NCBI RefSeq assembly: GCF_053078305.1
Contig: NZ_CP166879.1
DNA length: 64,000 nt
Strand: one strand, 5' to 3'
The notes beneath the pieces were generated by a model that saw only the letters and a list, made by a program, of their open reading frames with translations, ran no database searches and was not told where the DNA came from. Of this stretch, positions 1 through 64,000 are shown piece after piece. Within the stretch, counting starts at the first letter, position 1. Each line of letters begins with the position of its first letter. The position numbers and the translations under genes are program-made.

Positions 1-432
1 GAATGGCGTTTCCATATGGCGGCCTATCAAAGCAGACCGGATGCCAACGCGGTTGTTCACAATCATGCCGTTCATTGCACAGCAGTTTCCATTCTTAACC
101 GACCGATCCCCGCTATTCACTACATGATTGCGGCGGCTGGCGGTAATTCTATTCCTTGCGCGCCTTATGCGACCTTTGGAACACGCGAACTTTCTGAACA
201 TGTTGCGCTGGCTCTCAAAAATCGTAAGGCAACTTTGTTACAACATCATGGGCTTATCGCTTGTGAGGTGAATCTGGAAAAAGCGTTATGGCTGGCGCAT
301 GAAGTTGAAGTGCTGGCGCAACTTTACCTGACGACCCTGGCGATTACGGACCCGGTGCCAGTGCTGAGCGATGAAGAAATTGCCGTAGTGCTGGAGAAAT
401 TCAAAACCTATGGGTTACGGATTGAAGAGTAA
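1..432 (+). CDS. fucA: L-fuculose-1-phosphate aldolase, C-terminal part (5' end lies outside window)
   Basis: Frame-1 ORF open from position 1, stop at 430-432; translation recognised as class II aldolase FucA C-terminus; followed by fucO as in fucAO operon. Confidence 0.85.
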   Translation, partial: EWRFHMAAYQSRPDANAVVHNHAVHCTAVSILNRPIPAIHYMIAAAGGNSIPCAPYATFGTRELSEHVALALKNRKATLLQHHGLIACEVNLEKALWLAHEVEVLAQLYLTTLAITDPVPVLSDEEIAVVLEKFKTYGLRIEE

Positions 433-456
433 TTTCGTAAAGCAACAAGGAGAAGG

Positions 457-1608
457 ATGATGGCTAACAGAATGATTCTGAACGAAACGGCATGGTTTGG
501 TCGGGGCGCTGTTGGGGCTTTAACCGATGAGGTGAAACGCCGTGGTTATCAGAAGGCGCTGATCGTCACCGATAAAACGCTGGTGCAATGCGGCGTGGTG
601 GCGAAAGTGACCCATAAGATGGATGCTGCAGGGCTGGCATGGGCGATTTACGACGGCGTAGTACCCAACCCAACAATTACTATCGTCAAAGAAGGGCTCG
701 GTGTATTCCAGAATAGCGGCGCGGATTACCTGATCGCTATTGGTGGTGGTTCTCCACAGGATACTTGTAAAGCGATTGGCATTATCAGCAACAACCCGGA
801 GTTTGCCGATGTGCGTAGCCTGGAAGGACTTTCCCCGACCAATAAACCCAGTGTACCGATTCTGGCAATCCCCACCACAGCAGGCACTGCGGCAGAAGTG
901 ACCATTAACTACGTGATCACTGACGAAGAAAAACGGCGCAAGTTTGTTTGCGTTGATCCGCATGATATCCCGCAGGTGGCGTTTATTGACGCTGACATGA
1001 TGGATGGTATGCCTCCAGCGCTGAAAGCTGCGACGGGTGTCGATGCGCTCACTCATGCTATTGAGGGGTATATTACCCGTGGCGCGTGGGCGCTAACCGA
1101 TGCACTGCACATTAAAGCGATTGAAATCATTGCTGGGGCGCTGCGAGGATCGGTTGCTGGTGATAAGGATGCCGGAGAAGAAATGGCGCTCGGGCAGTAT
1201 GTTGCGGGTATGGGCTTCTCGAATGTTGGGTTAGGGTTGGTGCATGGTATGGCGCATCCACTGGGCGCGTTTTACAACACTCCACACGGTGTTGCGAACG
1301 CCATCCTGTTACCGCATGTCATGCGCTATAACGCTGACTTTACCGGTGAGAAGTACCGCGATATCGCGCGCGTTATGGGCGTGAAAGTGGAAGGTATGAG
1401 TCTGGAAGAGGCGCGTAATGCCGCTGTTGAAGCGGTGTTTGCTCTCAACCGTGATGTCGGTATTCCGCCACATTTGCGTGATGTTGGTGTACGCAAGGAA
1501 GACATTCCGGCACTGGCTCAGGCGGCACTGGATGATGTTTGTACCGGTGGCAACCCGCGTGAAGCAACGCTTGAGGATATTGTAGAGCTTTACCATACCG
1601 CCTGGTAA
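457..1608 (+). CDS. fucO: Lactaldehyde reductase (iron-containing alcohol dehydrogenase)
   Basis: 383 aa ORF, RBS AAGGAG upstream; Fe-ADH family, recalled FucO sequence; tandem ATG at 457/460. Confidence 0.9.
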   Translation: MMANRMILNETAWFGRGAVGALTDEVKRRGYQKALIVTDKTLVQCGVVAKVTHKMDAAGLAWAIYDGVVPNPTITIVKEGLGVFQNSGADYLIAIGGGSPQDTCKAIGIISNNPEFADVRSLEGLSPTNKPSVPILAIPTTAGTAAEVTINYVITDEEKRRKFVCVDPHDIPQVAFIDADMMDGMPPALKAATGVDALTHAIEGYITRGAWALTDALHIKAIEIIAGALRGSVAGDKDAGEEMALGQYVAGMGFSNVGLGLVHGMAHPLGAFYNTPHGVANAILLPHVMRYNADFTGEKYRDIARVMGVKVEGMSLEEARNAAVEAVFALNRDVGIPPHLRDVGVRKEDIPALAQAALDDVCTGGNPREATLEDIVELYHTAW

Positions 1609-1662
1609 ATGCGCTGATGTGATAATGCCGGATACGACGTTTGCGGCGTATCCGGCTCGCCG

Positions 1663-2529
<867 letters not shown>

Positions 2530-3897
2530 TTAATCGCAGGCAACGATCTTCATTGCCAGGCCGCCGCGAGAGGTTTCGCGGTACTTGGCGTTCATATCTT
2601 TACCTGTTTCGTACATGGTTTCGATAACTTTATCGAGGCAGACGCGCGGCTCGCTGGTACGGCGCAGCGCCATACGTGCGGCGTTCACCGCTTTTACTGC
2701 CGCAATGGCGTTACGCTCGATGCATGGCACCTGTACCTGTCCGGCGACCGGGTCACACGTCAGACCGAGGTTGTGCTCCATGGCGATTTCCGCCGCGATG
2801 CACACCTGCGCCGGGCTTGCACCTAACAGTTCTGCCAGACCAGCCGCCGCCATTGAGCACGCCACACCAACTTCACCCTGGCAACCCACTTCGGCACCAG
2901 AAATCGACGCGTTCATCTTATAAAGAGAACCAATGGCGCTGGCTACCAGCAGGTAACGAGCCAGTGAGTTAGCGTTCACTTCGCGGATAAACTTATCGTA
3001 GTACGCCAGCACTGCCGGGATAATCCCGCACGCACCGTTAGTCGGCGCAGTCACCACGCGACCGCCAGCAGCGTTCTCTTCGTTCACTGCCAGTGCAAAC
3101 ATGTTGATCCAGTCAACAACCGCCATCGGGTCAGTGGTGGTTTTATCCTGGCTGACCAGCATCCGGCGTAGTGCCGCAGCACGGCGTGGAACGCGCAGTT
3201 TGCCAGGCAACACGCCTTCGGTGGAAATACCGCGCTCAATACCGCCGCGCATGACTTCCCAGACGTTCGCCAGGTGCTGTTCCAGCTCTTCTTTGCTGTG
3301 CAGCGCCAGCTCGTTTTTCATCATCAGGCCAGAGAGTGACAGCCCGGTTTCCTGACAATGTTTTTGCAGATCGGCTGCTGAACTGTACGGATAAGGAACT
3401 TCAACCGGTGCGCTATCCTGCTGGCCAAAATGCTCTTCATCAACGATAAAGCCACCGCCAATAGAGTAGTAAGTCTGACTGTAAACGACTTTATCACCCG
3501 CCAGCGCGGTAATGCGCATACCGTTTTCATGCAGAGAAAGGTTGTCGGCATGGAAGTTCATGCACTGATCAACCGGGAACTCCACTTCATGCTGACCGTT
3601 TGCCAGCATCAGGCGACCATGAGTATTCACATCCTGAATAAAACCAGGGATGGAATCGATATCCACGGTATCCGGCAGGTTACCCGCCAGGCCCATAATA
3701 ATGGCGATATCAGTGTGGTGGCCTTTACCAGTCAGAGAGAGCGAGCCGTACACGTCAACCACCACGCGGGTCACGTCTTTAAGCTGGTTACGGGCAATCA
3801 GATCGTCGGTAAATTGTTTACCCGCTTTCATTGGTCCAACGGTATGAGAACTGGAAGGGCCAATGCCGATTTTGAAAATATCGAATACGCTAATCAT
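2530..3897 (-). CDS. sdaB: L-serine dehydratase 2
   Basis: 455 aa ORF, Fe-S L-serine dehydratase family, downstream of sdaC. Confidence 0.9.
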   Translation of the reverse strand: MISVFDIFKIGIGPSSSHTVGPMKAGKQFTDDLIARNQLKDVTRVVVDVYGSLSLTGKGHHTDIAIIMGLAGNLPDTVDIDSIPGFIQDVNTHGRLMLANGQHEVEFPVDQCMNFHADNLSLHENGMRITALAGDKVVYSQTYYSIGGGFIVDEEHFGQQDSAPVEVPYPYSSAADLQKHCQETGLSLSGLMMKNELALHSKEELEQHLANVWEVMRGGIERGISTEGVLPGKLRVPRRAAALRRMLVSQDKTTTDPMAVVDWINMFALAVNEENAAGGRVVTAPTNGACGIIPAVLAYYDKFIREVNANSLARYLLVASAIGSLYKMNASISGAEVGCQGEVGVACSMAAAGLAELLGASPAQVCIAAEIAMEHNLGLTCDPVAGQVQVPCIERNAIAAVKAVNAARMALRRTSEPRVCLDKVIETMYETGKDMNAKYRETSRGGLAMKIVACD

Positions 3898-3954
3898 AGG
3901 AAATACATCGCGTTAAAACGGAGGAAGCGCCGCCCGAAAGCGGCGCGAAAGGAC

Positions 3955-5244
3955 TTAGCTGAACAGAGAGTAGAAGATTGCGGAGATTGCAATCAGACCC
4001 ATCACGACAACGAATACGTTGCTGATGTGACCGCTGTACTTACGCATTGCCGGTACTTTCTGAATTGCGTACATCGGCATCAGGAACAGGATCATCGCGA
4101 TGATTGGGCCGCCCAGGGTTTCAATCATACCCAGGATGCTCGGGTTCAGGGTGGCAACAATCCAGGTCGTTACCAGCATGAACAGCGCAGTGATACGGTT
4201 CAGCTTGTTGATTTCGATAGACTTACCTTTACCACGCAGAGATTTAATCACCATACCGTTGAAGCCTTCACGTGCGCCCAGGTAGTGGCCGAGGAAGGAT
4301 TTGGTGATAGCGATAATCGCGATAATCGGAGCCATCCACGCGATAACCGGTGCGTTAAAGTGGTTAGCCAGGTAAGACAGAATCGAGATGTTCTGCTCTT
4401 TAGCCGCAGCCAGGTCTGCCGGAGTCAGGCTCAGTACACAGCTGAAGACGAAGAACATTACGGTCAGCACCATCATGATGTGTGCGAATGCCAGGATCTT
4501 CGAGCATTTCTGTTCTGCCATATCGCCGTACTCTTCACGCTTCGCAACGGCGAAAGAAGAGATGATCGGAGAGTGGTTGAACGAGAACACCATTACCGGA
4601 ATTGCCAGCCACAGGGTCATCCACAGACCGTTTCCGGTTGCAGATGCAGTGTCCAGAGACAGCGTTTCCAGTGCTGCGCCGTTCCACTGCGGGATCAGGT
4701 ACAGAGCCAGCAGCATCAATACGCCAACAAACGGGAACACCAGAATACTCATCGCTTTAACGATCATCTGCTCACCGAAGCGAACGATGGTCATCATACC
4801 CACGATCAGGATCAGCGACAGAATCGCACGCGGCGGTGGCGTCATACCCAGCTGGTGAGACATGAAGCTTTCAACTGTATTGGTGATTGCCACGCTATAA
4901 ACCAGCAGGATCGGGTAGATAGCGAAGAAGTAGAGCAGGGTAATCAGTTTACCTGCGCCAATACCAAAGTGTTCTTCTACAACCTCGGTGATGTCTTCGC
5001 CCGGGTTTTTACCAGACAGTACGAAGCGAGTCAGGCCGCGGTGAGCAAAAAACGTCATCGGGAACGCAAGGATAGCCATGATGATCAGCGGGATCATACC
5101 GCCAACACCGGCGTTGATTGGCAGGAACAGCACGCCCGCGCCGATTGCCGTGCCGTAAAGGCCCAGCATCCACATGGTGTCTGTCTTGCGCCAGGCACTA
5201 CGAGAGTCTTTCGACGCAATCGTGCTGGTTTGAGTCGTTTCCAT
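3955..5244 (-). CDS. sdaC: Serine:H+ symporter
   Basis: 429 aa polytopic membrane protein, HAAAP family; sdaCB operon order. Confidence 0.9.
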
Positions 5245-5800
5245 CTATTTCTCCTGGAGGAATGCAAATAATTCAGCTTTTAGCCAGTTCAGCCCGGGAA
5301 GGTGCCTGACCGTAAAAATGAAATCTGTCTATCGGCGATGGCTTAATCATTTACCGCCGTAATAATTTGAGGGCGGAAAGATACACACAAGTTATGTATC
5401 TATCAGTGATCTTGATCCCAAATACAATAATCTACTTGGAAGATAGATTATCCCAACGCTTTACTCTGTAAATCAAAAGTAAAAGAGAATTTAAGGGCAA
5501 TATTTGCCCATTAAACGACATCTGACTTCTTCCGGGGCGCGCAATATATGTAGGTTGAACTGAAAAAATCAATACTTTTAGTTAATCATGGCGATAATTT
5601 CTTTTTCATAGCGATAAAATACGGTTTATGAAAATAGGGAAACGTTTGCGTTGCAACATAAATTGTATGACATATTAACTGTGATGATATTTGTCGCGTG
5701 AGGGTGGTAAGAAACATTCATATAACAAATGAAATGAGTTGATGAGTAAGTGACCAAAAACGAGAAAACCCGGCAACAAACGTCACCGGGGGAGCGGAGA

Positions 5801-7165
5801 TTACGTGCAGATTTCGTAGCAAGGGATGTAGGCTGAGCCTGGCAACTTCATACGATGCTGGGCAACAAAACCCTGTAGCAGGTCGTCCATACGACGCATA
5901 ATCTCTTTATCGCCGTTGATTTTGTAAGGACCAAACTCTTCAATGGCGCGAATACCGACTTCTTTTACGTTACCCGCCACAATACCGGAGAACGCACGGC
6001 GCAGGTCGGCAGCCAGCACTTCAACGGGTTGATCCGGGTAAAGCTTCAGATTAGCCATATTCTCGTGAGACGGCTCAAACGGCATTTGCAAATCTGGCGC
6101 AATGCGCATTGACCAGTTAAAGCTGTAAGCGTCACCAGTGTCGCGGCGATTTTCTTTCACCAGCGGCATCGATTTTTTCATCTGACGAGCGACTTCAGCG
6201 GCGTCATCAATGATGATGCGGTAATGGCGGCGCGCGTTTTCACCCAGCGTATGCACGACAAACTCGTCCAGTACGCGGAAGTAGTCGGCGCTCTCTTTCG
6301 GGCCGGTGAGGATCAATGGTAAAACCTGATCTTTGTTGGCCGGGTTCATTAAAATTCCCAGCAAATACAGCAACTCTTCTGCCGTACCCACACCGCCAGG
6401 GAAGATAATGATACCGTGAGCGATACGGACAAACGCTTCCAGACGTTTTTCGATATCCGGCATGATGATCAATTCGTTGACCAGCGGGTTAGGCGGTTCA
6501 GCGGCGATAATCGACGGCTCTGTCATACCAATAAAACGACTGTCTTTGTAACGCTGCTGCGCGTGTCCGACCGCAGCGCCTTTCATCGGCGCTTCCATCG
6601 CTCCTGGACCACAGCCGGTGCAGATATTCAGCTCGCGCAGCCCCAGCTGGTTTCCGACGCGACGGGCATACAAATACTCGTTTTCGTTAATTGAGTGACC
6701 GCCCCAGCAGACCACCATATTTGGCGCTTCACCCACATGCAGTGCGCGAGCGTTACGCAAGATGGAAAAGACCAGGTTAGTGATGTGGACGGAGTTGTCG
6801 AGATTCAGGTTGGGAAAACGAACGGTGTTATGGATTTGCCCGTAAACGAAGAGAATGTCTCGCAGAACCGCGAACAAGTTGGCCTGCAAAGCGCGAATAA
6901 TTCGCCCATCGACAAAAGCCTCTTCCGGGGGATTAATCAGTTCCAGCTTTACGCCGCGTTCACGGCGCAGGACGTTAATATCGAAATTTTCAAAACGAGA
7001 CAGCAATTCTTTGCTGTTATCGGTCAAACTACCGGAGTTCAGTACGGCAAGTGAACAGTTGCGAAACAGTTGATAGAGGTCGCTGCTGGCGGTGCGTTTA
7101 AGCATATCCACTTCCAGCTGCGACAACATATCCATGGAGCCAAGCGGGCTAATATGTGTAATCAA
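5801..7165 (-). CDS. ppnN: Nucleotide 5'-monophosphate nucleosidase (LOG family)
   Basis: 454 aa ORF matching recalled YgdH/PpnN; LOG-type motif GGVGTAEEL present. Confidence 0.85.
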
Positions 7166-7276
7166 GAAAAACTCCTTATGGGACGAATATCGTCATTCCC
7201 TTTGATTACAATAGCCCTGCCTGATGACCTTTCACAACCTTCTGCGTGAATCCAGCACGCAAAATTGAGAAAAAAT

Positions 7277-8125
7277 TTATTGCCGAACCAGTCTTGTGGT
7301 CGATGGGACAAAATCGCTATTACTGCGCCACGGGTTAATGTCCAGACCGCCACGACGGGTATAACGTGCGTAAACGCTCAATTTCTCTGGCTGGCAGAAG
7401 CGTAACAGGTCATTAAAGATGCGTTCCACGCACTGTTCGTGGAACTCGTTGTGATGACGGAATGAGACCAGGTAACGCAGCAGTTTTTCTCTGTCAATTT
7501 GGCGTCCACGATACTGAATTTGGATCGAACCCCAATCTGGTTGATGGGTGATCAGGCAGTTTGATTTCAGCAGGTGGCTGACGAGCGTCTCTTCCACTAC
7601 TTTTTCACCACTGGTGGCATTCTCCAGATAGTCAGTAGTGAATTCATAGTTATCGATAGTGATATCCTGGTCATCAATGCAAGTGCCATTGAAATGACCT
7701 ATCGGCTGGCCTTCCAGTTCATCAAGACGATATAACGCCACGCTAACCTCACCCTGAGCGCAAGTGCTTAAGTCGCGCTCCAGCGTCTGGCGCACATCAT
7801 CCCAGTTATTAAAACGCGTCTGGTTAAAACTGTTGAGATAGAGCTTAAAACTCTTCGACTCAATCAGATTTACGCTGGTGTAATCAAGTTCAACATGACC
7901 GACAGCGACCTGCGGCAAACCTTTCGCATTCAGCCAGGAAAGTTCATACAGCGTCCAGATATCCGTACCGTGAAAAGGCAGGTTATCCGCTTTCAGACCC
8001 AGCGGGTCGCGATTCAGGCTGCGTGGAACGCCTTGCAGTAGGCTGGCGTCATAGGTATCCCGGTAATCGGTTGATTTTCCAAGAGTCAGGCCCGCAAGAG
8101 CCTGATGGTTTGCATAAGAAGACAT
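7277..8125 (-). CDS. queF: NADPH-dependent 7-cyano-7-deazaguanine reductase
   Basis: 282 aa ORF, two-domain QueF type; synteny with syd. Confidence 0.85.
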
Positions 8126-8192
8126 GTTTCACCGTCATAAACCAGATAAACTAAACGACAAGTGTATCTGGTTTAAGTGAAGAGAGAAATTA

Positions 8193-8738
8193 GTGGACGA
8201 TTTGACCGCACAAGCCCTGAAAGATTTTACTGCACGCTACTGCGATGCGTGGCATGAAGAGCATAAAAGCTGGCCGTTAAGTGAGGAACTGTACGGCGTT
8301 CCTTCACCGTGCATTATTTCAACTACTGAAGATGCCGTATACTGGCAACCCCAGCCGTTTACCGGGGAACAAAATGTAAACGCGGTTGAACGCGCTTTTG
8401 ATATTGTGATACAACCCACAATTCATACCTTTTATACGACTCAGTTTGCCGGGGATATGCACGCGCAGTTTGGCGATATCAAACTGACATTGCTGCAAAC
8501 CTGGAGTGAAGACGACTTCCGTCGGGTGCAGGAAAATCTGATTGGTCATCTGGTGACTCAGAAAAGGCTAAAACTGCCACCCACGCTATTTATCGCGACG
8601 CTGGAAGAAGAGTTAGAGGTCATCTCGGTGTGTAATCTCTCCGGTGAAGTGTGTAAAGAGACGCTGGGAACACGTAAACGGACGCATTTAGCCTCAAATC
8701 TTGCGGAATTCCTTAATCAACTTAAGCCTCTTCTGTAA
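8193..8738 (+). CDS. syd: SecY-interacting protein Syd
   Basis: 181 aa ORF matching recalled Syd. Confidence 0.85.
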
Positions 8739-8757
8739 TCCAAATACCCCATCTGGT

Positions 8758-8775
8758 TGTGAGAGATCTCTTACA
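8758..8775. promoter_or_regulatory. UvrY (BarA/UvrY response regulator) binding palindrome upstream of csrB
   Basis: Sequence TGTGAGAGATCTCTTACA, an 18-nt near-palindrome about 175 nt upstream of the csrB 5' end; matches recalled UvrY/SirA box. Confidence 0.7.
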
Positions 8776-8948
8776 GACTCTGTAGGAGATCGCCAGGAAA
8801 TAAGCGAATACTTAAAAAGATAAGAATCGTTATTTTCATTTAAAATCAATATGTTGCTTGTTAATTCCTAACTTTCATATGAAATTTTCCTTAAGGCATT
8901 GTCTGTAAGCGCCTTGTAAGACTTCGCGAAAAAGACGATTCTATCTTC

Positions 8949-9317
8949 GTCGACAGGGAGTCAGACAACGAAGTGAACATCAGGATGATGACACTTCTGA
9001 AGGACACACCAGGATGGTGTTTCAGGGAAAGGCTTCTGGATGAAGCGAAGAGGATGACGCAGGACGCGTTAAAGGACACCTCCAGGATGGAGAATGAGAA
9101 CCGGTCAGGATGATCCGGTGGGTCAGGAAGGCCAGGGACACTTCAGGATGAAGTATCACATCGGGGTGGTGTGAGCAGGAAGCAATAGTTCAGGATGAAC
9201 GATTGGCCGCAAGGCCAGAGGAAAAGTTGTCAAGGATGAGCAGGGAGCAACAAAAGTAGCTGGAATGCTGCGAAACGAACCGGGAGCACTGTGAATACAG
9301 TGCTCCCTTTTTTTATT
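8949..9317 (+). ncRNA. csrB: CsrB small RNA (CsrA-sequestering)
   Basis: About 370 nt non-coding stretch with many CAGGATG / AGGA(T)G GGA-motifs spaced every 15-30 nt; ends in hairpin GGGAGCACTG...CAGTGCTCCC plus T7 run at 9282-9314. Confidence 0.92.
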
Positions 9318-9359
9318 CCTGCTATCCTTCGCGGCAGTTTTTCTTATTGAGGTTGCTTT

Positions 9360-9689
9360 ATGACCACTCATGACCGCGTTCGTCTCCAGTTGCAGGCGCT
9401 TGAAGCGTTACTGCGTGAACATCAGCACTGGCGAAACGATGAACCCCAGCCACATCAATTTAACAGTACCCAACCGTTCTTTATGGACACCATGGAACCA
9501 CTGGAGTGGTTGCAGTGGGTGCTGATCCCGCGAATGCACGATTTGTTAAATAACAACCAGCCGTTACCGGGCGCTTTTGCCGTTGCTCCCTATTATGAAA
9601 TGGCGCTGGCGACGGACCATCCGCAACGCGCGCTTATTCTGGCTGAGTTGGAAAAACTGGATGCTCTTTTTGCGGATGATGCGAGCTAA
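9360..9689 (+). CDS. yqcC: DUF446 protein YqcC
   Basis: 109 aa ORF; stop overlaps truC start (TAATG). Confidence 0.8.
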   Translation: MTTHDRVRLQLQALEALLREHQHWRNDEPQPHQFNSTQPFFMDTMEPLEWLQWVLIPRMHDLLNNNQPLPGAFAVAPYYEMALATDHPQRALILAELEKLDALFADDAS

Positions 9690-10471
9690 TGCTGGAAATA
9701 CTCTATCAGGATGAATGGCTGGTTGCGGTAAATAAACCCTCCGGCTGGCTGGTTCACCGCAGCTGGCTGGATCGCGACGAGAAAGTAGTGGTCATGCAAA
9801 CCGTGCGTGACCAGATAGGACAGCATGTTTTTACTGCTCATCGTCTGGACCGACCAACTTCTGGTGTGTTGTTGATGGGATTATCCAGCGAGGCCGGACG
9901 GCTGCTGGCACAACAGTTTGAACAGCACCAAATCCAGAAACGTTACCATGCGATTGTGCGCGGCTGGTTGATGGAAGAAGCGGTGCTGGATTATCCACTG
10001 GTGGAAGAACTGGACAAAATCGCTGATAAATTTGCCCGCGAAGATAAAGGCCCGCAGCCAGCAGTGACGCATTATCGCGGTCTGGCGACCGTAGAAATGC
10101 CGGTAGCGACCGGACGTTACCCGACCACGCGCTACGGCCTAGTGGAACTGGAGCCGAAAACCGGACGCAAACATCAGCTTCGCCGACATCTTGCCCATTT
10201 GCGTCATCCGATTATTGGCGATAGCAAACATGGCGATTTACGCCAGAATCGCAGCGGTGCTGAGCATTTTGGTCTTCAGCGGTTAATGCTGCATGCCAGT
10301 CAGTTGTCATTGACGCATCCTTTTACTGGCGAGCCGCTGACTATTCACGCGGGCCTGGACGACACCTGGATGCAGGCGTTATCACAATTTGGCTGGCGCG
10401 GTCTGCTTCCTGAAAATGAAAGGGTTGAGTTCAGTGCGCCATCAGGTCAGGATGGAGAGATAAGTTCCTAA
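9689..10471 (+). CDS. truC: tRNA pseudouridine(65) synthase
   Basis: 260 aa RluA-family pseudouridine synthase; translationally coupled to yqcC. Confidence 0.85.
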
Positions 10472-10488
10472 TCCAGGGAGAAAACGGT

Positions 10489-10938
10489 ATGGCGGAAATT
10501 GGTATTTTTGTCGGCACCATGTACGGAAATTCGCTGTTAGTGGCGGAAGAAGCAGAAGCAATTCTGACCGCACAGGGCCACAAAGCAACGGTATTTGAAG
10601 ATCCTGAATTAAGCGACTGGCTGCCCTATCAGGATAAGTATGTTCTGGTGGTTACGTCCACGACCGGGCAGGGCGACCTTCCTGATAGCATTGTGCCGCT
10701 CTTTCAGGGAATCAAAGATAGTCTGGGCTTCCAGCCGAATCTGCGTTATGGCGTGATTGCGCTCGGCGACAGCAGTTATGTAAATTTCTGCAATGGCGGC
10801 AAACAGTTCGATGCCTTGTTGCAGGAACAGAGCGCTCAGCGGGTTGGCGAAATGCTGTTGATTGACGCCAGTGAGAACCCGGAACCGGAAACGGAATCAA
10901 ATCCGTGGGTCGAACAGTGGGGCACGCTGTTGTCCTGA
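10489..10938 (+). CDS. yqcA: Flavodoxin-like protein
   Basis: 149 aa ORF with flavodoxin signature ([10 protein letters not shown]). Confidence 0.8.
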
Positions 10939-11372
10939 TATGTTCAGCGAGCGGTAAATGTCGTTTTAGCGGTGCTGAATCGAATCTTTTCAGGCAAATG
11001 CCAGTAAAAACTGCTTCATAGCGCGGATTTTTACTGGCGTTTGCCTGGAGTCAAGCGATCCATTTCATACTCTTCTTTATTTCTTCGTTTTAACCCTTCC
11101 TTTCTTGTTCTTGTTTTCATTTCCGTGAAGTGGATTCCACCGTCCAGGGCTAATGCCAAAATCGGGCCTCATTGAACGCATTAATGTTGTGTTGTTGCAC
11201 GGTGAGCCGCTATGGCGCGCTTTTTATACTGCTATTGCCAGATATAAACACGCGCCGTATTCGGCGAACGACCTATAAAAACGGCAAAAAACACCCTACG
11301 TCACCTCTGATTTCCTGGCGATGTCGCAGTCCAGAGTGAGCGTGGCTAACGCGAATTTTCAGGAGTGCAACA

Positions 11373-12725
11373 ATGAGTTCTTTAAGTCAGGCTGCGAGCA
11401 GTGTGGAAAAACGCACGAATGCTCGTTACTGGATAGTGGTGATGTTGTTTATCGTCACATCCTTCAACTACGGCGACCGCGCTACGCTTTCTATTGCCGG
11501 TTCGGAAATGGCCAAAGATATCGGCCTTGATCCCGTGGGAATGGGCTATGTGTTCTCTGCCTTCTCATGGGCTTATGTTATCGGGCAGATCCCTGGTGGT
11601 TGGTTGCTGGATCGTTTTGGTTCAAAACGCGTCTACTTCTGGTCGATCTTTATCTGGTCGATGTTTACCTTGCTGCAAGGCTTCGTCGATATCTTTAGTG
11701 GATTCGGCATTATCGTTGCCCTGTTTACTCTGCGCTTCCTGGTCGGGCTTGCTGAAGCGCCATCTTTCCCCGGCAACAGTCGCATTGTTGCGGCCTGGTT
11801 TCCGGCGCAGGAAAGGGGAACGGCGGTGTCGATTTTTAACTCCGCTCAATACTTCGCAACGGTGATCTTCGCGCCGATTATGGGCTGGCTGACGCATGAA
11901 GTGGGCTGGTCACACGTCTTCTTCTTTATGGGCGGTCTGGGGATTGTCATCAGCTTTATCTGGTTGAAAGTCATCCACGAGCCAAATCAACATCCGGGGG
12001 TAAATCAGAAAGAGCTGGAGTACATCGCCGCGGGTGGCGCGCTGATCAATATGGATCAGCAAAACACCAAAGTTAAAGTGCCGTTCAGCGTGAAGTGGGG
12101 GCAGATCAAACAACTGCTCGGGTCACGGATGATGATCGGCGTTTATATCGGTCAGTACTGTATTAACGCCCTGACTTACTTTTTCATTACCTGGTTTCCG
12201 GTTTATCTGGTGCAGGCGCGTGGGATGTCGATTCTGAAAGCGGGCTTTGTGGCTTCCGTTCCGGCGGTTTGTGGTTTTATCGGTGGTGTGCTGGGTGGGA
12301 TTATTTCCGACTGGCTGATGCGCCGCACGGGATCGCTGAACATTGCGCGTAAAACACCGATCGTAATGGGCATGTTGCTGTCGATGGTGATGGTGTTCTG
12401 CAACTACGTCAACGTTGAGTGGATGATCATCGGCTTTATGGCGCTGGCCTTCTTCGGTAAGGGCATCGGGGCGCTGGGTTGGGCAGTAATGGCAGATACC
12501 GCGCCAAAAGAGATCAGCGGTCTTTCCGGTGGCCTGTTCAACATGTTCGGTAACATTTCTGGCATCGTCACGCCAATCGCAATTGGTTATATCGTTGGCA
12601 CGACTGGCTCGTTTAATGGGGCGCTGATTTATGTTGGTGTTCATGCCTTAATCGCGGTACTGAGCTACCTGGTGCTGGTGGGCGATATCAAGCGTATCGA
12701 GCTGAAACCTGTCGCGGGGCAATAA
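11373..12725 (+). CDS. gudP: Glucarate/galactarate MFS transporter
   Basis: 450 aa MFS protein, first gene of gudPXD. Confidence 0.85.
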
Positions 12726-12726
12726 G

Positions 12727-14067
12727 ATGACGACACAATCCAGTCCTGTTATTACTGATATGAAAGTCATTCCGGTCGCCGGGCACGATAGCATGTTGCT
12801 TAATATTGGTGGGGCACATAACGCATATTTCACCCGCAATATTGTGGTACTCACCGATAACGCCGGGCATACCGGCATTGGTGAAGCGCCGGGCGGAGAG
12901 GTGATTTATCAGACGCTTGTCGAAGCTATTCCGATGGTGCTGGGCCAGGAAGTTGCGCGCCTGAATAAAGTGGTTCAGCAGGTGCATAAAGGTAATCAGG
13001 CCGCCGATTTTGATACCTTCGGTAAAGGGGCCTGGACCTTTGAATTGCGCGTTAACGCCGTGGCGGCGCTGGAAGCCGCCTTGCTTGACCTGCTAGGTAA
13101 GGCGCTGAATGTTCCGGTCTGCGAACTGTTAGGGCCAGGCAAGCAACGCGATGCTATCACCGTCCTCGGTTATCTGTTTTATATCGGTGATCGGACTAAA
13201 ACCGATCTTCCTTATCTGGAAAATACGCCGGGCAATCATGAGTGGTATCAGTTGCGACATCAGAAAGCGATGAACAGCGAAGCCGTTGTGCGTCTGGCGG
13301 AAGCCTCACAGGATCGCTATGGCTTTAAAGATTTCAAACTTAAGGGCGGGGTGTTACCTGGCGAGCAAGAAATCGACACTGTTCGTGCATTGAAGAAAAG
13401 CTTCCCGGATGCGCGGATTACCGTTGATCCCAACGGTGCCTGGCTGCTTGATGAAGCCATTTCTTTGTGCAAAGGGCTGAATGATGTTCTTACCTATGCC
13501 GAAGATCCATGCGGCGCAGAACAGGGCTTCTCCGGACGTGAAGTGATGGCGGAGTTTCGGCGGGCGACCGGCTTGCCCGTCGCGACTAATATGATCGCCA
13601 CCAACTGGCGCGAAATGGGCCATGCGGTAATGCTCAATGCGGTGGATATTCCACTTGCCGATCCGCATTTCTGGACGCTTTCCGGTGCAGTCCGAGTGGC
13701 GCAGCTTTGCGACGACTGGGGGCTGACCTGGGGCTGCCATTCTAATAACCATTTCGATATCTCTCTGGCGATGTTTACCCATGTGGGCGCGGCGGCACCG
13801 GGTAATCCTACCGCTATCGATACCCACTGGATTTGGCAGGAGGGCGATTGTCGCCTGACCCAAAATCCGCTGGAGATTAAAAACGGAAAAATTGCCGTTC
13901 CTGATGCGCCCGGTCTGGGCGTGGAACTGGACTGGGAACAGGTACAAAAGGCACATGAGGCCTATAAACGTCTGCCTGGCGGTGCGCGTAACGACGCAGG
14001 CCCGATGCAGTACCTGATCCCCGGCTGGACCTTTGACCGTAAACGTCCCGTTTTCGGCCGTCATTGA
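12727..14067 (+). CDS. gudX: Glucarate dehydratase-related protein (enolase superfamily)
   Basis: 446 aa, paralogous to the following gudD ORF. Confidence 0.85.
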
Positions 14068-14087
14068 TTCTGAAAAAGGACATAAAT

Positions 14088-15428
14088 ATGAGTTCTCAAT
14101 TTACGACGCCTGTTGTTACTGAAATGCAGGTCATCCCGGTGGCGGGCCATGACAGTATGCTGATGAATCTGAGTGGTGCACACGCACCGTTCTTCACGCG
14201 TAATATTGTGATTATCAAAGATAATTCTGGTCACACTGGCGTAGGGGAAATTCCCGGCGGCGAGAAAATCCGTAAAACGCTGGAAGATGCGATTCCGCTG
14301 GTAGTGGGTAAAACGCTGGGTGAATACAAAAACGTTCTGACGCTGGTGCGTAATACTTTTGCCGATCGTGATGCCGGCGGGCGCGGTTTGCAGACATTTG
14401 ATTTGCGTACCACTATTCATGTAGTTACCGGGATAGAAGCGGCAATGCTGGATCTGCTGGGGCAGCATCTGGGGGTTAACGTGGCATCCCTGCTGGGCGA
14501 TGGTCAACAGCGTAGCGAAGTCGAAATGCTCGGTTATCTGTTCTTCGTCGGTAATCGCAAAGCCACACCGCTGCCGTATCAAAGCCAGCCGGATGACTCA
14601 TGCGACTGGTATCGCCTGCGTCATGAAGAAGCGATGACGCCGGATGCGGTGGTGCGCCTGGCGGAAGCGGCGTATGAAAAATATGGCTTCAACGATTTCA
14701 AACTGAAAGGCGGTGTACTGGCCGGGGAAGAAGAGGCCGAGTCTATTGTGGCACTGGCGCAACGCTTCCCGCAGGCGCGTATTACGCTCGATCCTAACGG
14801 TGCCTGGTCGCTGAACGAAGCGATTAAAATTGGTAAATACCTGAAAGGTTCGCTGGCTTATGCAGAAGATCCGTGTGGTGCGGAGCAAGGTTTCTCCGGG
14901 CGTGAAGTGATGGCAGAGTTCCGTCGCGCGACTGGCCTGCCGACTGCAACCAATATGATCGCCACCGACTGGCGGCAGATGGGCCATACGCTCTCGTTAC
15001 AATCCGTTGATATCCCGCTGGCGGATCCGCATTTCTGGACGATGCAAGGTTCGGTACGTGTGGCGCAAATGTGCCATGAATTTGGCCTGACCTGGGGTTC
15101 ACACTCTAACAACCACTTCGATATTTCCCTGGCGATGTTTACCCATGTTGCCGCCGCTGCACCGGGTAAAATTACTGCTATTGATACGCACTGGATTTGG
15201 CAGGAAGGCAATCAGCGCCTGACCAAAGAACCGTTTGAGATCAAAGGCGGGCTGGTACAGGTGCCAGAAAAACCGGGGCTGGGTGTAGAAATCGATATGG
15301 ATCAAGTGATGAAAGCCCATGAGCTGTATCAGAAACACGGGCTTGGCGCGCGTGACGATGCGATGGGAATGCAGTATCTGATTCCTGGCTGGACGTTCGA
15401 TAACAAGCGCCCGTGCATGGTGCGTTAA
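14088..15428 (+). CDS. gudD: Glucarate dehydratase
   Basis: ATG at 14088 preceded by AAAAGGA RBS gives 446 aa; ORF track offers upstream start 14064. Confidence 0.88.
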
Positions 15429-15441
15429 GACAAAAAACCAA

Positions 15442-15464
15442 AACCGGCTCTATCTGGAGCCGGT
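15442..15464. terminator. Hairpin AACCGGCTC-tatc-GAGCCGGTT between convergent gudD and barA
   Basis: 9-bp perfect stem; A-run on plus strand (T-run on minus) fits termination of barA; no T-run after it on plus strand. Confidence 0.5.
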
Positions 15465-15490
15465 TTGAGACTGATGCCAAACACAAAATT

Positions 15491-15588
15491 GCCTGATGCG
15501 CTACGCTTATCAGGCCTACATGCTTTTTAATTTATTGAATTTAATTGGTTTTGTAGGCCGGATAAGGCGTTAACGCCGCATCCGGCAT
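15491..15588. repeat. REP/BIME-type extragenic palindromes
   Basis: Two inverted GCCTGATGCGCTACGCTTATCAGGCCTACA-like units typical of E. coli REP elements. Confidence 0.75.
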
Positions 15589-15660
15589 AAACACAGGCAC
15601 TTTGTCACCAATCTGAAACCAGCGTCATAAAAAGCCGATTGCTACTCGACAAGACGTCCG

Positions 15661-18417
15661 TTACCCGAGAATTTTGCTGGCTTCGCGCGCGACATTATCC
15701 ATCTCGTCCAACAGTTCCAGCAGCTCCGGCTCCAAATCTTCTTCTTTAGTACCGCTACGTAGCTGTTGTTCGATCAGTTGGCAGAGATTCTTCATACGCG
15801 GCACACCGCTATAGCCGCAACTGCCATGCAGTTTATGAATCAAATCAACCAGGCCTTCCGGGTTTTCTCCAACCAGCTGTTCCTCAACTTTGTTGCGAAC
15901 TTCAGGCAGGAAATCGAGTAACATTTGCAGCATATCGCGCGCTAAATCGGTTTTTCCTGCTGCCTGGCGTAGTGCCAGTTGCCAGTCGAGGGTCGCATTC
16001 GGGTTCACCACAATTTCGTTGACTTCGGGCGTCACGACGCGAGACGAAATACCGCTGCCAGGCTTGTAGCGCAACAACAAATTATGCAATCGCTCTTCTT
16101 CAATCGGTTTCGCCAGATAATCGCTCATCCCTGCGCCAAGCAGCTTCTCTTTTTGCCCGGCCATTGCATGCGCCGTTACCGCGATAACCGGCGTTTGTTG
16201 CTGATGGGGGAGCTGGTGGATGAGCTCGCAGGCCCGAATGCCATCCATGTCCGGCATTTGAATATCCATTAAGATCAAATCGAACGGCATCTGTTTCGCC
16301 CGTTCAACCGCCTGATGCCCGCTATCGCAAAGTTCCACATGTTGCACCATATCTTCCAGCAATGCGCCGATAAGTTTCAGGTTAGCGGGGTTGTCATCAA
16401 CCGCCATGACTGTCATTGCCAGCTTACTTTCATCGGTTACAGGCAAAAGCGTGTTTTGTTTGTGATGACAAAATTCCGTCAGGGCAGGCAGCAGGCGCGT
16501 AGGTGTTAATGGTTTCAGCAGACACGCGCCGATACCATCTTGCTTGAGTTTTTCAGCATTGACTTGTGCATGGCAAGGAAGTGCCAGCATCAGGAAATCG
16601 GTCATCGATACCGCTTTCGCTAATCGCTCATGTTGCATTGTTAGCGGCTCGCGGAAGGTCACCGCGATGCCTAACAACATCATGTCGTAATGCGCGGGAG
16701 GCAGCGCGGAGAACGTTGGGCTATAAACCACTTCCAGCGGCGTTTCACTTAAAATATCCAGCGTGCATTGCGCTGCTGCGGAGTTTGGTTCGACATAGGC
16801 CAGGCGTTTACCGGCGAGGCACTGGGTGGATGGCCCTTCAATAATAATGTTCGGGTTCAGATCGAGATTAATGTGGAACCAGAAAGTTGAACCGCGATTC
16901 GGCTGGCTATGGAACGAAATATCGCCGCCCATTTCATTAACCAGTTTTTGTGTAATCACCAGCCCCAGCCCGGTGCCACCATGACGGCGGGAAATACTGG
17001 CATCAGCCTGTCGGAAGGCCTGGAATAAGCGCGATTGATCACGTTCAGGAATACCAATGCCGGTATCCCGAATCTGCACTTCAATCTGCACTTTGGTATT
17101 ACTCAGCGCACGTTTTTCTACCAGAATATCAATGTTGCCATTCTCGGTGAATTTAATTGCATTCCCCACCAGGTTAGTGATGATTTGCTGTAATCGCAGT
17201 GGGTCGCCGATCACGTTATCAGGCACGTCGCTTTTAATATTGAGCGTCAGTTCCAACCCTTTATCGTGAGAAGAATGTGCCAGCAGAGTAACGACTTCAT
17301 CCAGCGTGCTGCGTAGTGGGAATGGAATACTTTCCAGAATCAGCTTACCTGCTTCCAGTTTCGAGAAGTCGAGAACATCATTAATAATTGCCAGCAAATT
17401 ATTTGCCGAACGTTCAATCGTATTCAGGTGATCGCGCTGCGTTGGTGTTAATTCTGTTTTCAGCGTCAGGCGGGTAAAGCCAATAACACCATTCAGTGGT
17501 GTACGCAGCTCGTGTGACATATTTGCCAGAAACTCGGATTTAATACGTGCCGCTTCCTGGGCGCGCTTTTTCGCCAGATCCAACTCAACGTTCTGAATTT
17601 CCATCTGCTCCAGCGTTTCACGCAGATCGGACGTCGCCTGGTCGATATTGTGCTGCATCTCTTCGTGATAAGCAGCCAGCGACATTGCCATCGAGTTGAT
17701 ACCGTTTTTCAGCATATCCAGCTCGCCGAGCATAAATCCTTCCACCCGGCTGTCGAGTTGCCCGCGACGGATGCGGTCGACGGTATTCACCATGTTGCGA
17801 ATCGGACCGGTTACATCGCGCATTAAGCGCCAGCCAAAAATAAGCGCAATACCGATACAAAACAGCATCATCACGCTGGAAATAAAGATCTCTTTATATT
17901 GCTGCAAGCGAACCGATTTAAGATCCAGCTCAAGCGCAATATATCCCAACATATTTTGACTATTTTTGGCATCGCTACTGGGCGATTCGTCGGGGGAGTA
18001 ACTCTCAGAAATAATCGGCGTGCGCAGGATCATAATATCGCCGTCACGAGTGACAGTGAGCTGGCGAGGAAACGGCACGTTGCTGCCGAGCTGCATTGAT
18101 GAGGGATCAAGATGAAAATTGGAGGTGACAAAGAGTCGGTTATTTTCATCATAAACCGAAATCGCGCGAACAATATCGGAATGGCGACGATGCAGTACGC
18201 TTATTAACTGACCGATAGATTCGCGATTTTGCAGGCTCATGCCATATTCAGTAGAAACTGCAAGCGGCTCAATAATGCTGGCACCGGCATCTTCCAGTTG
18301 ACGCTGCAAGTCGTTATAGCGATGCACGACGAAAAAGATACTCAGCAATAAACCAATAAGGACGGTCGGTGCCAGGATCAGAATCATCATGCGTGCGCGC
18401 AGGCTGTAGTTGGTCAT
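15661..18417 (-). CDS. barA: Hybrid sensor histidine kinase BarA
   Basis: 918 aa; TM/HAMP, HisKA (HELRTPLN), HATPase, receiver and HPt domains readable in translation. Confidence 0.92.
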
Positions 18418-18473
18418 GGAGTTCCGTTATGGGACAATTAAGGTCACACTGTTAAATTGAGAAAGTCTCGCCA

Positions 18474-19775
18474 ATGGCGCAATTCTACTCTGCAAAACGA
18501 CGCACGACGACGCGTCAGATCATAACCGTTTCAGTCAACGACCTCGACTCTTTTGGTCAGGGCGTGGCGCGACATAACGGCAAAACGCTATTTATCCCCG
18601 GATTATTGCCGCAGGAAAACGCGGAAGTTACTGTTACTGAAGATAAAAAACAGTATGCCCGCGCTAAAGTCGTACGCCGGTTAAGCGATAGCCCGGAACG
18701 CGAAACGCCACGCTGTCCTCATTTTGGCGTATGCGGCGGCTGTCAGCAACAACACGCCAGCGTGGATTTACAGCAGCGAAGCAAAAGTGCGGCACTCGCC
18801 CGATTAATGAAACACGAAGTCTCTGAAGTGATCGCCGATGTTCCCTGGGGCTATCGCCGTCGCGCGCGTTTAAGTCTGAACTACTTACCGAAAACACAGC
18901 AACTTCAGATGGGGTTTCGCAAAGCGGGCTCCAGTGACATTGTCGACGTTAAACAATGCCCCATTTTAGTGCCCCAACTTGAAGCATTGCTGCCCAAAGT
19001 CAGGGCATGCCTGGGCAGCTTACAAGCTATGCGCCATCTTGGTCATGTTGAACTGGTACAGGCAACCAGCGGCACGCTGATGATTTTGCGCCATACCGCA
19101 CCGCTAAGTTCGGCAGATCGCGAAAAACTGGAACGCTTTTCGCATTCTGAAGGCCTGGATCTGTATCTCGCCCCCGATAGTGAGATACTCGAAACCGTCT
19201 CTGGTGAGATGCCCTGGTATGACTCAAATGGGTTGCGCTTAACTTTTAGCCCGCGCGATTTTATTCAGGTCAATGCGGGTGTGAACCAAAAAATGGTAGC
19301 GCGTGCGTTGGAATGGCTGGATGTGCAACCTGAAGATCGCGTACTGGATCTGTTCTGCGGTATGGGCAACTTTACACTGCCATTGGCGACACAAGCTGCC
19401 AGTGTGGTCGGTGTAGAAGGTGTTCCGGCGCTGGTGGAAAAAGGCCAGCAGAATGCGCGTCTTAATGGCTTACAGAATGTGACGTTTTATCACGAAAATC
19501 TTGAAGAAGATGTCACAAAGCAGCCGTGGGCGAAAAACGGCTTCGATAAAGTGTTGCTGGACCCTGCGCGAGCAGGTGCCGCAGGTGTTATGCAGCAAAT
19601 TATAAAACTGGAACCTATTCGTATAGTTTATGTATCCTGTAACCCTGCAACGCTGGCTCGGGATAGCGAAGCGTTATTAAAAGCAGGATATACCATTGCG
19701 CGACTGGCGATGCTGGATATGTTCCCACACACGGGACATCTGGAATCGATGGTACTTTTCTCGCGCGTTAAATAG
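18474..19775 (+). CDS. rlmD: 23S rRNA (uracil1939-C5)-methyltransferase
   Basis: 433 aa; TRAM-like N-terminus with Cys cluster ([10 protein letters not shown]), SAM MTase fold. Confidence 0.88.
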
Positions 19776-19822
19776 TTGCGATTTGCCGATTTCGGCAGGT
19801 CTGGTCCCTAAAGGAGAGGACG

Positions 19823-22057
19823 ATGGTTGCGGTAAGAAGTGCACATATCAATAAGGCTGGTGAATTTGATCCGGAAAAATGGATCGCAAGTCTGGGTATT
19901 ACCAGCCAGAAGTCGTGTGAGTGCTTAGCCGAAACCTGGGCGTATTGTCTGCAACAGACGCAGGGGCATCCGGATGCCAGTCTGTTATTGTGGCGTGGTG
20001 TTGAGATGGTGGAGATCCTCTCGACATTAAGTATGGACATTGACACGCTGCGGGCGGCGCTGCTTTTCCCTCTGGCGGATGCCAACGTAGTCAGCGAAGA
20101 TGTGCTGCGTGAGAGCGTCGGTAAGTCGGTCGTTAACCTTATTCACGGCGTGCGTGATATGGCGGCGATCCGCCAGCTGAAAGCGACGCACACTGATTCT
20201 GTTTCCTCCGAACAGGTCGATAACGTTCGCCGGATGTTATTGGCGATGGTCGATGATTTTCGCTGCGTGGTCATCAAACTGGCGGAGCGTATTGCTCATC
20301 TGCGTGAAGTAAAAGATGCGCCGGAAGATGAACGCGTACTGGCGGCAAAAGAGTGCACCAATATCTACGCGCCGTTGGCAAACCGTCTTGGGATTGGGCA
20401 ACTGAAATGGGAGCTGGAAGATTACTGCTTCCGTTATCTCCACCCGACCGAATACAAACGCATCGCAAAACTGTTGCATGAACGCCGTCTCGACCGCGAA
20501 CACTATATCGAAGAGTTTGTCGGTCATCTGCGCGCTGAGATGAAAGCTGAAGGCGTTAAAGCTGAAGTGTATGGTCGTCCGAAACACATCTACAGCATCT
20601 GGCGCAAAATGCAGAAAAAGAACCTCGCCTTCGATGAGCTGTTTGATGTGCGTGCGGTACGTATTGTCGCCGAGCGTTTACAGGATTGTTATGCCGCACT
20701 GGGGATAGTGCACACTCACTATCGCCACCTGCCGGATGAGTTTGACGATTACGTCGCTAACCCGAAACCAAACGGTTATCAGTCTATTCATACCGTGGTT
20801 CTGGGGCCGGGTGGAAAAACCGTTGAGATCCAAATCCGCACCAAACAGATGCATGAAGATGCAGAGTTGGGTGTTGCTGCGCACTGGAAATATAAAGAGG
20901 GCGCGGCTGCTGGCGGCGCACGTTCGGGACATGAAGACCGGATTGCCTGGCTGCGCAAACTGATTGCGTGGCAGGAAGAGATGGCTGATTCCGGCGAAAT
21001 GCTCGACGAAGTACGCAGCCAGGTGTTTGACGACCGGGTGTATGTCTTTACGCCGAAAGGTGATGTCGTTGATTTACCTGCGGGATCAACGCCGCTGGAC
21101 TTCGCTTACCACATCCACAGTGATGTCGGACACCGCTGTATCGGGGCAAAAATTGGCGGGCGCATTGTGCCGTTCACCTACCAGCTGCAAATGGGCGACC
21201 AGATTGAAATTATCACCCAGAAACAGCCGAACCCCAGCCGTGACTGGTTAAACCCAAACCTCGGTTACGTCACAACCAGCCGTGGGCGTTCGAAAATTCA
21301 CGCCTGGTTCCGTAAACAGGACCGTGACAAAAACATTCTGGCTGGGCGGCAAATCCTTGACGACGAGCTGGAACATCTGGGGATCAGCCTGAAAGAAGCA
21401 GAAAAACATCTGCTGCCGCGTTACAACTTCAATGATGTCGACGAGTTGCTGGCGGCGATTGGTGGAGGGGATATCCGTCTCAATCAGATGGTGAACTTCC
21501 TGCAATCGCAATTTAATAAGCCGAGTGCCGAAGAGCAGGACGCCGCCGCGCTGAAGCAACTTCAGCAAAAAAGCTACACGCCGCAAAACCGCAGTAAAGA
21601 TAACGGTCGTGTGGTGGTTGAAGGTGTCGGTAACCTGATGCACCACATCGCGCGCTGCTGCCAGCCGATTCCTGGAGATGAGATTGTCGGCTTCATTACC
21701 CAGGGACGCGGTATTTCAGTACACCGCGCCGATTGCGAACAACTGGCGGAACTGCGCTCCCATGCGCCAGAACGCATTGTTGACGCGGTATGGGGCGAGA
21801 GCTACTCCGCCGGATATTCGCTGGTGGTCCGCGTGGTGGCTAATGATCGTAGTGGGTTGTTACGTGATATCACGACCATTCTCGCCAACGAAAAGGTGAA
21901 CGTACTTGGCGTTGCCAGCCGTAGCGACACCAAACAGCAACTGGCGACCATCGACATGACCATTGAGATTTACAACCTGCAGGTGCTGGGTCGCGTGCTG
22001 GGTAAACTCAACCAGGTGCCGGATGTTATCGACGCGCGTCGGTTGCACGGGAGTTAG
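19823..22057 (+). CDS. relA: GTP pyrophosphokinase ((p)ppGpp synthetase I)
   Basis: 744 aa RelA/SpoT family; immediately upstream of mazEF. Confidence 0.93.
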   Translation: MVAVRSAHINKAGEFDPEKWIASLGITSQKSCECLAETWAYCLQQTQGHPDASLLLWRGVEMVEILSTLSMDIDTLRAALLFPLADANVVSEDVLRESVGKSVVNLIHGVRDMAAIRQLKATHTDSVSSEQVDNVRRMLLAMVDDFRCVVIKLAERIAHLREVKDAPEDERVLAAKECTNIYAPLANRLGIGQLKWELEDYCFRYLHPTEYKRIAKLLHERRLDREHYIEEFVGHLRAEMKAEGVKAEVYGRPKHIYSIWRKMQKKNLAFDELFDVRAVRIVAERLQDCYAALGIVHTHYRHLPDEFDDYVANPKPNGYQSIHTVVLGPGGKTVEIQIRTKQMHEDAELGVAAHWKYKEGAAAGGARSGHEDRIAWLRKLIAWQEEMADSGEMLDEVRSQVFDDRVYVFTPKGDVVDLPAGSTPLDFAYHIHSDVGHRCIGAKIGGRIVPFTYQLQMGDQIEIITQKQPNPSRDWLNPNLGYVTTSRGRSKIHAWFRKQDRDKNILAGRQILDDELEHLGISLKEAEKHLLPRYNFNDVDELLAAIGGGDIRLNQMVNFLQSQFNKPSAEEQDAAALKQLQQKSYTPQNRSKDNGRVVVEGVGNLMHHIARCCQPIPGDEIVGFITQGRGISVHRADCEQLAELRSHAPERIVDAVWGESYSAGYSLVVRVVANDRSGLLRDITTILANEKVNVLGVASRSDTKQQLATIDMTIEIYNLQVLGRVLGKLNQVPDVIDARRLHGS

Positions 22058-22070
22058 GCAGAAATTTGCT

Positions 22071-22118
22071 CGTATCTACAATGTAGATTGATATATACTG
22101 TATCTACATATGATAGCG
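22071..22118 (+). promoter_or_regulatory. mazEF promoter region with alternating palindrome
   Basis: ATCTACA-A-TGTAGAT palindrome followed by overlapping TATCTACATATGATAG repeats, 15-60 nt upstream of mazE. Confidence 0.6.
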
Positions 22119-22134
22119 GTTTGAGGAAAGGGTT

Positions 22135-22383
22135 ATGATCCACAGTAGCGTAAAGCGTTGGGGAAATTCACCGGCGGTGCGGATCCCGGCTACGTTAATG
22201 CAGGCGCTCAATCTGAATATTGATGATGAAGTGAAGATTGACCTGGTGGATGGCAAATTAATTATTGAGCCAGTGCGTAAAGAGCCCGTATTTACGCTTG
22301 CTGAACTGGTCAACGACATCACGCCGGAAAACCTCCACGAGAATATCGACTGGGGAGAGCCGAAAGATAAGGAAGTCTGGTAA
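22135..22383 (+). CDS. mazE: Antitoxin MazE
   Basis: 82 aa AbrB/SpoVT-like ORF; stop overlaps mazF start. Confidence 0.92.
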
Positions 22384-22718
22384 TGGTAAGCCGATACGTA
22401 CCCGATATGGGCGATCTGATTTGGGTTGATTTTGACCCGACAAAAGGTAGCGAGCAAGCCGGACATCGTCCGGCTGTTGTCCTGAGTCCGTTCATGTACA
22501 ACAACAAAACAGGTATGTGTCTGTGTGTTCCTTGTACAACGCAATCAAAAGGATATCCGTTCGAAGTTGTTTTATCCGGTCAGGAACGTGATGGCGTAGC
22601 GTTAGCTGATCAGGTAAAAAGTATCGCCTGGCGGGCAAGAGGAGCAACGAAGAAAGGAACGGTTGCCCCAGAGGAATTACAACTCATTAAAGCCAAAATT
22701 AACGTACTGATTGGGTAG
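22383..22718 (+). CDS. mazF: Toxin MazF (ACA-specific mRNA interferase)
   Basis: 111 aa PemK/MazF family; mazE-mazF-mazG order after relA. Confidence 0.92.
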   Translation: MVSRYVPDMGDLIWVDFDPTKGSEQAGHRPAVVLSPFMYNNKTGMCLCVPCTTQSKGYPFEVVLSGQERDGVALADQVKSIAWRARGATKKGTVAPEELQLIKAKINVLIG

Positions 22719-22789
22719 GTGTTACTAACTCACTTCTATTCTGGTCACAGGTTTCCACCTGACAGACCCGCAATTTTCAGGACATTCTA

Positions 22790-23581
22790 ATGAATCAAAT
22801 CGACCGTTTGCTCACTATTATGCAGCGCCTGCGCGACCCGGAAAACGGCTGCCCGTGGGATAAAGAGCAGACATTTTCTTCTATTGCGCCTTACACCCTT
22901 GAAGAAACCTACGAGGTGCTGGACGCTATTGCCCGCGAAGACTTTGACGATCTGCGCGGTGAACTCGGCGATCTGCTGTTCCAGGTGGTGTTTTACGCAC
23001 AAATGGCTCAGGAAGAAGGGCGCTTTGACTTTAATGATATTTGCGCTGCGATTAGCGATAAATTAGAGCGTCGCCATCCGCATGTTTTTGCTGACAGTTC
23101 TGCCGAAAACAGTAGTGAAGTGCTTGCCCGTTGGGAGCAAATCAAAACCGAAGAGCGCGCGCAGAAAGCGCAGCATTCGGCGCTGGACGATATTCCTCGT
23201 AGTTTACCGGCTTTAATGCGTGCGCAAAAAATCCAGAAACGTTGCGCCAACGTTGGCTTCGATTGGACGACGCTTGGTCCGGTAGTCGATAAAGTCTACG
23301 AAGAGATCGACGAGGTGATGTACGAGGCACGGCAGGCTGTTATCGACCAGGCTAAACTGGAGGAGGAAATGGGTGACCTGCTGTTTGCCACGGTCAATCT
23401 GGCTCGTCATTTAGGGACAAAAGCGGAAATCGCATTGCAAAAAGCGAACGAAAAATTCGAGCGTCGTTTTCGCGAAGTGGAGCGTATTGTTGCCGCGCGT
23501 GGATTGGAAATGACAGGTGTTGACCTCGAAACAATGGAAGAAGTCTGGCAACAGGTAAAACGGCAGGAAATTGATCTCTAA
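22790..23581 (+). CDS. mazG: Nucleoside triphosphate pyrophosphohydrolase MazG
   Basis: 263 aa with tandem MazG domains. Confidence 0.9.
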   Translation: MNQIDRLLTIMQRLRDPENGCPWDKEQTFSSIAPYTLEETYEVLDAIAREDFDDLRGELGDLLFQVVFYAQMAQEEGRFDFNDICAAISDKLERRHPHVFADSSAENSSEVLARWEQIKTEERAQKAQHSALDDIPRSLPALMRAQKIQKRCANVGFDWTTLGPVVDKVYEEIDEVMYEARQAVIDQAKLEEEMGDLLFATVNLARHLGTKAEIALQKANEKFERRFREVERIVAARGLEMTGVDLETMEEVWQQVKRQEIDL

Positions 23582-23594
23582 GGGAATTACGCGG

Positions 23595-23637
23595 TCAAGC
23601 GCCATTTGTGTCATTTTTTAAATGACAAGCGCTTGAT
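23595..23637 (+). terminator. Bipartite hairpin after mazG
   Basis: TCAAGCGC...GCGCTTGA outer stem and TGTCATTT...AAATGACA inner stem, followed by T-rich run. Confidence 0.45.
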
Positions 23638-23793
23638 TTGCGTCAAAAACATTTACCCCAAAGGGGCTATTTTCTCACTCCTGATTTCAATAGTGCGCTG
23701 GCGAAGAGGAGGGATAATGAAAGTTTGTGGCACAGGTCATGTTCGGGTATACTGCTTTCCCGTCCTGGTTATTCCATCGTCTTTTCAACCTAA

Positions 23794-25446
<1,653 letters not shown>

Positions 25447-25518
25447 GTAAAAAAGTTAGAACGGCAACGCGTACCCAGGGTACGCGTTGTTTGTCTGGAG
25501 TTTCAGTTTAACTAGTGA

Positions 25519-26832
<1,314 letters not shown>

Positions 26833-26857
26833 GTCTGACTTTATCTGATTTAAAAAT

Positions 26858-26883
26858 GCCAGCCTTCGGGCTGGCGTTTTTTA
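26858..26883. terminator. Bidirectional intrinsic terminator between eno and the convergent TPM operon
   Basis: GCCAGCC-ttcg-GGCTGGC hairpin flanked by A5 on one side and T6 on the other. Confidence 0.8.
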
Positions 26884-26891
26884 TGGTTGAG

Positions 26892-27785
26892 TTACCAGCG
26901 ACCGGACGCGCCGCCACCGCCAGAAGAACCGCCCCCGCCGCTAAATCCGCCGCCACTTGAGCCTCCACCGGAAGAGGATGAAGAAGAACTTTTTCTTGAA
27001 GCTCTTTCTTTACTGAGTTTTTTGTATTTGGCGCGTAGCTTTTTATTGACGATAAGCCAAAAAATAACCAGTGGTACGCTCGCAAAAGGCGTTAACATAC
27101 CGCAGGCAACGATTAAATTGGTCCATGGTCCTGGCTCGGCAACATAGAGGAATACCATCCCGTAAATGGCGCCAGTGAGAGTGATCCAGGGTAAATTCGA
27201 CGGATCGGTAAAAACAATAAAATATGAAAGTACCGCCAGCAATATAATTACAGCAAGCGATAATGGAATAGGGGGATTGATACTGTAATAATCCCCCTTG
27301 TCTTCCGATAATTCACCATTCAACAGAAGCGCGCCGATATTTTCGCTTGCCAGTGTTAATCCACCCATCAGGTCATCACTTTTGAAGGCAGGGATCAATA
27401 TATCCCTGATAATCTTCGCCGCTTGCAGGTCGGTAACCACCCCTTCCAGCCCGTAGCCAACCTCAATACGAACAGCATGATCCTCCCAGGCAACCAGAAG
27501 TAAAATACCATCGTTTCTCTGCTTATCTCCCAGTTTCCAGCTATCAAAAACGCGTGTTGCATATTGTTCAATGGAATCGTCTCCGGTGGACGGCACTACT
27601 AATACAGCGACCTGCGCCCGTGTTTTATGTGTAATATCCTGCAGTTGCTGTGTCAGTGATTGTTGTTCAGAAGTGCTTAACGTACCAGTAATATCGGTCA
27701 CCTGTTGGCGCAGCTCCGGCACAGCAATTTGCTGGGCAAGCCCAGGAAGGCACCACAAAGTGAATAGAATAAAGATTAAGCGCAT
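26892..27785 (-). CDS. TPM-domain membrane protein, paralog 1 (YgcG-like)
   Basis: ATG at 27785 (ORF track uses TTG at 27797); signal peptide, TPM-like domain, C-terminal TM segment and Gly/Ser-rich tail ending SGRW. Confidence 0.75.
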   Translation of the reverse strand: MRLIFILFTLWCLPGLAQQIAVPELRQQVTDITGTLSTSEQQSLTQQLQDITHKTRAQVAVLVVPSTGDDSIEQYATRVFDSWKLGDKQRNDGILLLVAWEDHAVRIEVGYGLEGVVTDLQAAKIIRDILIPAFKSDDLMGGLTLASENIGALLLNGELSEDKGDYYSINPPIPLSLAVIILLAVLSYFIVFTDPSNLPWITLTGAIYGMVFLYVAEPGPWTNLIVACGMLTPFASVPLVIFWLIVNKKLRAKYKKLSKERASRKSSSSSSSGGGSSGGGFSGGGGSSGGGGASGRW

Positions 27786-27790
27786 TACGA

Positions 27791-28939
27791 TCACCAACGG
27801 CCGGATGAACCGCCGCCTCCTGAAGAACCGCCACCACCGCGGAAAGAATTTCTCGACGAAGAGCGAGAATGAGCATTACGATTCCCCGTTTTCCTGTTGC
27901 TTTTTTCTCCTGACCCCAGCTTAAGATTGCCAGTAAATTTGGCCACAATGATCAGCAGAACGATGCCAGCAATGGTTATTGGGCCGATAAAATGATCAAT
28001 TAACCCAATAATTGTTGAGATGAATGCAATATCTTTATTACTGGCGAACACCAGGCACCATCCCACAATAATTATCAGCATCACGACAAACAATGAATTT
28101 CGTCCTGATTCACGAACCTGCGGAGTCTTCTTTTGTTTTTTCACTTTAGCGTTTTTATTTTTTGGGGCCAGCATCATAGGAAATACGCGGCACAAATTAA
28201 AAACTACCGCGAGACGCTGCTTGCAGGTTGTTGCTAACAATAAACTAAAACAAACGACCGATACCCGCCGAATGATGACATCGTCCTGAAAGGAGAAAAA
28301 CCAGACCATAGGGGTAATCATCGATATCATCCATATGCCACGCCGTGGGCGGCTGGCAAATCGCCAGAGGACAACGATGGCAACGATCATCAGCAGTGTC
28401 CAGGCAAGACATGGCAGCGAACGTTGCGGATTAGCAAACAGATGATTGGCTAAAGCATCCAAAGGGCTAAGGTTCGCTTTGATATGGGTAAACTGTGCGA
28501 TGCTTTCAATTCCGCCCGTTAATCCAGCAAAGAGATTGTTTTTTTCGAATTCTGGCTGCATATGGTAACGAACAATTTGCGCAGCTTGTTCCGGCGGCAA
28601 CATCTCTTCCAGTCCATGTCCAATCTTCATTGACGCCAGCCCTTCCGGCCATACGACGAGAATTAAGATACCTTCGCCATATCGCTTCTCTCCAACGGGT
28701 TTCCAGTGATATACCCCGTATCTCTGCGAGGCTGCAAGTTTAATGTTTTTGCCCCCTGTGGTCGGCGTAACCAACACGGCCACCTGGAAGTGGTTTTGCT
28801 GCTCGAGAGTCTGTAATTGTTGAGTTAAAGCAGTTTGTTCTTCTGTCGTTAATGTCCCGGTTAAGTCATTCACTGAAGGCAATCGTTCAGCGAATACCTG
28901 AAAACTGCATAGCATCAGAAGTAAGAGAAAAATACGCAT
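27791..28939 (-). CDS. TPM-domain membrane protein, paralog 2, with extended multi-TM region
   Basis: 382 aa; signal peptide, TPM-like domain, about 5 hydrophobic helices, Gly/Ser-rich tail ending SGRW. Confidence 0.72.
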   Translation of the reverse strand: MRIFLLLLMLCSFQVFAERLPSVNDLTGTLTTEEQTALTQQLQTLEQQNHFQVAVLVTPTTGGKNIKLAASQRYGVYHWKPVGEKRYGEGILILVVWPEGLASMKIGHGLEEMLPPEQAAQIVRYHMQPEFEKNNLFAGLTGGIESIAQFTHIKANLSPLDALANHLFANPQRSLPCLAWTLLMIVAIVVLWRFASRPRRGIWMISMITPMVWFFSFQDDVIIRRVSVVCFSLLLATTCKQRLAVVFNLCRVFPMMLAPKNKNAKVKKQKKTPQVRESGRNSLFVVMLIIIVGWCLVFASNKDIAFISTIIGLIDHFIGPITIAGIVLLIIVAKFTGNLKLGSGEKSNRKTGNRNAHSRSSSRNSFRGGGGSSGGGGSSGRW

Positions 28940-28956
28940 ATCAATTCCTTTTGTTA

Positions 28957-29847
28957 CTAGCGCCCGGAAGCGCCACCGCCACCAGATGAACCGCCACCAC
29001 CGCTGAAATTGTCATTGTTGAATGAAGAGGATGACGATGATGAATAGTGGGAGGAAGAATTGCTTCTTGTATGGCGTGATGGCTGGTTGACATCACGCAT
29101 CAAATCCCGAACTTTTTTGCCGAAGGGAGTAACAGCGATGGCGACAGCCAGGAACGGTGTGGCGAAGCAGAGTAATGTTGCGAGTACTCCCCAGCTTCCG
29201 CTGAAGCCTGCTATAGGTAAAACAAAGGCCAGTACAATAGCTGCGAAGCAAATTACTCCCAGCGTTTTGATATATCCTCTGGCAGAAATAAACGTCAGTA
29301 CTATCGCCCAGACTAACAATGCCCACCAACCGCTAAAGGGCAAAGGGTGATCGGTCGGTGTAATCGTTGCTAAATTATTCCCCGTCAGACGACTTTCAAG
29401 ATCGCTGATCCCCTTTTGTAAACCGACAGCAAGGTCGCCTTTTTTAAATGCAGGAATAATATTGTTGCGAATAATTTTCCCGGACTGCGCATCCGTAATA
29501 ATACCTTCCAGTCCGTAACCGATTTCAATACGCACGGTATGATCCTGCCAGGCGACTAACAGTAGAACGCCATTATCGCGGTCTTTATCACCCGGTTTCC
29601 AGCTATCGAATACCCGCGTTGCGTACTGCTCGATGGTTTCATCGCCTGTTGTATCAACCACTAACACGACCAACTGTGCGTGGTTTTTTTGCGTCAGGGC
29701 TTTAATCTGGTTGGTCAGGGTGTTTACTTCGCTGTTTGTTAATGTGCCGGTTAAGTCATTCACATACTTGGGGGATTCAGGTACTGGAATTTGTGTGGCA
29801 AACACAGATGAACAGAAGAAAGCCATAAGGAAGATAAAATTTCGCAT
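28957..29847 (-). CDS. TPM-domain membrane protein, paralog 3 (YgcG-like)
   Basis: ATG at 29847 (MRNFIF...); about 55 percent identical to paralog 1 by eye over the TPM domain; Gly/Ser tail ending SGR. Confidence 0.75.
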   Translation of the reverse strand: MRNFIFLMAFFCSSVFATQIPVPESPKYVNDLTGTLTNSEVNTLTNQIKALTQKNHAQLVVLVVDTTGDETIEQYATRVFDSWKPGDKDRDNGVLLLVAWQDHTVRIEIGYGLEGIITDAQSGKIIRNNIIPAFKKGDLAVGLQKGISDLESRLTGNNLATITPTDHPLPFSGWWALLVWAIVLTFISARGYIKTLGVICFAAIVLAFVLPIAGFSGSWGVLATLLCFATPFLAVAIAVTPFGKKVRDLMRDVNQPSRHTRSNSSSHYSSSSSSSFNNDNFSGGGGSSGGGGASGR

Positions 29848-29860
29848 AGAACTTCCCCGC

Positions 29861-30463
29861 TTAATGAGCATTAGCATTCTGGCTAAAATCTATTGTTGGG
29901 GCTTTACTTACTGCGGTGACATCATCCGGCAAATAATTTTTCTTTGGTGTGTAATCCATGACCTTTGCGGTTAATACAGCGGGGAATTTGCGGATAGTGA
30001 CATTATATTGTTCAATGGCTTTAATATATCTTCCTCGCGCAACGGCAATTCTATTTTCACTTCCTTCGAGCTGTACCATTAAGTTTTGATAGAGCTCTTG
30101 AGCCTTTAACTCAGGGTAACGCTCACTAATTATCGTTAACTGACCGAGAGTGCGAGTCACCTGCGCCTGGGCCTGTTGCCAGGCTTGTAATTTTTGTGCA
30201 TCTCCCGGAGCTTGCTGAAGATCGCTGCTGGCGCGATTAGCCTGGCTACGAGCCAATGTTACGGCTTCCAAAACGTCTTTTTCATGGCTGGAATAACCTT
30301 TAATACTGGCGACAAGATTAGGAATAAGATCGGCGCGACGTTGATATTGATTCAATACCTCAGACCAGGAGGCGTTAACCTGCTCATCATAGGTTTGAAT
30401 ATCGTTATATCCACAGCCTGATAAATTGAAAATAAATATAATTACGATGAATATTCTGAGCAT
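29861..30463 (-). CDS. LemA-family lipoprotein
   Basis: 200 aa; N-terminal signal with lipobox-like LSGC; LemA-like coiled region; first gene of 4-gene minus-strand operon. Confidence 0.7.
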   Translation of the reverse strand: MLRIFIVIIFIFNLSGCGYNDIQTYDEQVNASWSEVLNQYQRRADLIPNLVASIKGYSSHEKDVLEAVTLARSQANRASSDLQQAPGDAQKLQAWQQAQAQVTRTLGQLTIISERYPELKAQELYQNLMVQLEGSENRIAVARGRYIKAIEQYNVTIRKFPAVLTAKVMDYTPKKNYLPDDVTAVSKAPTIDFSQNANAH

Positions 30464-30635
30464 GTTTAAATCCCTTTTAATTAATTCCTTAAAACATAAT
30501 ACTCTGCTTCATTTTATTCTTTATGATCTAATCCACTTTTTGCCATAAACCTGCCTGTAACAGAATGTTAATAAGACATGATTGTTGTGGCAGGATCTGC
30601 AATAATTAACAATTATCCACTTCACAGAGAATGCT

Positions 30636-31307
30636 ATGCAGTACCCGATTAACGAGATGTTCCAGACCCTGCAAGGTGAGGGTTACTTTACCGGCGTCCC
30701 CGCCATTTTTATTCGTTTACAGGGATGCCCGGTTGGCTGTGCCTGGTGCGACACCAAACACACCTGGGAAAAGCTTGAGGATCGGGAAGTCTCCCTTTTC
30801 AGCATTCTGGCGAAGACCAAAGAGAGTGATAAGTGGGGGGCGGCGAGCAGTGAAGACTTGCTGGCTGTCATTGGTCGCCAGGGATATACCGCGCGGCATG
30901 TGGTGATTACGGGTGGTGAGCCTTGCATTCATGATTTGCTGCCACTGACTGACCTGCTCGAAAAGAACGGTTTTAGCTGCCAGATCGAAACCAGTGGTAC
31001 TCATGAGGTACGCTGCACACCGAATACCTGGGTTACCGTATCGCCAAAGCTGAACATGCGCGGCGGCTATGAAGTGTTGTCACAGGCACTGGAGCGAGCC
31101 AACGAAATCAAGCATCCAGTGGGGCGCGTACGTGATATTGAAGCACTGGATGAACTTTTGGCGACGCTGACCGATGATAAACCGCGAGTCATTGCTCTGC
31201 AGCCGATTAGCCAAAAGGATGATGCCACACGTTTGTGCATTGAAACCTGCATTGCGCGTAATTGGCGTTTGTCGATGCAAACCCATAAATATTTAAATAT
31301 TGCCTGA
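30636..31307 (+). CDS. queE: 7-carboxy-7-deazaguanine synthase (radical SAM)
   Basis: 223 aa with CxxxCxxC-type motif (CPVGCAWC). Confidence 0.88.
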   Translation: MQYPINEMFQTLQGEGYFTGVPAIFIRLQGCPVGCAWCDTKHTWEKLEDREVSLFSILAKTKESDKWGAASSEDLLAVIGRQGYTARHVVITGGEPCIHDLLPLTDLLEKNGFSCQIETSGTHEVRCTPNTWVTVSPKLNMRGGYEVLSQALERANEIKHPVGRVRDIEALDELLATLTDDKPRVIALQPISQKDDATRLCIETCIARNWRLSMQTHKYLNIA

Positions 31308-31499
31308 TTAAACATTTATAAGCGTTATAAATGGGTGGAACCTGTAAAGACTTCTACTCATTTATATTCTTTGTCGTCTCTGAAAAACCTCCATTTTGCC
31401 CATCCTGAACTAATCATTATCATTCTCTACAAATTCTGTGGCGTTAATTTTTCACTGGAGTGAAAATTATTGCGGTAAAGTTTGGTAGATTTTAGTTTG

Positions 31500-31645
31500 T
31501 ATAGAGTTATTTTAAATATTTACCTTTTTAATCAATGGGTTAAGTGCTCTTTAACATAATGGATGTGTTGTTTGTGTGATACTGTAAAGTTGGTAGATTG
31601 TGACTGGCTTAAAAAATCATTAATTAATAATAGGTTATGTTTAGA
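31500..31645 (+). promoter_or_regulatory. CRISPR leader for array 2
   Basis: AT-rich; contains AGTTGGTAGATTGT motif 44 nt upstream of first repeat, shared with the cas-adjacent leader. Confidence 0.8.
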
Positions 31646-32528
31646 GAGTTCCCCGCGCTAGCGGGGATAAACCGTAATGAGTCAGGGGAATACCGAATAT
31701 TTTATAGAGTTCCCCGCGCTAGCGGGGATAAACCGAAATTTATCGAGATCGGCAGGGGTTACTGACAGAGTTCCCCGCGCTAGCGGGGATAAACCGGCCG
31801 TTAATCCGGACTGCCAGCGAATAACGCTGAGTTCCCCGCGCTAGCGGGGATAAACCGCAACATATTTAAACGATTTAAGCCAGGCATATGAGTTCCCCGC
31901 GCTAGCGGGGATAAACCGGGATTCATCACGCGGTTATCCGGGGGCCGTTAGAGTTCCCCGCGCTAGCGGGGATAAACCGGTGGTTGCGGGGTTATCGGTG
32001 GTAGTCACAATGAGTTCCCCGCGCTAGCGGGGATAAACCGCTCCAGCTCGATATCACACGACGCTATATCAGGAGTTCCCCGCGCTAGCGGGGATAAACC
32101 GGAAACAGCGCCCGCCGGTGCTGCGTTACCGTGGAGTTCCCCGCGCTAGCGGGGATAAACCGCCAACAAACTCATTTGCACTGGATTCGTGGATGAGTTC
32201 CCCGCGCTAGCGGGGATAAACCGACCGGCGCAATTGTTTTTCAGCAGCACCCGGCGAGTTCCCCGCGCTAGCGGGGATAAACCGTATTTTCTTTGTTGCG
32301 GTAGGCAATATCGCCAGAGTTCCCCGCGCTAGCGGGGATAAACCGGTATTTTGTCACGACCAGCACGAGGCCGAATAGAGTTCCCCGCGCCAGCGGGGAT
32401 AAACCGCCCCAACTCATGCCCACATGAAAAACGTTGACGAGTTCCCCGCGCCAGCGGGGATAAACCGCCGCAAAAGGTATTATTTTTATCCGTCAGTACG
32501 AGTTCCCCGCGCCAGCGGGGATAAACCA
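31646..32528 (+). CRISPR. CRISPR array, 15 repeats of 29 bp, 14 spacers of 32 bp (type I-E repeat)
   Basis: Exact 61-bp periodicity; 12 repeats GAGTTCCCCGCGCTAGCGGGGATAAACCG then 3 leader-distal repeats with CCAGCG loop; terminal repeat ends ...AACCA. Confidence 0.97.
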
Positions 32529-32996
32529 CCATATAACCCGTTATCTCTTTCTCAAGTTTTTATATTAGCTGTACTTGTAATAAGCAACATATCCACGTAA
32601 CACCTCATGTTCAAAATAGTTCCCCATGCCAGATAAGTTCACAATTATCGATACAAAAAATCAAATTTAATCAAAGTGTTATTTGTATAATCCTTAAACC
32701 GTTAAGAAATTTTAATATATTATTTTTTTAATATTAATTAATGCCTGTTAATTTTTTCTTTAGAATAACAGTGTATTTTTTAAGCTTGTTATTCATTGAT
32801 TAAGTAATAAATCTGGAAATTTGTCTTTGTTTTGAGGCTAATGAGTGGTTTTACATAACCGCCTCTATACGCTGTTGATGAATAGTTCTTATGAATAAAG
32901 ATATCCTGTTCATACTTTAAGTGAAAATTGATAAAGTGCGATTCGTATTGTCTTTTATTCTAAAGACATCGAGTGTAGTTAATATTCCTTGTAAAA

Positions 32997-33119
32997 ACAG
33001 GGATAAACCGAACTAGTTAAAGTTTTTATTATGTTCCCTGCATCAGCGGGGATAAACCGGACTTGTTATCATTTTTTAAGTTGTCGAACTTATGTTCCCC
33101 GCGCCAGCGGGGATAACCA
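32997..33119 (+). CRISPR. Vestigial CRISPR remnant (degenerate repeats)
   Basis: Partial repeat GGATAAACCG at 33001, ATGTTCCCTGCATCAGCGGGGATAAACCG at 33031-33059, ATGTTCCCCGCGCCAGCGGGGATAACC at 33092-33118; another fragment near 32617-32637. Confidence 0.7.
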
Positions 33120-33165
33120 TTCAGGTATGTTCAGGCCGGGCAGTTTCCCGCCCGGTTTTCCTCAC

Positions 33166-34644
33166 TTACGCATTCGACCAGCTCTGGATCGAATCCGCAT
33201 TCCCCAATTCCCCATGCATCACTTCATACGATTTTTTCAGAATCACATCAGTGTGTTTGGTTAAATCTTTGAAAATGCCTTTATTCATCGCGTCGTAGCG
33301 TTTGGCATTGCTCTCAACAGGCATAAAGATATCTTTCACGCGAACCATTTTATCGACAGCCGTTGCGTAATCCGGGTATAGCCCCAGACCTACCGCTGTA
33401 TTAATCGCTGCCCCCAGGCTTGCACAACCGTTAATGGCATTACGTCGTGCCGGAAGGTTGAACACGTCGGCAAAAATCTGCATAAACAGATCGCTGTTCG
33501 AACCGCCGCCAGTAATGATTACATGCTTCGCAAAGTGATTCATTTCATTACACATATTGTCGTAATTGTTCTTCAGCGTCAGCGCCACGCTTTCCAGTAT
33601 CGAACGATATATCCATGCGTAATCCATGCTGGAATCAAAGCCGATCATAATCCCACGTTTGTAGGGTTCCCACGGGTTGGTCAGCCAGTCCAGCACCGTC
33701 ATCAGACCATTACAGCCAGGCGGCACACAAGAAGCTTTTTTGTTGAGCAAATCTTCCGGTGAAAGATCCTGTGCTTTGGCATCCTGAATTAACGACTCGC
33801 CTAACATGTCGCGTAGCCAGCTCACCGTCCACATGCCTTTACGGATACCGTACCCTTCATACAGCAATGTTTCCGGAATAGAAGACATAATCGGCCAGTA
33901 CGCCACCGGATCTTTCGGCAGTGCTTTACCGTTCATCATCAGCGCGATGTAGGTGCCAAGAGAAATCACCGCCGTTTCATCATCCAGTAATCCGGCTCCC
34001 AGAGCTTCTACCGGTTTATCACTGGTGGTACAAACAACCGGCAGCCCTGACGGGAAATGTGTCGCCAGCGCGGCTTGAGGTGTGATCTGTCCAAGAACAG
34101 TGCCTGGCATTTGCACATCAAACAGCATATGACGGGGGATATTAAACTTCTCCATTACCGCAGCATCTTCGCTCCATGCCCAGCTCTTATAATCCACCGG
34201 CCACTGACCAAAATAGTTGGCGATATTGTCTTTAAACTCGCCGGTTAAGCGATGCGTCAGATAACCCGAAAAAGAGGTGACATATGCCACGTCAGGATTA
34301 GTGTGTTCGTAGGGACGCGTTACGCGTGCATCCTGCCAGCTAATCAACGGCGCAGCAGGCGTGCCATCGGCTTTCAATAACGCACGGCAGCAACGGATGG
34401 ATCCCAGACCAATACCGACAATATCTTCTTTATTCCCGGCAAACTGACTCATCAAATCGTGACCGGCAAAACATAATGATGCCCATAAATCGTCGTCAGG
34501 ATGTTCTGCAGTATCGGCATCTGGCGTGTGCATCGGCTGCAATAAACCTTTGCCTTCGCAAACCACGTTACCTTCCAGATCGTATATCACCACTTTTGTG
34601 CTCTGACTTCCGCCATCAATCCCTATGATGTATTTTTTCGACAT
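33166..34644 (-). CDS. ygcE: FGGY-family carbohydrate kinase
   Basis: 492 aa, FGGY sugar kinase N- and C-domains. Confidence 0.8.
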   Translation of the reverse strand: MSKKYIIGIDGGSQSTKVVIYDLEGNVVCEGKGLLQPMHTPDADTAEHPDDDLWASLCFAGHDLMSQFAGNKEDIVGIGLGSIRCCRALLKADGTPAAPLISWQDARVTRPYEHTNPDVAYVTSFSGYLTHRLTGEFKDNIANYFGQWPVDYKSWAWSEDAAVMEKFNIPRHMLFDVQMPGTVLGQITPQAALATHFPSGLPVVCTTSDKPVEALGAGLLDDETAVISLGTYIALMMNGKALPKDPVAYWPIMSSIPETLLYEGYGIRKGMWTVSWLRDMLGESLIQDAKAQDLSPEDLLNKKASCVPPGCNGLMTVLDWLTNPWEPYKRGIMIGFDSSMDYAWIYRSILESVALTLKNNYDNMCNEMNHFAKHVIITGGGSNSDLFMQIFADVFNLPARRNAINGCASLGAAINTAVGLGLYPDYATAVDKMVRVKDIFMPVESNAKRYDAMNKGIFKDLTKHTDVILKKSYEVMHGELGNADSIQSWSNA

Positions 34645-34670
34645 GATTTTTCTCCTGTAATTTTCCTGGC

Positions 34671-35948
34671 TTACTTGCTGCTAGCCATTGCGGGGGCGCT
34701 ATCAGCAGTACGAATTTTTTGGAACAGCAAAAAGGTAAAGACGATCACCATGCCGAGTGCCGCCATGCCCATCAGCCACATGTTGCGGTAGGCTTCTGCT
34801 GCGGGCAGGGTGTCCTGCCAGTGGCCGATAATCGGGTAAACGAAGACATCCGGCAGGAATCCAATCACCGAACAAATACCTACCGTGGTGCCCATAATGT
34901 AAGACGGTGTTCTCGCTTCGCCAGGGCAGGCCCAGTACAGCCCGCGTGAGGCGTAACAGGTGAATCCCAGCAGTAAAATCAGGCCAATCCCCATCGCGAC
35001 CGATTGCGGGTTAGAGTTGGTAACAAGCAGGGCAGTCAGTGCCAGCAGGCCGATGATGGAAAGGATTTGAATCACGCGGGTAGGGGATTTCACTTTACTG
35101 TAGGTGGTGATAATGCCGCCAAGTGGGCCGCACAGCGCGCGGAATATTTTGTTGATCACAATCCCCATGTAGCTCGCCGCCACCAGCGACATGCCATACA
35201 TTTCGGTCAGATAGTTGGTGGAGTAACTCAGAATGGCGTAGATGGTGAAGACACCAAAAATCACCATGCTGCAATACCAGGTGGTGCTGATGCGCAAAAC
35301 GGCCAGGATGTCGCTAAGCTGGAATGATTGTTTATCTTCGTTATTGGCACTGCGCAGGTTGTTGTTATCGCTAACAAAAAACCAGCACAGAATCCCCAAC
35401 AAGATGTAAACCACACTATAGATGATAATGACCGTTTTCAGGCTGGCGCTGTCATCCGGTGCAAAGCGAGAAAAGACCCACATGGTAAACACCGCCAGCG
35501 ACATTACACCGACGCCGCGCAGCCCTTCCATCCAGCCCATAATTTTCCCTTGCTCGCTATGATCGCCAAGCAACGATGCGGCTTTAATCGACACCGACCA
35601 CAGCATTAAAATCGTTGTTATCGCAAAGGCGACCTGAATACAGAGCATTACCCACAGCGGTGGATATGTTGCCATTAACAGACCCAGTAATCCGGTAATG
35701 ATCATCGCGGAAGTAATCATTTTGCGGTGTGAAAATTTATCGGCAATAACGCCGCTGGGGGCATAAAGAATAATAGCTGCAATACCAAAGGTACTCATTA
35801 TTAAACCTATCTCGGTATTGCTGAATCCCATAAATTTCGCCATGGGAATTTGATAAATATAACGTAAATAAGCCAGGTCAAAACTAACGCCGCCGCTAAA
35901 ACTAATTATCGCGAGGGTTATCCAACGGCGATATGAGTTGTGTTGCAT
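34671..35948 (-). CDS. yqcE: MFS transporter
   Basis: 425 aa, about 12 TM helices. Confidence 0.75.
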   Translation of the reverse strand: MQHNSYRRWITLAIISFSGGVSFDLAYLRYIYQIPMAKFMGFSNTEIGLIMSTFGIAAIILYAPSGVIADKFSHRKMITSAMIITGLLGLLMATYPPLWVMLCIQVAFAITTILMLWSVSIKAASLLGDHSEQGKIMGWMEGLRGVGVMSLAVFTMWVFSRFAPDDSASLKTVIIIYSVVYILLGILCWFFVSDNNNLRSANNEDKQSFQLSDILAVLRISTTWYCSMVIFGVFTIYAILSYSTNYLTEMYGMSLVAASYMGIVINKIFRALCGPLGGIITTYSKVKSPTRVIQILSIIGLLALTALLVTNSNPQSVAMGIGLILLLGFTCYASRGLYWACPGEARTPSYIMGTTVGICSVIGFLPDVFVYPIIGHWQDTLPAAEAYRNMWLMGMAALGMVIVFTFLLFQKIRTADSAPAMASSK

Positions 35949-36266
35949 ATCGTATTCCCATTTGTAATAGACAAAAAAAAGAGAAAAGTAAGCCGCCCTT
36001 TCAGGTGGATTACTTTTCTCAGGTCTCTAGTAATTGCAATAAGAAATAACATGGAAAGCAGAGGTGTTGTGTGAGAGTAATCACGCTTCTGCTTTTTAAA
36101 ACTATTTGATAATGCGAATATCACACTGTGATTACGATCACATTAGCAGTTATGCCCTTATGCTAAAAATTATCTCCAGTTACCAGAGATAATGAGAAAG
36201 GTAACTTCCCTCTCGCGGGGGAAGTTACCTTTCTTTTTTTTTGCCTTACGGAAATTGGAGCTAACT

Positions 36267-37052
36267 ATGTCAATCGAATCTCTCAATGCGTTCTCAATGG
36301 ATTTTTTCTCCCTGAAAGGTAAAACCGCAATTGTTACCGGCGGGAATAGCGGTTTAGGCCAGGCATTTGCCATGGCGTTGGCCAAAGCAGGCGCAAATGT
36401 CTTTATTCCTAGCTTCGTCAAAGATAACGGCGAAACAAAGGAAATGATTGAAAAACAGGGTGTTGAAGTTGATTTTATGCAGGTGGATATCACCGCAGAA
36501 GGCGCGCCGCAGAAGATTATCGCTGCTTGCTGTGAGCGTTTCGGAACAGTTGATATTCTGGTTAACAATGCCGGTATTTGTAAGCTGAATAAGGTGCTGG
36601 ACTTTGGTCGAGCCGACTGGGACCCGATGATTGATGTGAACCTGACCGCCGCATTCGAGTTAAGCTACGAAGCGGCAAAAATTATGATCCCGCAGAAAAG
36701 CGGTAAAATTATTAATATCTGTTCATTGTTCTCTTACTTAGGTGGACAATGGTCACCTGCATATTCTGCCACTAAACATGCTCTTGCCGGATTCACCAAA
36801 GCTTATTGTGATGAACTAGGTCAATATAATATTCAGGTAAATGGTATCGCCCCTGGCTATTATGCAACAGATATTACGCTGGCGACACGCAGTAATCCAG
36901 AAACCAATCAGCGCGTTCTTGATCATATTCCGGCAAAACGTTGGGGCGATACTCAGGATTTAATGGGCGCAGCCGTATTCCTCGCAAGTCCGGCATCGAA
37001 TTATGTCAACGGGCATTTATTAGTGGTTGATGGCGGTTATTTAGTGCGCTAA
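36267..37052 (+). CDS. ygcW: Short-chain dehydrogenase/reductase (KduD/FabG-like)
   Basis: ATG at 36267 gives about 261 aa with TGGNSGLG Rossmann motif; ORF track start 36192 is probably an upstream extension. Confidence 0.8.
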   Translation: MSIESLNAFSMDFFSLKGKTAIVTGGNSGLGQAFAMALAKAGANVFIPSFVKDNGETKEMIEKQGVEVDFMQVDITAEGAPQKIIAACCERFGTVDILVNNAGICKLNKVLDFGRADWDPMIDVNLTAAFELSYEAAKIMIPQKSGKIINICSLFSYLGGQWSPAYSATKHALAGFTKAYCDELGQYNIQVNGIAPGYYATDITLATRSNPETNQRVLDHIPAKRWGDTQDLMGAAVFLASPASNYVNGHLLVVDGGYLVR

Positions 37053-37121
37053 CCCATAACGGTGGTTTCTGTTTTCTCTTATTAATGATTATTCCATTTT
37101 TATTATCAGGAAGGAATTACT

Positions 37122-38576
37122 ATGTCTTTATCTCGCGCAGCGATTGTCGACCAGCTAAAGGAAATTGTTGGTGCAGATCGCGTAATTACCGATGAAACAG
37201 TATTAAAGAAGAACAGTATTGACCGTTTTCGTAAATTTCCGGATATTCATGGTATTTATACTTTGCCGATTCCGGCTGCGGTCGTAAAACTCGGTTCCAC
37301 AGAACAAGTCTCCCGTGTGCTGAATTTTATGAATGCGCACAAAATTAACGGTGTGCCGCGTACCGGTGCTTCCGCCACCGAAGGTGGGCTGGAAACTGTT
37401 GTAGAAAACTCGGTGGTGCTCGACGGTTCCGCCATGAATCAAATCATTAATATTGATATTGAGAATATGCAGGCGACGGCGCAATGTGGCGTTCCGCTGG
37501 AGGTGCTGGAAAACGCGTTGCGTGAAAAAGGTTACACCACGGGGCATTCTCCGCAGTCAAAGCCGCTGGCGCAGATGGGCGGCCTGGTAGCAACCCGCAG
37601 TATCGGGCAGTTCTCCACACTCTACGGCGCAATCGAAGATATGGTCGTTGGTCTGGAAGCCGTATTGGCTGATGGCACCGTCACACGTATTAAAAACGTG
37701 CCACGCCGCGCGGCTGGCCCGGACATTCGTCACATCATCATCGGCAACGAAGGTGCATTGTGCTATATCACTGAAGTAACAGTGAAAATCTTTAAATTCA
37801 CCCCGGAAAACAATCTCTTCTACGGCTATATCCTGGAAGACATGAAAACCGGCTTCAACATCCTGCGTGAAATCATGGTGGAAGGGTATCGTCCGTCGAT
37901 CGCTCGTTTGTATGACGCTGAAGATGGCACCCAACACTTCACGCATTTTGCCGACGGAAAATGCGTGCTGATCTTTATGGCTGAAGGTAACCCTCGCATT
38001 GCGAAGGCGACGGGCGAAGGGATTGCGGAAATCGTTGCCCGCTACCCGCAATGCCAACGCGTGGACAGCAAGCTGATCGAAACCTGGTTTAACAACCTGA
38101 ACTGGGGACCGGATAAAGTGGCTGCCGAACGTGTGCAGATCCTCAAAACCGGCAACATGGGCTTTACTACCGAAGTGTCCGGCTGCTGGAGCTGCATCCA
38201 CAAAATCTACGAAAGCGTTATTAACCGTATTCGTACCGAGTTCCCGCACGCCGACGACATCACTATGCTGGGCGGTCACTCCTCTCATAGCTATCAGAAC
38301 GGCACCAACATGTACTTCGTCTACGACTACAACGTTGTCAACTGTAAGCCGGAAGAGGAAATCGACAAGTACCACAATCCGCTCAACAAAATCATTTGCG
38401 AAGAAACCATTCGCCTCGGTGGTTCGATGGTGCACCACCACGGTATCGGTAAACATCGCGTTCACTGGAGCAAGCTGGAACACGGCAGCGCGTGGGCGTT
38501 GCTGGAAGGGCTGAAAAAGCAGTTCGATCCTAACGGCATTATGAATACGGGTACTATCTATCCGATTGAAAAATAA
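37122..38576 (+). CDS. ygcU: FAD-linked oxidase (alkyl-DHAP synthase / D-lactate dehydrogenase-like)
   Basis: 484 aa, FAD_binding_4-like N-terminal domain. Confidence 0.8.
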   Translation: MSLSRAAIVDQLKEIVGADRVITDETVLKKNSIDRFRKFPDIHGIYTLPIPAAVVKLGSTEQVSRVLNFMNAHKINGVPRTGASATEGGLETVVENSVVLDGSAMNQIINIDIENMQATAQCGVPLEVLENALREKGYTTGHSPQSKPLAQMGGLVATRSIGQFSTLYGAIEDMVVGLEAVLADGTVTRIKNVPRRAAGPDIRHIIIGNEGALCYITEVTVKIFKFTPENNLFYGYILEDMKTGFNILREIMVEGYRPSIARLYDAEDGTQHFTHFADGKCVLIFMAEGNPRIAKATGEGIAEIVARYPQCQRVDSKLIETWFNNLNWGPDKVAAERVQILKTGNMGFTTEVSGCWSCIHKIYESVINRIRTEFPHADDITMLGGHSSHSYQNGTNMYFVYDYNVVNCKPEEEIDKYHNPLNKIICEETIRLGGSMVHHHGIGKHRVHWSKLEHGSAWALLEGLKKQFDPNGIMNTGTIYPIEK

Positions 38577-38669
38577 TGTGTCAGGCAGCGTTCCGCGATG
38601 ACGGGGCGTTGCCTTTTCGGCTTCTCAGGCGAGAAGCCGTTCTTATTACCGGACAATGAAGGGGTAAAG

Positions 38670-40007
38670 ATGAACACTTCACCGGTGCGAATGGATGATT
38701 TACCGCTTAACCGTTTTCACTGTCGAATTGCTGCGCTCACTTTCGGCGCACACCTGACCGACGGTTATGTTCTCGGCGCCATTGGTTACGCCATTATTCA
38801 ACTTACGCCCGCCATGCAACTGACGCCGTTTATGGCGGGAATGATCGGCTGCTCGGCGCTCCTTGGTTTGTTTCTTGGCAGCCTGGTTCTTGGGTGGATC
38901 TCCGACCATATTTGTCGGCAAAAAATCTTCACCTTCAGCTTTTTGCTGATTACGCTCGCTTCGTTCCTGCAATTTTTTGCCACCACGCCAGAGCATCTTA
39001 TTGGACTGCGCATTTTGATCGGCATTGGTCTGGGAGGCGATTACTCAGTCGGTCACACCTTGCTGGCTGAATTTTCCCCGCGCCGCCATCGCGGTATTTT
39101 ACTGGGCGCATTCAGCGTGGTGTGGACCGTAGGCTATGTGCTGGCAAGTATTGCCGGACATCACTTTATTTCCGAAAACCCGGAGGCCTGGCGCTGGCTA
39201 CTGGCATCGGCAGCTCTGCCCGCGTTGTTGATTACGTTATTACGCTGGGGAACGCCAGAATCGCCACGCTGGCTACTGCGCCAGGGGCGTTTTGCAGAAG
39301 CTCACGCTATCGTGCATCGCTATTTTGGTCCCCATGTTTTACTGGGCGATGAAGTGGTAACGGCGACCCATAAACACATCAAAACCTTGTTCTCTTCGCG
39401 TTACTGGCGGCGCACGGCGTTTAACAGCGTCTTCTTTGTCTGCCTCGTAATCCCATGGTTTGTGATTTATACCTGGCTGCCAACTATCGCCCAGACTATT
39501 GGTCTGGAAGATGCGCTGACTGCCAGCCTGATGCTTAATGCGTTGTTAATTGTGGGCGCGCTGCTGGGATTAGTTCTGACGCACCTGCTGGCACATCGCA
39601 AATTTTTGCTGGGAAGTTTTTTGCTGCTGGCGGCAACGCTGGTAGTAATGGCCTGTTTGCCTTCCGGCAGTTCATTAACGCTGCTGCTTTTTGTTCTCTT
39701 CAGCACCACCATTTCGGCAGTCAGTAATCTGGTGGGCATTTTGCCTGCGGAAAGTTTTCCTACTGACATTCGCTCGCTGGGCGTCGGTTTTGCCACCGCC
39801 ATGAGTCGGTTGGGGGCGGCGGTAAGTACTGGCCTGCTGCCGTGGGTGCTGGCGCAGTGGGGAATGCAAGTCACCTTATTGCTCCTGGCGGCAGTGTTGT
39901 TGGTTGGTTTTGTTGTGACCTGGCTATGGGCACCAGAAACCAAAGCACTCCCGCTGGTGGCGGCGGGAAATGTAGGAGGTGCGAATGAACATTCTGTTAG
40001 CGTTTAA
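38670..40007 (+). CDS. ygcS: MFS transporter (sugar/aromatic acid porter-like)
   Basis: ATG at 38670 with GAAGGGG RBS, about 445 aa, 12 TM. Confidence 0.78.
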   Translation: MNTSPVRMDDLPLNRFHCRIAALTFGAHLTDGYVLGAIGYAIIQLTPAMQLTPFMAGMIGCSALLGLFLGSLVLGWISDHICRQKIFTFSFLLITLASFLQFFATTPEHLIGLRILIGIGLGGDYSVGHTLLAEFSPRRHRGILLGAFSVVWTVGYVLASIAGHHFISENPEAWRWLLASAALPALLITLLRWGTPESPRWLLRQGRFAEAHAIVHRYFGPHVLLGDEVVTATHKHIKTLFSSRYWRRTAFNSVFFVCLVIPWFVIYTWLPTIAQTIGLEDALTASLMLNALLIVGALLGLVLTHLLAHRKFLLGSFLLLAATLVVMACLPSGSSLTLLLFVLFSTTISAVSNLVGILPAESFPTDIRSLGVGFATAMSRLGAAVSTGLLPWVLAQWGMQVTLLLLAAVLLVGFVVTWLWAPETKALPLVAAGNVGGANEHSVSV

Positions 40008-40762
40008 AGCCGAACCGGATGCCGGAATGCTGGCGGAAAAAGAGTGGCAGGCGGCGGCTCAGGGTAATAGCGGACCGGATGTTTCGCTACTGCGAAGTTT
40101 ACTCGGTGCTGATGAACAGGCTGCCGCCGCGCTGCTGTTGGCGCAGAGAAAAAACGGTACGCCGATGTCTTTAACCGCGTTGAGCATGGGGGATGAACTG
40201 GCGTTACACTGGCTGCGCTATCTCATGGCTCTTGGGTTTGAGGAAGCTGTATTGCTGGAGACGGCGGCAGATCTGCGCTTTGCGCCGGAATTTGTCGCTC
40301 GCCATATTGCCGAATGGCAGCGTCAGAATCCGCTGGATCTGATAATTACCGGCTGCCAAAGCAGCGAAGGGCAGAATGGGCAAACGCCATTTTTGCTGGG
40401 TGAAGCTGGGCTGGCCCTGCTTCACCCAGGTGGAGCGTTTCACTCTCGACGCGCTGTTTATCACCCTCGAACAGCGTACTGAACATGGGCTGCGCTGTTG
40501 TCGGATTCGCTTGCCTGCGGTGATTGCCGTGCGTCAGTGCGGTGAAGTGGCCTTGCCAGTACCGGGAATGCGCCAGCGAATGGCTGCGGGGAAAGCGGAA
40601 ATTATCCGTAAAACTGTTGCTGCCGAATTGCCAGCGATGCAGTGTCTGCAACTGGCAAGAGCAGAGCAACGACGCGGAGCGACGCTGATTGATGGGCAAA
40701 CGGTAGCAGAAAAAGCGCAAAAGCTATGGCAGGACTATTTACGCCAAAGGATGCAGCCATGA
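39985..40762 (+). pseudogene. ygcR: Electron-transfer flavoprotein beta-like (FixA-like), apparently frameshifted
   Basis: Two overlapping ORFs (to 40482, and 40376-40762) in different frames; locus is 778 bp, not a multiple of 3; frame changes near 40390-40400. Confidence 0.6.
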
Positions 40763-41619
40763 ATATCGCAATTGTGACAATAAATCAGGAGAATGCCGCA
40801 TTAGCGGGCTGGCTGGCGGCGCAGGATTTCAGCGGTTGTACCCTGGCGCACTGGCAAATAGAACCACAGCCCGTAGTGGTGGAACAGGTGCTGGATGCGC
40901 TGGTGGAACAGTGGCAGCGAACGCCTGCGGACGTTGTTCTCTTTCCGCCGGGAACGTTTGGCGATGAACTGTCGACCCGGCTGGCCTGGCGTTTACATGG
41001 TGCAAGCATCTGCCAGGTGACTTCGTTAGAGATTCCAACCGTAAGCGTGCGCAAATCCCACTGGGGAAATGCGCTAACGGCGACGCTGCAAACAGAAAAA
41101 CGCCCGCTATGTCTTTCCCTGGCGCGCCAGGCGGGAGCAGATAAAAATGCCACGTTGCCCTCTGGTATGCAGCAACTGAACATAGTCCCAGGTGCGCTTC
41201 CGGACTGGCTGGTTAGCATAGAGAACCTGAAAAATGTTACCCGCGACCCATTAGCTGAGGCCAGACGGGTGTTGGTGGTGGGGCAGGGCGGAGAGGCAGA
41301 TAACCAGGAAATCGCTATGCTGGCAGAAAAGCTGGGAGCCGAAGTGGGCTACAGTCGGGCGCGAGTGATGAACGGTGGCGTTGATGCTGAAAAAGTGATT
41401 GGTATTTCCGGACATCTGCTGGCACCTGAGGTGTGTATTGTTGTTGGTGCTTCTGGCGCAGCAGCGTTAATGGCGGGCGTACGCAATAGCAAGTTTGTGG
41501 TGGCGATTAATCATGACGCCAGCGCAGCGGTATTTTCACAGGCAGATGTTGGCGTGGTTGATGACTGGAAAGTGGTGCTGGAGGCACTGGTGACAAACAT
41601 TGACGCAGATTGCCAATAA
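40759..41619 (+). CDS. ygcQ: Electron-transfer flavoprotein alpha-like (FixB-like)
   Basis: ATG at 40759 gives 286 aa; ATGA overlap with end of ygcR reading frame. Confidence 0.8.
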   Translation: MNIAIVTINQENAALAGWLAAQDFSGCTLAHWQIEPQPVVVEQVLDALVEQWQRTPADVVLFPPGTFGDELSTRLAWRLHGASICQVTSLEIPTVSVRKSHWGNALTATLQTEKRPLCLSLARQAGADKNATLPSGMQQLNIVPGALPDWLVSIENLKNVTRDPLAEARRVLVVGQGGEADNQEIAMLAEKLGAEVGYSRARVMNGGVDAEKVIGISGHLLAPEVCIVVGASGAAALMAGVRNSKFVVAINHDASAAVFSQADVGVVDDWKVVLEALVTNIDADCQ

Positions 41620-41624
41620 CGTGT

Positions 41625-41730
41625 TGCCGGATGATCCTGCCTACGGTTCTGGACTGGGGACCTGTAGGCCTGATAAGACGCGTTAAGCGTCGCATCAGGC
41701 GCTGAATGTCGGATGTGGCGTGCGGCCTAC
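41625..41730. repeat. REP/BIME extragenic palindromes
   Basis: GCCTGATAAGACGCG...CGCATCAGGC-type REP units between convergent ygcQ and ygcP. Confidence 0.7.
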
Positions 41731-41766
41731 AAATCAAACCAAATTCAATTGGTTACGATTATCCCG

Positions 41767-42342
41767 TCAAAGCAATTTTTTCGCTAACGTCCAGACTCCG
41801 GTATTCGTGGTGGAAAGCGCCACGACACCCGCGTTAATCGCATTACGCGCATCTTCTTCATCGCATACCAGCCCGCCAGCAATCAGCGGTTGGCGGATTT
41901 TTTCCGTCACCCAGCCCAGCACTTTGGGCATGCAGCCTGGCAGGATCTCAATACAATCCGGATTCGATTGCGCAACTTGCTTATCAATGTTGTGAAACGA
42001 AATCGAATCAACAATAAACAGGCGATGAATACAGAAAAAACCTTCCGCTCTTGCCGCTTTCAACATTGAGGCTTTGGTACTGATAATGCCGTCCGCCTCG
42101 GTCACCAGTTTCAAAAACTGAATCACGACTTCTTTATTTGACGCGCCTTCCAGCAAATCAACATGAATAAAAGCATATTTCCCGGCGTTCTTAATCTTTT
42201 TAACGATATTACTGATGGTGCAGATATTGCCGTACAACACGGAAATAAATTGGCATTCAGAATCGATTGCCAGTTGCAGGCTGGCATTATCTTTAACGGC
42301 AGCAATCACCGGATTCTGGCGGAGCAGGTGTAAGAGGGGCAT
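41767..42342 (-). CDS. ygcP: GlpP-like glycerol-3-phosphate responsive antiterminator family protein
   Basis: 191 aa; family assignment from memory of YgcP. Confidence 0.65.
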   Translation of the reverse strand: MPLLHLLRQNPVIAAVKDNASLQLAIDSECQFISVLYGNICTISNIVKKIKNAGKYAFIHVDLLEGASNKEVVIQFLKLVTEADGIISTKASMLKAARAEGFFCIHRLFIVDSISFHNIDKQVAQSNPDCIEILPGCMPKVLGWVTEKIRQPLIAGGLVCDEEDARNAINAGVVALSTTNTGVWTLAKKLL

Positions 42343-42358
42343 AAATTATCCTTATTAT

Positions 42359-42619
42359 TTATCCAAAGCGGTAGGTGATGCCGAATCCGGAAGGTGGATA
42401 GCGCCACTGTTGTAGTGTTGATTCGTCGCACAGCAAACGGCAGGTGCCACACTCAAGGCAACCGCGATAATCAACACGCAAGTCGCCTTCCGGCGTGAGC
42501 GCAAAAAGACCTGCCGGGCAGGCGTTAATTAATCGTTCTGCCGTCTGGCGCTCAACGGAGTCAGCCGGAACAATATGCGGCGCATCAGCAGCGCGCCAGA
42601 GATTACGGGCTACAGACAT
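42359..42619 (-). CDS. ygcO: Ferredoxin-like protein (FixX-like)
   Basis: ATG at 42619 gives 86 aa with Cys cluster (CLECGTCRLLCD); overlaps ygcN stop by 10 nt. Confidence 0.75.
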   Translation of the reverse strand: MSVARNLWRAADAPHIVPADSVERQTAERLINACPAGLFALTPEGDLRVDYRGCLECGTCRLLCDESTLQQWRYPPSGFGITYRFG

Positions 42620-43881
42620 CGAACACTCCTGATAACATCGCCCGCCAGATTCCACAAGCCATGACGACGTAAATGACGCCAGAGTAACTGGCGCAGCGGT
42701 GGAACAGGTTTATCACCCTGATCCCATAAATCGCGGGAAATATCCTGCATTAACGCAGGCCACGTACGGTACCATCCCGGGCGTTGCAAAAGCGCCGGAA
42801 CATGCTGATAACGCTGTAGAACTTCCCACAGCAGGCTGCGCTCTACGTTGTGATGATAAAGCGGAAACAGATTTTGCGGCTCGCGGTGCTGGCAGGCGCT
42901 TATCAGTGTTTGTGCCGCCGCCTGCGCGCCAGTTAGCGCCGTATCCATGCCGCGCACAGAAATTCCGGTATTGACGCAACTGCGCAACGCATCGCCCACC
43001 AGCAGCCAGCCGTTACCGGCGTATTGTACCGGCATACTGTGCAAGCCACCTTCTGGCACCAGATGCGCACCATACTCCAGTGATTCCGTGTTTTTGATAA
43101 GCGGGCGCACTGCCGGATGCGTTTTAAAGCGAGCAAGCAGCTCGCTTGCCGGAACACGACTTTGCGTAAGGGAAGAGAGTGGGCAAACAATCCCTAACGA
43201 GAGCGTTTGTTGATTAGTATAAAGAAATGCGCCGCCGGGTAAGTCATCACAGATTCCGCCGCTGAACAGCAACGCTGCGCCTTCGTTATTCTCCAGATGA
43301 AAACGTTCTTCAATAGCGGATGTTTCCAGCGACAGCACTTCTTTGATCCCCAACGCCATCGCTTCGCCAGCAGGACGAGTCACTAACCCGTGACGTTCAG
43401 CCAGGACGCTGTTGGCACCTTCTGCCAGCACCACATAACGGGCGCGGAGAATATCGTCACCACAAATGACACCACACACCCTGCCGTTTTCTTCATACAG
43501 TGCATCCACCGTCGCACCAGGGATGCATTCGACACCTTCTTTTTCGGCTTCGGCAACCAGCCACGGATCGAACCGTGCACGTAATACACTCCAGGATTCA
43601 CCGCCGGGCTGTAAGCTGGAAAACGTCGTTGCGCAATCCGGCGTTAACAGGGAAAGGCTTTCGTGAGTGATGCGTCGTTCAAGAGGCGCGGTCAGATGAA
43701 ATTGAGGGAGGAGTTCCGCGAGTGCATGGGTATATAACCGCCCGCCGGAAAGATTTTTGCTGCCGGGGATTTCAGCGCGTTCCAGTAACAAAACGGATAA
43801 ACCCGCTCGCGCGCAGCGTAACGCGCAAGCGGTGCCTGCAATACCGGCACCAATAATAATAATGTCGCAGTCGTCTTCCAT
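42610..43881 (-). CDS. ygcN: FAD-dependent oxidoreductase (FixC-like, ETF-quinone oxidoreductase type)
   Basis: ATG at 43881 gives 423 aa with GAGIAG dinucleotide-binding motif. Confidence 0.8.
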   Translation of the reverse strand: MEDDCDIIIIGAGIAGTACALRCARAGLSVLLLERAEIPGSKNLSGGRLYTHALAELLPQFHLTAPLERRITHESLSLLTPDCATTFSSLQPGGESWSVLRARFDPWLVAEAEKEGVECIPGATVDALYEENGRVCGVICGDDILRARYVVLAEGANSVLAERHGLVTRPAGEAMALGIKEVLSLETSAIEERFHLENNEGAALLFSGGICDDLPGGAFLYTNQQTLSLGIVCPLSSLTQSRVPASELLARFKTHPAVRPLIKNTESLEYGAHLVPEGGLHSMPVQYAGNGWLLVGDALRSCVNTGISVRGMDTALTGAQAAAQTLISACQHREPQNLFPLYHHNVERSLLWEVLQRYQHVPALLQRPGWYRTWPALMQDISRDLWDQGDKPVPPLRQLLWRHLRRHGLWNLAGDVIRSVRCL

Positions 43882-43958
43882 GTCATGCCCCAGATATCCT
43901 GAACACAACACCCTAACATAGCGTTACTTAAGGGAAATTGACCGCCGCCACACTCTTA

Positions 43959-44324
43959 TCATTCGCCGCGATAGATACAACCAGCGGTGCAGGTTTCTTT
44001 TACCATCACCGCACTTAACAGCGGCACAACGGGTTTAACCTGATCCCAAATCCATTTTGCTAAAACTTCGCTAGTTGGGTTTTCCAGACCTGGAATATCA
44101 TTGAGATAATGGTGATCGAGGCGCTCATAAGTTGGCTTAAACGCCGCTTTTAGTTCAGCGAAATCGATAATCCAGCCCGTATGCGGATCGACTTCCCCGG
44201 TAATTTCCAGTCGCACCATAAAGGAATGCCCGTGCAGGCGACCACATTTATGCCCTTTCGGGACGTGTGGTAAGCGGTGAGCGGCTTCGAAGGTGAAATC
44301 TTTAAATAACGTGGTGGACATCAT
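43959..44324 (-). CDS. queD: 6-carboxy-5,6,7,8-tetrahydropterin synthase
   Basis: ATG at 44324 gives 121 aa with PTPS Cys-x-His motifs; ORF track shows longer 149 aa frame. Confidence 0.85.
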
Positions 44325-44639
44325 AATTTCTCTACAGGACGATAAAACCGCCGTAGAGTACCGGAAAGGCTGTTTTTTCGCATTATCTAAAACGACTTTG
44401 TTGCGCAAAATCGCTGATTTATCTTAATGATTGGCTAAATTCATTTGTTTTTCATTAGGTTGGTTAATCTATTTTGTTGTTAAAGACTATTGCTAAAACA
44501 GGTTAGTCGATTTGGTTATTAGTTATCGCTATCCCGTCTTTAATCCACACCGTTCACCCCGTTAACCTTACCTTCTCTTCTGTTTTATGGGCGCTGACAG
44601 GGCGCAGAAACAGCTTTGCTTACTGGAACATAACGACGC

Positions 44640-46439
44640 ATGACGACACAGGTCCCACCTTCCGCGTTGCTTCCGTTGAACCCGGAGCAACTGGCACGCC
44701 TTCAGGCGGCCACGACCGATTTAACTCCCACCCAGCTTGCCTGGGTTTCTGGCTATTTCTGGGGCGTGCTCAATCAGCAGCCTGCTGCGCTTGCAGCAAC
44801 GCCAGCGCCAGCCGCAGAAATGCCGGGTATAACTATTATCTCCGCCTCGCAAACCGGCAATGCGCGCCGGGTTGCTGAAGCATTACGCGATGATTTATTG
44901 ACGGCAAAACTGAACGTTAAGCTGGTGAACGCGGGCGACTATAAATTCAAACAAATCGCCAGCGAAAAACTGCTTATCGTGGTGACGTCAACGCAAGGAG
45001 AAGGGGAACCGCCGGAAGAAGCCGTCGCGCTGCATAAGTTCCTGTTCTCCAAAAAAGCGCCGAAGCTGGAAAACACCGCATTTGCCGTGTTTAGCCTCGG
45101 CGATAGCTCTTATGAATTTTTCTGCCAGTCCGGGAAAGATTTTGACAGCAAGCTGGCGGAACTGGGCGGTGAACGCCTGCTCGACCGTGTCGATGCCGAC
45201 GTTGAATACCAGACCGCTGCCAGCGAGTGGCGCGCTCGCGTGGTTGATGCGCTTAAATCGCGTGCGCCTGTCGCGGCACCTTCGCAATCCGTCGCTACTG
45301 GCGCGGTAAATGAAATCCACACCAGCCCGTACAGCAAAGACTCGCCGCTGGTGGCGAGCCTCTCTGTTAACCAGAAAATTACCGGGCGTAACTCTGAAAA
45401 AGACGTTCGCCATATCGAAATTGACTTAGGTGACTCGGGCCTGCGTTACCAGCCGGGTGACGCGCTGGGTGTCTGGTATCAGAACGATCCGGCACTGGTG
45501 AAAGAACTTGTCGAACTGCTGTGGCTGAAAGGCGATGAACCTGTCACCGTCGAGGGCAAAACGTTGCCTCTGAACGAAGCGCTACAGTGGCACTTCGAAC
45601 TGACCGTCAACACCGCCAACATTGTTGAGAATTACGCCACGCTTACCCGCAGTGAAACACTGCTGCCGCTGGTGGGCGATAAAGCGAAGTTACAGCATTA
45701 CGCCGCGACGACGCCGATTGTTGACATGGTGCGTTTCTCCCCGGCACAGCTTGATGCCGAAGCGCTAATTAATCTGCTGCGCCCGCTGACGCCGCGTCTC
45801 TATTCCATTGCCTCCTCGCAGGCGGAAGTCGAGAACGAAGTACACGTCACCGTTGGTGTGGTGCGTTACGACGTGGAAGGCCGCGCCCGTGCCGGGGGGG
45901 CCTCCAGCTTCCTTGCGGACCGCGTGGAAGAAGAGGGCGAACTCCGCGTATTTATCGAACATAACGATAACTTCCGCCTACCAGCCAATCCAGAAACCCC
46001 GGTGATTATGATTGGCCCAGGCACCGGTATCGCGCCGTTCCGCGCCTTTATGCAGCAACGTGCTGCCGATGAAGCACCGGGTAAAAACTGGCTGTTCTTT
46101 GGCAACCCGCATTTTACGGAAGATTTCCTCTACCAGGTGGAGTGGCAGCGCTACGTCAAAGAGGGTGTGCTGACACGTATCGATCTCGCCTGGTCGCGCG
46201 ATCAAAAAGAAAAAGTTTACGTACAAGACAAACTACGCGAACAGGGCGCGGAGCTGTGGCGCTGGATCAATGACGGTGCCCACATTTATGTCTGCGGCGA
46301 CGCTAATCGCATGGCGAAAGACGTTGAGCAGGCACTTCTGGAAGTGATTGCCGAATTTGGTGGTATGGACACCGAAGCGGCGGATGAATTTTTAAGTGAG
46401 CTGCGCGTAGAGCGCCGTTATCAGCGAGATGTCTACTAA
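44640..46439 (+). CDS. cysJ: Sulfite reductase [NADPH] flavoprotein alpha subunit
   Basis: 599 aa, flavodoxin plus FAD/NADPH domains. Confidence 0.95.
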
Positions 46440-48151
46440 TGAGCGAAAAACATCCAGGGCCTTTAGTGGTCGAAGGAAAACTGACAGACGCCGAGCGCAT
46501 GAAGCTTGAAAGCAACTACCTGCGCGGCACCATTGCGGAAGATTTAAACGACGGTCTGACCGGCGGCTTTAAGGGCGACAACTTCCTGCTGATCCGCTTC
46601 CACGGCATGTATCAGCAGGATGACCGCGACATCCGCGCCGAACGTGCTGAACAGAAGCTGGAGCCGCGCCACGCGATGCTGTTGCGCTGCCGTCTGCCGG
46701 GTGGGGTGATTACCACTAAACAGTGGCAGGCGATAGACAAATTTGCCGGTGAAAACACCATCTATGGCAGCATTCGCCTGACCAACCGCCAGACGTTTCA
46801 GTTCCACGGCATTCTGAAAAAGAACGTCAAACCGGTGCACCAGATGCTGCACTCGGTTGGTCTTGATGCGCTGGCGACCGCTAACGACATGAACCGTAAC
46901 GTACTCTGCACCTCGAACCCTTACGAGTCGCAGCTACACGCGGAAGCGTATGAATGGGCGAAGAAAATCTCTGAACATCTGCTGCCGCGTACCCGCGCGT
47001 ATGCGGAGATCTGGCTCGATCAGGAAAAAGTCGCCACCACTGATGAAGAACCGATCCTCGGCCAGACCTACCTGCCGCGTAAATTCAAAACCACGGTAGT
47101 GATCCCGCCACAGAACGATATCGATCTGCACGCCAACGACATGAACTTCGTGGCGATCGCCGAAAACGGCAAGCTGGTGGGCTTTAACCTGTTGGTGGGC
47201 GGTGGGCTTTCCATCGAACACGGCAACAAGAAAACCTACGCCCGCACCGCGAGTGAGTTTGGCTATCTGCCGCTAGAGCATACGCTAGCGGTGGCGGAAG
47301 CCGTCGTGACAACTCAGCGTGACTGGGGTAACCGAACCGATCGTAAAAATGCCAAAACCAAATACACGCTGGAGCGCGTGGGGGTTGAGACGTTTAAAGC
47401 GGAAGTGGAGCGTCGCGCGGGGATCAAATTTGAACCGATCCGTCCGTATGAGTTCACCGGACGCGGAGATCGTATTGGCTGGGTTAAGGGCATTGATGAT
47501 AACTGGCACCTGACGCTGTTTATCGAAAATGGTCGCATCCTTGATTATCCGGGGCGTCCGCTGAAAACCGGCCTGCTGGAGATCGCGAAGATCCACAAAG
47601 GTGATTTCCGCATTACGGCGAACCAGAATCTGATCATCGCCGGTGTGCCGGAAAGCGAGAAAGCGAAGATCGAGAAGATCGCCAAAGAGAGCGGGTTAAT
47701 GAATGCCGTCACGCCGCAGCGTGAAAACTCAATGGCCTGCGTCTCGTTTCCGACTTGCCCGCTGGCGATGGCGGAAGCGGAGCGTTTCCTACCGTCTTTT
47801 ATCGACAACATCGATAATTTAATGGCGAAACATGGTGTTAGCGATGAGTATATCGTGATGCGTGTAACAGGCTGCCCGAACGGTTGTGGTCGCGCGATGC
47901 TGGCGGAAGTGGGCCTGGTGGGTAAAGCGCCGGGTCGCTACAACCTGCATCTTGGCGGCAACCGTATTGGGACACGTATCCCACGGATGTATAAAGAAAA
48001 CATCACCGAGCCGGAAATCCTGGCGTCGCTTGATGAACTGATAGGGCGCTGGGCGAAAGAGCGCGAAGCGGGTGAAGGCTTCGGCGACTTTACGGTGCGT
48101 GCGGGCATCATTCGCCCGGTGCTCGATCCGGCGCGCGATTTGTGGGATTAA
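46439..48151 (+). CDS. cysI: Sulfite reductase [NADPH] hemoprotein beta subunit
   Basis: 570 aa; start overlaps cysJ stop (TAATG). Confidence 0.95.
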
Positions 48152-48163
48152 CCATCAGCCCGG

Positions 48164-48206
48164 TCTTGTAGGCCTGATAAGACGCGTGAGCGTCGCATCA
48201 GGCAAG
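48164..48206. repeat. REP element between cysI and cysH
   Basis: CTTGTAGGCCTGATAAGACGCG...CGCATCAGGC palindrome. Confidence 0.7.
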
Positions 48207-48224
48207 GCAAACAGTGAGGAATCT

Positions 48225-48959
48225 ATGCCCAAACTCGATCTAAACGCCCTGAACGAACTGCCGAAGGTAGATCGCATTCTGGCGCTGGCAGAAACTAACG
48301 CCCAACTGGAAAAACTGGACGCTGAAGGCCGCGTAGCCTGGGCGCTGGATAATCTGCCCGGTGAATATGTGCTTTCTTCCAGCTTCGGCATTCAGGCGGC
48401 GGTGAGCCTGCATCTGGTGAATCAGATTCGCCCGGATATTCCAGTGATCCTCACCGATACCGGTTACTTGTTCCCGGAAACCTACCGCTTTATTGACGAG
48501 TTAACGGACAAACTCAAGCTCAACCTGAAAGTGTACCGTGCTACCGAAAGCGCAGCCTGGCAGGAAGCACGCTACGGAAAACTGTGGGAACAGGGCGTTG
48601 AAGGCATTGAAAAGTACAATGACATCAACAAAGTCGAACCGATGAACCGGGCGCTGAAAGAACTTAACGCGCAAACGTGGTTTGCTGGCCTGCGCCGCGA
48701 ACAATCCGGCAGCCGCGCCAATTTACCGGTGCTGGCAATTCAGCGTGGCGTATTTAAAGTGCTGCCGATTATCGACTGGGATAACCGAACTATTTATCAG
48801 TACCTGCAAAAACATGGCCTTAAATATCACCCATTATGGGATGAAGGATATTTATCGGTTGGTGATACCCATACAACCCGTAAATGGGAACCCGGCATGG
48901 CTGAAGAAGAAACGCGTTTCTTTGGCTTAAAAAGGGAATGTGGGTTACACGAAGGGTAA
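48225..48959 (+). CDS. cysH: Phosphoadenosine phosphosulfate reductase
   Basis: ATG at 48225 after GAGGA RBS gives 244 aa; upstream in-frame extension of the ORF-track call runs through the REP element and is not credible. Confidence 0.92.
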
Positions 48960-49223
48960 ATATTGCCGGATAAATTAAACGCCTCTGTCAGAAATGATGG
49001 GGGCGTTTTTATTTTGCGAGCAGCATTCCTGATTTTAAACGTGAACGCCGCTGGAAGAATTAACAGGTATAGAATGGTGTTGGGTGCTTGAGGCTGTCTG
49101 GCGTTAAGCATTCGCGAGGTTCCAGATGGACAAAAGCCCCAGGCGATATTTCTATCAACCTGAGGCCAGCGTTCGAACCTAAGCAATTCGAATGTTAGTC
49201 TCTTCTTTGCAGGGAGGCAAGAC

Positions 49224-49376
49224 ATGCTGACAAAATATGCCCTTGTGGCAATCATCGTACTGTGTTGTACAGTACTGGGATTCACGCTGATGGTAGGCGA
49301 CTCGTTGTGTGAGTTGAGTATCAGAGAACGTGGTATGGAGTTTAAGGCTGTTCTCGCTTACGAATCGAAGAAGTAG
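49224..49376 (+). CDS. hokX: Hok/Gef-family type I toxin (probable hokX)
   Basis: 50-codon ORF, not in the ORF track because under 60 aa; hydrophobic N-terminal TM segment plus conserved Hok C-terminal pattern (LCEL..R...EF.A.LAYESK); followed by a hairpin. Confidence 0.65.
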
Positions 49377-49568
49377 CCACCACGCGGGGGTAAAACCCCG
49401 CGTATTGAATTGTGATGGTTTGGTCTCCTGCACCCTTTTTTAAATTTATATTTTTTATGTGAATATATTGTCTCTATTTATTATTATGAATTTCAAATGA
49501 AAATCATAAATTTATTCACAATATAAATGTTTTATTGGCTGATATATATCACAGATAATTTTTAAAAT

Positions 49569-52268
49569 ATGCGTAAATATCCTTTAAGTTTACTGAAGGA
49601 TAAAAATATTGTGACTTTCTTTGATTTCTGGGGAAAAACCCGACGCGACGAGAAAGAAGGGGGTGACGACTATCACCTTCTTTGCTGGCATTCGCTGGAT
49701 GTGGCCGCGATGGGCTATTTAATGGTTAAAAGAAATTGCTTCGGGCTGGCTGATTATTTTCGTCAATTAGGGATTTCTGACAAGGAACAGGCGGCTCAAT
49801 TTTTCGCCTGGTTGTTGTGCTGGCACGATATTGGAAAATTTGCCCGCTCATTTCAGCAACTTTACCTGCACCCACAACTCAAGGTTCTGGAAGGCGCAAG
49901 AAAGAATTACGAAAAGATCTCTCATTCAACGCTGGGCTACTGGTTGTGGCATCATTATTTAAGTGAATGCGAAGAATTGCTTCCTGCCTCTTCACTCTCT
50001 ACTCGCAAACTTAAACGTGTAATAGCGATGTGGATGCCCATGACTACCGGGCATCATGGTCGGCCCCCTGACCGTATTGATGAACTGGATAATTTTCTGC
50101 CTGAAGACAAAGCTGCCGCACGAGATTTTCTCCTTGAAATCAAGTCACTGTTTCCGCTCATAGAGATTCCCACATTCTGGGATGATGACGAGGGCGTTGA
50201 ACTTTTAAAACAACTTTCCTGGTATATCTCTGCAACAGTCGTACTCGCAGACTGGACGGGTTCGTCAACGCGATTTTTTCCACGCGTCGCACAGACAATG
50301 AATATTAAAGATTACTGGCAGAAAACTTTAGTTCAGGCTCAAAACGCCTTAACCGTCTTTCCTCCAAAAGCAGAAACCGCACCTTTCACCGGAATTAATA
50401 CGCTGTTTCCTTTTATTGAGCACCCGACACCATTACAGCAAAAGGTACTGGATCTGGATATCAGCCAGCCAGGGCCACAGTTATTTATTCTGGAAGATGT
50501 GACTGGCGCAGGTAAAACAGAAGCGGCGCTTATCCTGGCGCACAGGTTGATGGCTGAGAATAAAGCTCAGGGTTTGTTTTTTGGCCTGCCAACAATGGCA
50601 ACGGCCAATGCCATGTACGATCGGCTGGTCAAAACCTGGCTTGCTTTCTTTTCGCCAGAATCCCGCCCCAGCCTGGTGCTGGCACACAGCGCCCGTACAT
50701 TAATGGAACGCTTTAATGAATCACTCTGGTCCGGTGATTTAGTCGGGTCAGAAGAACCGGATGAACAAGCGTTCAGTCAAGGATGTGCAGCCTGGTTTGC
50801 CGACAGTAACAAGAAGGCTTTACTGGCTGAAATTGGCGTCGGCACGCTGGATCAGGCGATGATGGCAGTGATGCCGTTTAAACATAATAATCTGCGGCTT
50901 CTGGGGTTGAGTAACAAAATCCTGCTGGCTGATGAGATCCACGCCTGTGACGCTTACATGTCGTACATTCTTGAAGGGTTGATTGAGCGACAGGTGCGTG
51001 GCGGAAACAGCGTCATTTTGCTTTCTGCTACGTTATCTCAACAGCAGCGCGACAAACTTGTCGCCGCCTTTGCGCGTGGCACAGAGGGCCAGCAAGAAGC
51101 TCCGTTCCTGGAAAAGGATGATTACCCCTGGCTGACGCATGTCACGAAATCCGATGTGCATTCGCACCGGGTAGCGACGCGCAAAGACGTTGAGCGTAGC
51201 GTGAGCGTGGGTTGGCTTCATAGCGAACAAGAATGTATTGCGCGTATCGAATCAGCGGTAAGTCAGGGGAAATGCATCGCCTGGATCCGGAATTCTGTCG
51301 ATGACGCTATTAAGGTTTATCGTCAGTTACTTGCCCGCGGCGTCATTCCTGCTTCCAGCCTTTCACTTTTTCATAGCCGCTTTGCTTTTAGCGATCGCCA
51401 GCGAATTGAAACGGAAACGCTGGCACGCTTTGGTAAAAATTGTAGTTTAAAAAGATCATCTCAAGTCATTGTTTGTACACAAGTAATTGAGCAAAGTGTG
51501 GATATTGACCTGGACGAAATGATCTCCGACCTGGCCCCCATTGATTTGCTGATCCAGCGAGCGGGGCGATTACAACGGCATATTCGTGATATTAATGGTC
51601 AGTTAAAACGTGATGGAAAAGACGAGCGTTCCCCTCCTGAATTGCTGATTCTGGCCCCCGTCTGGGACGACTCTCCGGGTGACGAATGGTTTGGTAGTGC
51701 GATGCGTAACAGCGCATATGTCTACCCCGATCATGGGCGAATCTGGCTGACGCAGCGAGTATTGCGTGAGCAAGGCGCTATTCAGATGCCACACGCAGCC
51801 CGGCTTCTTATTGAATCCGTCTACGGTGAGGACGTGGTAATGCCGGAAGGATTTGCCCGCAGCGAGCAGGAGCAAGTGGGCAAATATTACTGCGATCGCG
51901 CAATGGCTAAAAAGTTTATGCTGAACTTCAGGCCCGGCTATGCCGCCAATATCAACGATTACCTCCCGGAAAAGCTGTCGACACGTCTGGCTGAAGAGTC
52001 TGTTTCCCTGTGGCTGGCTACCTGTATTGACGGTGTGGTGAAGCCTTATGCCAGCGGTGCTCACGCATGGGAAATGAGCGTTGCCAGAGTGCGTCGAAGC
52101 TGGTGGAAAAAACATCGGGATGAATTTTCTTTACTGGAAGGGGAAGCGTTCAGGCAGTGGTGCATTGAACAACGGCAAGATCCGGAGATGGCAAACGTGA
52201 TTTTAGTCACCGATGACGAAAGCTGCGGGTATTCGGCTACGGAAGGATTGATTGGCAAGGTTGATTGA
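49569..52268 (+). CDS. cas3: Cas3 HD nuclease / helicase (type I-E)
   Basis: 899 aa; HD motifs (HSLDVAA, HDIGK), Walker A (GAGKTEAA), DEAH-like box (LADEIHACD); preceded by AT-rich promoter region. Confidence 0.92.
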   Translation: MRKYPLSLLKDKNIVTFFDFWGKTRRDEKEGGDDYHLLCWHSLDVAAMGYLMVKRNCFGLADYFRQLGISDKEQAAQFFAWLLCWHDIGKFARSFQQLYLHPQLKVLEGARKNYEKISHSTLGYWLWHHYLSECEELLPASSLSTRKLKRVIAMWMPMTTGHHGRPPDRIDELDNFLPEDKAAARDFLLEIKSLFPLIEIPTFWDDDEGVELLKQLSWYISATVVLADWTGSSTRFFPRVAQTMNIKDYWQKTLVQAQNALTVFPPKAETAPFTGINTLFPFIEHPTPLQQKVLDLDISQPGPQLFILEDVTGAGKTEAALILAHRLMAENKAQGLFFGLPTMATANAMYDRLVKTWLAFFSPESRPSLVLAHSARTLMERFNESLWSGDLVGSEEPDEQAFSQGCAAWFADSNKKALLAEIGVGTLDQAMMAVMPFKHNNLRLLGLSNKILLADEIHACDAYMSYILEGLIERQVRGGNSVILLSATLSQQQRDKLVAAFARGTEGQQEAPFLEKDDYPWLTHVTKSDVHSHRVATRKDVERSVSVGWLHSEQECIARIESAVSQGKCIAWIRNSVDDAIKVYRQLLARGVIPASSLSLFHSRFAFSDRQRIETETLARFGKNCSLKRSSQVIVCTQVIEQSVDIDLDEMISDLAPIDLLIQRAGRLQRHIRDINGQLKRDGKDERSPPELLILAPVWDDSPGDEWFGSAMRNSAYVYPDHGRIWLTQRVLREQGAIQMPHAARLLIESVYGEDVVMPEGFARSEQEQVGKYYCDRAMAKKFMLNFRPGYAANINDYLPEKLSTRLAEESVSLWLATCIDGVVKPYASGAHAWEMSVARVRRSWWKKHRDEFSLLEGEAFRQWCIEQRQDPEMANVILVTDDESCGYSATEGLIGKVD

Positions 52269-52271
52269 GAT

Positions 52272-52323
52272 GCCCTGGCGTCGGATGACGCCAGGGCTTA
52301 TCCCCGCTGACGCGGGGAACAGG
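52272..52323. repeat. Perfect 11-bp hairpin followed by inverted orphan CRISPR-repeat-like sequence
   Basis: GCCCTGGCGTC-ggat-GACGCCAGGGC at 52272-52297; minus-strand reading of 52295-52323 is CCTGTTCCCCGCGTCAGCGGGGATAAGCC, 25 of 27 identical to the array repeat. Confidence 0.8.
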
Positions 52324-52718
52324 AACCAATTTTTGTATCTCACTAACTTGGTTAATCCCTAGAATCAGGGAATGGATTTATTTTATCAATGCTATTGTGA
52401 TTATGATAGATGGGTAATTGCTATGAGTTAATGAGAAACAAAAATTTTAAATAATGTCCGGATCCGGAGTTGAGTCACACCGTTACAAGGCGTATTTTCG
52501 TGACCGGTGAAAAGCTGCGGTGAAGAGGACTACGATGTTGTCGATTTTTTTGCTTCAACTTGTGCTAAGTCTGCTTTCAAAACGACAAACTAAGTTCGAT
52601 TTTCGTATCACATTCAACGTCTTTTCTTTTATCCGACTCAGATTAAGTCTCCAACTAAATCTGAAAATATGGTGATGGACAACCGACCAGGGATGGTCTT
52701 TTCTACGAGAGGATGCGT

Positions 52719-54281
52719 ATGAACTCGTTTTCACTTCTGACAACCCCGTGGTTGCCCGTTCGTTTTAAAGACGGAACGACAGGCAAACTGGCGCCAGTCG
52801 ATCTGGCTGATGAAAATGTTGTCGATATCGCTGCGCCACGAGCAGATCTCCAGGGAGCAGCATGGCAGTTTTTACTGGGGCTACTACAAACCAGTTTCGC
52901 GCCCAAAAATCATGGTCGTTGGGATGATATCTGGCAAGACGGACTGGAAGCCGAAAAGCTACGGGAAGCATTGCTGTCTTTAGAACATGCTTTCCAGTTT
53001 GGGCCAGATTCCCCTTCATTTATGCAGGATTTCGAGGCGCTCACGGGAGATAAAGTTCAGGTTGCTTCATTACTGCCTGAGATTCCCGGCGCTCAAACAA
53101 CGAAGTTTAATAAAGACCACTTTATTAAGCGTGGCGTGACTGAACACGTATGCCCTCATTGTTCCGCGTTAGCTCTGTTCTCCCTACAGTTAAATGCACC
53201 GTCAGGCGGCAAAGGCTACCGAACCGGTTTACGCGGCGGTGGGCCGATGACGACTCTGATTGAATTGCAGGAGTATCAGGGCAATCAACAAGCCCCCTTG
53301 TGGCGCAAACTGTGGCTCAACGTGATGCCGCAGGATGAAGCCGACTTACCGCTACCCAAAAAATTTGACGATCTGGTTTTCCCCTGGCTTGGCCCGACGC
53401 GTACCAGCGAACTGGCCGGTGCGGTGGTAACCGATGATCAGGTCAATAAACTCCAGGCGTACTGGGGAATGCCGCGGCGTATTCGTATTGATTTTAATAC
53501 CACGACAGTCGGCAACTGCGATATTTGCGGTGAGCAGGACGACGCGCTTCTGAGCCTGATGACGACCAAAAATTACGGTGCGAATTATGCCATGTGGCAG
53601 CATCCATTAACGCCTTACCGTGTACCACTTAAAGAGGGTGGCGAGTTTTACTCAGTTAAACCACAACCAGGCGGTTTAATTTGGCGCGACTGGTTAGGCC
53701 TTATCGAAACGGGTAAGTCAGAAAACAATACGGAACTTCCCGCTCTGGTGGTGAAACTCTTTAATGCCAGCAGTCTCAAGCAGGCAAAAGTAGGCCTATG
53801 GGGATTTGGCTATGATTTCGACAACATGAAAGCCCGCTGTTGGTACGAACACCGTTTCCCGCTGCTGCTCAATAAAAAAGAAGGCCAGATACCGAAACTG
53901 CGGCTGGCTGCGCAAACGGCTTCACGCATTCTAAGTCTGTTACGGAGTGCATTGAAAGAAGCATGGTTCTCCGATCCAAAAGGTGCACGGGGTGATTTCA
54001 GTTTTGTGGATATCGACTTCTGGAACAAAACTCAGCATCGCTTCCTGAGGTTAGTGCGCCAAATTGAAGAAGGTCAGGATGCGGATGAATTACTCAGCAA
54101 ATGGAATAAGGAGATTTGGTTATTCTCGCGTCAGGATTTTGACGAGCGTGTATTCACCAATCCTTATGAGCCCGTTGATTTAAAACGCGTCATGACCGCG
54201 CGCAAAAAATATTTTACAACATCGGCGGAGAAGCAAAATGCTAAAGCCGCCAGGGAGAAAAAGCAGGAGGCTGCTGAATGA
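52719..54281 (+). CDS. cse1: Cse1/CasA (Cas8e), Cascade large subunit
   Basis: About 520 aa first gene of Cascade operon; ATG 52719 has better RBS spacing than 52713; position between cas3 and cse2. Confidence 0.85.
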   Translation: MNSFSLLTTPWLPVRFKDGTTGKLAPVDLADENVVDIAAPRADLQGAAWQFLLGLLQTSFAPKNHGRWDDIWQDGLEAEKLREALLSLEHAFQFGPDSPSFMQDFEALTGDKVQVASLLPEIPGAQTTKFNKDHFIKRGVTEHVCPHCSALALFSLQLNAPSGGKGYRTGLRGGGPMTTLIELQEYQGNQQAPLWRKLWLNVMPQDEADLPLPKKFDDLVFPWLGPTRTSELAGAVVTDDQVNKLQAYWGMPRRIRIDFNTTTVGNCDICGEQDDALLSLMTTKNYGANYAMWQHPLTPYRVPLKEGGEFYSVKPQPGGLIWRDWLGLIETGKSENNTELPALVVKLFNASSLKQAKVGLWGFGYDFDNMKARCWYEHRFPLLLNKKEGQIPKLRLAAQTASRILSLLRSALKEAWFSDPKGARGDFSFVDIDFWNKTQHRFLRLVRQIEEGQDADELLSKWNKEIWLFSRQDFDERVFTNPYEPVDLKRVMTARKKYFTTSAEKQNAKAAREKKQEAAE

Positions 54282-54814
54282 GTATTGTAAAAGAGGAGCA
54301 CAAAGCCACGCTGCGTAAATGGCACGAAGAGTTGCAGGCTAAACGCGGCAATCGTGCCAGTCTGCGGCGTAGCACAACGGTTAATGATGTTTGCTTGTCA
54401 GAAGGGTTTCGTTCTCTGCTGATGCAGACCCACACTTTGTGGAAAATTGAAGCACAAGAGTGGCGTTTTACCGCACTGGCGCTGGTCGCCGCAGTTAGCG
54501 CCAATGTAAAAGCCATTGATGAACGGCAGCCTTTTGCCGCGCAGCTGGCGGCGGTAATGTCGGAGGGGCGTTTTACTCGCCTGTCGGCAGTAAAAACGCC
54601 GGATGATTTACTGCGTCAGTTACGTCGCGCGGTCAAATTATTAAACGGTTCCGTCAATCTTATCTCTTTGGCAGAAGATATTTTCCGCTGGTGCCAGGAG
54701 AGCGACGACCTGCTCAATCATCACCGCCGCCAGCAGCGGCCAACCGAATTTATCCGTATCCGCTGGGCACTGGAATATTACCAGGCTGGCGACGCCGATA
54801 ACGAACAAAATTAA
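54278..54814 (+). CDS. cse2: Cse2/CasB, Cascade small subunit
   Basis: 178 aa; ATGA overlap with cse1. Confidence 0.85.
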   Translation: MSIVKEEHKATLRKWHEELQAKRGNRASLRRSTTVNDVCLSEGFRSLLMQTHTLWKIEAQEWRFTALALVAAVSANVKAIDERQPFAAQLAAVMSEGRFTRLSAVKTPDDLLRQLRRAVKLLNGSVNLISLAEDIFRWCQESDDLLNHHRRQQRPTEFIRIRWALEYYQAGDADNEQN

Positions 54815-54828
54815 TAAAGGACTATCTC

Positions 54829-55884
54829 ATGACAACATTTATTCAGCTTCATTTGTTAACCGCTTACCCTGCTGCCAACCTTAACCGTGATGATACTGGT
54901 GCGCCAAAAACTGTGGTACTGGGTGGTGCAACGCGTCTGCGCGTTTCCTCACAAAGTCTGAAACGTGCGTGGCGCACTTCTGCACTTTTTGAACAGGCAC
55001 TGGCGGGCCATATTGGTATTCGCAGTGGGCGAATTGCGCGTGAGGCGGCAACTATCCTGATTGAGAAAGGAATCGAAGAGAAAAAAGCCATCGAATGGGC
55101 GGCAAAAATTGCGGATTATCTTGGGAAAGCTAAAAACGACAAAAAACCAAAAGATCCGCTCACTAACGCCGAAACTGAACAATTAGTTCATATCAGCCCG
55201 GCAGAATTTGACGCCGTAAAAGCGCTGGCCCATCAACTGGCAGAAGAAAAGCGCGCGCCAAAAGAGGAAGATCTCGCGTTGTTACGTAAAGACCGTATAG
55301 CGGTAGATATCGCTATGTTTGGTCGTATGCTGGCGAATAAACCTGAGTTTAATGTTGAAGCCGCCTGCCAGGTCGCGCATGCGTTTGGTGTCAGTGAAAC
55401 GATTGTCGAAGATGATTTTTTCACCGCCGTTGATGATTTGCGCCAGGCCTCTGAAGATGCCGGTGCCGGGCATCTCGGAGAAACCGGATTCGGTTCAGCA
55501 CTTTTCTACACCTATATCTGCATTGATAAAGATCTGCTGGTAGAAAACCTCGGCGGTGACGAAGCGTTAGCTAATCAGACCATACGCGCTTTTACGGAAG
55601 CCGCGCTTAAAGTTTCCCCAACCGGTAAACAAAATAGCTTTGCCAGCCGTGCCTACGCCTCCTGGGCGCTGGCGGAAAAAGGCACTGATCAACCGCGTTC
55701 TCTGGCGGCGGCTTTCTATGAACCCATTAATGGTACCCGTCAGTTAGATGTGGCGGTGCAGCGTATTACAACGCTTCGCGAAAACATGAATACGGTCTAC
55801 GAACAGAAGACTGAATGCGCAAGTTTTGACGTGATGAACAAACAGGGAAGCATGAAGGACGTACTGGACTTTATCTGCGCGTAA
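54829..55884 (+). CDS. cas7: Cas7e/CasC, Cascade backbone subunit
   Basis: 351 aa with LNRDD...RVSSQSLKRA N-terminal signature recalled from CasC. Confidence 0.88.
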   Translation: MTTFIQLHLLTAYPAANLNRDDTGAPKTVVLGGATRLRVSSQSLKRAWRTSALFEQALAGHIGIRSGRIAREAATILIEKGIEEKKAIEWAAKIADYLGKAKNDKKPKDPLTNAETEQLVHISPAEFDAVKALAHQLAEEKRAPKEEDLALLRKDRIAVDIAMFGRMLANKPEFNVEAACQVAHAFGVSETIVEDDFFTAVDDLRQASEDAGAGHLGETGFGSALFYTYICIDKDLLVENLGGDEALANQTIRAFTEAALKVSPTGKQNSFASRAYASWALAEKGTDQPRSLAAAFYEPINGTRQLDVAVQRITTLRENMNTVYEQKTECASFDVMNKQGSMKDVLDFICA

Positions 55885-55894
55885 GGGGCGGCTT

Positions 55895-56641
55895 ATGAGC
55901 CAATATCTGATTTTTCAGCTTCATGGGCCAATGGCATCCTGGGGCGTCGATGCCCCCGGCGAAGTGCGTCATACCCATGAACTGCCTTCGCGCTCAGCAT
56001 TGCTGGGTCTGCTGGCTGCCGGGGTAGGGATTCGGCGTGATGATACCGAACGCTTAAACGCGTTTAATCGCCACTATTCACTGGTGGTTTGCGCCAGCCG
56101 TAACCCGCGCTGGGCACGGGATTATCACACGATCCAGATGCCAAAAGAGGTGCGCAAAGCGCGTTATTTCAGCCGTCGCGAAGAGTTGAGCGACTCTGAT
56201 CTTCTGAGCGCGATTATCTCCCGGCGCGACTACTACACCGACGCCTGGTGGATGGTGGCGGTGGCAACAACAGCCGATGCGCCTTACAGCCTCGAACAGT
56301 TGCAGGGCGGTTTACGCCATCCAGTTTTTCCTCTTTATCTGGGGCGAAAAAGTCATCCGCTGGCATTACCACTTGCGCCGTTACTGCTCGAAGGCAACGC
56401 GTCTGATGTTTTACGTAACGCATACCAACAGTATCAGGATCATTTCCACGACCTGAAAGTCTCACTCCCGAAACTTCAGGATGAATGCTGGTGGGAAGGG
56501 GAGCACGACGGCCTGGTCGTGAGCAAAATATTACGCCGCCGGGATGTTCCTTTAAATCGCCAGCAGTGGCTGTTTGGGGAACGCACCGTCAATCAGGGGC
56601 CGTGGCTCAGCAAGGAGGAACCATGTACCTCTCAAGAATAA
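55895..56641 (+). CDS. cas5: Cas5e/CasD
   Basis: 248 aa; N-terminal L.GPM..WG motif typical of Cas5e. Confidence 0.85.
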   Translation: MSQYLIFQLHGPMASWGVDAPGEVRHTHELPSRSALLGLLAAGVGIRRDDTERLNAFNRHYSLVVCASRNPRWARDYHTIQMPKEVRKARYFSRREELSDSDLLSAIISRRDYYTDAWWMVAVATTADAPYSLEQLQGGLRHPVFPLYLGRKSHPLALPLAPLLLEGNASDVLRNAYQQYQDHFHDLKVSLPKLQDECWWEGEHDGLVVSKILRRRDVPLNRQQWLFGERTVNQGPWLSKEEPCTSQE

Positions 56642-57269
56642 CCTTACATACCGCTCAGCTTTTGCCTGCGCAGTTGCTGCATCTGGTGGATCGCGGTGAA
56701 TATGTGATGCATCAGTGGCTGTGGGATCTCTTCCCTGGCGGCAAAGAAAGGCAATTTCTTTATCGTCGGGAGGAACTTCAGGGTGCGTTTCGCTTTTTTG
56801 TCCTCTCGCAGGAACGCCCGGCGGAAAGTGAAACTTTCACTATCGAATGCCGGTCATTTGCTCCGGAGCTGCGTACCGGACAATCCCTTTGTTTCAACCT
56901 GCGGGCGAATCCCACAATTTGTAAAGCGGGCAAGCGCCACGATCTGCTGATGGAGGCGAAACGGCAGGTGAGGGGACAGGCGGAAGGGCGTGATGTCTGG
57001 TTGCATCAACAACAGGCGGCGCTGGACTGGCTGGCAGCGCAGGGGGAGAGAAGCGGTTTTACACTGCTGGATACCTCGGTTGATGCCTACCGACAACAGC
57101 AACTGCGGCGGGAAAACTCCCGGCAACTGATCCAGTTCAGTAGCGTGGATTATACGGGGATGCTTACGGTCACCGATCCCGGGTTATTTCTGCAACGTCT
57201 CAGTCAGGGGTATGGCAAAAGCCGCGCGTTCGGCTGTGGTCTGATGCTGATCAAACCCGGAGCAGAGGT

Positions 57270-57273
<4 letters not shown>
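56623..57273 (+). CDS. cas6e: Cas6e/CasE, crRNA endoribonuclease
   Basis: ATG at 56623 after AGGAGG RBS, 216 aa starting MYLSRI...; overlaps cas5 end by 19 nt; ORF track shows only a longer upstream-extended frame. Confidence 0.85.
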
Positions 57274-58483
<1,210 letters not shown>

Positions 58484-58579
58484 GTTATGTGTTCTTTAAA
58501 AATAAGGAAATGTTTGAATTTAGTTGGTAGATTGTTGATGTGGAATAAATTTGTTTAAAAACAGATATGTATGCTTAGT
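58484..58579 (+). promoter_or_regulatory. CRISPR leader for array 1
   Basis: AT-rich, contains AGTTGGTAGATTGT at 58522-58535, 45 nt upstream of first repeat. Confidence 0.8.
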
Positions 58580-59579
58580 GTGTTCCCCGCGCCAGCGGGG
58601 ATAAACCGGGGGGGCAATAATATGTGCGGCGGATCACCAGGTGTTCCCCGCGCCAGCGGGGATAAACCGTCGGAAAAATGGCTGGCCTCAACGGTGAAAA
58701 CGTGTTCCCCGCGCCAGCGGGGATAAACCGCCAGGGTGAAACTTTTCGCTGACGTAAATAAAGTGTTCCCCGCGCCAGCGGGGATAAACCGACAATCACA
58801 TATACGACGCGAGACGGAGATCGGTGTTCCCCGCGCCAGCGGGGATAAACCGTGATGGGCGAATACAAGCGCTGGCGCAACGAGGTGTTCCCCGCGCCAG
58901 CGGGGATAAACCCGGCATTCTTAACCGGCGCAACAAGGGGGGCGCGTGTTCCCCGCGCCAGCGGGGATAAACCGGTTAACTCCAGGTGGCGCGGCAGTGT
59001 TCAGAAGTGTTCCCCGCGCCAGCGGGGATAAACCGTGCTCTCATTTGTGTCGGCATCACTCGCGTCGGTGTTCCCCGCGCCAGCGGGGATAAACCGTCTG
59101 CCGCGAGCTGGTCTACGCCTACGCCATGGTGTTCCCCGCGCCAGCGGGGATAAACCGACATATGCCACAACCAGGCGAAGAAAAGTGTTCCCCGCGCCAG
59201 CGGGGATAAACCGCCCGTCACCGACGCGCAGTGGCGCTACCGTGAGTGTTCCCCGCGCCAGCGGGGATAAACCGGTCGCTGGGTTATTTTGTGTTGTGGG
59301 GCGATCGTGTTCCCCGCGCCAGCGGGGATAAACCGCTCATATTCGGATTGATCGTGTGTTTCGGTTTGTGTTCCCCGCGCCAGCGGGGATAAACCTGCGT
59401 ATATCTGTTGATGCGCACGGCGTGGCGGGTGTTCCCCGCGCCAGCGGGGATAAACCGAATGATTTAATACCAGACGCAGAGTGCCACACGTGTTCCCCGC
59501 GCCAGCGGGGATAAACCGGGCGCACTGGATGCGATGATGGATATCACTTAGAATTCCCCGCCCCTGCGGTAGAACACCC
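58580..59579 (+). CRISPR. CRISPR array, 17 repeats (GTGTTCCCCGCGCCAGCGGGGATAAACCG), 16 spacers
   Basis: 61-bp periodicity except one 56-bp unit (27-nt spacer at 59158-59184); degenerate terminal repeat GAATTCCCCGCCCCTGCGGTAGAACACCC at 59551-59579. Confidence 0.97.
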
Positions 59580-59599
59580 AGCTCCCATTTTCCAACCCA

Positions 59600-60637
59600 T
59601 CAAGACGCCTTCGCCAACTCCTTCACCAGCGGTAGCATTATCCGCATAACGTCACGGCAACGACGTTCTATTCTTCCAGGAAGTGCTTTATCAATATGTT
59701 GCTGATTATCCAGTCTTACGTCATGCCAGCTATTTCCCGCAGGGAATGCGGCTGTTTTTGCGCGTTGCTGATAACCATCCTTATTCCCAAGATTCCAGTT
59801 AGTCGCTTCCACCGAAAGTACAGCAATGCCCGCTTTGTCGAATATTTCTGCGTCATTACAACACCCAGTGCCTTTCGGATAATTTTTATTCAAACCCGGA
59901 TTGGTCGTTGCGGCAATTCCATGACTACGCGCAATTGCCAGCGCCCTGTCGCGCGTTAATTTCCTTACTGCTTCAGGGGTTTTTACACCGCTGTTGAAAT
60001 ACAATTTATCGCCAACAATTAAGTTATCGAGATTAATCACCAGCAGCGTATTTTTCTTTTCGGTGTCACTCATCCGCTTGAGTAAATTCTCAGCGCCTAA
60101 TTTCCCTTCCTCTTCGCCGCTGGTCGCCACAAATCGAATACCATACTCGGTAGGCGTATTTTTCAGGCGTTCTGCCAATTCCAGCATGACACCTAAACCT
60201 GCGGCGTTATCATCCATTCCTTGTAACGTCAGCCCGCCGAGATTGGCATCGGCGTCAGCATCGCTCAGCGGGGCGTAAGTATCCAGATGCGCCATAATGA
60301 TGATCTGCTGCGGCGCTTTGCCTTCATGAGCGGCAATCACCGTACTTCCCGTCACGTTATGCCAGCTCTTGCGATTATCGCGGGCGGTATAAATATACCG
60401 ACTATTAAATGTCCGAATATCACTGCGATAACCCATTTGCTGAAACTGTTGGCGAATATAATCGGCAGATAACATTTCTGCAGGAGTTCCGGTCATGCGT
60501 CCCGGAAAGAAAGTAGCAATATGTCGTGCCTGGGTATTAGCAAAATCGCCAGGTTTAGGTGACGAGGCGTGTACGGGGAGAATAAAGCATACGCCGAGCG
60601 CCAGGGCAGCGGTACGGTGGCGCAATGCGGAAAACAT
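59600..60637 (-). CDS. iap: Alkaline phosphatase isozyme conversion aminopeptidase
   Basis: 345 aa with signal peptide, M28 peptidase family; classical CRISPR-adjacent gene in E. coli. Confidence 0.88.
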   Translation of the reverse strand: MFSALRHRTAALALGVCFILPVHASSPKPGDFANTQARHIATFFPGRMTGTPAEMLSADYIRQQFQQMGYRSDIRTFNSRYIYTARDNRKSWHNVTGSTVIAAHEGKAPQQIIIMAHLDTYAPLSDADADANLGGLTLQGMDDNAAGLGVMLELAERLKNTPTEYGIRFVATSGEEEGKLGAENLLKRMSDTEKKNTLLVINLDNLIVGDKLYFNSGVKTPEAVRKLTRDRALAIARSHGIAATTNPGLNKNYPKGTGCCNDAEIFDKAGIAVLSVEATNWNLGNKDGYQQRAKTAAFPAGNSWHDVRLDNQQHIDKALPGRIERRCRDVMRIMLPLVKELAKAS

Positions 60638-60888
60638 AGTGAGTCCTTAAATACCATGCAAATTTTTTTACCGCCATAGTATGAAACTGCCGCTGCGCTA
60701 AAACAATTTCAAATCTTCCTAAACGCCCGAAATCCGGTGCCTTAAGCACTTTTTGATATTAGCTTTGCCAAATCGTTATTCCGTTAAGGAACTACTCATT
60801 CTAATTGGTAATTTCATTCGTTCTCTTACGCTCCCTATAGTCGAAACATCTGATGGCAAGAAAATAGCGGTATTGCAAAGGAACGGTT

Positions 60889-61797
60889 ATGGATCAAATA
60901 CGACTTACTCACCTGCGGCAACTGGAGGCGGAAAGCATCCACATTATTCGCGAGGTGGCGGCAGAATTCTCAAATCCGGTGATGCTCTACTCTATCGGTA
61001 AAGATTCCAGCGTCATGCTGCATCTGGCGCGCAAGGCGTTTTATCCAGGTACGCTACCTTTCCCGTTGCTGCATGTCGATACCGGCTGGAAATTCCGCGA
61101 GATGTATGAGTTCCGCGATCGTACGGCGAAAGCCTACGGCTGCGAGCTGCTGGTGCATAAAAACCCGGAAGGCGTGGCGATGGGGATTAATCCATTCGTG
61201 CACGGCAGCGCGAAACATACCGATATTATGAAAACTGAAGGTCTGAAACAGGCACTGAACAAATACGGTTTTGATGCCGCCTTCGGTGGTGCGCGCCGTG
61301 ACGAAGAGAAATCCCGTGCTAAAGAGCGTATCTACTCTTTCCGTGATCGCTTCCATCGCTGGGACCCGAAAAATCAGCGCCCGGAGCTGTGGCACAACTA
61401 TAACGGGCAGATTAACAAAGGCGAAAGCATCCGCGTTTTCCCGCTCTCTAACTGGACCGAGCAGGATATCTGGCAATACATCTGGCTGGAAAATATCGAC
61501 ATTGTTCCGTTGTATCTCGCTGCGGAACGTCCGGTTCTGGAACGCGACGGTATGTTGATGATGATTGATGACAACCGTATCGACCTGCAACCGGGCGAAG
61601 TGATTAAAAAACGGATGGTGCGTTTCCGTACGCTGGGCTGCTGGCCGCTGACCGGTGCGGTGGAGTCAAATGCACAAACGCTGCCGGAGATCATCGAAGA
61701 GATGCTGGTTTCCACCACCAGTGAACGTCAGGGGCGTGTGATTGACCGCGACCAGGCTGGTTCTATGGAGCTGAAAAAACGTCAGGGGTATTTTTAA
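60889..61797 (+). CDS. cysD: Sulfate adenylyltransferase subunit 2
   Basis: 302 aa PAPS-reductase-like fold. Confidence 0.95.
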
Positions 61798-61798
61798 G

Positions 61799-63226
61799 AT
61801 GAACACCGCACTTGCACAACAAATCGCCAATGAAGGCGGCGTCGAAGCCTGGATGATTGCGCAACAACATAAAAGCCTGCTGCGTTTTCTGACCTGTGGT
61901 AGCGTCGATGACGGCAAAAGTACCCTGATTGGTCGTCTGCTGCACGATACCCGCCAAATCTATGAAGATCAGCTCTCATCGCTGCATAACGACAGCAAAC
62001 GACACGGTACCCAGGGCGAGAAACTGGATTTGGCGTTGCTGGTGGATGGCCTGCAAGCTGAACGCGAACAGGGTATTACTATCGACGTGGCTTACCGTTA
62101 TTTCTCTACCGAGAAGCGTAAATTTATTATCGCCGACACCCCCGGGCACGAGCAGTATACCCGCAATATGGCGACCGGCGCCTCAACGTGTGAGCTGGCG
62201 ATCTTATTGATCGACGCCCGTAAAGGCGTGCTCGATCAAACCCGTCGTCACAGTTTTATCTCCACGCTGCTGGGGATCAAACATCTGGTCGTAGCGATCA
62301 ACAAAATGGATCTGGTGGATTACAGTGAAGAGACATTCACCCGCATTCGTGAAGACTACCTGACTTTCGCCGAACAGTTACCTGGCAATCTGGATATTCG
62401 CTTTGTGCCGCTCTCTGCGCTGGAAGGCGACAACGTGGCTTCGCAAAGTGAAAGTATGCCGTGGTACAGCGGTCCGACACTGCTCGAAGTGCTGGAAACC
62501 GTGGAGATCCAGCGAGTGGTGGATGTCCAGCCAATGCGCTTCCCAGTGCAGTACGTTAACCGCCCAAATCTCGATTTTCGTGGCTACGCCGGAACGCTGG
62601 CATCCGGTCGCGTGGAAGTCGGGCAACGTGTAAAAGTGCTGCCCTCTGGTGTGGAATCAAACGTCGCGCGGATCGTGACTTTTGATGGTGATCGCGAAGA
62701 AGCCTTTGCCGGAGAAGCGATCACCCTGGTGCTGACGGATGAGATCGACATCAGCCGTGGCGATCTGCTGCTGGCGGCAGACGAAGCGTTACCAGCTGTG
62801 CAGAGCGCGTCGGTGGATGTGGTATGGATGGCGGAACAGCCGCTTTCCCCGGGCCAGAGTTATGACATCAAAATTGCCGGTAAGAAGACGCGTGCTCGTG
62901 TTGATGGCATTCGTTATCAGGTTGATATTAATAACCTTACCCAACGCGAAGTTGAAAACCTGCCGCTGAACGGCATCGGCCTGGTGGATCTCACTTTTGA
63001 CGAGCCACTGGTGTTAGATCGTTATCAGCAAAACCCGGTTACCGGTGGGCTGATTTTTATCGATCGCCTGAGCAATGTGACCGTAGGTGCCGGTATGGTG
63101 CATGAGCCAGTTAGCCAGGTAACTGCTGCGCCATCTGAATTTAGTGCATTCGAACTGGAATTGAATGCCCTGGTTCGCCGCCACTTTCCACACTGGGGCG
63201 CGCGCGATTTGCTGGGGGATAAATAA
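61799..63226 (+). CDS. cysN: Sulfate adenylyltransferase subunit 1 (GTPase)
   Basis: 475 aa with GTP-binding motifs ([18 protein letters not shown]). Confidence 0.95.
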
Positions 63227-63831
63227 TGGCGCTGCATGACGAAAACGTCGTCTGGCATAGCCATCCGGTCACTGTGCAACAACGCGAGCTACACCACGGT
63301 CATCGTGGTGTAGTGCTGTGGTTTACCGGCCTCTCCGGGTCCGGTAAATCAACGGTCGCCGGGGCGCTGGAGGAGGCGTTACATAAACTCGGCGTTAGTA
63401 CGTATCTGCTGGATGGCGATAATGTTCGCCACGGATTATGCAGCGATCTCGGTTTTAGCGATGCCGATCGTAAAGAGAATATCCGTCGCGTCGGTGAAGT
63501 GGCGAATTTGATGGTTGAAGCCGGACTGGTGGTGCTGACCGCATTTATCTCGCCACACCGCGCCGAACGCCAGATGGTTCGCGAACGCGTAGGAGAAGGG
63601 CGCTTTATCGAAGTGTTTGTCGATACGCCGCTGGCGATTTGCGAAGCCCGCGATCCAAAAGGCTTATATAAGAAAGCGCGTGCCGGTGAACTGCGCAACT
63701 TTACGGGAATAGATTCCGTTTACGAAGCGCCTGAATCGGCAGAAATTCATCTCAATGGTGAACAATTAGTAACAAATTTGGTACAGCAATTATTAGATCT
63801 GTTGAGACAGAACGATATTATCAGATCCTGA
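63226..63831 (+). CDS. cysC: Adenylylsulfate kinase
   Basis: 201 aa with P-loop GLSGSGKST; TAATG overlap with cysN. Confidence 0.95.
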
Positions 63832-63880
63832 GACACCACCGGGTTTCCATGCCCGGTTCGTCAAAGTAACAGGATCAAAT

Positions 63881-64000
63881 ATGCGTAATAGCCATAACAT
63901 TACACTAACAAATAACGACAGCCTTACTGAGGATGAAGAAACCACATGGTCACTGCCTGGTGCCGTGGTCGGTTTTATCTCTTGGTTATTTGCGCTGGCG
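63881..64000 (+). CDS. ygbE: Small membrane protein, N-terminal part (3' end outside window), probably ygbE
   Basis: ORF starting MRNSHNITLTNNDSL... runs to window end; position downstream of cysC. Confidence 0.5.
   Translation, partial: MRNSHNITLTNNDSLTEDEETTWSLPGAVVGFISWLFALA

Follow-up and report, generated by a model that had tools for sequence, protein, structure and literature searches.

The interval 8758-9317 of the DNA analysed here (a stretch of 64,000 nucleotides, referred to below as the window) raises two questions: whether it carries the gene for the regulatory RNA CsrB together with the upstream site of its activator UvrY, and whether its position some 6 kb from barA, the gene of the kinase that feeds this circuit, has any significance beyond the inherited order of genes. 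An earlier note, made from the letters alone, had presented the interval as known biology and a useful anchor for the annotation of the window. We agree with that assessment and find the anchor sound.

Identity and neighbourhood of the csrB locus

The presence of the csrB sRNA, which the earlier note had proposed checking against Rfam, was borne out when the whole window was scanned with that collection. The scan returned a match to CsrB (RF00018) at 8958-9317 on the plus strand, which spans model positions 1-356 of 356 and, with 384 bits (E 1e-111), lies above the gathering score of 71. In the curated record of Escherichia coli K-12, csrB (b4408) is a 369-nt non-coding RNA encoded between syd and yqcC, and it aligns to 8949-9317 with differences at 3 of 369 positions (9000, 9115 and 9288). 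The entire spacer between syd and yqcC (8739-9359) aligns with that of K-12 over 621 ungapped columns with six substitutions, those upstream of the RNA start being at 8850, 8857 and 8868. None of these differences touches a defined motif, except for one that falls on an N position of the IHF consensus. Two of the three differences within the RNA turn a G.U pair into a Watson-Crick pair: at 9115 the window has C where K-12 has T, within a GGA hairpin, and at 9288 it has A where K-12 has G, within the terminator stem. The interval 8758-9317 is almost certainly the E. coli csrB locus, ordinary and well studied, and nothing found here contradicts this identification. What the locus holds is already known, textbook Csr biology in its expected place. 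The boundaries proposed in the earlier note are also apt, as the interval opens on the UvrY palindrome as published and closes on the final base of the annotated RNA. The features of the locus and its surroundings are as follows.

8193-8738 (+): syd, the upstream flanking gene, with its stop codon 19 bp before the UvrY box (NCBIfam NF003439, 286.7 bits)
8758-8775 (no strand assigned): upstream activating site for phosphorylated UvrY (UvrY-P), an 18-nt near-perfect palindrome, TGTGAGAGATCTCTTACA (exact motif match)
8781-8789 (+): additional element resembling a half-site, TGTAGGAGA, 5 bp past the palindrome on its downstream side (read from the sequence)
8844-8856 (+): match AATCAATATGTTG to the IHF consensus WATCAANNNNTTR, at about -105 to -93 (pattern search)
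8904-8909 and 8915-8920 (+): half-site-like TGTAAG repeats
8914-8942 (+): inferred core promoter, with a -35 element TTGTAA at 8914-8919, a 17-bp spacer and a -10 element GATTCT at 8937-8942 (geometry relative to +1 = 8949, and conservation)
8949-9317 (+): csrB, a 369-nt non-coding RNA that sequesters CsrA (Rfam RF00018 and alignment to K-12 b4408)
9273-9281 (+): unstructured AAACGAACC segment with the RNase E 'necessary cleavage site' (positions from PMC5027483 mapped with +1 = 8949)
9282-9314 (+): intrinsic terminator with an 11-bp stem (7 G-C pairs), a 4-nt loop and seven T (terminator scan)
9360-9689 (+): yqcC, the downstream flanking gene, starting 43 nt past the 3' end of csrB (list of open reading frames; yqcC in K-12 and strain PE164)
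15661-18417 (-): barA, a hybrid sensor histidine kinase of 918 aa that phosphorylates UvrY (NCBIfam NF008318 equivalog)

The gene order is queF (-), then syd, csrB, yqcC, truC, yqcA, gudP, gudX and gudD (all +), barA (-) and rlmD (+), so that barA is convergent with the csrB-yqcC-truC-yqcA-gudPXD block. The annotations of K-12 and of E. coli PE164 show the same order. The barA gene had been given the coordinates 15661-18417 in the earlier note, and its position, strand and identity are all correct. The open reading frame scores 1623.9 bits against the BarA equivalog NF008318 (cut-off 890), with residues 1-917 lying on profile positions 1-917 of 920, and its product is 99% identical to that of the E. 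coli species representative. This end-to-end alignment implies that the predicted protein has the tripartite BarA architecture of transmitter, receiver and HPt. The window had further been described as holding two of the three components of the circuit, and this also stands, with uvrY being the missing one. A tblastn search of the window with K-12 UvrY did not find uvrY and matched only the receiver domain of BarA (29% identity). Similarly, csrA was not found in the window by tblastn with a CsrA query sequence.

The spacer region between syd and yqcC was found in 5425 of 5426 complete E. coli genomes. The window appears to be E. coli-like chromosomal DNA that is identical to no complete genome in the collection, because the best identities reached 99.7% for the spacer and 99.5% for the first 25 kb. 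The csrB anchor fixes the window as that part of the E. coli chromosome in which sdaB and ppnN are followed by csrB and barA and then by a CRISPR-Cas region. Two CRISPR arrays with a periodicity of 61 bp lie at 31706-32040 and 58580-59457, with a type I-E repeat of the form G[AT]GTTCCCCGCGC[CT]AGCGGGGATAAACCG. Collinearity with strain ETEC6335 places the second array after a type I-E cas operon (cas3 to cas2e), and identity to that strain falls to 94-96% over the cas region. A match to the Rfam family sok (RF01794, 111.7 bits) was found at 49082-49239 (+), with an adjacent open reading frame at about 49222-49374. By collinearity with the annotation of the closest complete genome, a protein of the Hok/Gef family is encoded here, directly upstream of cas3. 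The region 49082-49374 looks like a chromosomal toxin-antitoxin locus of the hok/sok type.

The RNA gene is easily missed, as RefSeq automatic annotation of other E. coli leaves the 621-bp spacer featureless. The csrB ncRNA is listed in the curated K-12 record, but not in the automatic annotation of PE164. In that genome, RefSeq/PGAP shows no feature between syd and yqcC (L001:10540-11160), yet csrB is there (nhmmer, 367 bits). Among the ten best spacer matches listed from the complete E. coli genomes, only syd and yqcC are annotated under the match.

The CsrB RNA, its promoter and the proposed mechanism

The many GGA motifs attributed to csrB in the earlier note were counted. The 369-nt RNA contains 22, the same number as reported for E. 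coli CsrB (PMC7652899). Elsewhere in the window, on both strands, no 360-nt frame is as rich, the next best holding 13 GGA and the mean being 5.1 (sd 2.6). However, the 360-nt stretch of the Rfam hit has 21 GGA against 12.0 +/- 2.7 in mononucleotide shuffles (maximum 23 in 2000), and the G/A-rich composition of csrB accounts for part of the excess. Because shuffles of this stretch already average 12.0, the count alone is suggestive and not decisive. The placement of the motifs carries more weight: in the Rfam consensus, 11 hairpin loops carry GGA and only the twelfth, that of the terminator, is without it, and 17 of the 22 motifs are fully unpaired in the minimum free energy fold. This fold has an energy of -122.7 kcal/mol, with z = -4.83 relative to dinucleotide shuffles. 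RNase E cleavage at A327 and A331 has been reported to start the decay of CsrB (PMC5027483). These positions correspond to 9275 and 9279 in the window, both of which are A and lie inside GAAACGAAC.

Conservation of the fold was assessed by projecting the Rfam consensus structure, which was not derived from these sequences, on a MAFFT alignment of 33 homologues taken from the species comparison described below. Standard pairs occupy 94.6% of the cells, a share that falls to 35-52% once the 3' partners are slid by 1-3 columns. Both sides are changed in 19 pairs, where the slid controls give 6-13. None of 500 shuffles reaches any of the observed values of the pairing measures. Helix 12, the terminator, is paired in 100% of cases across the homologues, with two of its pairs changed on both sides. 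The 3' segment from GGAAAAGTTGTCA to the terminator, including the RNase E site, is nearly invariant in the 33 homologues. Identity of the homologous RNAs to csrB of the window ranges from 96% down to 58%, and each contains 20-28 GGA motifs (median 23).

These data also bear on the idea that the stretch encodes something other than CsrB, either a different Csr/Rsm sponge (CsrC or RsmX/Y/Z) or a protein. Hairpins rich in GGA are common to all members of the clan to which these sponges belong, and mechanically called open reading frames of 22-71 aa do overlap the region. However, CsrB is the best family in clan CL00106 (of which cmscan keeps only the best match), at full length and with 384 bits, and the RNA is the positional orthologue of K-12 csrB with only the three differences given above. 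A coding function is opposed by the behaviour of the homologues, in which substitutions preserve base pairs and not reading frames and indels are often not multiples of three. The small open reading frames (called at 20 aa or more) were rejected as genes on these grounds. Any identity other than CsrB is extremely improbable, and the stretch is treated as csrB in what follows.

Upstream of the RNA, the UvrY palindrome claimed in the earlier note was found exactly, and at its published position. The sequence TGTGAGAGATCTCTTACA occupies 8758-8775 and is the sole site in the window with three mismatches or fewer (0.03 expected). It spans -191 to -174 relative to the csrB start (+1 = 8949), with its centre at -183/-182. 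A UvrY site of identical sequence and position was defined for E. coli csrB by ChIP-exo and DNase I footprinting (Zere et al. 2015, PMC4682653). Occupancy of the K-12 site was documented by ChIP-exo, ChIP-PCR and footprinting, and binding in vivo was almost wholly dependent on BarA (PMC4682653). An additional half-site at a spacing of 5 bp from the palindrome has also been described for E. coli csrB (PMC4682653), and the element TGTAGGAGA takes this place in the window.

The IHF match at 8844-8856 falls between the UvrY site and the core promoter. A putative IHF site has been reported between the two regions of UvrY crosslinking, with CsrB falling about 10-fold without IHF (PMC4682653), and we infer that the 13-mer at 8844-8856 is the site marked in the figure of that paper. 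The IHF consensus WATCAANNNNTTR occurs nine times in the window, against 2.6 expected, a count reached by none of 100 shuffles. The hexamers of the core promoter are placed from geometry and conservation only, because a sigma-70 consensus scan of 8600-9500 called no promoter at its threshold. The absence of a consensus call fits a csrB core promoter that is weak and activator-dependent. The proximal interval of UvrY crosslinking extends from -56 to +25 (PMC4682653), and the predicted core promoter falls inside it.

Across 35 csrB copies, the UvrY box is exact in 25, and the rest have at most four mismatches; in some copies it appears in a reverse-complement form, TGTAAGAGATCTCTCACA. Its start falls between -189 and -195 in every copy except that of locus L012, where a split hit produced a measuring artefact. 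In an alignment of 34 promoters, conserved blocks are confined to the palindrome, the adjacent half-site (kept as TGTAGGAGA or TGTGAGAGA), an IHF-like CA....TTA, the -35 and -10 regions (CTTGTAAG and GATTCT-AT) and the start of the RNA. The distance of the UvrY box (about -190) and the GGA count are rigidly kept while the sequence of the RNA drifts.

This arrangement is consistent with the mechanism known from K-12. To the account that follows, the present analysis contributes sequence identity, structure, motif content, promoter architecture and conservation; binding, activation and decay are taken from the K-12 literature. BarA, encoded 6.3 kb away, would sense short-chain carboxylates, among them formate and acetate, and phosphorylate UvrY, which is encoded elsewhere. 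The kinase is stimulated by formate, acetate and similar carboxylates (PMC4682653, PMC7652899, PMC5027483). UvrY-P bound to the palindrome at -191 to -174 would then activate a weak promoter of the sigma-70 type from a distance, and IHF may aid this activation by bending the DNA at about -100. Full activation of csrB is known to need IHF (PMC4682653, PMC7652899, PMC5027483). Of the roughly 22 GGA motifs that the 369-nt transcript would present, most are in the short loops of hairpins or in single-stranded spacers; the motifs would bind many CsrA dimers and draw CsrA off its mRNA targets. CsrB has been reported to bind multiple CsrA dimers through GGA and so to relieve the control of mRNAs by CsrA (PMC7652899, PMC5027483). 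Decay would begin when RNase E cuts the unstructured AAACGAAC ahead of the terminator; CsrA on the neighbouring RNA would block RNase E, a block that CsrD and EIIA-Glc would overcome. This corresponds to published work on decay, in which RNase E acts at a site preceding the terminator and is blocked by adjacent CsrA, until CsrD together with unphosphorylated EIIA-Glc lifts the block (PMC4682653, PMC7652899, PMC5027483).

Linkage of csrB and barA across species

In the window, the 3' end of csrB (9317) and the stop of barA (15661) are separated by 6,343 bp. By simple arithmetic after the fact, the prior chance that two specified loci lie no more than 6.3 kb apart, given a genome size of about 5 Mb, is about 0.25%. 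The linkage was examined in 71 loci (designated by L and a number) obtained by scanning for the BarA protein in one genome per species, each with up to 10 kb of flank on either side, and csrB homologues were sought in these loci by nhmmer with csrB of the window. A homologue lies 1.7-9.5 kb past the barA stop, on the opposite strand, in every locus of Enterobacteriaceae with enough flank. The linkage was found in 33 loci, comprising Enterobacteriaceae and Pantoea stewartii, and in all of them csrB is between syd and yqcC. The distance from csrB to barA is 1.7 kb in Escherichia albertii, 6.3 kb in the E. coli species representative, 3.3-8.9 kb in Citrobacter and 9.5 kb in P. stewartii (Erwiniaceae). 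The two genes are also linked in Enterobacter, Kluyvera, Pluralibacter, Kosakonia, Shimwellia, Mangrovibacter, Cedecea and Siccibacter.

The variation in distance comes mainly from the presence or absence of gudPXD or other cargo between yqcA and barA. This interval (10939-15660 in the window, and its equivalents in L003-L053) is a spot of variable cargo. The gudPXD genes are present in E. coli and in most Citrobacter and Enterobacter, and they are missing from E. albertii, Pluralibacter, Cedecea and Citrobacter sp. R56. The gudP gene of E. coli PE164 is interrupted by an IS3 element.

In one locus, from the metagenome-assembled genome (MAG) of an uncultured member of the Enterobacteriaceae (CALYPF010000002.1, L029:15981-17038), csrB occurs twice in tandem, with 98.7% identity between the copies and about 320 bp separating them. 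Both copies come with a promoter and a diverged UvrY box of their own (TGTAAGATATCTCTCACA and TGTAGGAGATCTCTTACA). The pair could be a recent duplication or an artefact of MAG assembly. Duplications of csrB have been described in Vibrio (PMC6262261).

Outside the Enterobacteriaceae, 11 full-flank loci without an nhmmer hit were searched with Rfam, with L049 as positive control, and no further CsrB was found. The loci in which Rfam thus detected no CsrB within 10 kb of barA are from Erwinia endophytica, Mixta, two further Pantoea, [Erwinia] mediterraneensis, Rahnella, Rouxiella, Yersinia, Edwardsiella, Moritella and Alcanivorax. For the Erwiniaceae, such a negative is not proof of absence, because the fetched flank ends at yqcA: this gene lies at the very end of the fetched DNA in Erwinia, Mixta, [Erwinia] mediterraneensis and Pantoea sp. 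WMus005 (L034, L035, L054 and L055), and likewise at its edge in a Pantoea MAG locus with a shorter flank (L045). In these five loci csrB is probably located just beyond the fetched flank. In the Yersiniaceae and Hafniaceae loci, a barA orthologue is present and the yqcA-truC-yqcC-syd block is not found near it within the 10-kb flank. Candidatus Pantoea persica (L057) has a reduced genome in which the usual block from gud to csrB is missing; two hits to sRNAs of the OmrA/B family (L057:17109-17216 and 18918-18994) lie a few kb past its barA.

The closeness of csrB and barA is best read as inherited, lineage-specific synteny of the block rlmD-barA ... yqcA-truC-yqcC-csrB-syd-queF as a whole, because Enterobacteriaceae and P. 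stewartii have the linkage and the representatives of Yersiniaceae, Hafniaceae, Moritella and Alcanivorax are without csrB within 10 kb of barA. The block is present in Enterobacteriaceae and in at least one member of the Erwiniaceae, which makes the adjacency an old one. The earlier note had called the two genes near neighbours about 6 kb apart. As a statement of distance this holds, but it should not be read as functional coupling, since the spacing ranges between 1.7 and 9.5 kb among the linked loci, and the Yersiniaceae and Hafniaceae representatives lack the linkage.

It has to be considered whether selection keeps csrB near barA, for instance so that the sensor stays joined to its main output RNA through recombination or transfer, or on account of a shared chromosomal neighbourhood that affects expression. 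The persistence of the linkage in all sampled genera of Enterobacteriaceae and in P. stewartii, despite the turnover of cargo between yqcA and barA, would speak for such selection, as would the position of yqcA at the fetched edge in four full-flank Erwiniaceae loci and the Pantoea MAG, which suggests that the block continues there. However, the unrelated genes rlmD, truC, yqcC, syd and queF are equally syntenic and in the same order, and the signal between kinase and RNA is carried by the diffusible UvrY, whose gene is about 930 kb from csrB in K-12. Moreover, the window has no second site resembling the UvrY box (three mismatches or fewer) near barA or elsewhere, and Yersinia, Rahnella, Rouxiella and Edwardsiella all have barA without csrB or yqcA-truC-yqcC within 10 kb. 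As far as titles and abstracts go, none of the papers found to mention csrB, barA and synteny takes up a linkage of the two genes. Selected linkage is improbable on this evidence, and passive synteny is far more likely. Nothing indicates that the distance between csrB and barA matters to the circuit, which works in trans via UvrY. With passive synteny as the preferred reading, the species comparison adds the new information that linkage to barA is a matter of synteny at the level of the family; this is modestly useful context and not a discovery.

Comparison with known systems

The locus is nearly the same as K-12 csrB (b4408). The two share the position between syd and yqcC, the length of 369 nt, the 22 GGA motifs, the UvrY palindrome centred at -183/-182, the TGTAGGAGA element, the terminator and the RNase E site, and differ by 6 substitutions in 621 spacer positions, three in the promoter region and three in the RNA. 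CsrB of other Enterobacteriaceae (Citrobacter, Enterobacter, Kosakonia, Cedecea and others) and the CsrB/RsmB of P. stewartii have the same flanking genes, position of the UvrY box, 20-28 GGA motifs, 3' segment, terminator and linkage to barA. They differ in RNA identity, which declines from 96% to 58%, and in the distance to barA of 1.7-9.5 kb.

The more distant relatives in clan CL00106, CsrC of E. coli and RsmX, RsmY and RsmZ of Pseudomonas and Legionella, are shorter than CsrB, have fewer GGA sites and occur in other genomic contexts. They form distinct Rfam families, and it is the CsrB model that gives the best clan match here. Like CsrB, they are GGA-rich sponges that sequester CsrA or RsmA, and they are likewise controlled by a system of the BarA/UvrY (GacS/GacA) type through an upstream palindrome (PMC4682653, PMC7652899). 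In csrC this palindrome is less symmetric than in csrB, and csrC has no need of IHF (PMC4682653).

Follow-up and report, generated by a model that had tools for sequence, protein, structure and literature searches.

A conserved 85-bp module with operator-like boxes contains the long hairpin between yqcA and gudP in Escherichia coli

The gap between yqcA and gudP holds a long hairpin, and the question that it raises is whether it acts in RNA, as a terminator or processing site of the transcript that ends with yqcA, or in DNA, as a protein-binding palindrome of the gud regulatory region; both roles had been put forward in a first-pass annotation made from the sequence. The stretch of DNA analysed here (the window, 64,000 nt) is E. 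coli K-12-like: 501 bp of it match DH10B with 100% identity, and it represents the MG1655 minus strand, where the NC_000913.3 coordinate equals 2933473 minus the window position. Gene coordinates agree with the earlier placement of the hairpin between yqcA and the gudP promoter region: yqcA (flavodoxin; 10489-10938, + strand) is the last gene of the yqcC-truC-yqcA run, gudP occupies 11373-12725, the gap between them is 434 bp, and the hairpin lies 53 nt past the yqcA stop codon, in the yqcA 3′UTR. The annotations and literature searched contained no annotation or description of the hairpin. In the same literature, no paper was found that treats yqcA together with gudP or with an sRNA, and papers naming yqcA deal with the protein.

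The hairpin (10991-11047, + strand) consists of a left arm CAGGCAAATGCCAGTAAAAA (10991-11010), a middle ctgcttcatagcgcgga and a right arm TTTTTACTGGCGTTTGCCTG (11028-11047). The 20-nt arms pair through 19 Watson-Crick pairs and one T-G pair (T10999-G11039), which bears out the description of a long imperfect hairpin with a stem of about 20 bp; the loop between the arms (11011-11027), however, counts 17 nt and not the 18 nt first given. Folded as + strand RNA, the hairpin is predicted to grow to 27 pairs, 23 of them contiguous, with three outer pairs (10988-10990 with 11048-11050) and a 4-bp inner stem within the loop (CTGC/GCGG; 11011-14 with 11023-26, A11027 bulged). The predicted energy is -40.8 kcal/mol, compared with -16.9 ± 2.9 kcal/mol for shuffled sequences (z = -8.1; 0 of 200 shuffles as good), while the fold of the - strand RNA is weaker (-31.7 kcal/mol, z = -6.0) because the lone mismatch is U-G on the + strand and C-A on the - strand. 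Among the seven inverted repeats in the 64-kb window (arms of at least 16 nt, at most 60 nt apart), this is the longest. A T5 run (11028-11032) lies directly 3′ of the small inner stem, inside the right arm; it adjoins the inner stem yet belongs to the long one. The full stem itself has no trailing T-run, as had been noticed, and is followed directly on its 3′ side by GGAGTCAAGC.

Like REP/BIME elements, the hairpin is an intergenic imperfect palindrome that follows a gene, but it lacks the REP consensus, has an A/T-rich middle and holds its position across genera. It is also present as a single copy (median one place per genome) in 5,425 of 5,426 complete E. coli genomes, which rules out a repeat element with many dispersed copies and upholds the view that it is not REP-like. 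Along a stretch of 106 nt, 5,380 of the 5,425 complete genomes show an identity of at least 99%, although this test has little power because E. coli intergenic DNA is generally this similar.

Comparison of 80 yqcA loci across the Enterobacteriaceae, one per species, showed gudP to be the next gene after yqcA in most of them and separated the gaps into two size classes, of about 420-530 bp with, and about 280-390 bp without, an orthologue of window positions 10974-11058. This module is present in Escherichia, the C. koseri/amalonaticus/sedlakii group, Salmonella arizonae and diarizonae, Silvania, Kosakonia, Phytobacter, Superficieibacter and Raoultella, and absent from Enterobacter, the C. freundii group, Lelliottia, Buttiauxella and Pluralibacter. 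Its length is 84-86 nt in all genera but Salmonella, in which the arizonae and diarizonae versions are exactly 10 nt shorter. Its blocks run in the order ACTGAATCGAGTTAGC, GGCAnnTGCC, GTAAAA, a fast-evolving centre, TTTTTAC, GGCrTTTTCAC and GTCAAGCGA-N5-TTCACAC. In an alignment of 28 sequences from 8 genera, the G, C and C of the left box GGCAnnTGCC and parts of the right box GGCrTTTkCAC are invariant, and the spacing from box to box is fixed. The distance from GTCAAGCGA-N5-TTCACAC to the gud promoter block TTCCGTGAA is 74-75 bp, or 64 bp in two genera; the spacer after the module measures 63-64 nt in other genera and 53 nt in Leclercia. Since these indels are of 10 nt, helical phase is kept. 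Conservation across enterobacteria, which the first-pass annotation had named as a way to check the hairpin, was found in the form of this module, kept in eight genera.

What is conserved across these genera is primary sequence and spacing, and not the long stem. RNAalifold found no consensus long helix in the 28 sequences, which rules out a long helix conserved in all genera; the long stem is restricted to certain lineages. The 20-bp stem occurs only in Escherichia, shorter versions occur in Citrobacter, Superficieibacter and Salmonella, and Kosakonia, Phytobacter, Silvania and Raoultella retain the boxes but form no long stem. Across all genera 68% of alignment cells pair, compared with 82% in the pairing subset of Escherichia, Citrobacter and Superficieibacter. 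One stem position covaries (CG 9, AU 7, UA 3), and wobble pairs fill 51 cells when read on the + strand against 16 on the - strand, counts that reflect few independent events. Matched variation of the arms and a U-G bias are unexpected for independent protein sites and fit RNA pairing better, a point against the composite reading developed below.

CdaR is the activator that responds to sugar diacids, and the arms of the hairpin resemble paired boxes upstream of gudP, garP and cdaR. The gudP core promoter and its two-box upstream region (11147-11230, + strand) comprise a -85 box GGGCTAATGCCAAAATC (11147-11163), TTGCAC (11195-11200) and the -10 element TATACT (11225-11230), and the core promoter blocks TTCCGTGAA, GGGCTTATGCCAnAAAC, TTGCACGGTGAG and TATACT are invariant across 23 genera; the gudP start would lie near 11237 and the hairpin centre near -218. 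Sites some 200-240 bp upstream of a start are unusually far out for an activator, which also speaks against the composite. In E. coli, about 130 nt of the gudP and garP promoters can be aligned with no gap, and both promoters carry TGCAC-N24-TATACT. The cdaR promoter, with GGCATTTGCACAATG-N24-TATGCT (GCATTTGCAC-N24-TATGCT), has the same design, which lies behind the CRP site reported in PMC12871828 and is shared by seven genera (E. coli, Salmonella, Klebsiella, Jejubacter, Pantoea, Dickeya and Pectobacterium). The garP boxes form an inverted pair, GTGCATATGCT / AGCATTTGCAC; the core-to-core spacing is 42 bp in garP, 42 bp in gudP P1 and 43 bp between the hairpin arms.

A position weight matrix (PWM) trained only on the gud -85 box GGGCTTATGCC of other genera was used to scan 76 kb on both strands. 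The gud box itself ranked first (score 18.8), a box in the garP-garD gap third (12.6), the left arm of the hairpin fourth (12.0, well short of the true -85 box) and the right arm 17th (9.1, - strand). The left arm, in which the box core GGCAAATGCC (10993-11002) is followed by an A-rich tail, fits the -85-type box GnGCwwwTGCCnnAAA that would mark a member of the CdaR regulon. The right box core GGCGTTTGCC (11036-11045) shares 7 of 10 positions with the -43 box TTGCACGGTG in E. coli and up to 8 of 10 elsewhere; several other genera have GGCATTTTCAC as their right box, a single base away from the cdaR/garP box GGCATTTGCAC. The motif GCATTTGC was found 12 times in 88 kb, mostly within genes, and 3 of the 12 occurrences fall in the roughly 1% of scanned DNA that is CdaR-regulon intergenic sequence; the box motif is short, and the motif comparison is post hoc.

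Compared with the two-box regions of the CdaR (SdaR) regulon (gudP, garP and cdaR), the hairpin shares the core GnGCwwwTGC followed by an A-rich tail, an inverted arrangement as in garP at almost the same spacing, and a location in the gud upstream region with boxes conserved across genera. It differs in that the complementarity of its arms spans 20 bp, compared with about 11 bp there, that it lies about 200-240 bp upstream of the presumed gudP start, and that its matches are partial, as the PWM scores and the right box show; the CdaR sites of the compared promoters are themselves presumptive. It also has no -10 element at N24: TATRCT was not found there after the right box, TCTTCT standing at N24 and CATACT at N19, which rules out that the module is a complete second copy of the gud promoter. 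The arms are putatively a distal inverted pair of CdaR boxes that resembles the -85/-43 boxes, and, of the roles first suggested for the hairpin, a protein-binding palindrome is the best supported: the core sequences are kept where no stem forms and the boxes match those of gudP, garP and cdaR at like spacing, although only in part.

Further conserved boxes flank the stem on both sides. A Cra/FruR-operator-like box GCTGAATCGAATCTTT (10974-10989) abuts the stem base and reads ACTGAATCGAGTTAGC in most other genera. Against the Cra operator consensus gcTGAAtCGaTTCAgc (PMC5888115), this candidate agrees at 12 of 16 positions in E. coli, where its left half is perfect, and four genera (Silvania, Superficieibacter, Kosakonia and Phytobacter) reach 13 of 16. 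Taken by itself, the E. coli score lacks significance, since the 64-kb window contains five hits of equal quality (four mismatches), and what is of note about the candidate is its conservation across genera. Neither gudP nor yqcA is named in the main text of PMC5888115. On the other side of the hairpin, a conserved box GTCAAGCGA-N5-TTCATACTC (11050-11071) reads TTCACACTC in other genera, and its TCAAG, G and A are invariant in the 28 sequences. Its opposite strand reads TGTGA-N6-TCGCT, which is CRP-like and is degraded in K-12 to TATGA...TCGCT; a half-site pair of this kind is given for a CRP site in PMC12871828, and the box is a candidate CRP-like site or a site for another factor. A possible sigma-70 promoter on the - strand, TTGACT-N16-AAAAAT, was rejected, its -35 being invariant but its -10 not kept in other genera, and motifs for LexA, ArgR, TyrR, PurR, FadR, IHF and sigma-54 were dropped by eye for poor fit.

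At the RNA level, the centre of the module in about 20 of the 28 orthologues holds, on the + strand, an A-run, then a GC hairpin of 5-7 bp and a T4-T7 run, a shape that in most genera looks like a weak intrinsic terminator, often of the bidirectional type. The GC stems of Citrobacter, Raoultella, Salmonella and Superficieibacter (5-7 bp, -5 to -9 kcal/mol) are followed by T5-T7; in some Phytobacter and Kosakonia the T-run is present on the - strand only, or on neither. The E. coli loop is orthologous to this GC hairpin, and the residual stem beside its T-run has 4 bp and -3.9 kcal/mol (-4 to -9 kcal/mol over all orthologues), such that a GC-rich stem of adequate stability beside a U-tract was not found in E. 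coli. The hairpin is like intrinsic and bidirectional terminators in lying just past a stop codon with A5...T5 around a small stem, and unlike them in the shortness of that stem in E. coli, in the long stem that no T-run follows and in the Rho-dependence of termination in the gap.

Transcript ends agree with this picture. Curated Term-seq data from three conditions (Adams et al. 2021) hold no 3′ end at 29224xx and no entry for yqcA or gudP, and thus the hairpin is not an efficient intrinsic terminator, although weak 3′ ends could be missed because expression is low. End mapping had been proposed as a second check, and in this one data set it gave no end at the hairpin; the SMRT-Cappable-seq and TERMITe supplements likewise have no entry for yqcA or gudP. 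Termination in the yqcA-gudP gap is Rho-dependent. DirectRNA-seq with and without bicyclomycin (BCM; Adams et al. 2021, Supplementary file 2) defines a Rho-dependent termination region (Rho score 3.98, p = 9e-8) with its peak at 11355 on the + strand (2922118, minus strand, in NC_000913.3), 18 nt before the gudP ATG and about 300 nt downstream of the hairpin, a position that is imprecise because the counting windows are 800 nt. Reads upstream and downstream numbered 114 and 23 without BCM and 112 and 90 with it; with Rho blocked, about 80% of transcription in the yqcA sense reaches the far end of the gap. The 63-nt tract directly 3′ of the stem (11059-11121, + strand) is 84% pyrimidine and poor in G (C 25%, T 59%, G 5%), and the same spacer is G-poor in other genera (5-21% G); it is a plausible candidate for the Rho loading site (rut) on yqcA-sense RNA. 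Of the terminator first proposed, what stands is the arrangement of A-run, GC hairpin and T-run in most genera; in E. coli the stem is too short, no Term-seq end coincides with it and Rho stops transcription well downstream.

The other RNA role first put forward, a processing site, is plausible for the hairpin, as is one in protecting a 3′ end. Stable stem-loops are reported to mark the processed 3′ ends of Rho-terminated transcripts (Dar and Sorek 2018, PMC6061677). Compared with those stems, the hairpin is similar in that its long stem lacks a U-tract and has a C-rich, G-poor tract and then a Rho region downstream, but different in that no 3′ end is seen at the stem, the peak of the Rho region is some 300 nt away and small hairpins lie between.

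The reading that we tentatively favour, while holding it somewhat more likely to be wrong than right, is a composite of a distal operator-like box pair, a vestigial terminator and a poorly terminating 3′UTR stem; the hairpin is best read as a side effect of how the DNA sites are laid out, together with what is left of a terminator. In DNA, the arms would be a promoter-distal inverted pair of boxes like the -85/-43 boxes of gudP, garP and cdaR, which are presumably bound by CdaR. This distal pair would be centred about 240 and 197 bp upstream of the gudP start, in helical phase with the proximal pair and flanked by the Cra-like and CRP-like boxes; from the likeness of the boxes, CdaR or another protein may bind the arms, and the distal and proximal pairs may cooperate. 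In the spacer, the inner tails of the boxes, one A-rich and one T-rich, would flank a short GC hairpin and make up a vestigial weak terminator of yqcC-truC-yqcA. In Escherichia, the small GC stem would have decayed and the complementarity of the arms would have reached 20 bp by substitutions in the right box (TTTTCAy to TTTGCCTG, five pairs gained), either by selection for an RNA stem or by quasi-palindrome template switching. In RNA, because the region is transcribed as the 3′UTR of yqcC-truC-yqcA, the same sequence would form a very stable stem that is inefficient at stopping RNA polymerase. Rho would terminate downstream, past the G-poor pyrimidine tract, and the stem would probably be at most a barrier to 3′ exonucleases after Rho-dependent termination, where it might set the 3′ ends of yqcA. 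Reading the arms as operator boxes would explain why their cores are kept as sequence, why the length is fixed, why both indels are of 10 bp and why the A-rich and T-rich tails point inward.

An explanation in RNA alone, in which the hairpin is a leaky intrinsic terminator or pause hairpin of the yqcC-truC-yqcA 3′UTR, backed by Rho and with no protein on the DNA arms, is possible, but we consider it unlikely; the same holds for its corollary that, after Rho termination and 3′-to-5′ trimming, the stem is a protective mRNA 3′ end and insulates the gud control region. Its position 53 nt past the yqcA stop, where the + strand offers no further terminator-like site, is as expected of such an element, as are a fold that favours the + strand (-40.8 compared with -31.7 kcal/mol), the wobble bias (51 G-U cells on the + strand and 16 on the - strand), covariation of A2 positions 31-63 and the apical stem, and a T-run of at least four directly after a small + strand hairpin in 20 of the 28 orthologues. 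The downstream Rho region and G-poor tract also fit the Rho-terminated RNAs trimmed back to a stem that are reported in PMC6061677. However, this explanation leaves unaccounted for the invariant box cores where no long stem forms, the fixed length of 85-86 nt, the 10-nt indels and the likeness to the gudP, garP and cdaR boxes in motif and spacing. The lack of a 3′ end at the hairpin in curated Term-seq from three conditions, the weakness of the hairpins beside the T-run in all genera (-4 to -9 kcal/mol) and an extra hairpin directly after yqcA in other genera also argue against it.

It is improbable, in our estimate, that the long stem has no selected function and is a neutral quasi-palindrome produced by template-switch mutation in Escherichia atop older conserved blocks. 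The confinement of the 20-bp stem to Escherichia, with shorter stems or none elsewhere, would follow from such an origin, and the Escherichia lineage L003 has three mismatches and a fold of only -26.9 kcal/mol; the module has been lost repeatedly, with REP-like palindromes in its place, and the site has neither a 3′ end in curated Term-seq nor an annotated feature. The strand bias of the wobble pairs and the deep conservation of the boxes nevertheless argue for some constraint, as does, in a test of low power, the near-identity of the 106-nt stretch within E. coli (at least 99% in 5,380 of the 5,425 genomes). More doubtful by far is that the hairpin forms the 3′ part of a small RNA, derived from the yqcA 3′UTR or from its own Cra-box-controlled promoter, with a 5′ seed ACUGAAUCGAGUUAGC and an end at the T-run, or that its duplex of 24-27 bp is an RNase III site. 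A conserved block does lie directly upstream of the hairpin and T-run in most genera, -10-like hexamers (TATTAT, CATTAT, TTTTAT) were seen by eye 6-8 nt upstream of that block in some of them, and, at 23 contiguous predicted pairs, the duplex would be long enough for RNase III (at least about 20 bp). But Kosakonia and Phytobacter keep the seed without a + strand T-run, Term-seq has no 3′ end there, the literature searched holds no link between yqcA and an sRNA, and Rfam 15 (E < 1) returned no family in E. coli, Salmonella, Citrobacter, Phytobacter or Raoultella, only CsrB lying nearby, upstream. A promoter of its own for a + strand small RNA was rejected in E. coli, where there is no convincing -35/-10 and the candidate -10, TTTTAG, is not usable.

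A bolder form of the DNA reading would place gudPXD under a DNA loop that joins inputs from the inducer (through CdaR), glycolytic flux (through Cra) and cAMP, with the module as a promoter-less distal copy of the CdaR two-box unit, in helical phase with the proximal unit and set between a Cra operator and a CRP-type site, and the transcribed stem shielding the region from read-through; we give this little credence. If the arms are true CdaR sites, they would give a first view, at sequence level, of the wiring of the glucarate/galactarate regulon, with a two-box design shared by gudP, garP and cdaR, a distal pair at gudP and possible Cra/CRP input, and would be relevant to how enterobacteria use oxidised sugars in the inflamed gut. 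If the hairpin is a 3′UTR stem only, it would be one more weak terminator backed by Rho. Every reading puts the hairpin in a known class, and it is a local detail of a well-studied genome that brings no new principle.

The shorter gaps without the module often hold REP-like palindromes (for example in Enterobacter and the C. freundii group), and many genera that lack the module (Enterobacter, the C. freundii group, Buttiauxella) still keep the gud promoter, a further point against the composite reading.

The conserved intergenic module that holds the hairpin opens, at window positions 10974–10989, with a putative Cra (FruR) operator, GCTGAATCGAATCTTT, which adjoins the hairpin and is proposed from its resemblance to the Cra consensus. 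Cross-genus comparison revealed that this box reads ACTGAATCGAGTTAGC in Citrobacter, Salmonella, Silvania, Kosakonia, Phytobacter and Superficieibacter, a form that matches 13 of the 16 positions of the operator consensus; no Cra target at 10974–10989 is recorded in the searchable literature. Downstream of the hairpin, a second conserved block (11050–11071) consists of an invariant GTCAAGCGA followed by TTCAyACTC, which is CRP-like when read on the opposite strand, and a perfect TTGAC, a −35-like core, lies within the same block on the minus strand. A single clinical strain, E. coli THO-008, carries a 20-bp tandem duplication (GTAAATGCCGTTTTAGCGGT twice; positions 555–574 of its yqcA locus, L002, corresponding to about window position 10954) immediately 5′ of the Cra-like box.

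The gap from the 11050–11071 block to the gud promoter block is a constant 74–75 bp. Between the hairpin and that promoter lies a G-poor, T-rich tract (11059–11121; 63 nt, 59% T and only 5% G), of which the length (63–64 nt), not the sequence, is held across genera. Length variation in the conserved region is limited to changes of 10 bp: Salmonella arizonae and diarizonae have lost 10 nt within the module (about 3040–3115 in loci L024 and L025), and the spacer is shorter by 10–11 nt in Leclercia and a related isolate (loci L033 and L043, intergenic positions 38–102). The pattern suggests a constraint on helical phase.

The K-12 promoters of gudP (11100–11245), garP (locus L083, 4975–5125, minus strand) and cdaR (locus L084, 6350–6450) share a common layout: a GTG box or CRP site upstream, next a GnGCwwATGC box, and then TTGCAC, separated from TATRCT by exactly 24 nt. 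In cdaR this layout is kept from E. coli through Pectobacterium. A published Rho-dependent termination region of the ‘orphan’ class maps to 11355 (NC_000913.3 2922118, minus strand), 18 nt 5′ of the gudP start codon, and could target either yqcA read-through or the gudP leader, the inferred length of which is about 136 nt. This leader would also hold a hairpin, CGCCGTATTCGGCG (11253–11266), with an all-GC stem of 5 bp, which a terminator scan flagged on the minus strand with the tail CGTGTTTATA.

Most non-Escherichia genera have an additional GC-rich hairpin, CCCTCCC...GGGAGGG, immediately 3′ of yqcA (loci L008, L009, L020, L023, L024, L051, L054, L055, L058 and others), within the first ~35 nt past the stop codon; it is seldom accompanied by a clear T-run and is absent from Escherichia. 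Enterobacter and the C. freundii group lack the module, and their yqcA–gudP gap is taken up by REP-like palindromes (GCCGGGTAAGGCG...CCCGGC; loci L011, L026–L032 and L035–L044). The CsrB small RNA (8958–9317; Rfam RF00018, 384 bits) lies 5′ of yqcC-truC-yqcA, on the same strand as those genes.

Follow-up and report, generated by a model that had tools for sequence, protein, structure and literature searches.

The 64,000-nucleotide stretch of DNA analysed here (the window) carries a two-gene toxin-antitoxin (TA) module directly after relA. The relA gene (19823-22057, plus strand), encoding a GTP diphosphokinase of 744 aa, was recognised by its open reading frame, by the Pfam domains HD_4, RelA_SpoT, TGS, ACT and RelA_AH_RIS and by the relA label given in the matching genomes; the last base of its TAG stop codon is 22057, and relA is the upstream neighbour, lying outside the TA module. 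A spacer of 77 nt with 35% GC (22058-22134, plus strand), the mazEF promoter/operator region, leads to mazE (22135-22383), coding for the antitoxin and autorepressor (82 aa), and to mazF (22383-22718), coding for the ACA-specific endoribonuclease toxin (111 aa). The antitoxin gene lies upstream of the toxin gene, both being on the plus strand in the order by which TA modules are recognised, and they overlap by 1 base, the TAA stop of mazE sharing its A with the ATG start of mazF (TAATG). After a gap of 71 nt comes mazG (22790-23581, plus strand), whose product is a nucleoside triphosphate pyrophosphohydrolase of 263 aa, identified by Pfam PF03819 (134 bits), by the models TIGR00444 and NF007113 (both above cut-off) and by the mazG label in the matching genomes; the ORF list then gives a 545-aa ORF at 23809-25446 on the same strand.

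The gene order rlmD-relA-mazE-mazF-mazG-pyrG is that of E. coli K-12, where in strain MG1655 it continues to eno, and in strain 2018-05-2CC the same order is seen along the window's first 47 kb. The module shares with K-12 mazEF the upstream relA, the downstream mazG and pyrG and the 1-nt gene overlap, and occupies the canonical position between relA and mazG. A preliminary description of this DNA had claimed a mazEF module directly downstream of relA, with overlapping antitoxin and toxin genes and with mazG following, and all of these points were borne out; of the limits it gave, 22071 immediately precedes the operator's left arm and 22718 closes the mazF stop codon. A tRNA scan found no tRNA in the window, and thus no tRNA-linked island signature.

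The alignment to MazE and MazF that had been suggested as a check confirmed both identities. The 82-residue protein is 100% identical over its full length to E. coli MazE in the PDB (chains 1MVF_D and 1UB4_C), and the 111-residue protein likewise shows 100% full-length identity to E. coli MazF (3NFC_A, as well as the MazF chains in 5CK9 and 1UB4). Family models agree with this: MazE matched Pfam PF04014 (MazE_antitoxin) with 52.9 bits against a cut-off of 24.7 and the NCBIfam equivalog NF007312 with 196 bits (cut-off 113), while MazF matched PF02452 (PemK_toxin) with 84.8 bits (cut-off 23.1) and the equivalog NF007386 with 227 bits (cut-off 120). MazE has an N-terminal DNA-binding domain of the AbrB/SpoVT type (AbrB-SpoVT swapped-hairpin family), followed by an acidic C-terminal tail, and retains W9, N11 and R16, which are the DNA-contact residues (PMC4803016). 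In MazF the active-site residues E24 and R29 are retained; the E24A mutant has been reported as inactive (PMC5888573). Disrupted reading frames, named in the preliminary description as the observation that would speak against the module, were looked for, and both frames were found intact and full length.

Some related systems resemble mazEF closely enough to be weighed as the identity of the pair, namely the paralogous chpBIK (chpS-chpB) and the plasmid-type pemIK/kis-kid, both of which share folds and Pfam families with mazEF and are matched weakly here through the ChpS and ChpB models and through Kid (1M1F). The chromosomal E. coli paralogue ChpS/ChpB shares with mazEF the two-gene architecture, the Pfam families (MazE_antitoxin/PemK_toxin) and the toxin fold, but it is distant in sequence from MazE and MazF of the window, with 34.6 bits for the ChpS model (NF008463) against a cut-off of 101 and 55.2 bits for the ChpB model (NF007320) against 129, so that neither reaches the level of an equivalog; chpBIK also lies at a different chromosomal locus. 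Kis/Kid (PemI/PemK) of plasmids R1 and R100 includes a homologous PemK/MazF-family toxin, matched with E = 7.6e-9 only, compared with the 100% identity to the MazE and MazF structures and the equivalog scores given above. It is a plasmid addiction module which shares the logic of an unstable antitoxin, yet it is plasmid-borne, whereas megablast of the 648-bp mazEF stretch against 5,426 complete E. coli genomes gave 4,421 matches, every one on a chromosome and not a single one on a plasmid, and the locus sits between relA and mazG. The MazF-family endoribonuclease EndoA of Bacillus subtilis with its upstream antitoxin EndoAI (YdcE/YdcD; PDB 4MDX, 1NE8) is a weaker match still (E about 4e-5); it differs from mazEF in recognition sequence and genomic context. 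Kid itself prefers UA(A/C) as its cleavage site and not ACA (PMC4803016). The ChpB/ChpS and Kid/PemK identities are ruled out by the NCBIfam and PDB scores, and we assign the chpBIK or pemIK reading a virtually nil probability.

The spacer upstream of mazE holds an operator-like arrangement of repeats at 22072-22109, consisting of a left element GTATCTACA (22072-22080), a middle element ATGTAGAT (22081-22088) and a right element GTATCTACAT (22100-22109), the middle element matching each of the outer two as its reverse complement. Of 20,000 mononucleotide shuffles of the spacer, only 6 contained both an inverted repeat (8 nt or longer) and a direct repeat (9 nt or longer), which makes a chance origin unlikely. 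By alignment, every base from 22061 to the mazE start, operator included, is the same as in K-12. For the mazEF promoter an "alternating palindrome" is described, whose middle part can pair with either flank, in the portion of PMC4803016 that cites Marianovsky et al. 2001; the same portion, citing Marianovsky 2001 and Zorzini 2015, describes it as the site to which MazE and MazEF bind, and by that binding the promoters P2 and P3 are repressed. The comparison of palindromes proposed in the preliminary description thus gave identity to K-12 and a match to the published alternating palindrome (PMC4803016); the palindromic operator that it had claimed is present, although it is no simple palindrome, being built of three elements with two alternative pairings. 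From the repeats, the K-12 identity and the published description we assign 22072-22109 as the predicted autoregulatory operator of mazEF.

According to the literature, P2 and P3 lie 13 nt apart with a Fis site upstream (PMC4803016). A promoter-like TAGGCA-16-TACAAT was seen at 22055-22082, but the scan of 21700-23900 did not rise above chance (3 sites against 2.4 expected), and for this reason P2 and P3 were left unassigned on the window. A Shine-Dalgarno-like GAGGAAAGGG stands just 5' of the mazE ATG. A terminator scan predicted no plus-strand terminator in the relA-mazE and mazF-mazG intervals, which is consistent with co-transcription and does not prove it. Co-transcription of mazG, encoding an NTP pyrophosphohydrolase, is mentioned in the part of PMC4803016 that cites Gross et al. 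2006.

Taking together the 100% protein identity, the family models, the synteny and annotation (the genomes matched by megablast annotate the locus as relA / mazE / mazF / mazG) and the K-12-identical operator, we conclude that the locus is the intact chromosomal mazEF (chpA) type II TA module of Escherichia coli, at its usual site in the relA-mazE-mazF-mazG transcription unit (probability about 0.98). It agrees with K-12 MazE/MazF (chpAI/chpAK; b2783/b2782; PDB 1UB4, 1MVF, 3NFC, 5CK9) in every residue of both proteins and in every base of mazE and of the operator. The module is, as the preliminary description had already stated, a known one: it is the textbook E. coli mazEF with trivial allelic differences, and nothing in it is new.

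Those differences are few. The only SNP in the spacer, at 22060 (C in K-12, A in the window), changes a -35-like hexamer from TAGGCC in K-12 to TAGGCA, nearer to the TTGACA consensus. In mazF there are four SNPs, at 22460, 22472, 22490 and 22661, all of them synonymous; a 1-nt G indel directly follows the mazF stop, and a few further changes occur shortly 5' of the mazG ATG. Through the SNP at 22661, AACAG of K-12 reads AACGG in the window and one ACA site is lost, leaving 8 ACA sites in mazF of the window where K-12 is reported to have nine (PMC5888573); mazE has two in the window and in K-12 alike (PMC5888573). MazF has been shown to cut its own mRNA in vivo at these ACA sites (PMC5888573).

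Chromosomal TA loci frequently decay, and one E. coli genome, SW07163, has an interrupted mazEF, in which the query was matched partly and split over two places; the locus could on these grounds be taken for a non-functional remnant. However, the ORFs are full length and identical to active, crystallised proteins, K-12 has the same operator, Shine-Dalgarno region and mazE DNA, and the four differences in mazF are all synonymous. We hold a decayed remnant to be extremely improbable, and at the level of the sequence this candidate is refuted; a silent regulatory defect in mazEF is conceivable.

An ncRNA antisense to mazEF, ameF (b4844), is annotated in K-12 RefSeq at 2911051-2911450. By alignment with K-12, the equivalent position of this RNA (aMEF) is 22024-22423 on the minus strand; from a start at 22423 within mazF it would cover mazE, the operator and the last 34 nt of relA. 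Neither aMEF nor the accessory status of the module discussed below had been brought up in the preliminary description. At the gathering threshold Rfam gave no match at the mazEF locus (in the window it matched only CsrB and sok), and the placement of aMEF thus rests on the K-12 annotation; its expression in this strain is inferred. Van Gundy et al. reported that aMEF raises mazEF expression modestly and independently of RNase III, that its promoter is weak, non-canonical and poorly conserved, and termed it "a functional yet spurious transcript" (PMC8749433). Three of the mazF SNPs (22460, 22472 and 22490) fall within the 75 bp (22424-22498) upstream of the transferred aMEF start. An antisense ORF at 22104-22544 (146 aa, minus strand, TTG start), which begins upstream of the transferred aMEF start (22423), was considered as well and is probably a by-product of the frames of mazE and mazF.

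The three SNPs in the aMEF promoter fragment, the loss of the ACA site at 22661 and the SNP at 22060 might together tune the autoregulation of mazEF differently from K-12, a prospect that we rate as slim. If it were true, the MazE:MazF balance or cell-to-cell heterogeneity could shift; this would amount to ordinary allelic variation within a known system and would not make it a new kind.

Since the proteins are identical to those studied, the published mechanism should transfer to the locus, and RNase activity, neutralisation, proteolysis and regulation are inferred for it in this way (PMC5888573, PMC4803016). MazF would act as a dimeric, ribosome-independent endoribonuclease cutting single-stranded RNA at ACA, and MazE would form an unstable dimer that joins two MazF dimers in a MazF2-MazE2-MazF2 complex and blocks both with its C-terminal tails (PMC5888573). 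MazE and, more strongly, MazEF would bind the alternating palindrome, using the N-terminal domain of MazE, and would repress P2 and P3, both of which Fis would activate (PMC4803016), with aMEF slightly boosting mazEF expression. MazE is expected to be degraded by ClpAP/Lon (PMC5888573, PMC8749433); when its synthesis falls or this degradation rises, free MazF would cleave mRNAs and rRNA precursors, and translation and growth would then halt until MazE is restored. Cleavage of the mazF mRNA by MazF at ACA sites would provide negative feedback.

The megablast search of 5,426 complete E. coli genomes found mazEF in 4,418 of them (81%), with at least 99% identity in 4,090 and best matches of 99.9-100%; about 1,008 genomes (about 19%) do not have it. 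In the same set, the relA and mazG flanks were matched in all genomes but one (5,425). Comparison by blastn and alignment with the ST131 strain EC958 defines the extent of the variable segment: homology ends at 22056 and restarts at 22749, delimiting a mazEF accessory cassette of about 692 bp (22057-22748, plus strand). In EC958 the empty site consists of relA, 95 nt and mazG, a clean absence that is found in other strains too; its relA-mazG spacer opens with a hairpin having a 12-bp stem, GCTGGATATGGC-GTCA-GCCGTATCCAGC, followed by a short T run (858-911 of the EC958 locus). Strains without mazEF and with an undisturbed relA-mazG operon, such as UTI89, were already known (PMC7167474). The GC content of mazEF is 47-49% (35% in the spacer), compared with 54% in relA and 51% in the window. 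mazEF is, then, an accessory insertion between relA and mazG and no fixed part of the stringent-response operon, and an essential role for the host is unlikely, given that relA-mazG stands undisturbed in the about 19% of genomes without it (see also PMC7167474).

What mazEF contributes to the cell is disputed, the proposals being reversible stasis under stress, programmed death, phage exclusion and selfish persistence, and the sequence cannot decide among them. The models based on leaderless mRNAs with specialised ribosomes and on programmed death are contested, and strains with multiple TA deletions showed no fitness defect under many stresses (PMC7167474). According to one reading, mazEF is chiefly a selfish, horizontally inserted addiction cassette lacking an adaptive function for the host, relA-mazG working equally well without it. 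Its absence from about a fifth of the genomes that keep the flanks, its clean borders against the undisturbed EC958 site and its GC content, slightly below that of relA and of the window (particularly in the spacer), all point in this direction, and PMC7167474 argues likewise, also on the basis of the multi-TA deletions. Against it stand the moderate drop in susceptibility to RNA phages conferred by native mazEF and the under-representation of ACA in RNA coliphage genomes (PMC12151602), the higher infection loads of phage P1 upon mazEF deletion (as cited in a passage of PMC7167474), the layered regulation by Fis, aMEF and self-cleavage, and the very high conservation of the module where it is present. 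We regard the selfish reading as tentative, a possibility to be taken seriously that falls short of an even chance.

The phage results just mentioned are also what speaks for a mainly anti-phage role, by restriction of RNA phages (PMC12151602) or in a manner resembling abortive infection, with the P1 results cited in that passage of PMC7167474 and with the ADP-ribosylation of MazF by T4, cited in a passage of PMC4803016; a type I-E CRISPR-Cas locus, moreover, lies about 27 kb away. The published effects are only moderate, though, E. coli strains have the module at one fixed place, between relA and mazG, and a scan with PADLOC-DB v2 gave no match to MazE, MazF or MazG at E <= 0.001, which lends no support to listing the module among catalogued defence systems. 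The 27 kb between mazEF and hok/cas3 are filled with housekeeping genes (pyrG, eno, queE, cysJIH), and for that reason mazEF, hok/sok and CRISPR-Cas are a co-occurrence and not a defence island. A mainly anti-phage role, which would suit the defence inventory of the preliminary description, we consider unlikely.

The preliminary description had also called the module relevant to an inventory of stress and defence systems beside a hok-like toxin and CRISPR-Cas in the same 64 kb. Both of the latter are indeed there. A hok/sok type I TA system lies between cysH and cas3 at 49082-49376 (plus strand), comprising the sok RNA (49082-49239, plus strand; Rfam RF01794, 111.7 bits) and an intact Hok/Gef ORF of 50 aa (49224-49376, plus strand). 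The type I-E CRISPR-Cas locus occupies about 49600-59500 of the window, with a full cas operon (cas3, casA-E, cas1, cas2; by homology to strain JX21CE8) and one CRISPR array (about 58580-59457). A second array, with queE and ygcE on either side, is located at about 31706-32040; it has no cas genes beside it, and its 29-nt repeat is closely related to that of the first. A functional-looking type II TA module can accordingly be entered beside these two systems in an inventory of the region, but the label of defence is a soft one for mazEF, with no PADLOC match and moderate effects on phages (PMC12151602). It is worth recording that the module is an accessory insertion, overlaps an annotated aMEF, goes uncounted by PADLOC and has a disputed role; the value of this is bookkeeping only, and no open question is made more testable by the locus.

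Other observations were made elsewhere in the window. The region 44000-64000 had a best match of 98.4% over 20 kb among the 5,426 complete E. coli genomes, against 99.9-100% for the mazEF region, and the part containing the cas genes is the more divergent one. A full-length CsrB small RNA (Rfam RF00018, 384 bits) is encoded at 8958-9317 on the plus strand, between syd and yqcC. Downstream of eno, on the minus strand at 26892-29877, there are three tandem paralogous ORFs of 301, 382 and 306 aa which have similar N-terminal regions, hydrophobic stretches of membrane-spanning appearance and Gly/Ser-rich C-terminal tails (...GGGGSSGGGGASGRW). For the segment 26842-28963, blastn yielded no match longer than 200 bp in 2018-05-2CC, a closely related strain with a TPM-domain pseudogene and a LemA gene in its place. 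The same strain is missing a further 1.25 kb (36207-37459) and has a gene for an FAD-binding oxidoreductase annotated there as truncated; this gene is presumably intact in the window.

What the first reader, a model, noticed from the sequence alone, without database searches (positions are those of the whole stretch)
26892..30463. lemA plus three tandem TPM-domain paralogs form a compact operon of unknown function between eno and queE
Four co-directional minus-strand genes with 5-17 nt spacers or short overlaps: a LemA-like lipoprotein followed by three TPM-domain paralogs, each with signal peptide, TM segment(s) and an unusual Gly/Ser-rich C-terminal tail ending SGRW or SGR. Paralog 2 has an inserted multi-helix membrane region. 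Neither family has an established function. From memory, K-12 carries a single TPM gene (ygcG) in about 1.3 kb here, whereas this window has about 3.8 kb, so the module looks expanded and strain-variable. It sits directly beside a CRISPR leader.
Basis: partly seen in the sequence, partly recalled or inferred. Interest (0 to 1): 0.6.

Follow-up and report, generated by a model that had tools for sequence, protein, structure and literature searches.

The report
Strain-variable LemA plus three-TPM envelope operon
This is a real four-gene operon for cell-envelope proteins of unknown function, an expanded Escherichia version of a gene pair found across many bacteria; about one E. coli genome in seven carries this arrangement, and K-12 keeps only a stump of it.

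Summary
Four co-directional minus-strand genes lie between eno and queE: a LemA lipoprotein (Pfam 1.6e-48) and three TPM-domain membrane proteins (6e-41, 3e-21, 4e-38). They share one terminator.

The locus varies among 5,426 complete E. coli genomes. lemA is in 1,454, the middle paralog in 1,104, and the full window arrangement in about 780. About 73% have the K-12 form (yqcG-ygcG, 1.2 kb against 3.8 kb here). K-12 yqcG is a vestige of the lemA 5' end.

The module is a variant of a widespread proteobacterial operon: lemA, then a YgcG-type TPM protein with an invariant C-terminal GGGG[AS]SGxW, then a short cytoplasmic TPM protein. Escherichia lacks the third gene and has three YgcG-type paralogs instead. 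The middle paralog has a degenerate TPM domain and a membrane region found only in Escherichia and Klebsiella.

There is no defence-system signal, and CRISPR adjacency is loose because queE lies between.

My preferred function is a stress-induced periplasmic accessory or assembly module for membrane complexes. This is inferred by analogy and not shown. The find is modestly interesting: a new variant of a known, uncharacterised kind.

The parts
29861..30463 (-). lemA: a 200-aa LemA-family lipoprotein. The lipobox is NLSG|C17, with Gly at +2. The helical-bundle domain is periplasmic.
   Evidence: Pfam PF04011 1.6e-48. PDB 2ETD 'lemA protein' 1.6e-32. The lipobox L[ST]GC|GYN is shared by at least 70 of 79 proteobacterial homologs. 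dN/dS against E. albertii is 0.03.
28957..29847 (-). tpm1: a 296-aa YgcG-type protein with a signal peptide, a TPM domain, three hydrophobic helices and a Ser/Gly tail. In this window the tail ends SGR* because the last codon changed from TGG to TAG (stop at 28957-28959; the ancestral TAA is at 28954-28956). The longest ORF extends to 29877.
   Evidence: Pfam PF04536 6.4e-41. PDB 7TBR, 2KW7 and 5ANP at 1e-19 to 1e-21. Hydropathy. Alignment with O157, EC12, PapRG-04-4 and the intermediate haplotype.
27791..28939 (-). tpm2: a 382-aa divergent paralog. It has a signal peptide, a degenerate TPM domain, a lineage-specific membrane region of about five helices with a Lys-rich loop, and a tail ending GGGGSSGRW.
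   Evidence: Pfam PF04536 2.6e-21. It differs from the family consensus at 9 of about 32 conserved positions, including the invariant D119>P. Full-length relatives occur only in Escherichia, and Klebsiella spallanzanii has a version without the TPM domain. The membrane region has 12 hits among 1.84 billion representative proteins; those I identified are Escherichia or Klebsiella versions of the same protein and the rest are short fragments, plus one weak repetitive match. The AF2 model is unusable, with pLDDT 38.
26892..27785 (-). tpm3: a 297-aa YgcG-type protein with a signal peptide, a TPM domain, three TM helices, a K/R-rich segment and a Gly/Ser tail ending GGGGASGRW. The longest ORF extends to 27797.
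   Evidence: Pfam PF04536 3.9e-38. AF2 mean pLDDT 79.8, with the TPM domain above 90. Foldseek against BA41 (5anp) gives TM 0.89 and rmsd 1.4 A.
26858..26875 (-). An intrinsic-terminator hairpin (GCCAGCC-CGAA-GGCTGGC followed by a T run) lies 17 nt after the tpm3 stop. It is shared head-to-head with eno.
   Evidence: It is the only strong terminator-like site on the minus strand in the operon.
30464..30635 (.). The divergent lemA/queE control region (172 nt). The queE-proximal ~100 nt are almost identical to K-12. A candidate PhoP direct repeat, TGTTACAGGCAGGTTTA, lies at 30546-30562 on the lemA strand.
   Evidence: Alignment A1. The half-site scan scores 10 of 12. In K-12, PhoP-P binds DNA upstream of queE and a yqcG deletion raises queE expression (PMC4974570). 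A sigma-S RNA polymerase ChIP peak lies between queE and 'ygcG' (PMC4447067).
26895..26987 (-). Coding segment for the tpm3 Gly/Ser tail. It also marks the right-hand boundary of homology with the K-12 ygcG allele, which extends to 27007.
   Evidence: BLASTN of the K-12-type interval against the window gives 94% identity up to 27007 and then a break.

Best explanation
What is shown, or follows directly from the sequence:
- This is a single transcription unit, lemA-tpm1-tpm2-tpm3. It is an Escherichia-specific, paralog-expanded form of the widespread lemA-ygcG envelope operon.
- LemA is a lipoprotein whose helical-bundle domain faces the periplasm. By the +2 sorting rule it is probably anchored in the outer membrane.
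- Each TPM protein is exported by a signal peptide. Its TPM domain sits in the periplasm, tethered to the inner membrane by three helices (about five in tpm2). A Gly-rich tail with the conserved end GGGG[AS]SGRW lies in the cytoplasm.
- The locus is an old resident of the queE-eno site in the Escherichia and Klebsiella lineages and is being lost piecemeal. K-12 retains only ygcG, plus yqcG, a vestige of the lemA 5' end that keeps the same promoter region.

What is inferred about mechanism:
- The TPM domains probably act as non-enzymatic accessory or assembly subunits that dock on the periplasmic face of an inner-membrane protein complex. Other TPM proteins do this on photosystem II and on the mycobacterial respiratory supercomplex.
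- LemA would be their periplasmic partner.
- The operon is probably switched on with queE under envelope, stationary-phase or low-Mg2+ stress.
For: Anatomy and topology:
- Pfam and PDB assignments.
- Spacers of 5-17 nt and a single terminator.
- A lipobox conserved in at least 70 of 79 LemA homologs.
- N-terminal hydrophobic signal sequences and three post-domain helices.
- The positive-inside pattern across 63 homologs: mean K+R is 1.6 in loop 1, 0 in loop 2 and 2.0 after TM3.

Conservation:
- Purifying selection against E. albertii: dN/dS 0.03 for lemA, 0.20 for tpm1, 0.27 for tpm2, 0.15 for tpm3.
- In 80 genomes the only conserved neighbours of lemA are a YgcG-type TPM gene (67 loci) and a short TPM gene (43 loci).
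- The same queE-lemA-TPM...eno synteny occurs in E. albertii and Klebsiella spallanzanii.
- LemA identity falls with phylogenetic distance.

K-12 relationship: the yqcG start region aligns to the lemA upstream region and signal-peptide codons.

Mode of action:
- Foldseek matches the TPM3 model to BA41, TLP18.3, the PSII assembly factor Psb32, and a subunit of the mycobacterial CIII2CIV2 supercomplex.
- A published genomic-context analysis also argues for a chaperone-like role of TPM domains in assembling membrane complexes (PMC11237479).

Regulation:
- PhoP-P binds upstream of queE, and a sigma-S ChIP peak lies there in K-12.
- yqcG is named an envelope-stress protein.
- lemA and a TPM gene are co-induced in a Flavobacterium membrane-stress mutant (PMC13236525).
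Against: - No experiment bears on this operon in any lemA-positive E. coli. Co-transcription, protein localisation and induction are all inferred.
- The regulatory data come from K-12, where most of the operon is absent.
- No partner membrane complex is indicated by gene neighbourhood.
- TPM1 and TPM3 keep every invariant acidic residue of the family, which fits a ligand- or metal-binding or catalytic site as well as it fits a docking surface.
- The module is dispensable: 73% of E. coli lack lemA, O157 carries a nonsense mutation in tpm1, and the window's tpm1 has lost its terminal Trp.
- AF2 pairs the C-terminal strand with the TPM sheet. That conflicts with the inferred topology if the contact is taken as being within one chain.
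Confidence: 0.45

Rival explanations
1. The TPM domains are periplasmic metal-dependent phosphatases or nucleotidases. TPM1 and TPM3 would hydrolyse a phosphorylated periplasmic substrate, and LemA would be a cofactor or regulator.
For: The Pfam family is named TPM_phosphatase. The closest solved relative is BA41 (2.5e-19), which the literature describes as having ATPase/ADPase activity (title of reference 90 in PMC11237479). Across 63 homologs D31, E114 and D119 are invariant, D92 and D102 are nearly invariant, and TPM3 retains all five (TPM1 has Asn at position 92).
Against: As far as I recall, the reported activities of TPM proteins are weak. The same family acts as a structural subunit or assembly factor in solved complexes. 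TPM2 has lost D119, R78, D92, D102 and R106, yet it remains under constraint, with dN/dS 0.27. The Klebsiella version lacks the domain altogether.
Confidence: 0.2
2. The module is an evolutionary remnant in decay. It was functional in the Escherichia-Klebsiella ancestor but is now redundant in E. coli, contributes no fitness, and survives only by drift in some lineages.
For: It is absent from 73% of complete genomes, and at least five haplotypes exist. O157 has a nonsense mutation in tpm1, and the window's tpm1 lost its terminal Trp. E. albertii tpm2 alleles have lost the Trp repeatedly. dN/dS is higher within E. coli: 0.56 for tpm3 against O157 and 0.74 for tpm2 against EC12, though both rest on few substitutions.
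Against: All four reading frames are intact in the window, in PapRG-04-4 and in EC12. dN/dS against E. albertii is 0.03-0.27. Each gene keeps a ribosome-binding site and a signal peptide.
Confidence: 0.15
3. The module is an anti-phage or CRISPR-associated accessory, as its variability and its position next to CRISPR arrays might suggest.
For: It is strain-variable. A type I-E array lies 339 nt beyond queE in the window. In Klebsiella spallanzanii a 22-repeat array starts 7 nt after the last gene of the module.
Against: None of the four proteins hits a PADLOC model. Clustering of the genes flanking lemA in the 80 loci found no family recurring near lemA besides the two TPM genes. In E. coli the array is present with K-12-type and intermediate haplotypes and is not annotated in some four-gene strains. 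queE separates the operon from the leader.
Confidence: 0.04
4. LemA is a surface-exposed lipoprotein adhesin or antigen, and the TPM proteins serve in its export or display.
For: LemA here is a lipoprotein predicted to leave the inner membrane. Leptospira LemA is reported as a putative lipoprotein that binds laminin, fibrinogen and collagen IV and protects hamsters as a vaccine (PMC7164400).
Against: Nothing indicates surface exposure in Enterobacteriaceae. The module is common in free-living soil and water proteobacteria. The LemA fold is a compact helical bundle (2ETD).
Confidence: 0.05

Closest known systems
The canonical proteobacterial lemA - ygcG-type TPM - short TPM operon, seen here in Xanthomonas, Burkholderiales, Rhodocyclales, Methylophilaceae and Neisseriaceae. 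The Bizionia proteins BA41 and BA42 look like the same two TPM types.
   Same: lemA comes first and encodes a lipoprotein with the SGC|GYN lipobox. It is followed by a protein with a signal peptide, a TPM domain, three TM helices and a Gly-rich tail ending in the invariant GGGG[AS]SGxW; 71 of 72 such proteins end in Trp.
   Different: Escherichia has no third gene for the ~167-aa cytoplasmic TPM protein, which lacks a signal peptide and ends NELPDxPV[IL]L. Instead it has three YgcG-type paralogs only 36-43% identical to one another, one of them with a new membrane region. A two-gene form, lemA plus one YgcG-type gene, occurs in Buttiauxella, Erwinia persicina and the Pseudomonas nitroreducens group.
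E. coli K-12 yqcG-ygcG
   Same: It occupies the same locus, with the same queE-side control region, the same terminator and the same tail-coding 3' end (94% identical up to window position 27007). YgcG is a fourth paralog class of the same protein type.
   Different: lemA, tpm1 and tpm2 are absent. YgcG is only 42% identical to tpm3. yqcG (46 aa) consists of an upstream ATG, a 1-nt deletion, the lemA signal-peptide codons (IIFIF) and then unrelated sequence.
Psb32/TLP18.3 (photosystem II assembly and repair factors) and the TPM-fold subunit of the mycobacterial CIII2CIV2 supercomplex
   Same: They share the TPM fold (Foldseek probability 1.00, TM 0.65-0.74 normalised to the target). The domain sits on the extracytoplasmic side and is tethered by a membrane helix.
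   Different: Sequence identity is only 15-20%. They have no LemA partner, no three-helix anchor and no Gly-rich W-terminated tail. The partner complex in E. coli is unknown.
MamQ (a magnetosome LemA-family protein) and Thermotoga LemA (PDB 2ETD)
   Same: All carry the LemA domain (NCBIfam MamQ 2.3e-25; 2ETD 1.6e-32).
   Different: The MamQ score of 89 bits is far below the 250-bit cut-off, so this is not a MamQ equivalog. The anchor here is a lipid-modified Cys rather than a transmembrane helix, and there is no magnetosome context.

Membership tests
LemA family (PF04011) | Full-length match to the LemA domain model | tested here: met
   Residues 32-193 match model positions 1-149 of 149, at 1.6e-48. 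2ETD matches at 1.6e-32.
LemA family (PF04011) | An N-terminal membrane anchor ahead of the domain | tested here: met
   A hydrophobic N-terminus is followed by the lipobox NLSG|C. The same lipobox is in at least 70 of 79 homologs. Lipidation itself cannot be tested here.
MamQ equivalog (NF040966) | Score above the curated cut-off of 250 bits | tested here: not met
   89.3 bits.
TPM domain (PF04536) | Domain match in each of the three proteins | tested here: met
   6.4e-41, 2.6e-21 and 3.9e-38.
TPM domain (PF04536) | TPM alpha/beta fold | tested here: met
   In the tpm3 AF2 model the domain has pLDDT above 90. Foldseek against 5anp gives rmsd 1.4 A and TM 0.89. For tpm2 the test is inconclusive because the model has pLDDT 38.
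TPM domain (PF04536) | Conserved family residues (D31, Q58, G93, L113-E114, D119, P132 and others) | tested here: met
   TPM3 keeps all seven listed residues and TPM1 departs from the wider conserved set only at a few nearly invariant positions (for example Asn for D92). TPM2 differs at 9 of about 32 conserved positions, including D119>P, so the feature is only partly met for TPM2.
YgcG-type membrane TPM protein | Signal peptide + TPM domain + three TM helices + Gly-rich tail ending GGGG[AS]SGxW | tested here: met
   tpm3 meets it fully. tpm1 meets it except that the terminal W is lost through TGG>TAG. tpm2 has the tail (GGGGSSGRW) but about five helices of unrelated sequence.
Canonical lemA-ygcG-short-TPM operon | lemA immediately upstream of a YgcG-type gene on the same strand | tested here: met
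   A 13-nt spacer in the window. Most of the 80 loci share the order, with lemA immediately followed by the TPM gene on the same strand; three Burkholderia/Paraburkholderia loci have the TPM gene upstream, and in three Neisseriaceae-type loci (L050, L053, L060) other sequence lies between.
Canonical lemA-ygcG-short-TPM operon | A third gene for a ~167-aa cytoplasmic TPM protein ending NELPDxPV[IL]L | tested here: not met
   It is absent from the window operon and from the E. albertii, Klebsiella, Buttiauxella and Erwinia loci, and present in 43 other loci. I did not test whether E. coli encodes one elsewhere. From memory, K-12 has YgcG as its only PF04536 protein.
Known anti-phage defence systems (PADLOC) | A match of any component to a defence-system model | tested here: not met
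   No hits at E <= 0.01 for any of the four proteins.
Psb32 equivalog (NF047379) | Score above the curated cut-off of 160 bits | tested here: not met
   35.8 and 31.5 bits.

The most novel reading that the evidence does not exclude
The invariant C-terminal GGGG[AS]SGxW of YgcG-type proteins may be a docking peptide that adds a beta-strand to a TPM domain on the other side of the membrane. In canonical operons the target would be the cytoplasmic short TPM protein.

On that reading, LemA (outer-membrane lipoprotein), YgcG (periplasmic TPM domain, three TM helices, cytoplasmic tail) and the short TPM protein would form a trans-envelope relay that reports periplasmic state to the cytoplasm. Escherichia would then have lost the cytoplasmic receiver and multiplied the sensor.

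This reading rests on four results:
- 71 of 72 homologs end in Trp.
- The tail is conserved at protein level although its codons differ (75-77% DNA identity among the window paralogs).
- AF2 places residues 292-296 in a strand at pLDDT about 91.
- The positive-inside pattern puts the tail in the cytoplasm.
Probability: 0.15. Interest if true: 0.65.

Novelty: new variant of a known kind. Interest (0 to 1): 0.4.

Why it matters
LemA and TPM proteins are among the commonest bacterial envelope proteins with no assigned function, and E. coli K-12 is a poor model for them because it has lost lemA. Three results make the problem more tractable:

- Natural E. coli strains, including O157:H7, carry the complete module in several defined haplotypes. 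That gives an isogenic-style genetic system in the best-studied bacterium.
- The K-12 small protein YqcG is a lemA vestige that shares the PhoP- and sigma-S-bound control region with queE. This transfers testable regulatory hypotheses to the operon.
- The conserved cytoplasmic tail motif and the two-sided TPM arrangement in canonical operons give specific handles for experiments: tail truncation, terminal Trp mutants and partner pull-downs.

The practical consequences are modest. The locus is a strain marker and a possible envelope-stress factor in pathogenic lineages.

Tried and rejected
- AF2 of tpm2 from a 16-sequence alignment gave pLDDT 38. I used it only for rough helix positions and ran no fold search on it.
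- The PADLOC scan was empty.
- The Rfam scan of 26500-33300 was empty.
- The sigma-70 consensus scan found no more sites than shuffled sequence and none in the lemA-queE spacer, so the promoter is not located. The PhoP repeat is only a 10/12 consensus match.
- Clustering of neighbouring genes in 80 loci revealed no conserved partner beyond the two TPM genes.
- The 3' half of yqcG has no detectable source in the lemA operon.
- I considered recent gene conversion as the reason for tail conservation and rejected it. The three tails in the window are only 75-77% identical in DNA.
- NCBIfam gave nothing for the 120-aa gene of the intermediate haplotype, for YqcG, for the short TPM protein or for the Klebsiella TPM2-like protein.
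- Literature searches for LemA with TPM, for ygcG, for yqcG and for LemA with O157 returned no functional study of this operon. The paper I recalled (from memory) as the source of the yqcG stress-induction data is not held under the PMC id I tried.
- PGAP labels such as 'partial, missing C-terminus' on tpm1 in strains EC12 and 1912D004 turned out to be annotation artefacts, because both ORFs are intact.

Full report
**The observation**

The window holds four co-directional minus-strand ORFs between eno (25534-26832, +) and queE (30636-31307, +):
- lemA at 29861-30463
- tpm1 at 28957-29877
- tpm2 at 27791-28939
- tpm3 at 26892-27797

Pfam-A assigns LemA (PF04011, 1.6e-48) to the first. It assigns TPM_phosphatase (PF04536) to the other three, at 6.4e-41, 2.6e-21 and 3.9e-38. 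By sequence, LemA matches the solved Thermotoga LemA 2ETD at 1.6e-32. tpm1 matches the TPM structures 7TBR, 2KW7 and BA41 (5ANP) at about 1e-20.

The probable starts of tpm1 and tpm3 are the ATGs at 29847 and 27785. Each has a purine-rich ribosome-binding site upstream, and the RefSeq annotation of relatives agrees for tpm1; PGAP calls tpm3 from an upstream GTG that overlaps tpm2 by 4 nt. The spacers are then 13, 17 and 5 nt. One strong hairpin-plus-T-run terminator (26858-26875) follows tpm3 and is shared with eno. The anatomy is that of one operon. Co-transcription itself is inferred.

**The proteins**

LemA begins MLRIFIVIIFIFNLSG|C, a lipobox with Gly at +2. The motif L[ST]GC|GYN recurs in at least 70 of 79 proteobacterial homologs. 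By the established +2 sorting rule, where Asp at +2 retains a lipoprotein in the inner membrane, LemA should be a periplasm-facing lipoprotein sent to the outer membrane. This is an inference.

Each TPM protein has an N-terminal hydrophobic signal sequence with a VFA or GLA cleavage-type site. After the TPM domain come hydrophobic helices, and then a Ser/Gly-rich tail.

An AF2 model of tpm3 built from 63 homologs has mean pLDDT 79.8. The TPM domain scores above 90, followed by three helices at 175-191, 198-215 and 222-261. Foldseek superposes the domain on BA41 at 1.4 A with TM 0.89.

Across the 63 homologs the positive-inside pattern is clear:
- mean K+R of 1.6 in loop 1
- 0 in loop 2
- 2.0 after the third helix
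- an acidic stretch before the first helix

This places the TPM domain in the periplasm and the tail in the cytoplasm.

**The three paralogs are old**

tpm1 and tpm3 are 43% identical. tpm2 aligns with either only over the first 150-200 residues, at 36-38%.

tpm2 departs from the family consensus at 9 of about 32 highly conserved TPM positions. These include the invariant Asp119, which is Pro in tpm2. Its membrane part is unrelated in sequence to that of the other two. It consists of roughly five helices with a Lys-rich loop, judged from hydropathy and a low-confidence model.

A search of that region against 1.84 billion representative proteins found 12 hits. The best are a full-length Escherichia albertii tpm2 and two 39-40% identical proteins of Klebsiella-like length; most of the rest are short, closely related fragments, and one is a weak repetitive match I did not examine. 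Klebsiella spallanzanii carries a version with the same signal peptide, membrane region and tail but no TPM domain at all. In this paralog the membrane part and the tail look like the conserved core.

**Selection**

Against E. albertii orthologs, dN/dS is 0.03 for lemA, 0.20 for tpm1, 0.27 for tpm2 and 0.15 for tpm3. These are, or recently were, functional genes.

Signs of relaxation also exist:
- The window's tpm1 ends SGR* because its last codon changed from TGG to TAG. All compared relatives read CGC TGG TAA.
- O157 has a TTA>TGA nonsense mutation at codon 225 of tpm1.
- Several E. albertii tpm2 alleles have also lost the terminal Trp.

**Variation among E. coli**

Counts among 5,426 complete genomes:

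| Feature | Genomes |
|---|---|
| Flanks present | 5,425 |
| lemA | 1,454 (27%) |
| tpm2 | 1,104 (20%) |
| Full-length tpm3 | 782 (14%) |
| 5' third of tpm3 only, joined to a ygcG-like body | a further 332 |

I recognise five haplotypes:

| Haplotype | Gene order | Example |
|---|---|---|
| A | lemA-tpm1-tpm2-tpm3 | window, O157, PapRG-04-4 |
| B | lemA-tpm1-tpm2-ygcG' | EC12 |
| C | lemA-tpm1-tpm3-ygcG' | SCPM-O-B-8794 |
| D | lemA-tpm1'-unrelated 120-aa gene, in about 346 genomes | 1912D004 |
| E | yqcG-ygcG, the K-12 type, in about 73% | AQ15 |

**K-12 yqcG is a vestige of lemA**

The K-12-type interval shares with the window only two stretches. One is the eno side up to 27007, meaning the tail-coding end of the last gene at 94% identity. 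The other is the queE side from 30429.

In the alignment of the control regions, the yqcG ATG lies in what is lemA's 5' leader. A 1-nt deletion at the lemA ATG carries that frame into the lemA signal-peptide codons (I-I-F-I-F). Homology stops after ATTATATTTATTTT.

lemA with a downstream YgcG-type gene is the widespread state (see below). So the K-12 state is the derived one, and YgcG in K-12 is a partner protein without its LemA.

**Wider distribution**

A scan of one genome per species with LemA returned 80 loci. I called ORFs in them and searched with a TPM profile.
- 67 loci encode a YgcG-type protein next to lemA, typically 280-330 aa. It follows lemA directly in nearly all of them; it lies upstream in three Burkholderia/Paraburkholderia loci and is separated by other sequence in three Neisseriaceae-type loci.
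- The last nine residues of that protein are almost invariant, GGGG[AS]SGxW. Of 72 such proteins, 71 end in Trp.
- 43 loci have a third gene for a ~167-aa TPM protein. It has no signal peptide, a basic N-terminus, and the ending NELPDxPV[IL]L.
- No other neighbour is conserved.

The Escherichia, Klebsiella, Buttiauxella, Erwinia persicina and Pseudomonas nitroreducens loci lack that third gene.

Only Escherichia and Klebsiella spallanzanii have the module between queE and eno. LemA identity falls in step with phylogeny:
- E. albertii 96%
- E. marmotae 91-92%
- Klebsiella species 81-84%
- Tenebrionibacter and Entomohabitans 71%
- Brenneria, Photorhabdus and Biostraticola 58-62%
- Buttiauxella 55%

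This pattern fits vertical descent with repeated loss rather than recent import. The operon's G+C content of 0.41-0.49, against about 0.52 in eno and pyrG, is unremarkable for membrane-protein genes.

**The tail**

Within the window the three tail-coding segments are only 75-77% identical in DNA. The conserved protein sequence therefore reflects selection and not gene conversion.

AF2 leaves the Gly-rich linker disordered. It nevertheless puts residues 292-296 (the final ASGRW) in a beta-strand at pLDDT about 91. The only other strands in the model belong to the TPM domain, so the tail must be paired with that sheet.

Such a contact within one chain conflicts with the inferred topology. It could instead reflect docking on a TPM domain located in the cytoplasm, which canonical operons provide as the third gene. 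I record it as unexplained, and it is the basis of the 'novel case'.

**Regulation**

All regulatory evidence comes from K-12. I extend it to this operon only because the control regions are homologous: the queE-proximal ~100 nt of the spacer are nearly identical.
- Phosphorylated PhoP binds the 300 bp upstream of queE and the next 300 bp. Deleting yqcG in an mgrB mutant raises queE transcription (PMC4974570).
- A sigma-S RNA polymerase ChIP peak lies between queE and 'ygcG', described there as a small envelope-stress protein (PMC4447067).
- RefSeq and EcoCyc name YqcG a cell-envelope stress response protein.
- A 10/12 match to the PhoP direct repeat lies at 30546-30562.
- The sigma-70 consensus scan found nothing above chance.

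**How it may work**

Foldseek links the TPM domain to three kinds of protein:
- TLP18.3, a thylakoid-lumen protein whose solved-structure entry gives no role
- the photosystem II assembly factor Psb32
- a subunit of the mycobacterial CIII2CIV2 respiratory supercomplex

As far as I know, in each of these a TPM domain on the extracytoplasmic face is tethered by a helix and bound to a large membrane complex. A published genomic-context study reached the same chaperone-like view for the TPM protein in the Bacillus pspA operon (PMC11237479).

I therefore favour an accessory or assembly role on the periplasmic face of an inner-membrane complex, with LemA as the periplasmic partner, at about 45% confidence.

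The rivals are:
- An enzymatic (phosphatase or nucleotidase) role. It is supported by the family's conserved acidic residues, nearly all of which TPM1 and TPM3 keep (TPM1 has Asn at position 92), and by the activity reported for BA41. It is weakened by the degenerate TPM2 and by the domain-less Klebsiella protein.
- A decaying remnant.
- A defence or CRISPR accessory.
- An adhesin, by analogy with Leptospira LemA (PMC7164400).

Defence is the weakest. There are no PADLOC hits. The 80 loci show no conserved defence or CRISPR neighbours. The CRISPR array occurs independently of haplotype. queE sits between the operon and the leader.

**Verdict**

The module is a new variant of a known but uncharacterised kind: a paralog-expanded lemA-ygcG operon without the cytoplasmic TPM partner. 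RefSeq already annotates it by family name in more than a thousand genomes.

Its main value is as a tractable entry point to LemA and TPM function. The recognition of yqcG as a lemA remnant and the conserved tail motif add to that value. Interest is 0.4.

Noticed in passing
window 28954-28959: tpm1 ends ...SGR* because its last sense codon is TAG where every compared relative has TGG (Trp) followed by TAA. The terminal Trp is otherwise present in 71 of 72 YgcG-type proteins. Several E. albertii tpm2 alleles have lost the same Trp independently.
   Followed up: partly
L003:3579-3719 (K-12-type yqcG), aligned to window 30429-30500: The 46-aa 'envelope stress' protein YqcG starts in what is the lemA leader. 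It reads through a 1-nt deletion into the lemA signal-peptide codons and then into unrelated sequence. It is a vestige of lemA, and the source of its 3' half was not found.
   Followed up: yes
L087:6865-8174 (Klebsiella spallanzanii): A 22-repeat type I-E CRISPR array begins 7 nt after the stop codon of the TPM2-like gene and fills the space up to eno. In E. coli the array lies on the other side of the module, beyond queE. CRISPR arrays thus flank this module on different sides in the two genera, for no evident reason.
   Followed up: partly
window 31308-33116: An AT-rich leader (about 31308-31645) is followed by a 15-repeat type I-E array (31646-32526) transcribed away from queE. Three degenerate repeats at 32980-33116 form a second mini-array. 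No Rfam family reached its threshold here.
   Followed up: partly
L001:4986-5660 (O157 strain Al Ain): tpm1 carries a TTA>TGA nonsense mutation at codon 225 in this O157 strain. The third membrane helix and the tail are lost, although the downstream sequence remains intact.
   Followed up: yes
L005:3740-4633 and L002:3052-3992: RefSeq labels tpm1 'incomplete; missing C-terminus' in strains EC12 and 1912D004, yet both reading frames are intact through ...GASGRW*. The labels appear to be annotation artefacts, possibly arising from comparison with the truncated O157 protein.
   Followed up: yes
L002:2689-3051: In the intermediate haplotype (about 346 genomes), tpm2 and tpm3 are replaced by a 120-aa hydrophobic protein that matches no NCBIfam family.
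   Followed up: partly
window 26895-26909 (tpm3 residues 292-296): AF2 models the last five residues as a beta-strand at pLDDT about 91, although the preceding Gly-rich linker is disordered. Pairing with the periplasmic TPM sheet contradicts the inferred cytoplasmic position of the tail.
   Followed up: partly
for example L044:8880-9371 and L058:8598-9110: The third gene of canonical operons encodes a short TPM protein with no signal peptide. It has a conserved basic N-terminus (R-x-x-R-H-L...W) and a conserved C-terminal NELPDxPV[IL]L. It matches no NCBIfam family.
   Followed up: no
window 26887-27147 (+): A Pro-rich 86-aa ORF (PPPPEEPPPP...) on the opposite strand is simply the reverse-complement shadow of the tpm3 Gly/Ser tail. 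It is not a gene.
   Followed up: yes

Follow-up and report, generated by a model that had tools for sequence, protein, structure and literature searches.

The array between queE and ygcE in the 64,000-nucleotide stretch analysed here (the window; contig NZ_CP166879.1) is very probably the CRISPR2 array of an Escherichia coli carrying the non-K-12 variant of the type I-E system, in which a C-to-T change in the repeat next to the leader was propagated by templated duplication. In the proposed mechanism, the array would be served in trans by a cas operon starting 17 kb downstream. A C-to-T transition at repeat position 14, the apex of the hairpin loop, would have arisen in the leader-proximal repeat while spacer 12 was the newest, Cas1-Cas2 would have inserted each new spacer at the leader-repeat junction with duplication of the first repeat, and later acquisitions would all have copied T, leaving a contiguous leader-anchored T run above an older C tail. 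Position 14, which lies between the inverted repeats that anchor Cas1-Cas2 and outside the stem and stem base read by Cas6e, would be effectively neutral in this scheme. The anatomy and polarity of the array, the junction that it shares with sister arrays and the continued growth of those sister lineages on T repeats can be read directly from the arrays. The window array is a real feature that an earlier note described correctly and interpreted in essentially the right way, and the phenomenon itself is already published.

Anatomy and setting of the CRISPR2 array

The locus comprises the following features, in window coordinates.

30636..31307, + strand: queE (ygcF), 223-aa open reading frame forming the upstream flank, named from the annotation of near-identical E. 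coli loci
31308..31645, + strand: CRISPR2 leader, AT-rich, ending ...CTGGCTTAAAAAATCATTAATTAATAATAGGTTATGTTTAGA, aligned to other E. coli CRISPR2 leaders
31646..32528, + strand: CRISPR2 (CRISPR2.3) array, 15 repeats and 14 spacers with an exact 61-bp period
31646..32345, + strand: run of 12 leader-proximal T repeats, loop GCTA (T at repeat position 14)
32378..32528, + strand: trailer-end group of three repeats carrying the canonical GCCA loop; the 3' base of the final repeat is degenerate
33031..33120, + strand: degenerate two-repeat mini array resembling CRISPR2.2, adjoining the 3' end of ygcE, five mismatches in each repeat, 61-bp spacing
33166..34644, - strand: ygcE (FGGY-family kinase), 492-aa open reading frame forming the downstream flank, named from the annotation of matching loci

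A mismatch-tolerant pattern scan combined with direct reading placed the repeat starts at 31646, 31707 and onward to 32500, every step being 61 bp. The 29-bp repeats 1 to 12 read GAGTTCCCCGCGCTAGCGGGGATAAACCG, with T at position 14, and repeats 13 and 14 read GAGTTCCCCGCGCCAGCGGGGATAAACCG, with C and not T at that position. C at position 14 recurs in repeat 15, which ends in CCA, with A replacing G, as is usual for a degenerate terminal repeat. Both the perfect 61-bp periodicity over 15 repeats and the division into 12 leader-proximal T (GCTA) and three leader-distal C (GCCA) repeats, as claimed in the earlier note, were thereby confirmed. All 15 repeats fall within one mismatch of the consensus G(A/T)GTTCCCCGCGCCAGCGGGGATAAACCG, and the spacers are 14 unique 32-mers. 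RNA folding predicts a hairpin with a 7-bp stem and a 4-nt loop, of which position 14 is the third base, and the predicted fold and energy (-15.1 kcal/mol) are equal for T and C repeats.

The polarity of the array follows from the leader, which precedes repeat 1, and from the degenerate terminal repeat, which closes the opposite end. The AT-rich leader matches other CRISPR2 leaders, in agreement with the claim that the array has a leader of its own and a defined orientation, and the queE and ygcE flanks proposed at the same time are upheld by the coordinates of the open reading frames and by how near-identical E. coli loci are annotated. The flanks are up to 99.3% identical to those of E. coli genomes in which the interval is annotated as CRISPR, and K-12 has the queE-CRISPR-ygcE arrangement too. 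The leader (338 bp from queE to repeat 1) is identical to that of strains PS10-3 and ET350 and shows up to about 14 differences over 341 aligned columns from the other E. coli CRISPR2 leaders examined, including K-12. The repeat, the 61-bp unit, the polarity from leader to terminal repeat, the queE-ygcE site, the cognate cas genes and the spacers of mobile-element origin together characterise a type I-E CRISPR array of Enterobacterales repeat cluster 2, and the locus is E. coli CRISPR2 (CRISPR2.3), already well known.

The exact array is absent from 5,426 complete E. coli genomes, where the best whole-array matches reach about 80% and cover repeats and flanks only. No spacer matches elsewhere within the window, an Rfam scan of 31000-33400 at the gathering threshold matched no family, and counts of sigma-70 and terminator consensus sites in the leader and array did not rise above those of shuffled sequences. 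The mini array at 33031-33120, with repeats ATGTTCCCTGCATCAGCGGGGATAAACCG and ATGTTCCCCGCGCCAGCGGGGATAACCAT around one spacer, lies about 500 bp past the main array. This remnant is also found in strain E400634 and corresponds to the CRISPR2.2 locus of the literature.

Matches to mobile elements were found for two spacers, one on each side of the T/C junction.

31980..32011, + strand: spacer 6, flanked by T repeats, perfect match to a prophage tail-collar fiber gene, ATG PAM
32407..32438, + strand: spacer 13, matching the ImmA/IrrE metallopeptidase gene of phage vB_EcoM-705R4, ATG PAM

The protospacer of spacer 6 occurs in E. coli 40EC, in the context ..gcgATG immediately followed by GTGGTTGCGG.. 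Spacer 13 matches 447 E. coli genomes, in most of them within prophages. ATG is a functional PAM of type I-E systems, and its presence next to both protospacers supports genuine acquisition. For the other 12 spacers, the phage, plasmid and E. coli collections yielded no match. A protospacer search with the whole array against phages and plasmids returned spacer 13 as the sole phage match and nothing genuine in plasmids; further phage and plasmid rows were rejected as arrays mis-filed as phage or plasmid, or as weak chance matches.

Sister arrays and growth on the T repeat

Arrays were extracted from thirteen E. coli genomes carrying the T variant, and three of them proved to be related to the window array. 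Their spacer orders, numbered from the window and with the T/C junction marked by a slash, are as follows.

Window: 1-12 / 13 14
PapRG-06-5: 15 16 17 7 8 9 10 18 11 12 / 14
ECNB21-M121: 19 20 21 22 6 23 9 11 12 / 13 14
JX21CE8: 19 21 22 6 9 11 12 / 13 14

The junction is the same in all four arrays and falls directly after spacer 12. The old spacers are common to the four, the relatives keeping parts of window spacers 6-14. The spacers at the leader end are specific to each lineage and are flanked by T repeats, with a single exception, the C repeat on the leader side of spacer 19 in ECNB21-M121 and JX21CE8. Across the window and sister arrays, about 20 distinct spacers sit on T repeats. Five complete genomes have the tail with spacer 12 and spacer 14; all are T-bearing with the same junction, and two are without spacer 13. 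The window array has kept at least 11 acquisitions templated by T, and at least two more, represented by spacers 18 and 23 of its relatives, were lost.

Since private leader-end spacers stand on T repeats above a shared junction, the T repeat has served repeatedly as the template for real acquisitions. The comparison of spacers with other E. coli CRISPR2 arrays, which the earlier note had proposed as a check, thus revealed a shared tail and junction under different T-flanked leader-end spacers, and shows that T-templated duplication continued after the window and sister lineages split. The sister arrays agree with the proposal that a loop mutation in the leader-proximal repeat was propagated over about 11 later acquisitions (at least 11 being retained), and also with its corollary that the array stayed active, acquisition having gone on after the split.

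A sequencing or assembly artefact in a repetitive region can practically be dismissed. Repetitive arrays are prone to mis-assembly, which is a general concern with nothing specific to this locus, and against it stand the exact 61-bp register, the uniqueness of the spacers and the recurrence of the same junction with 9 of the 14 spacers in independently sequenced complete genomes.

One observation runs counter to simple duplication. In ECNB21-M121 (extracted locus 2014-2042) and JX21CE8 the first repeat carries C and repeats 2 onward carry T, which simple duplication does not predict. Over 340 bp, the leader of these two strains and that of the window differ at about 7 sites, which suggests either a back-mutation or the import of the leader and first repeat by recombination. 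Very-short-patch repair in E. coli acts in a CTAG context, and might in this way favour the reversion of T to C.

Loop variants in E. coli and other genera

The exact T-variant repeat occurs in a GAG background in 39 of 5,426 E. coli genomes and in a GTG background in 26. About 1% of the complete E. coli genomes have the T14 variant, which is spread over six or more array lineages unrelated to one another; at CRISPR2, leader-anchored T runs were seen on five or more unrelated tails. All T14 runs in the E. coli arrays examined are contiguous; in 12 of 14 arrays the run begins with repeat 1, and in the remaining two with repeat 2. Isolated internal T repeats with unaffected neighbours were seen at repeat 2 in O121 strain RM8352 and at repeat 6 of CRISPR2 in E400634.

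Nine genomes carry T in both of their arrays. The cas-adjacent, GTG-type CRISPR1 of E400634 has a leader-anchored run of 9 T over 3 C repeats, and its CRISPR2 a single old T repeat (repeat 6/7). A transfer of T between arrays was considered for this strain and rejected, the single, old and internal T of CRISPR2 and the leader-anchored run of CRISPR1 looking independent.

Scanning one genome per bacterial species for the T variant extended the pattern to other genera. Escherichia albertii NBRC 107761 has 8 T over 2 C repeats and Klebsiella grimontii 06D021 has 22 T over 1 C, both leader-anchored. Single or trailer-end T copies are present in Citrobacter, Pectobacterium, Serratia, Salmonella diarizonae, Leminorella and K. 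spallanzanii, and published surveys record the variant in Salmonella and Klebsiella.

These distributions bear on the idea that T spread through existing repeats by intra-array gene conversion, in a form of concerted evolution, and not by polar duplication. Such a process would account for T repeats that are not always leader-anchored, as in the single, interior or trailer-end copies of Pectobacterium, Serratia, Leminorella and K. spallanzanii. It predicts internal patches, however, and the runs in the 14 E. coli arrays are contiguous and anchored at repeat 1 or 2; the T flanks of new lineage-specific spacers (on the downstream side only for spacer 19) are unexpected under it, and the isolated T repeats of RM8352 and of E400634 CRISPR2 have not spread to their neighbours. 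We consider conversion very improbable, and polar duplication of a mutated first repeat remains the preferred reading.

Other loop positions vary as well, and their variants equal or exceed T14 in frequency. The loop variant GTCA (C13T) was found in 231 genomes of E. coli, any one of which may hold as many as 35 copies. In E. coli TKEC21-59 (extracted locus 2411-3293), 12 leader-end repeats with a GCCT loop (A15T) stand over three canonical or degenerate distal repeats. The second spacer of this array is identical to window spacer 4, and one spacer occurs twice in it, as the third and the fifth. The presence of spacer 4 in both arrays may reflect either independent uptake of the same protospacer or an exchange between arrays.

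No leader haplotype specific to T was found among the T families when E. coli CRISPR2 leaders were compared, their leaders being as varied as those of C arrays. A single T origin spread by recombination, which was sought through such a haplotype, found no support in this comparison. The T variant may have had several origins in E. coli, or a single origin followed by recombinational spread; the differing tails, the varied leaders and the occurrence of T in both repeat backgrounds and many genera favour recurrence.

Recombination could also have acted on the window array itself. It may be a chimera in which a T block (leader, T repeats and spacers) and a C tail came from two arrays and were joined within a repeat, so that the junction would mark a recombination joint and not the site where the mutation arose. 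That E. coli arrays do recombine or convert is clear from the C first repeat and distinct leader haplotype of ECNB21-M121 and JX21CE8, and the presence of T runs on at least five unrelated CRISPR2 tails and of window spacer 4 in the unrelated TKEC21-59 array points the same way. On the other hand, no parent bearing only C was seen, all five genomes with the spacer 12 and spacer 14 tail having T and the same junction, and no T-specific leader haplotype links the T families. We therefore judge a chimera unlikely. Even if it were one, the T run would need serial duplication somewhere, and the main conclusion would stand.

The recurrence of loop changes raises the further question of whether the variant is neutral. 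A loop U and other loop variants might be favoured or preferentially generated, through cytosine deamination in an extruded or single-stranded hairpin at integration, or through selection acting either on the processing of crRNA or on resistance to phage RNAs that mimic the repeat. The appearance of C14T in many genera and, within E. coli, on six or more unrelated array lineages would fit this, as would the C13T runs of up to 35 copies in 231 genomes. A census of 507 non-terminal repeats from 35 arrays, ascertained on position 14 and not on position 13, found that almost all variation falls on four positions, namely 13 and 14 in the loop, position 2 and the PAM-derived position 29. Each stem position had at most two variant runs, and nearly all loop changes were C-to-T. 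An unconstrained site would nevertheless vary most in any case, and the census was ascertained on position 14; moreover T is rare, and C has taken the place of T at the leader end of ECNB21-M121 and of several arrays from other genera. A non-neutral origin consequently seems to us improbable. In its broader form, namely that in the I-E repeat of enterobacteria the bases at the loop apex are a mutational hot spot or a selected site and not merely unconstrained, the proposal is a speculative one that we would not expect to hold. It starts from the observation that C-to-T at positions 13 and 14 and A-to-T at position 15 have independently captured the leader-proximal repeat in many E. coli lineages and several genera, and an effect of loop variants on competition with repeat-mimicking RNAs would be a further possible cause. 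In our reading position 14 is effectively neutral and the T variant an ordinary recurrent polymorphism.

The cas operon, crRNA processing and known systems

The cas genes and the second array lie further downstream in the window.

49569..58483, + strand: type I-E cas operon, non-K-12 variant, with cas3, casA, casB, cas7, cas5, cas6e, cas1 and cas2
58484-58579: CRISPR1 leader, 96 bp, different from the CRISPR2 leader
58580..59518, + strand: cas-adjacent CRISPR1 array, 16 GTG-type repeats, all GCCA (C at position 14)

The eight cas open reading frames are intact and colinear with the annotated operon of JX21CE8, and the operon DNA is 99.8% identical to that of ECNB21-M121, JX21CE8 and 23CRST027/031. 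Cas6e has 216 aa and 28% identity to K-12 CasE. The distance from the end of the CRISPR2 array to the start of cas3 (49569) is 17.0 kb; the figure of 26 kb from the cas operon given in the earlier note does not apply to cas3 and is correct only for the end of cas2 or the cas-adjacent array (58483/58580).

CRISPR1 shares four trailer-end spacers with JX21CE8, and ten of its spacers lie between the leader and the first of those shared. It contains one 56-bp unit (59129-59213), in which spacer 10 (59158-59184) measures 27 nt and not 32, and its repeats at 58885 and 59368 have a variant last base (C and T, respectively). The CRISPR2 leader (compared over 31526-31645) and the cas-adjacent leader (58484-58579) are of different types, with only a AGTTGGTAGATTGT block in common. 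The queE-side leader is paired with GAG repeats and the cas-adjacent leader with GTG repeats, and both arrays have grown.

The contrast between GAG and GTG repeat starts noticed earlier is present in the scan and restates a published dimorphism. Diez-Villasenor et al. (2013) described an A/T dimorphism (CRISPR-A and CRISPR-T) that affects the second base of the repeat in E. coli I-E arrays, and found that cas-adjacent leaders occur in types matching it. Their naming refers to the opposite strand, so that GTG repeats are type A and GAG repeats type T, which accounts for the two arrays of the window. This dimorphism sits at repeat position 2, whereas the T/C split of the window array sits in the loop.

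Evidence on the loop comes from both adaptation and processing. Substitutions between the inverted repeats cut adaptation by at most 3-fold, compared with about 100-fold when the inverted repeats, which are essential, were altered (Goren et al. 2016, PMC5039180), and Cas6e-type enzymes recognise the major groove of the stem and the backbone near the cleavage site (PMC3902920). Because our literature search found no paper with direct mutagenesis of the loop for Cas6e, the case for tolerance is built on this recognition mode and on natural variation. Given the unchanged predicted fold, the recognition mode and the existence of nearly all-variant arrays such as that of K. grimontii, Cas6e likely tolerates the GCUA loop. 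Naive adaptation requires only Cas1-Cas2, so that array growth is no proof of crRNA processing, and we infer the transcription, Cas6e processing and interference of T-variant crRNAs. The I-E systems of E. coli are normally silenced by H-NS.

The closest well-known counterpart is CRISPR2 (CRISPR-II) of K-12 MG1655, which resembles the window array in site, flanks, repeat family, 32-nt spacers, degenerate terminal repeat and nearby remnant; its leader is similar, and it is also served in trans by the iap-side I-E cas operon (Touchon and Rocha 2010; Diez-Villasenor et al. 2013). The two differ in their spacers, in the divergent K-12-type cas genes and in the lack of T14 repeats in K-12, and the repeat starts are reversed, K-12 having GTG in CRISPR2 and GAG in CRISPR1. 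The architecture of a variant run over a canonical tail recurs in E400634 CRISPR1, E. albertii, K. grimontii and TKEC21-59, with other spacers, species or arrays, the variant of TKEC21-59 being at loop position 15 and that of the window at 14. Touchon and Rocha (2010, PLoS One) had already argued from 'stretches of conserved repeat variants' in Escherichia and Salmonella arrays that a new repeat copies the adjacent one. Their Table S6 lists for Salmonella Schwarzengrund the CGCTAGCG variant once, together with a run of a position-13 variant; the run of the window, in contrast, is at position 14 and in E. coli CRISPR2.

The array is thus a clean natural illustration of the established rule that the first repeat serves as template, and has little import beyond the strain. 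It documents that a wild lineage of E. coli whose I-E system is of the non-K-12 variant kept acquiring spacers at both arrays. The natural loop variants GCCA, GCUA, GUCA and GCCU mark freely variable positions, of use for repeat design in synthetic arrays and for strain typing.

Several minor features were observed around cas3. A mini array antisense to the cas genes occupies the cas3-casA intergenic region (52294-52374, minus strand). In it a 26-nt segment resembling a spacer (52323-52348) separates a degenerate repeat (52350-52374) from the repeat-like hairpin CTGTTCCCCGCGTCAGCGGGGATAAGCCC (52294-52322). Its spacer matches 52426-52446 (target 52423-52446, + strand) at positions 1-21 except 6 and 12, and the target adjoins an ATG PAM about 270 bp upstream of casA. 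By its sequence, this putative element fits the CreR or regulatory mini-array class (Shmakov 2023; Liu 2023). K-12 and Citrobacter amalonaticus have an equivalent inverted repeat after cas3, and in K-12 the stem is compensatorily changed to CCCTAC/GTAGGG. A hairpin with a perfect 11-bp stem, GCCCTGGCGTC GGAT GACGCCAGGGC (52272-52297), begins 3 nt past the cas3 stop and abuts the inverted repeat; it could be the cas3 terminator or a REP-like element. Finally, a Hok/Gef-family toxin gene, annotated between cysH and cas3 in the closest relative, is placed by colinearity at about 49224-49376, and K-12 carries sokX at the equivalent position.

What the first reader, a model, noticed from the sequence alone, without database searches (positions are those of the whole stretch)
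32600..33119. Vestigial repeats and a leader-like AT-rich block beyond the end of array 2
After the terminal repeat there is about 470 bp of very AT-rich sequence containing a decayed repeat fragment (32617-32637), then two to three degenerate repeats with 20-32 nt spacers (32997-33119) abutting ygcE. This looks like the remnant of an older array with a leader-like block.
Basis: seen in the sequence. Interest (0 to 1): 0.3.

Follow-up and report, generated by a model that had tools for sequence, protein, structure and literature searches.

The report
Known relic mini-array CRISPR2.2 of E. coli
The degenerate repeats next to ygcE are the already described, frozen three-repeat CRISPR2.2 array of E. 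coli, and the AT-rich DNA before it is a known H-NS-bound 'promoter island' rather than a recognisable CRISPR leader; the one unexpected point is that the array and the 180 bp upstream of it are far more conserved than neutral DNA.

Summary
After the last repeat of the large queE-side array (ends 32528) there are 453 bp of 17-34% GC DNA holding one decayed repeat fragment (32618-32639). Three degenerate type I-E repeats follow (32982-33010, 33031-33059, 33092-33119), with spacers of 20 and 32 nt, ending 46 bp from the ygcE stop codon. All four repeat matches exceed chance.

The feature is already described. [quoted passage not shown] The AT-rich block is a catalogued H-NS-bound "promoter island" of K-12.

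"Remnant array" is supported. "Leader-like" holds only for composition and position:
- A profile of the repeat-proximal leader motifs shared by I-E leaders of several genera finds the genuine leader but nothing upstream of CRISPR2.2.
- No sampled genome shows a larger array at this position.
- Spacer 2 is identical in 4048 of 4062 genomes that carry it.

About a quarter of complete E. coli genomes, E. albertii and E. whittamii lack the block and have a single array ending in the same terminal repeat.

One result is unexplained. Positions 32800-33103 are 3-8 times less polymorphic than the genuine leader, the rest of the block and third codon positions of the flanking genes. This points to purifying selection on an unknown function.

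Verdict: already known, low interest.

The parts
31308..31645 (+). Genuine leader of the large array (leader2.3), between the queE stop codon and the first repeat. Used as the positive control for leader tests.
   Evidence: Sequence. It ends in ...GGTTATGTTTAGA immediately before the first repeat. It is recovered at E = 1.7e-6 by a leader profile built without it. 42/338 segregating sites among 17 strains.
31646..32528 (+). Large array (CRISPR2.3 in the Diez-Villasenor/Almendros naming): 15 repeats and 14 spacers with 61-nt period. The last repeat, at 32500-32528, ends in A instead of G.
32529..32799 (.). Hypervariable, most AT-rich part of the inter-array block. It has several haplotypes and small indels among strains.
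   Evidence: GC 0.17-0.34. Nucleotide diversity (pi) is 0.076 over 32600-32799, with 46/271 segregating sites over the whole part.
32547..32893 (.). Approximate projection of K-12 'promoter island' 2901670_347 (ygcE/queE), reported as bound by H-NS in all ChIP studies.
   Evidence: PMC3661553 Table 1 and PMC2731890. Mapped through the NC_000913.3 coordinates of ygcE and queE, assuming a 1977-bp offset between the two MG1655 sequence versions (my own knowledge; accurate to a few bp).
32618..32639 (+). Decayed repeat fragment AGTTCCCCATGCCAG-ATAAGTT, probably the eroded distal tail of the large array. It decays differently in different strain lineages.
   Evidence: Score 11, shuffle frequency about 0.001. 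Lineage-specific substitutions are visible.
32800..32981 (+). Strongly conserved AT-rich segment directly upstream of CRISPR2.2. Function unknown. It lacks the canonical I-E leader motifs.
   Evidence: 8/182 segregating sites, pi 0.011. No leader-profile hit. The + strand fold has z = -2.4. One compensatory pair at 32848/32859.
32982..33010 (+). CRISPR2.2 repeat 1, ATATTCCTTGTAAAAACAGGGATAAACCG (18/29 to consensus). The hairpin can still form through U-A and G-U pairs.
   Evidence: Pairing was read directly from the sequence.
33011..33030 (+). Spacer 1, 20 nt (AACTAGTTAAAGTTTTTATT). It resembles the first 20 nt of spacer 2.
   Evidence: Family D4: 32982-33027 against 33031-33076, 74% identity.
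33031..33059 (+). CRISPR2.2 repeat 2, ATGTTCCCTGCATCAGCGGGGATAAACCG (24/29). The hairpin is kept with one G-U pair.
33060..33091 (+). Spacer 2, 32 nt (GACTTGTTATCATTTTTTAAGTTGTCGAACTT). Invariant across the species, with no identifiable target.
   Evidence: At least 99% identical (no mismatch possible over 32 nt) in 4048 of 4062 genomes with a match. Only chance-level hits in phages, plasmids and viral contigs.
33092..33119 (+). CRISPR2.2 repeat 3, ATGTTCCCCGCGCCAGCGGGGATAA-CCA. It is the terminal repeat of the locus and corresponds to the terminal repeat of strains and species that have a single array.
33134..33156 (.). GC-rich hairpin between the terminal repeat and ygcE. It is the ancestral terminator region of the convergent queE/ygcE pair. 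The T-run after it is not conserved.
   Evidence: A homologous hairpin sits in the short queE-ygcE spacer of the CRISPR-less locus L007. Variable flanks are shown.
33166..34644 (-). ygcE (FGGY-family carbohydrate kinase), the flanking gene.

Best explanation
The region is the distal part of the E. coli CRISPR-II locus, which sits between the convergent genes queE (ygcF) and ygcE.

The three degenerate repeats are the named CRISPR2.2 array. It is a relic that no longer takes up spacers because it lacks the repeat-proximal leader sequence that Cas1-Cas2 and IHF need. This makes it a frozen appendix of the active array (CRISPR2.3).

The 453-bp AT-rich DNA between the two arrays is not a recognisable leader. 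Its left part carries the eroded tail of the large array. Most of it corresponds to an H-NS-bound, transcriptionally poor 'promoter island' described in K-12.

The last repeat (33092-33119) is the true terminal repeat of the whole locus. Recombination between it and a repeat of the large array deletes the block and yields the fused CRISPR2.2-3 arrangement seen in some strains.

Shown here: identity, chance test, distribution, invariance, absence of leader motifs, recurrent loss. Inferred: the reason it cannot acquire spacers; H-NS binding and promoter-island status in this strain (taken from K-12 papers); the recombination route of loss.
For: - The repeats are real and in the orientation of the array.
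[quoted passage not shown] CRISPR2.2 and CRISPR2.3 are 'separated by 0.5 kb', with leaders next to CRISPR2.1 and CRISPR2.3 only (PMC3903273; PMC3737337).
- The block plus array is present in 4533 of 5426 complete E. coli genomes, and at 80% coverage or more in 4123. It is never on plasmids and occurs once per genome.
- RefSeq annotation stops the CRISPR feature at the terminal repeat of the large array and annotates nothing in the block.
- Invariance: 3170 of 4159 genomes are at least 99% identical over a 166-nt query covering CRISPR2.2. All but the last two of the 40 rows sampled across the ranking are full-length, single-piece matches, so there is no expansion. Spacer 2 is identical in 4048 of 4062 genomes.
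- Leader tests are negative while the positive control is found.
- Promoter island 2901670_347 ygcE/queE is reported as bound by H-NS in all ChIP studies (mapping).
- Strains without the block end their single array in the same ...GGGGATAACCATTCAGG repeat.
- One such strain (L005) has flanks 98.6-99.7% identical to a block-bearing strain (L089), so the block can be lost secondarily.
- In Citrobacter, Cedecea, Raoultella and others, queE and ygcE are adjacent with no CRISPR between them.
Against: - A purely decaying relic should drift. Instead 32800-33103 is far less polymorphic than neutral proxies, so part of the region is probably doing something.
- H-NS binding and promoter-island status come from K-12 papers and rest on a coordinate conversion. 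They were not measured in this strain.
- No experiment here shows that CRISPR2.2 cannot acquire spacers. This is inferred from invariance and missing motifs.
- The original description (Diez-Villasenor et al. 2010) could not be read.
Confidence: 0.8

Rival explanations
1. The 180 bp upstream (32800-32981) and the three repeats form a selectively maintained unit. One version is a non-acquiring mini-CRISPR with its own non-canonical upstream region, whose transcript Cas6e cuts into one invariant crRNA-like RNA: AUAAACCG, spacer 2, then the repeat-3 hairpin. The other version is a small RNA or protein-binding DNA element unrelated to immunity. This can coexist with the best explanation, since it concerns whether the relic has been put to use.
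For: - 13/320 segregating sites, against 42/338 in the genuine leader, 46/271 in the rest of the block, 33/224 at queE third codon positions and 128/493 at ygcE third codon positions. Fisher p ranges from 1e-4 to 5e-18.
- 84% of 4166 genomes are at least 99% identical over 32800-33099, against 6.7% of 5371 for the adjacent 300 nt of ygcE coding sequence.
- Conservation stops close to the repeat-3 hairpin, where Cas6e would cut.
- All three repeats can still form the hairpin (sequence).
- The + strand of 32800-32981 folds better than shuffles, z = -2.4, with 3 of 200 shuffles as good.
- One compensatory G-C to A-U change at 32848/32859.
- An sRNA (HB_171) was once predicted computationally between ygcE and ygcF.
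Against: - No consensus sigma-70 promoter on the + strand in 32800-32981.
- No Rfam match.
- No target for spacer 2 in phages, plasmids, viral contigs or elsewhere in E. coli genomes.
- Three other substitutions break predicted pairs.
- The element is also kept in BL21, which is reported to lack cas genes.
- No transcript data were available.
Confidence: 0.3
2. The block is the degraded leader of a once independent, older array. On this view the ancestral locus had two tandem leader-array units and CRISPR2.2 is what remains of the second.
For: - AT-rich DNA lies directly 5' of the repeats in the transcribed orientation.
- The distance from the decayed fragment (ends 32639) to repeat 1 (32982) is 342 bp, close to the 338 bp of leader2.3.
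- A short motif, TTTAATCAAAGTGTTA at 32666, resembles TTTAATCAATGGGTTA in leader2.3 (family D7).
- The segment nearest the repeats is conserved.
Against: - Local and global alignments to nine I-E leaders are no better than shuffles apart from one nominal p = 0.017 among them, while leader2.3 against leader2.1 scores 44 with a shuffle maximum of 28.
- The GGTAGAT box and the TTTAGA junction shared by leaders of five genera are absent.
- E. albertii, E. whittamii and deep E. coli lineages have no block.
- No other genus with a queE-side array shows a second leader and array.
- No homologue of the block exists in the 80 enterobacterial loci.
Confidence: 0.15
3. The block, together with repeats 1 and 2, is a later insertion of foreign AT-rich DNA, possibly from another CRISPR locus. 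It split an ancestral single array just before its terminal repeat. H-NS silencing followed.
For: - The outgroups E. albertii and E. whittamii and the divergent E. coli L003 and L004 all have one array ending in the same terminal repeat.
- All three CRISPR2.2 repeats share a derived 5' AT(G/A), and the two spacers resemble each other. This suggests a separate history from the main array.
Against: - No donor sequence was found in plasmids, phages, the window or 80 enterobacterial loci.
- Loss of the block by repeat-repeat recombination demonstrably happens (L005), so absence in outgroups could reflect independent losses.
- All the outgroup arrays are tiny and degenerate.
Confidence: 0.3
4. The repeat-like matches are chance similarity in AT-rich intergenic DNA.
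For: None beyond the low scores (11) of two of the four matches.
Against: - Scores of 23 and 21 are far outside the shuffle range (maximum 15).
- The two score-11 matches each have a shuffle frequency of about 0.001 and lie on the array strand.
- The same units are conserved in more than 4000 genomes.
Confidence: 0.01

Closest known systems
CRISPR2.2 array of the E. coli CRISPR-II (ygcE-ygcF) locus (Diez-Villasenor et al. 2010; Almendros et al. 2014, PMC3903273; Garcia-Gutierrez et al. 2015, PMC4489801)
   Same: Same locus and same position next to ygcE, with three repeats, two invariable spacers and a 0.5-kb gap to CRISPR2.3. Some strains have the fused CRISPR2.2-3 form. This is the same object.
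   Different: Nothing structural differs. The papers I could read do not mention that conservation extends 180 bp upstream of the array, or how it contrasts with the hypervariable left half of the gap.
Type I-E CRISPR leader (leader2.3 and leader2.1 of E. coli; the repeat-proximal 40-60 bp are required for integration, Yosef et al. 2012 as cited in PMC3737337)
   Same: AT-rich, and immediately 5' of the first repeat on the transcribed strand.
   Different: It has no GGTAGAT box about 50 nt upstream of the repeat and no TTTAGA leader-repeat junction. It has no similarity to any of nine leaders tested, and the adjoining array shows no spacer turnover.
Promoter islands of E. coli K-12 (Shavkunov et al. 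2009, PMC2731890; Panyukov and Ozoline 2013, PMC3661553)
   Same: The K-12 island 2901670_347 between ygcE and queE projects onto about 32547-32893. It is very AT-rich, lies between convergent genes, and is reported as bound by H-NS and RNA polymerase with little productive transcription.
   Different: The island was defined in K-12 with a promoter-prediction program. In this window the simple consensus scan finds only three weak minus-strand sites in the block. Those papers do not discuss the conserved 3' part or the array.
Degenerate terminal repeats and eroded distal ends of CRISPR arrays in general
   Same: Repeat 3 (one deleted base, last G changed to A) and the fragment at 32618 behave like typical trailer-end decay.
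   Different: Here the decayed units are separated from the live array by 453 bp of unrelated DNA, and they are conserved rather than drifting.

Membership tests
Type I-E CRISPR array (repeat cluster 2) | Two or more direct repeats homologous to the I-E repeat, on one strand | tested here: met
   Three units score 23, 21 and 11 against the consensus, on the same strand as the 15 array repeats. The shuffle frequency of a score of 11 or more is about 0.001.
Type I-E CRISPR array (repeat cluster 2) | Regular 61-nt period with unique spacers of 32-33 nt | tested here: inconclusive
   The periods are 49 and 61 nt and the spacers 20 and 32 nt. The two spacers resemble each other (family D4, 74% over 46 nt), so only one unit is canonical.
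Type I-E CRISPR array (repeat cluster 2) | The repeat keeps the stem-loop that Cas6e recognises | tested here: met
   Read from the sequence. Repeat 3 has a perfect CCCCGC/GCGGGG stem. Repeat 2 has one G-U pair. Repeat 1 has CCTTGT/ACAGGG, with two C-G to U-A changes and one G-U. Given the mutated positions, the chance of such pairing is about 0.3, so this is weak evidence of selection.
Type I-E CRISPR array (repeat cluster 2) | Spacer content varies among strains (sign of acquisition) | tested here: not met
   3170 of 4159 genomes are at least 99% identical over the array, and all but the last two of the 40 sampled rows are full-length, single-piece matches. Spacer 2 is identical in 4048 of 4062 genomes.
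Type I-E CRISPR array (repeat cluster 2) | Transcribed and processed into crRNA | not testable with these tools
   No transcript data could be reached. The promoter scan finds no + strand site in 32800-32981.
Type I-E CRISPR leader | AT-rich sequence directly upstream of the first repeat on the transcribed strand | tested here: met
   GC 0.17-0.34 across 32529-32981, with orientation as in the main array.
Type I-E CRISPR leader | Conserved repeat-proximal motifs (GGTAGAT box about 50 nt upstream, TTTAGA junction) within the 40-60 bp needed for integration | tested here: not met
   A profile of the last 75 nt of seven leaders from five genera finds the left-out leader2.3 at E = 1.7e-6. It gives no hit ending at 32981, and the best hits in the finding region have E = 2.6 and 25. 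The tails are listed.
Type I-E CRISPR leader | Sequence homology to other leaders of the same system | tested here: not met
   Local alignment gives p = 0.16-0.51 on both strands. Global alignment z-scores range from -1.8 to 1.0 for all but one leader, which gives z = 2.9, nominal p = 0.017, among 10 comparisons.
Type I-E CRISPR leader | Carries the promoter of the array | tested here: inconclusive
   No + strand consensus promoter in the block. Three weak minus-strand sites, and the total count is no higher than in shuffles. K-12 papers report dense weak promoter-like signals and RNA polymerase binding with little transcription.
Promoter island / H-NS-bound AT-rich DNA | Listed as a promoter island with H-NS occupancy in K-12 | tested here: met
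   PMC3661553 Table 1 lists 2901670_347 ygcE(+)/queE(-) with H-NS class 'A', meaning all studies. It is mapped to about 32547-32893 through. The version offset comes from my own knowledge.
Promoter island / H-NS-bound AT-rich DNA | H-NS and RNA polymerase occupancy in this strain | not testable with these tools
   This needs ChIP data.

The most novel reading that the evidence does not exclude
The 'vestigial' CRISPR2.2 array and the 180 bp in front of it (32800-33103) are kept by purifying selection across E. coli because they specify a functional product or site. The most interesting version is an invariant, non-immune crRNA-like RNA cut from repeats 2 and 3. Alternatively it is a small RNA or a protein-binding element that happens to be built from old repeats. 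In that case a relic array has been put to a housekeeping or regulatory use.
Probability: 0.3. Interest if true: 0.55.

Novelty: already known. Interest (0 to 1): 0.2.

Why it matters
As a structural feature it adds nothing new. CRISPR2.2 and the 0.5-kb gap have been described since 2010, and the AT-rich block is a catalogued promoter island.

The practical value is for annotation. RefSeq does not mark CRISPR2.2, so automated readers will keep rediscovering it.

The point that could matter is the conservation pattern. A non-coding 300-bp stretch between convergent genes is identical in most of more than 4000 genomes, while both of its flanks are among the more polymorphic DNA nearby. If that reflects function, it would be an example of a decayed CRISPR array retained for a non-adaptive role. 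It would also give a testable case for the long-standing question of what the largely silent E. coli I-E system does.

Tried and rejected
- **Similarity of the block to leaders.** I ran local alignment against leader2.3 and leader2.1 on both strands. I also ran global and last-150-nt alignment against ten leader sequences and a leader profile search. No signal was found, so 'degraded copy of the known leader' is rejected at detectable similarity.
- **Origin of the block.** blastn with short words against plasmids, phages and the rest of the window found nothing. The three plasmid-collection hits are E. coli chromosomes filed as plasmids. An nhmmer profile against 80 enterobacterial queE loci also found nothing.
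- **Target of spacer 2.** I searched phages and plasmids at E up to 10. I also searched viral contigs with every sixth base free. The single hit there, L100, is the E. coli locus itself. E. coli genomes that lack the array have no match, and the best match in the window is 20/32.
- **Known RNA families.** There is no Rfam match up to E = 1 apart from a chance hit inside the array.
- **Protein coding.** The only ORFs are 20-31 aa without ribosome-binding sites, plus two that start inside repeats and run antisense into ygcE. Rejected.
- **Promoters and terminators.** The counts are no higher than in shuffles.
- **Structure support from variation.** One compensatory pair stands against three disruptive changes, which is too little variation to decide.
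- **Similar architecture in other genera.** Other genera with queE-side arrays show no AT-rich block followed by a mini-array.
- **Sources that could not be reached:**
  - the original paper of Diez-Villasenor et al. 2010;
  - a K-12 transcription-start dataset;
  - supplements of two papers.

Full report
**Context**

The window carries the two type I-E CRISPR loci of Escherichia coli.
- A search for the I-E repeat with up to three mismatches finds 15 copies at 31646-32528 and 16 at 58580-59518, all on the + strand. None occurs in shuffled sequence.
- The first array follows queE (30636-31307, +) and a 338-bp leader. ygcE lies at 33166-34644 on the minus strand.
- In the Diez-Villasenor/Almendros naming this is the CRISPR-II locus and the large array is CRISPR2.3.

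Yes.
- After the terminal repeat (32500-32528) come 453 bp with GC of 0.17-0.34.
- Three repeat-like units follow at 32982-33010, 33031-33059 and 33092-33119. Their spacers are 20 and 32 nt, and the last unit ends 46 bp before the ygcE stop codon.
- The repeat finder places them in one family with the array repeats.
- Local alignment to the consensus scores 23, 21 and 11 for the three units, and 11 for the fragment at 32618-32632.
- In 2000 dinucleotide-preserving shuffles of the block, a score of 11 or more on the + strand occurred in 0.1%. None of 300 shuffles gave a windowed hit, against two observed.
- By my count the three repeats match the consensus at 18, 24 and 25 of 29 positions.

**What it is**

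It is the published CRISPR2.2 array.
[quoted passage not shown] It places leaders next to CRISPR2.1 and CRISPR2.3 only (PMC3903273; also PMC3737337).
- The AT-rich gap is also catalogued. Table 1 of PMC3661553 lists a 347-bp 'promoter island' starting at MG1655 coordinate 2901670 between ygcE and queE, with H-NS bound in all ChIP studies.
- PMC2731890 mentions the same island and a computationally predicted sRNA, HB_171, between the two genes.
- Using the NC_000913.3 positions of ygcE and queE and the 1977-bp difference between the two MG1655 sequence versions (my own knowledge), the island projects onto about 32547-32893.
- RefSeq annotates nothing between the end of the large array and ygcE.

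**Distribution**

- The 637-bp interval matches 4533 of 5426 complete E. coli genomes. Coverage is at least 80% in 4123. It is always chromosomal and occurs once per genome.
- Genomes with only a partial match have a single array running from the leader to the same terminal repeat...GGGGATAACCATTCAGG, next to ygcE (L003, L004, L005).
- E. albertii has the leader and three repeats. E. whittamii has the leader and just the terminal repeat. Neither has the block.
- In Citrobacter, Cedecea, Raoultella, Superficieibacter and others, queE and ygcE are direct neighbours with no CRISPR. The whole CRISPR-II locus is therefore an insertion into an older convergent gene pair.
- The hairpin at 33134-33156 is that pair's terminator. 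A homologous hairpin sits in the CRISPR-less spacer of L007.
- Phytobacter and Pseudocitrobacter also have I-E arrays just after queE, but with no AT-rich block or second mini-array behind them.

**Does any strain carry a full array at this position?**

None was found.
- A 166-nt query over CRISPR2.2 is at least 99% identical in 3170 of 4159 matching genomes and 95-99% identical in 986.
- Thirty-eight of the 40 rows sampled evenly down the ranking are single pieces spanning 165-166 nt. The other two are a deletion and a short partial match.
- Spacer 2 is identical in 4048 of 4062 genomes.
- All 17 E. coli loci aligned here have the same three units.

**Is the block a leader?**

Only by composition and position.
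- Local alignments of the block to leader2.3 and leader2.1 of this strain are no better than shuffles (p = 0.16-0.51). The two genuine leaders score 44 against each other, with a shuffle maximum of 28.
- Global alignments of 32640-32981, or of its last 150 nt, to ten leader sequences give z between -1.8 and 1.0. One nominal exception (z = 2.9) occurs among the ten comparisons.
- The last 70 nt of I-E leaders from E. coli, Klebsiella, Pseudocitrobacter, Phytobacter and other Enterobacteriaceae share a GGTAGAT box about 50 nt upstream and a TTTAGA junction with the repeat.
- A profile built from seven of these leaders, without leader2.3, finds leader2.3 at E = 1.7e-6. It finds nothing ending at 32981.
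- The repeat-proximal 40-60 bp of the leader are reported to be what integration needs. Their absence is the simplest reason why CRISPR2.2 never grows. This last step is inference.

**Origin of the block**

- It has no detectable relative in plasmids, phages, the rest of the window or the 80 enterobacterial loci.
- Strains and species on long branches lack it: E. albertii, E. whittamii, and L003 and L004, whose flanks are only 92-96% identical to block-bearing strains.
- L005 also lacks it but has flanks 98.6-99.7% identical to the block-bearing L089.
- Secondary loss therefore does occur, presumably by recombination between an array repeat and repeat 3.
- Whether the block was inserted once into a single ancestral array, or is ancestral and was lost several times, cannot be settled with the outgroups obtained.
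- The three CRISPR2.2 repeats share a derived 5' AT(G/A). Spacer 1 resembles the start of spacer 2 (family D4). This suggests that unit 1 arose as a duplicate of unit 2 with a 12-nt loss.

**The unexpected result: uneven variation**

| Segment | Segregating sites | Nucleotide diversity (pi) |
|---|---|---|
| 32600-32799 (includes the decayed fragment) | 41/200 | 0.076 |
| 32800-32981 | 8/182 | 0.011 |
| CRISPR2.2 (32982-33119) | 5/138 | 0.010 |
| leader2.3 | 42/338 | 0.035 |
| queE third codon positions | 33/224 | 0.039 |
| ygcE third codon positions | 128/493 | 0.087 |
| 46 bp between the array and ygcE | 10/46 | 0.066 |

- These values come from 15-17 strains. Several strains were chosen because they were the most divergent at CRISPR2.2, so the contrast is conservative.
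- The segment 32600-32799 also shows several haplotypes and indels among strains.
- Fisher tests of the island (13/320) against each comparator give p from 1e-4 to 5e-18.
- The pattern holds species-wide. 84% of 4166 genomes are at least 99% identical to this strain over 32800-33099, against 6.7% of 5371 over the adjacent 300 nt of ygcE coding sequence.
- Conservation ends near the hairpin of repeat 3.

**What the conserved island might be**

I could not assign a function.
- There is no Rfam match and no credible ORF.
- There is no consensus + strand promoter.
- Spacer 2 has no target anywhere searched.
- The + strand of 32800-32981 folds somewhat better than shuffles (z = -2.4), more so than the minus strand (z = -1.6) or the hypervariable part (z = -0.9).
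- One pair (32848/32859) shows a G-C, G-U, A-U series. Three other substitutions break predicted pairs.
- All three repeats can still form the Cas6e hairpin, so read-through or local transcription could yield one invariant crRNA-like RNA. This is a hypothesis and has not been shown.

**Verdict**

- The feature is already known.
- The conservation island is worth a note and a simple experiment. On present evidence it does not lift the finding above low interest.

Noticed in passing
window 31646-32528: The 12 leader-proximal repeats of the large array carry T at repeat position 14 (CGCGCTAGCGGGG), while the three oldest carry the usual C. This fits each new repeat being copied from the first repeat after a mutation arose there.
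   Followed up: no
window 58580-59580: The second array (CRISPR2.1, repeats starting GTGTT) has one short unit, with 59129 to 59185 spaced 56 nt instead of 61. A strongly degenerate terminal repeat, GAATTCCCCGCCCCTGCGGTAGAACAC, lies about 59551.
   Followed up: no
window 32982-33076: Repeat 1 plus spacer 1 is 74% identical over 46 nt to repeat 2 plus the start of spacer 2. The two CRISPR2.2 units therefore look like an old tandem duplication with a 12-nt loss, not two independent acquisitions.
   Followed up: partly
window 32848 and 32859: These positions pair in a small GC-rich hairpin (about 32835-32865) inside the conserved AT-rich segment. Among strains they show G-C, G-U and A-U, the only compensatory change seen in the region.
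   Followed up: partly
leaders in window 31582-31645 and 58505-58579; L025, L054, L059, L061, L076, L079: The last 60 nt or so of type I-E leaders from at least five enterobacterial genera share a GGTAGAT box about 50 nt upstream of the first repeat and a TTTAGA junction, while the rest of each leader is unalignable.
   Followed up: partly
L059, L061, L076, L079 (about 230-350 bp after queE): Pseudocitrobacter, Phytobacter and an unnamed Enterobacteriaceae MAG have I-E arrays directly downstream of queE although ygcE is absent there. The queE 3' flank seems to be a recurrent or ancient site for I-E arrays.
   Followed up: no
L007 6670-6813: The E. coli strain chosen as the GTDB species representative (SCPM-O-B-8794) has no CRISPR-II locus. 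It has an unrelated 145-bp queE-ygcE spacer that keeps only the terminator hairpin.
   Followed up: no
L088 and L093 (4139-5095): In two E. coli strains ygcE is truncated at its N-terminus and joined to queD-cysJ. A deletion has removed the genes between ygcE and queD, while the block and CRISPR2.2 are kept.
   Followed up: no
window 29861-30463 and loci L001, L002, L086-L099 upstream of queE: The genes upstream of queE come in two alternative sets among strains: LemA-family plus TPM-domain proteins (as in this window), or yqcG plus ygcG (as in K-12).
   Followed up: no
hit H5 (NZ_CP022912.1) and hits H31-H33 in the plasmid collection: One strain has an IS1 inserted in the block. Three 4.8-4.9-Mb E. 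coli chromosomes are filed as plasmids in PLSDB, and a host chromosome fragment carrying CRISPR2.2 is filed as a viral contig (L100).
   Followed up: partly
window 33157-33158 and 33120-33165: The T-run after the ygcE-side hairpin is TTTT in this strain but CCTT or TCTT in most others. The hairpin would therefore act as a + strand intrinsic terminator only in some strains.
   Followed up: no
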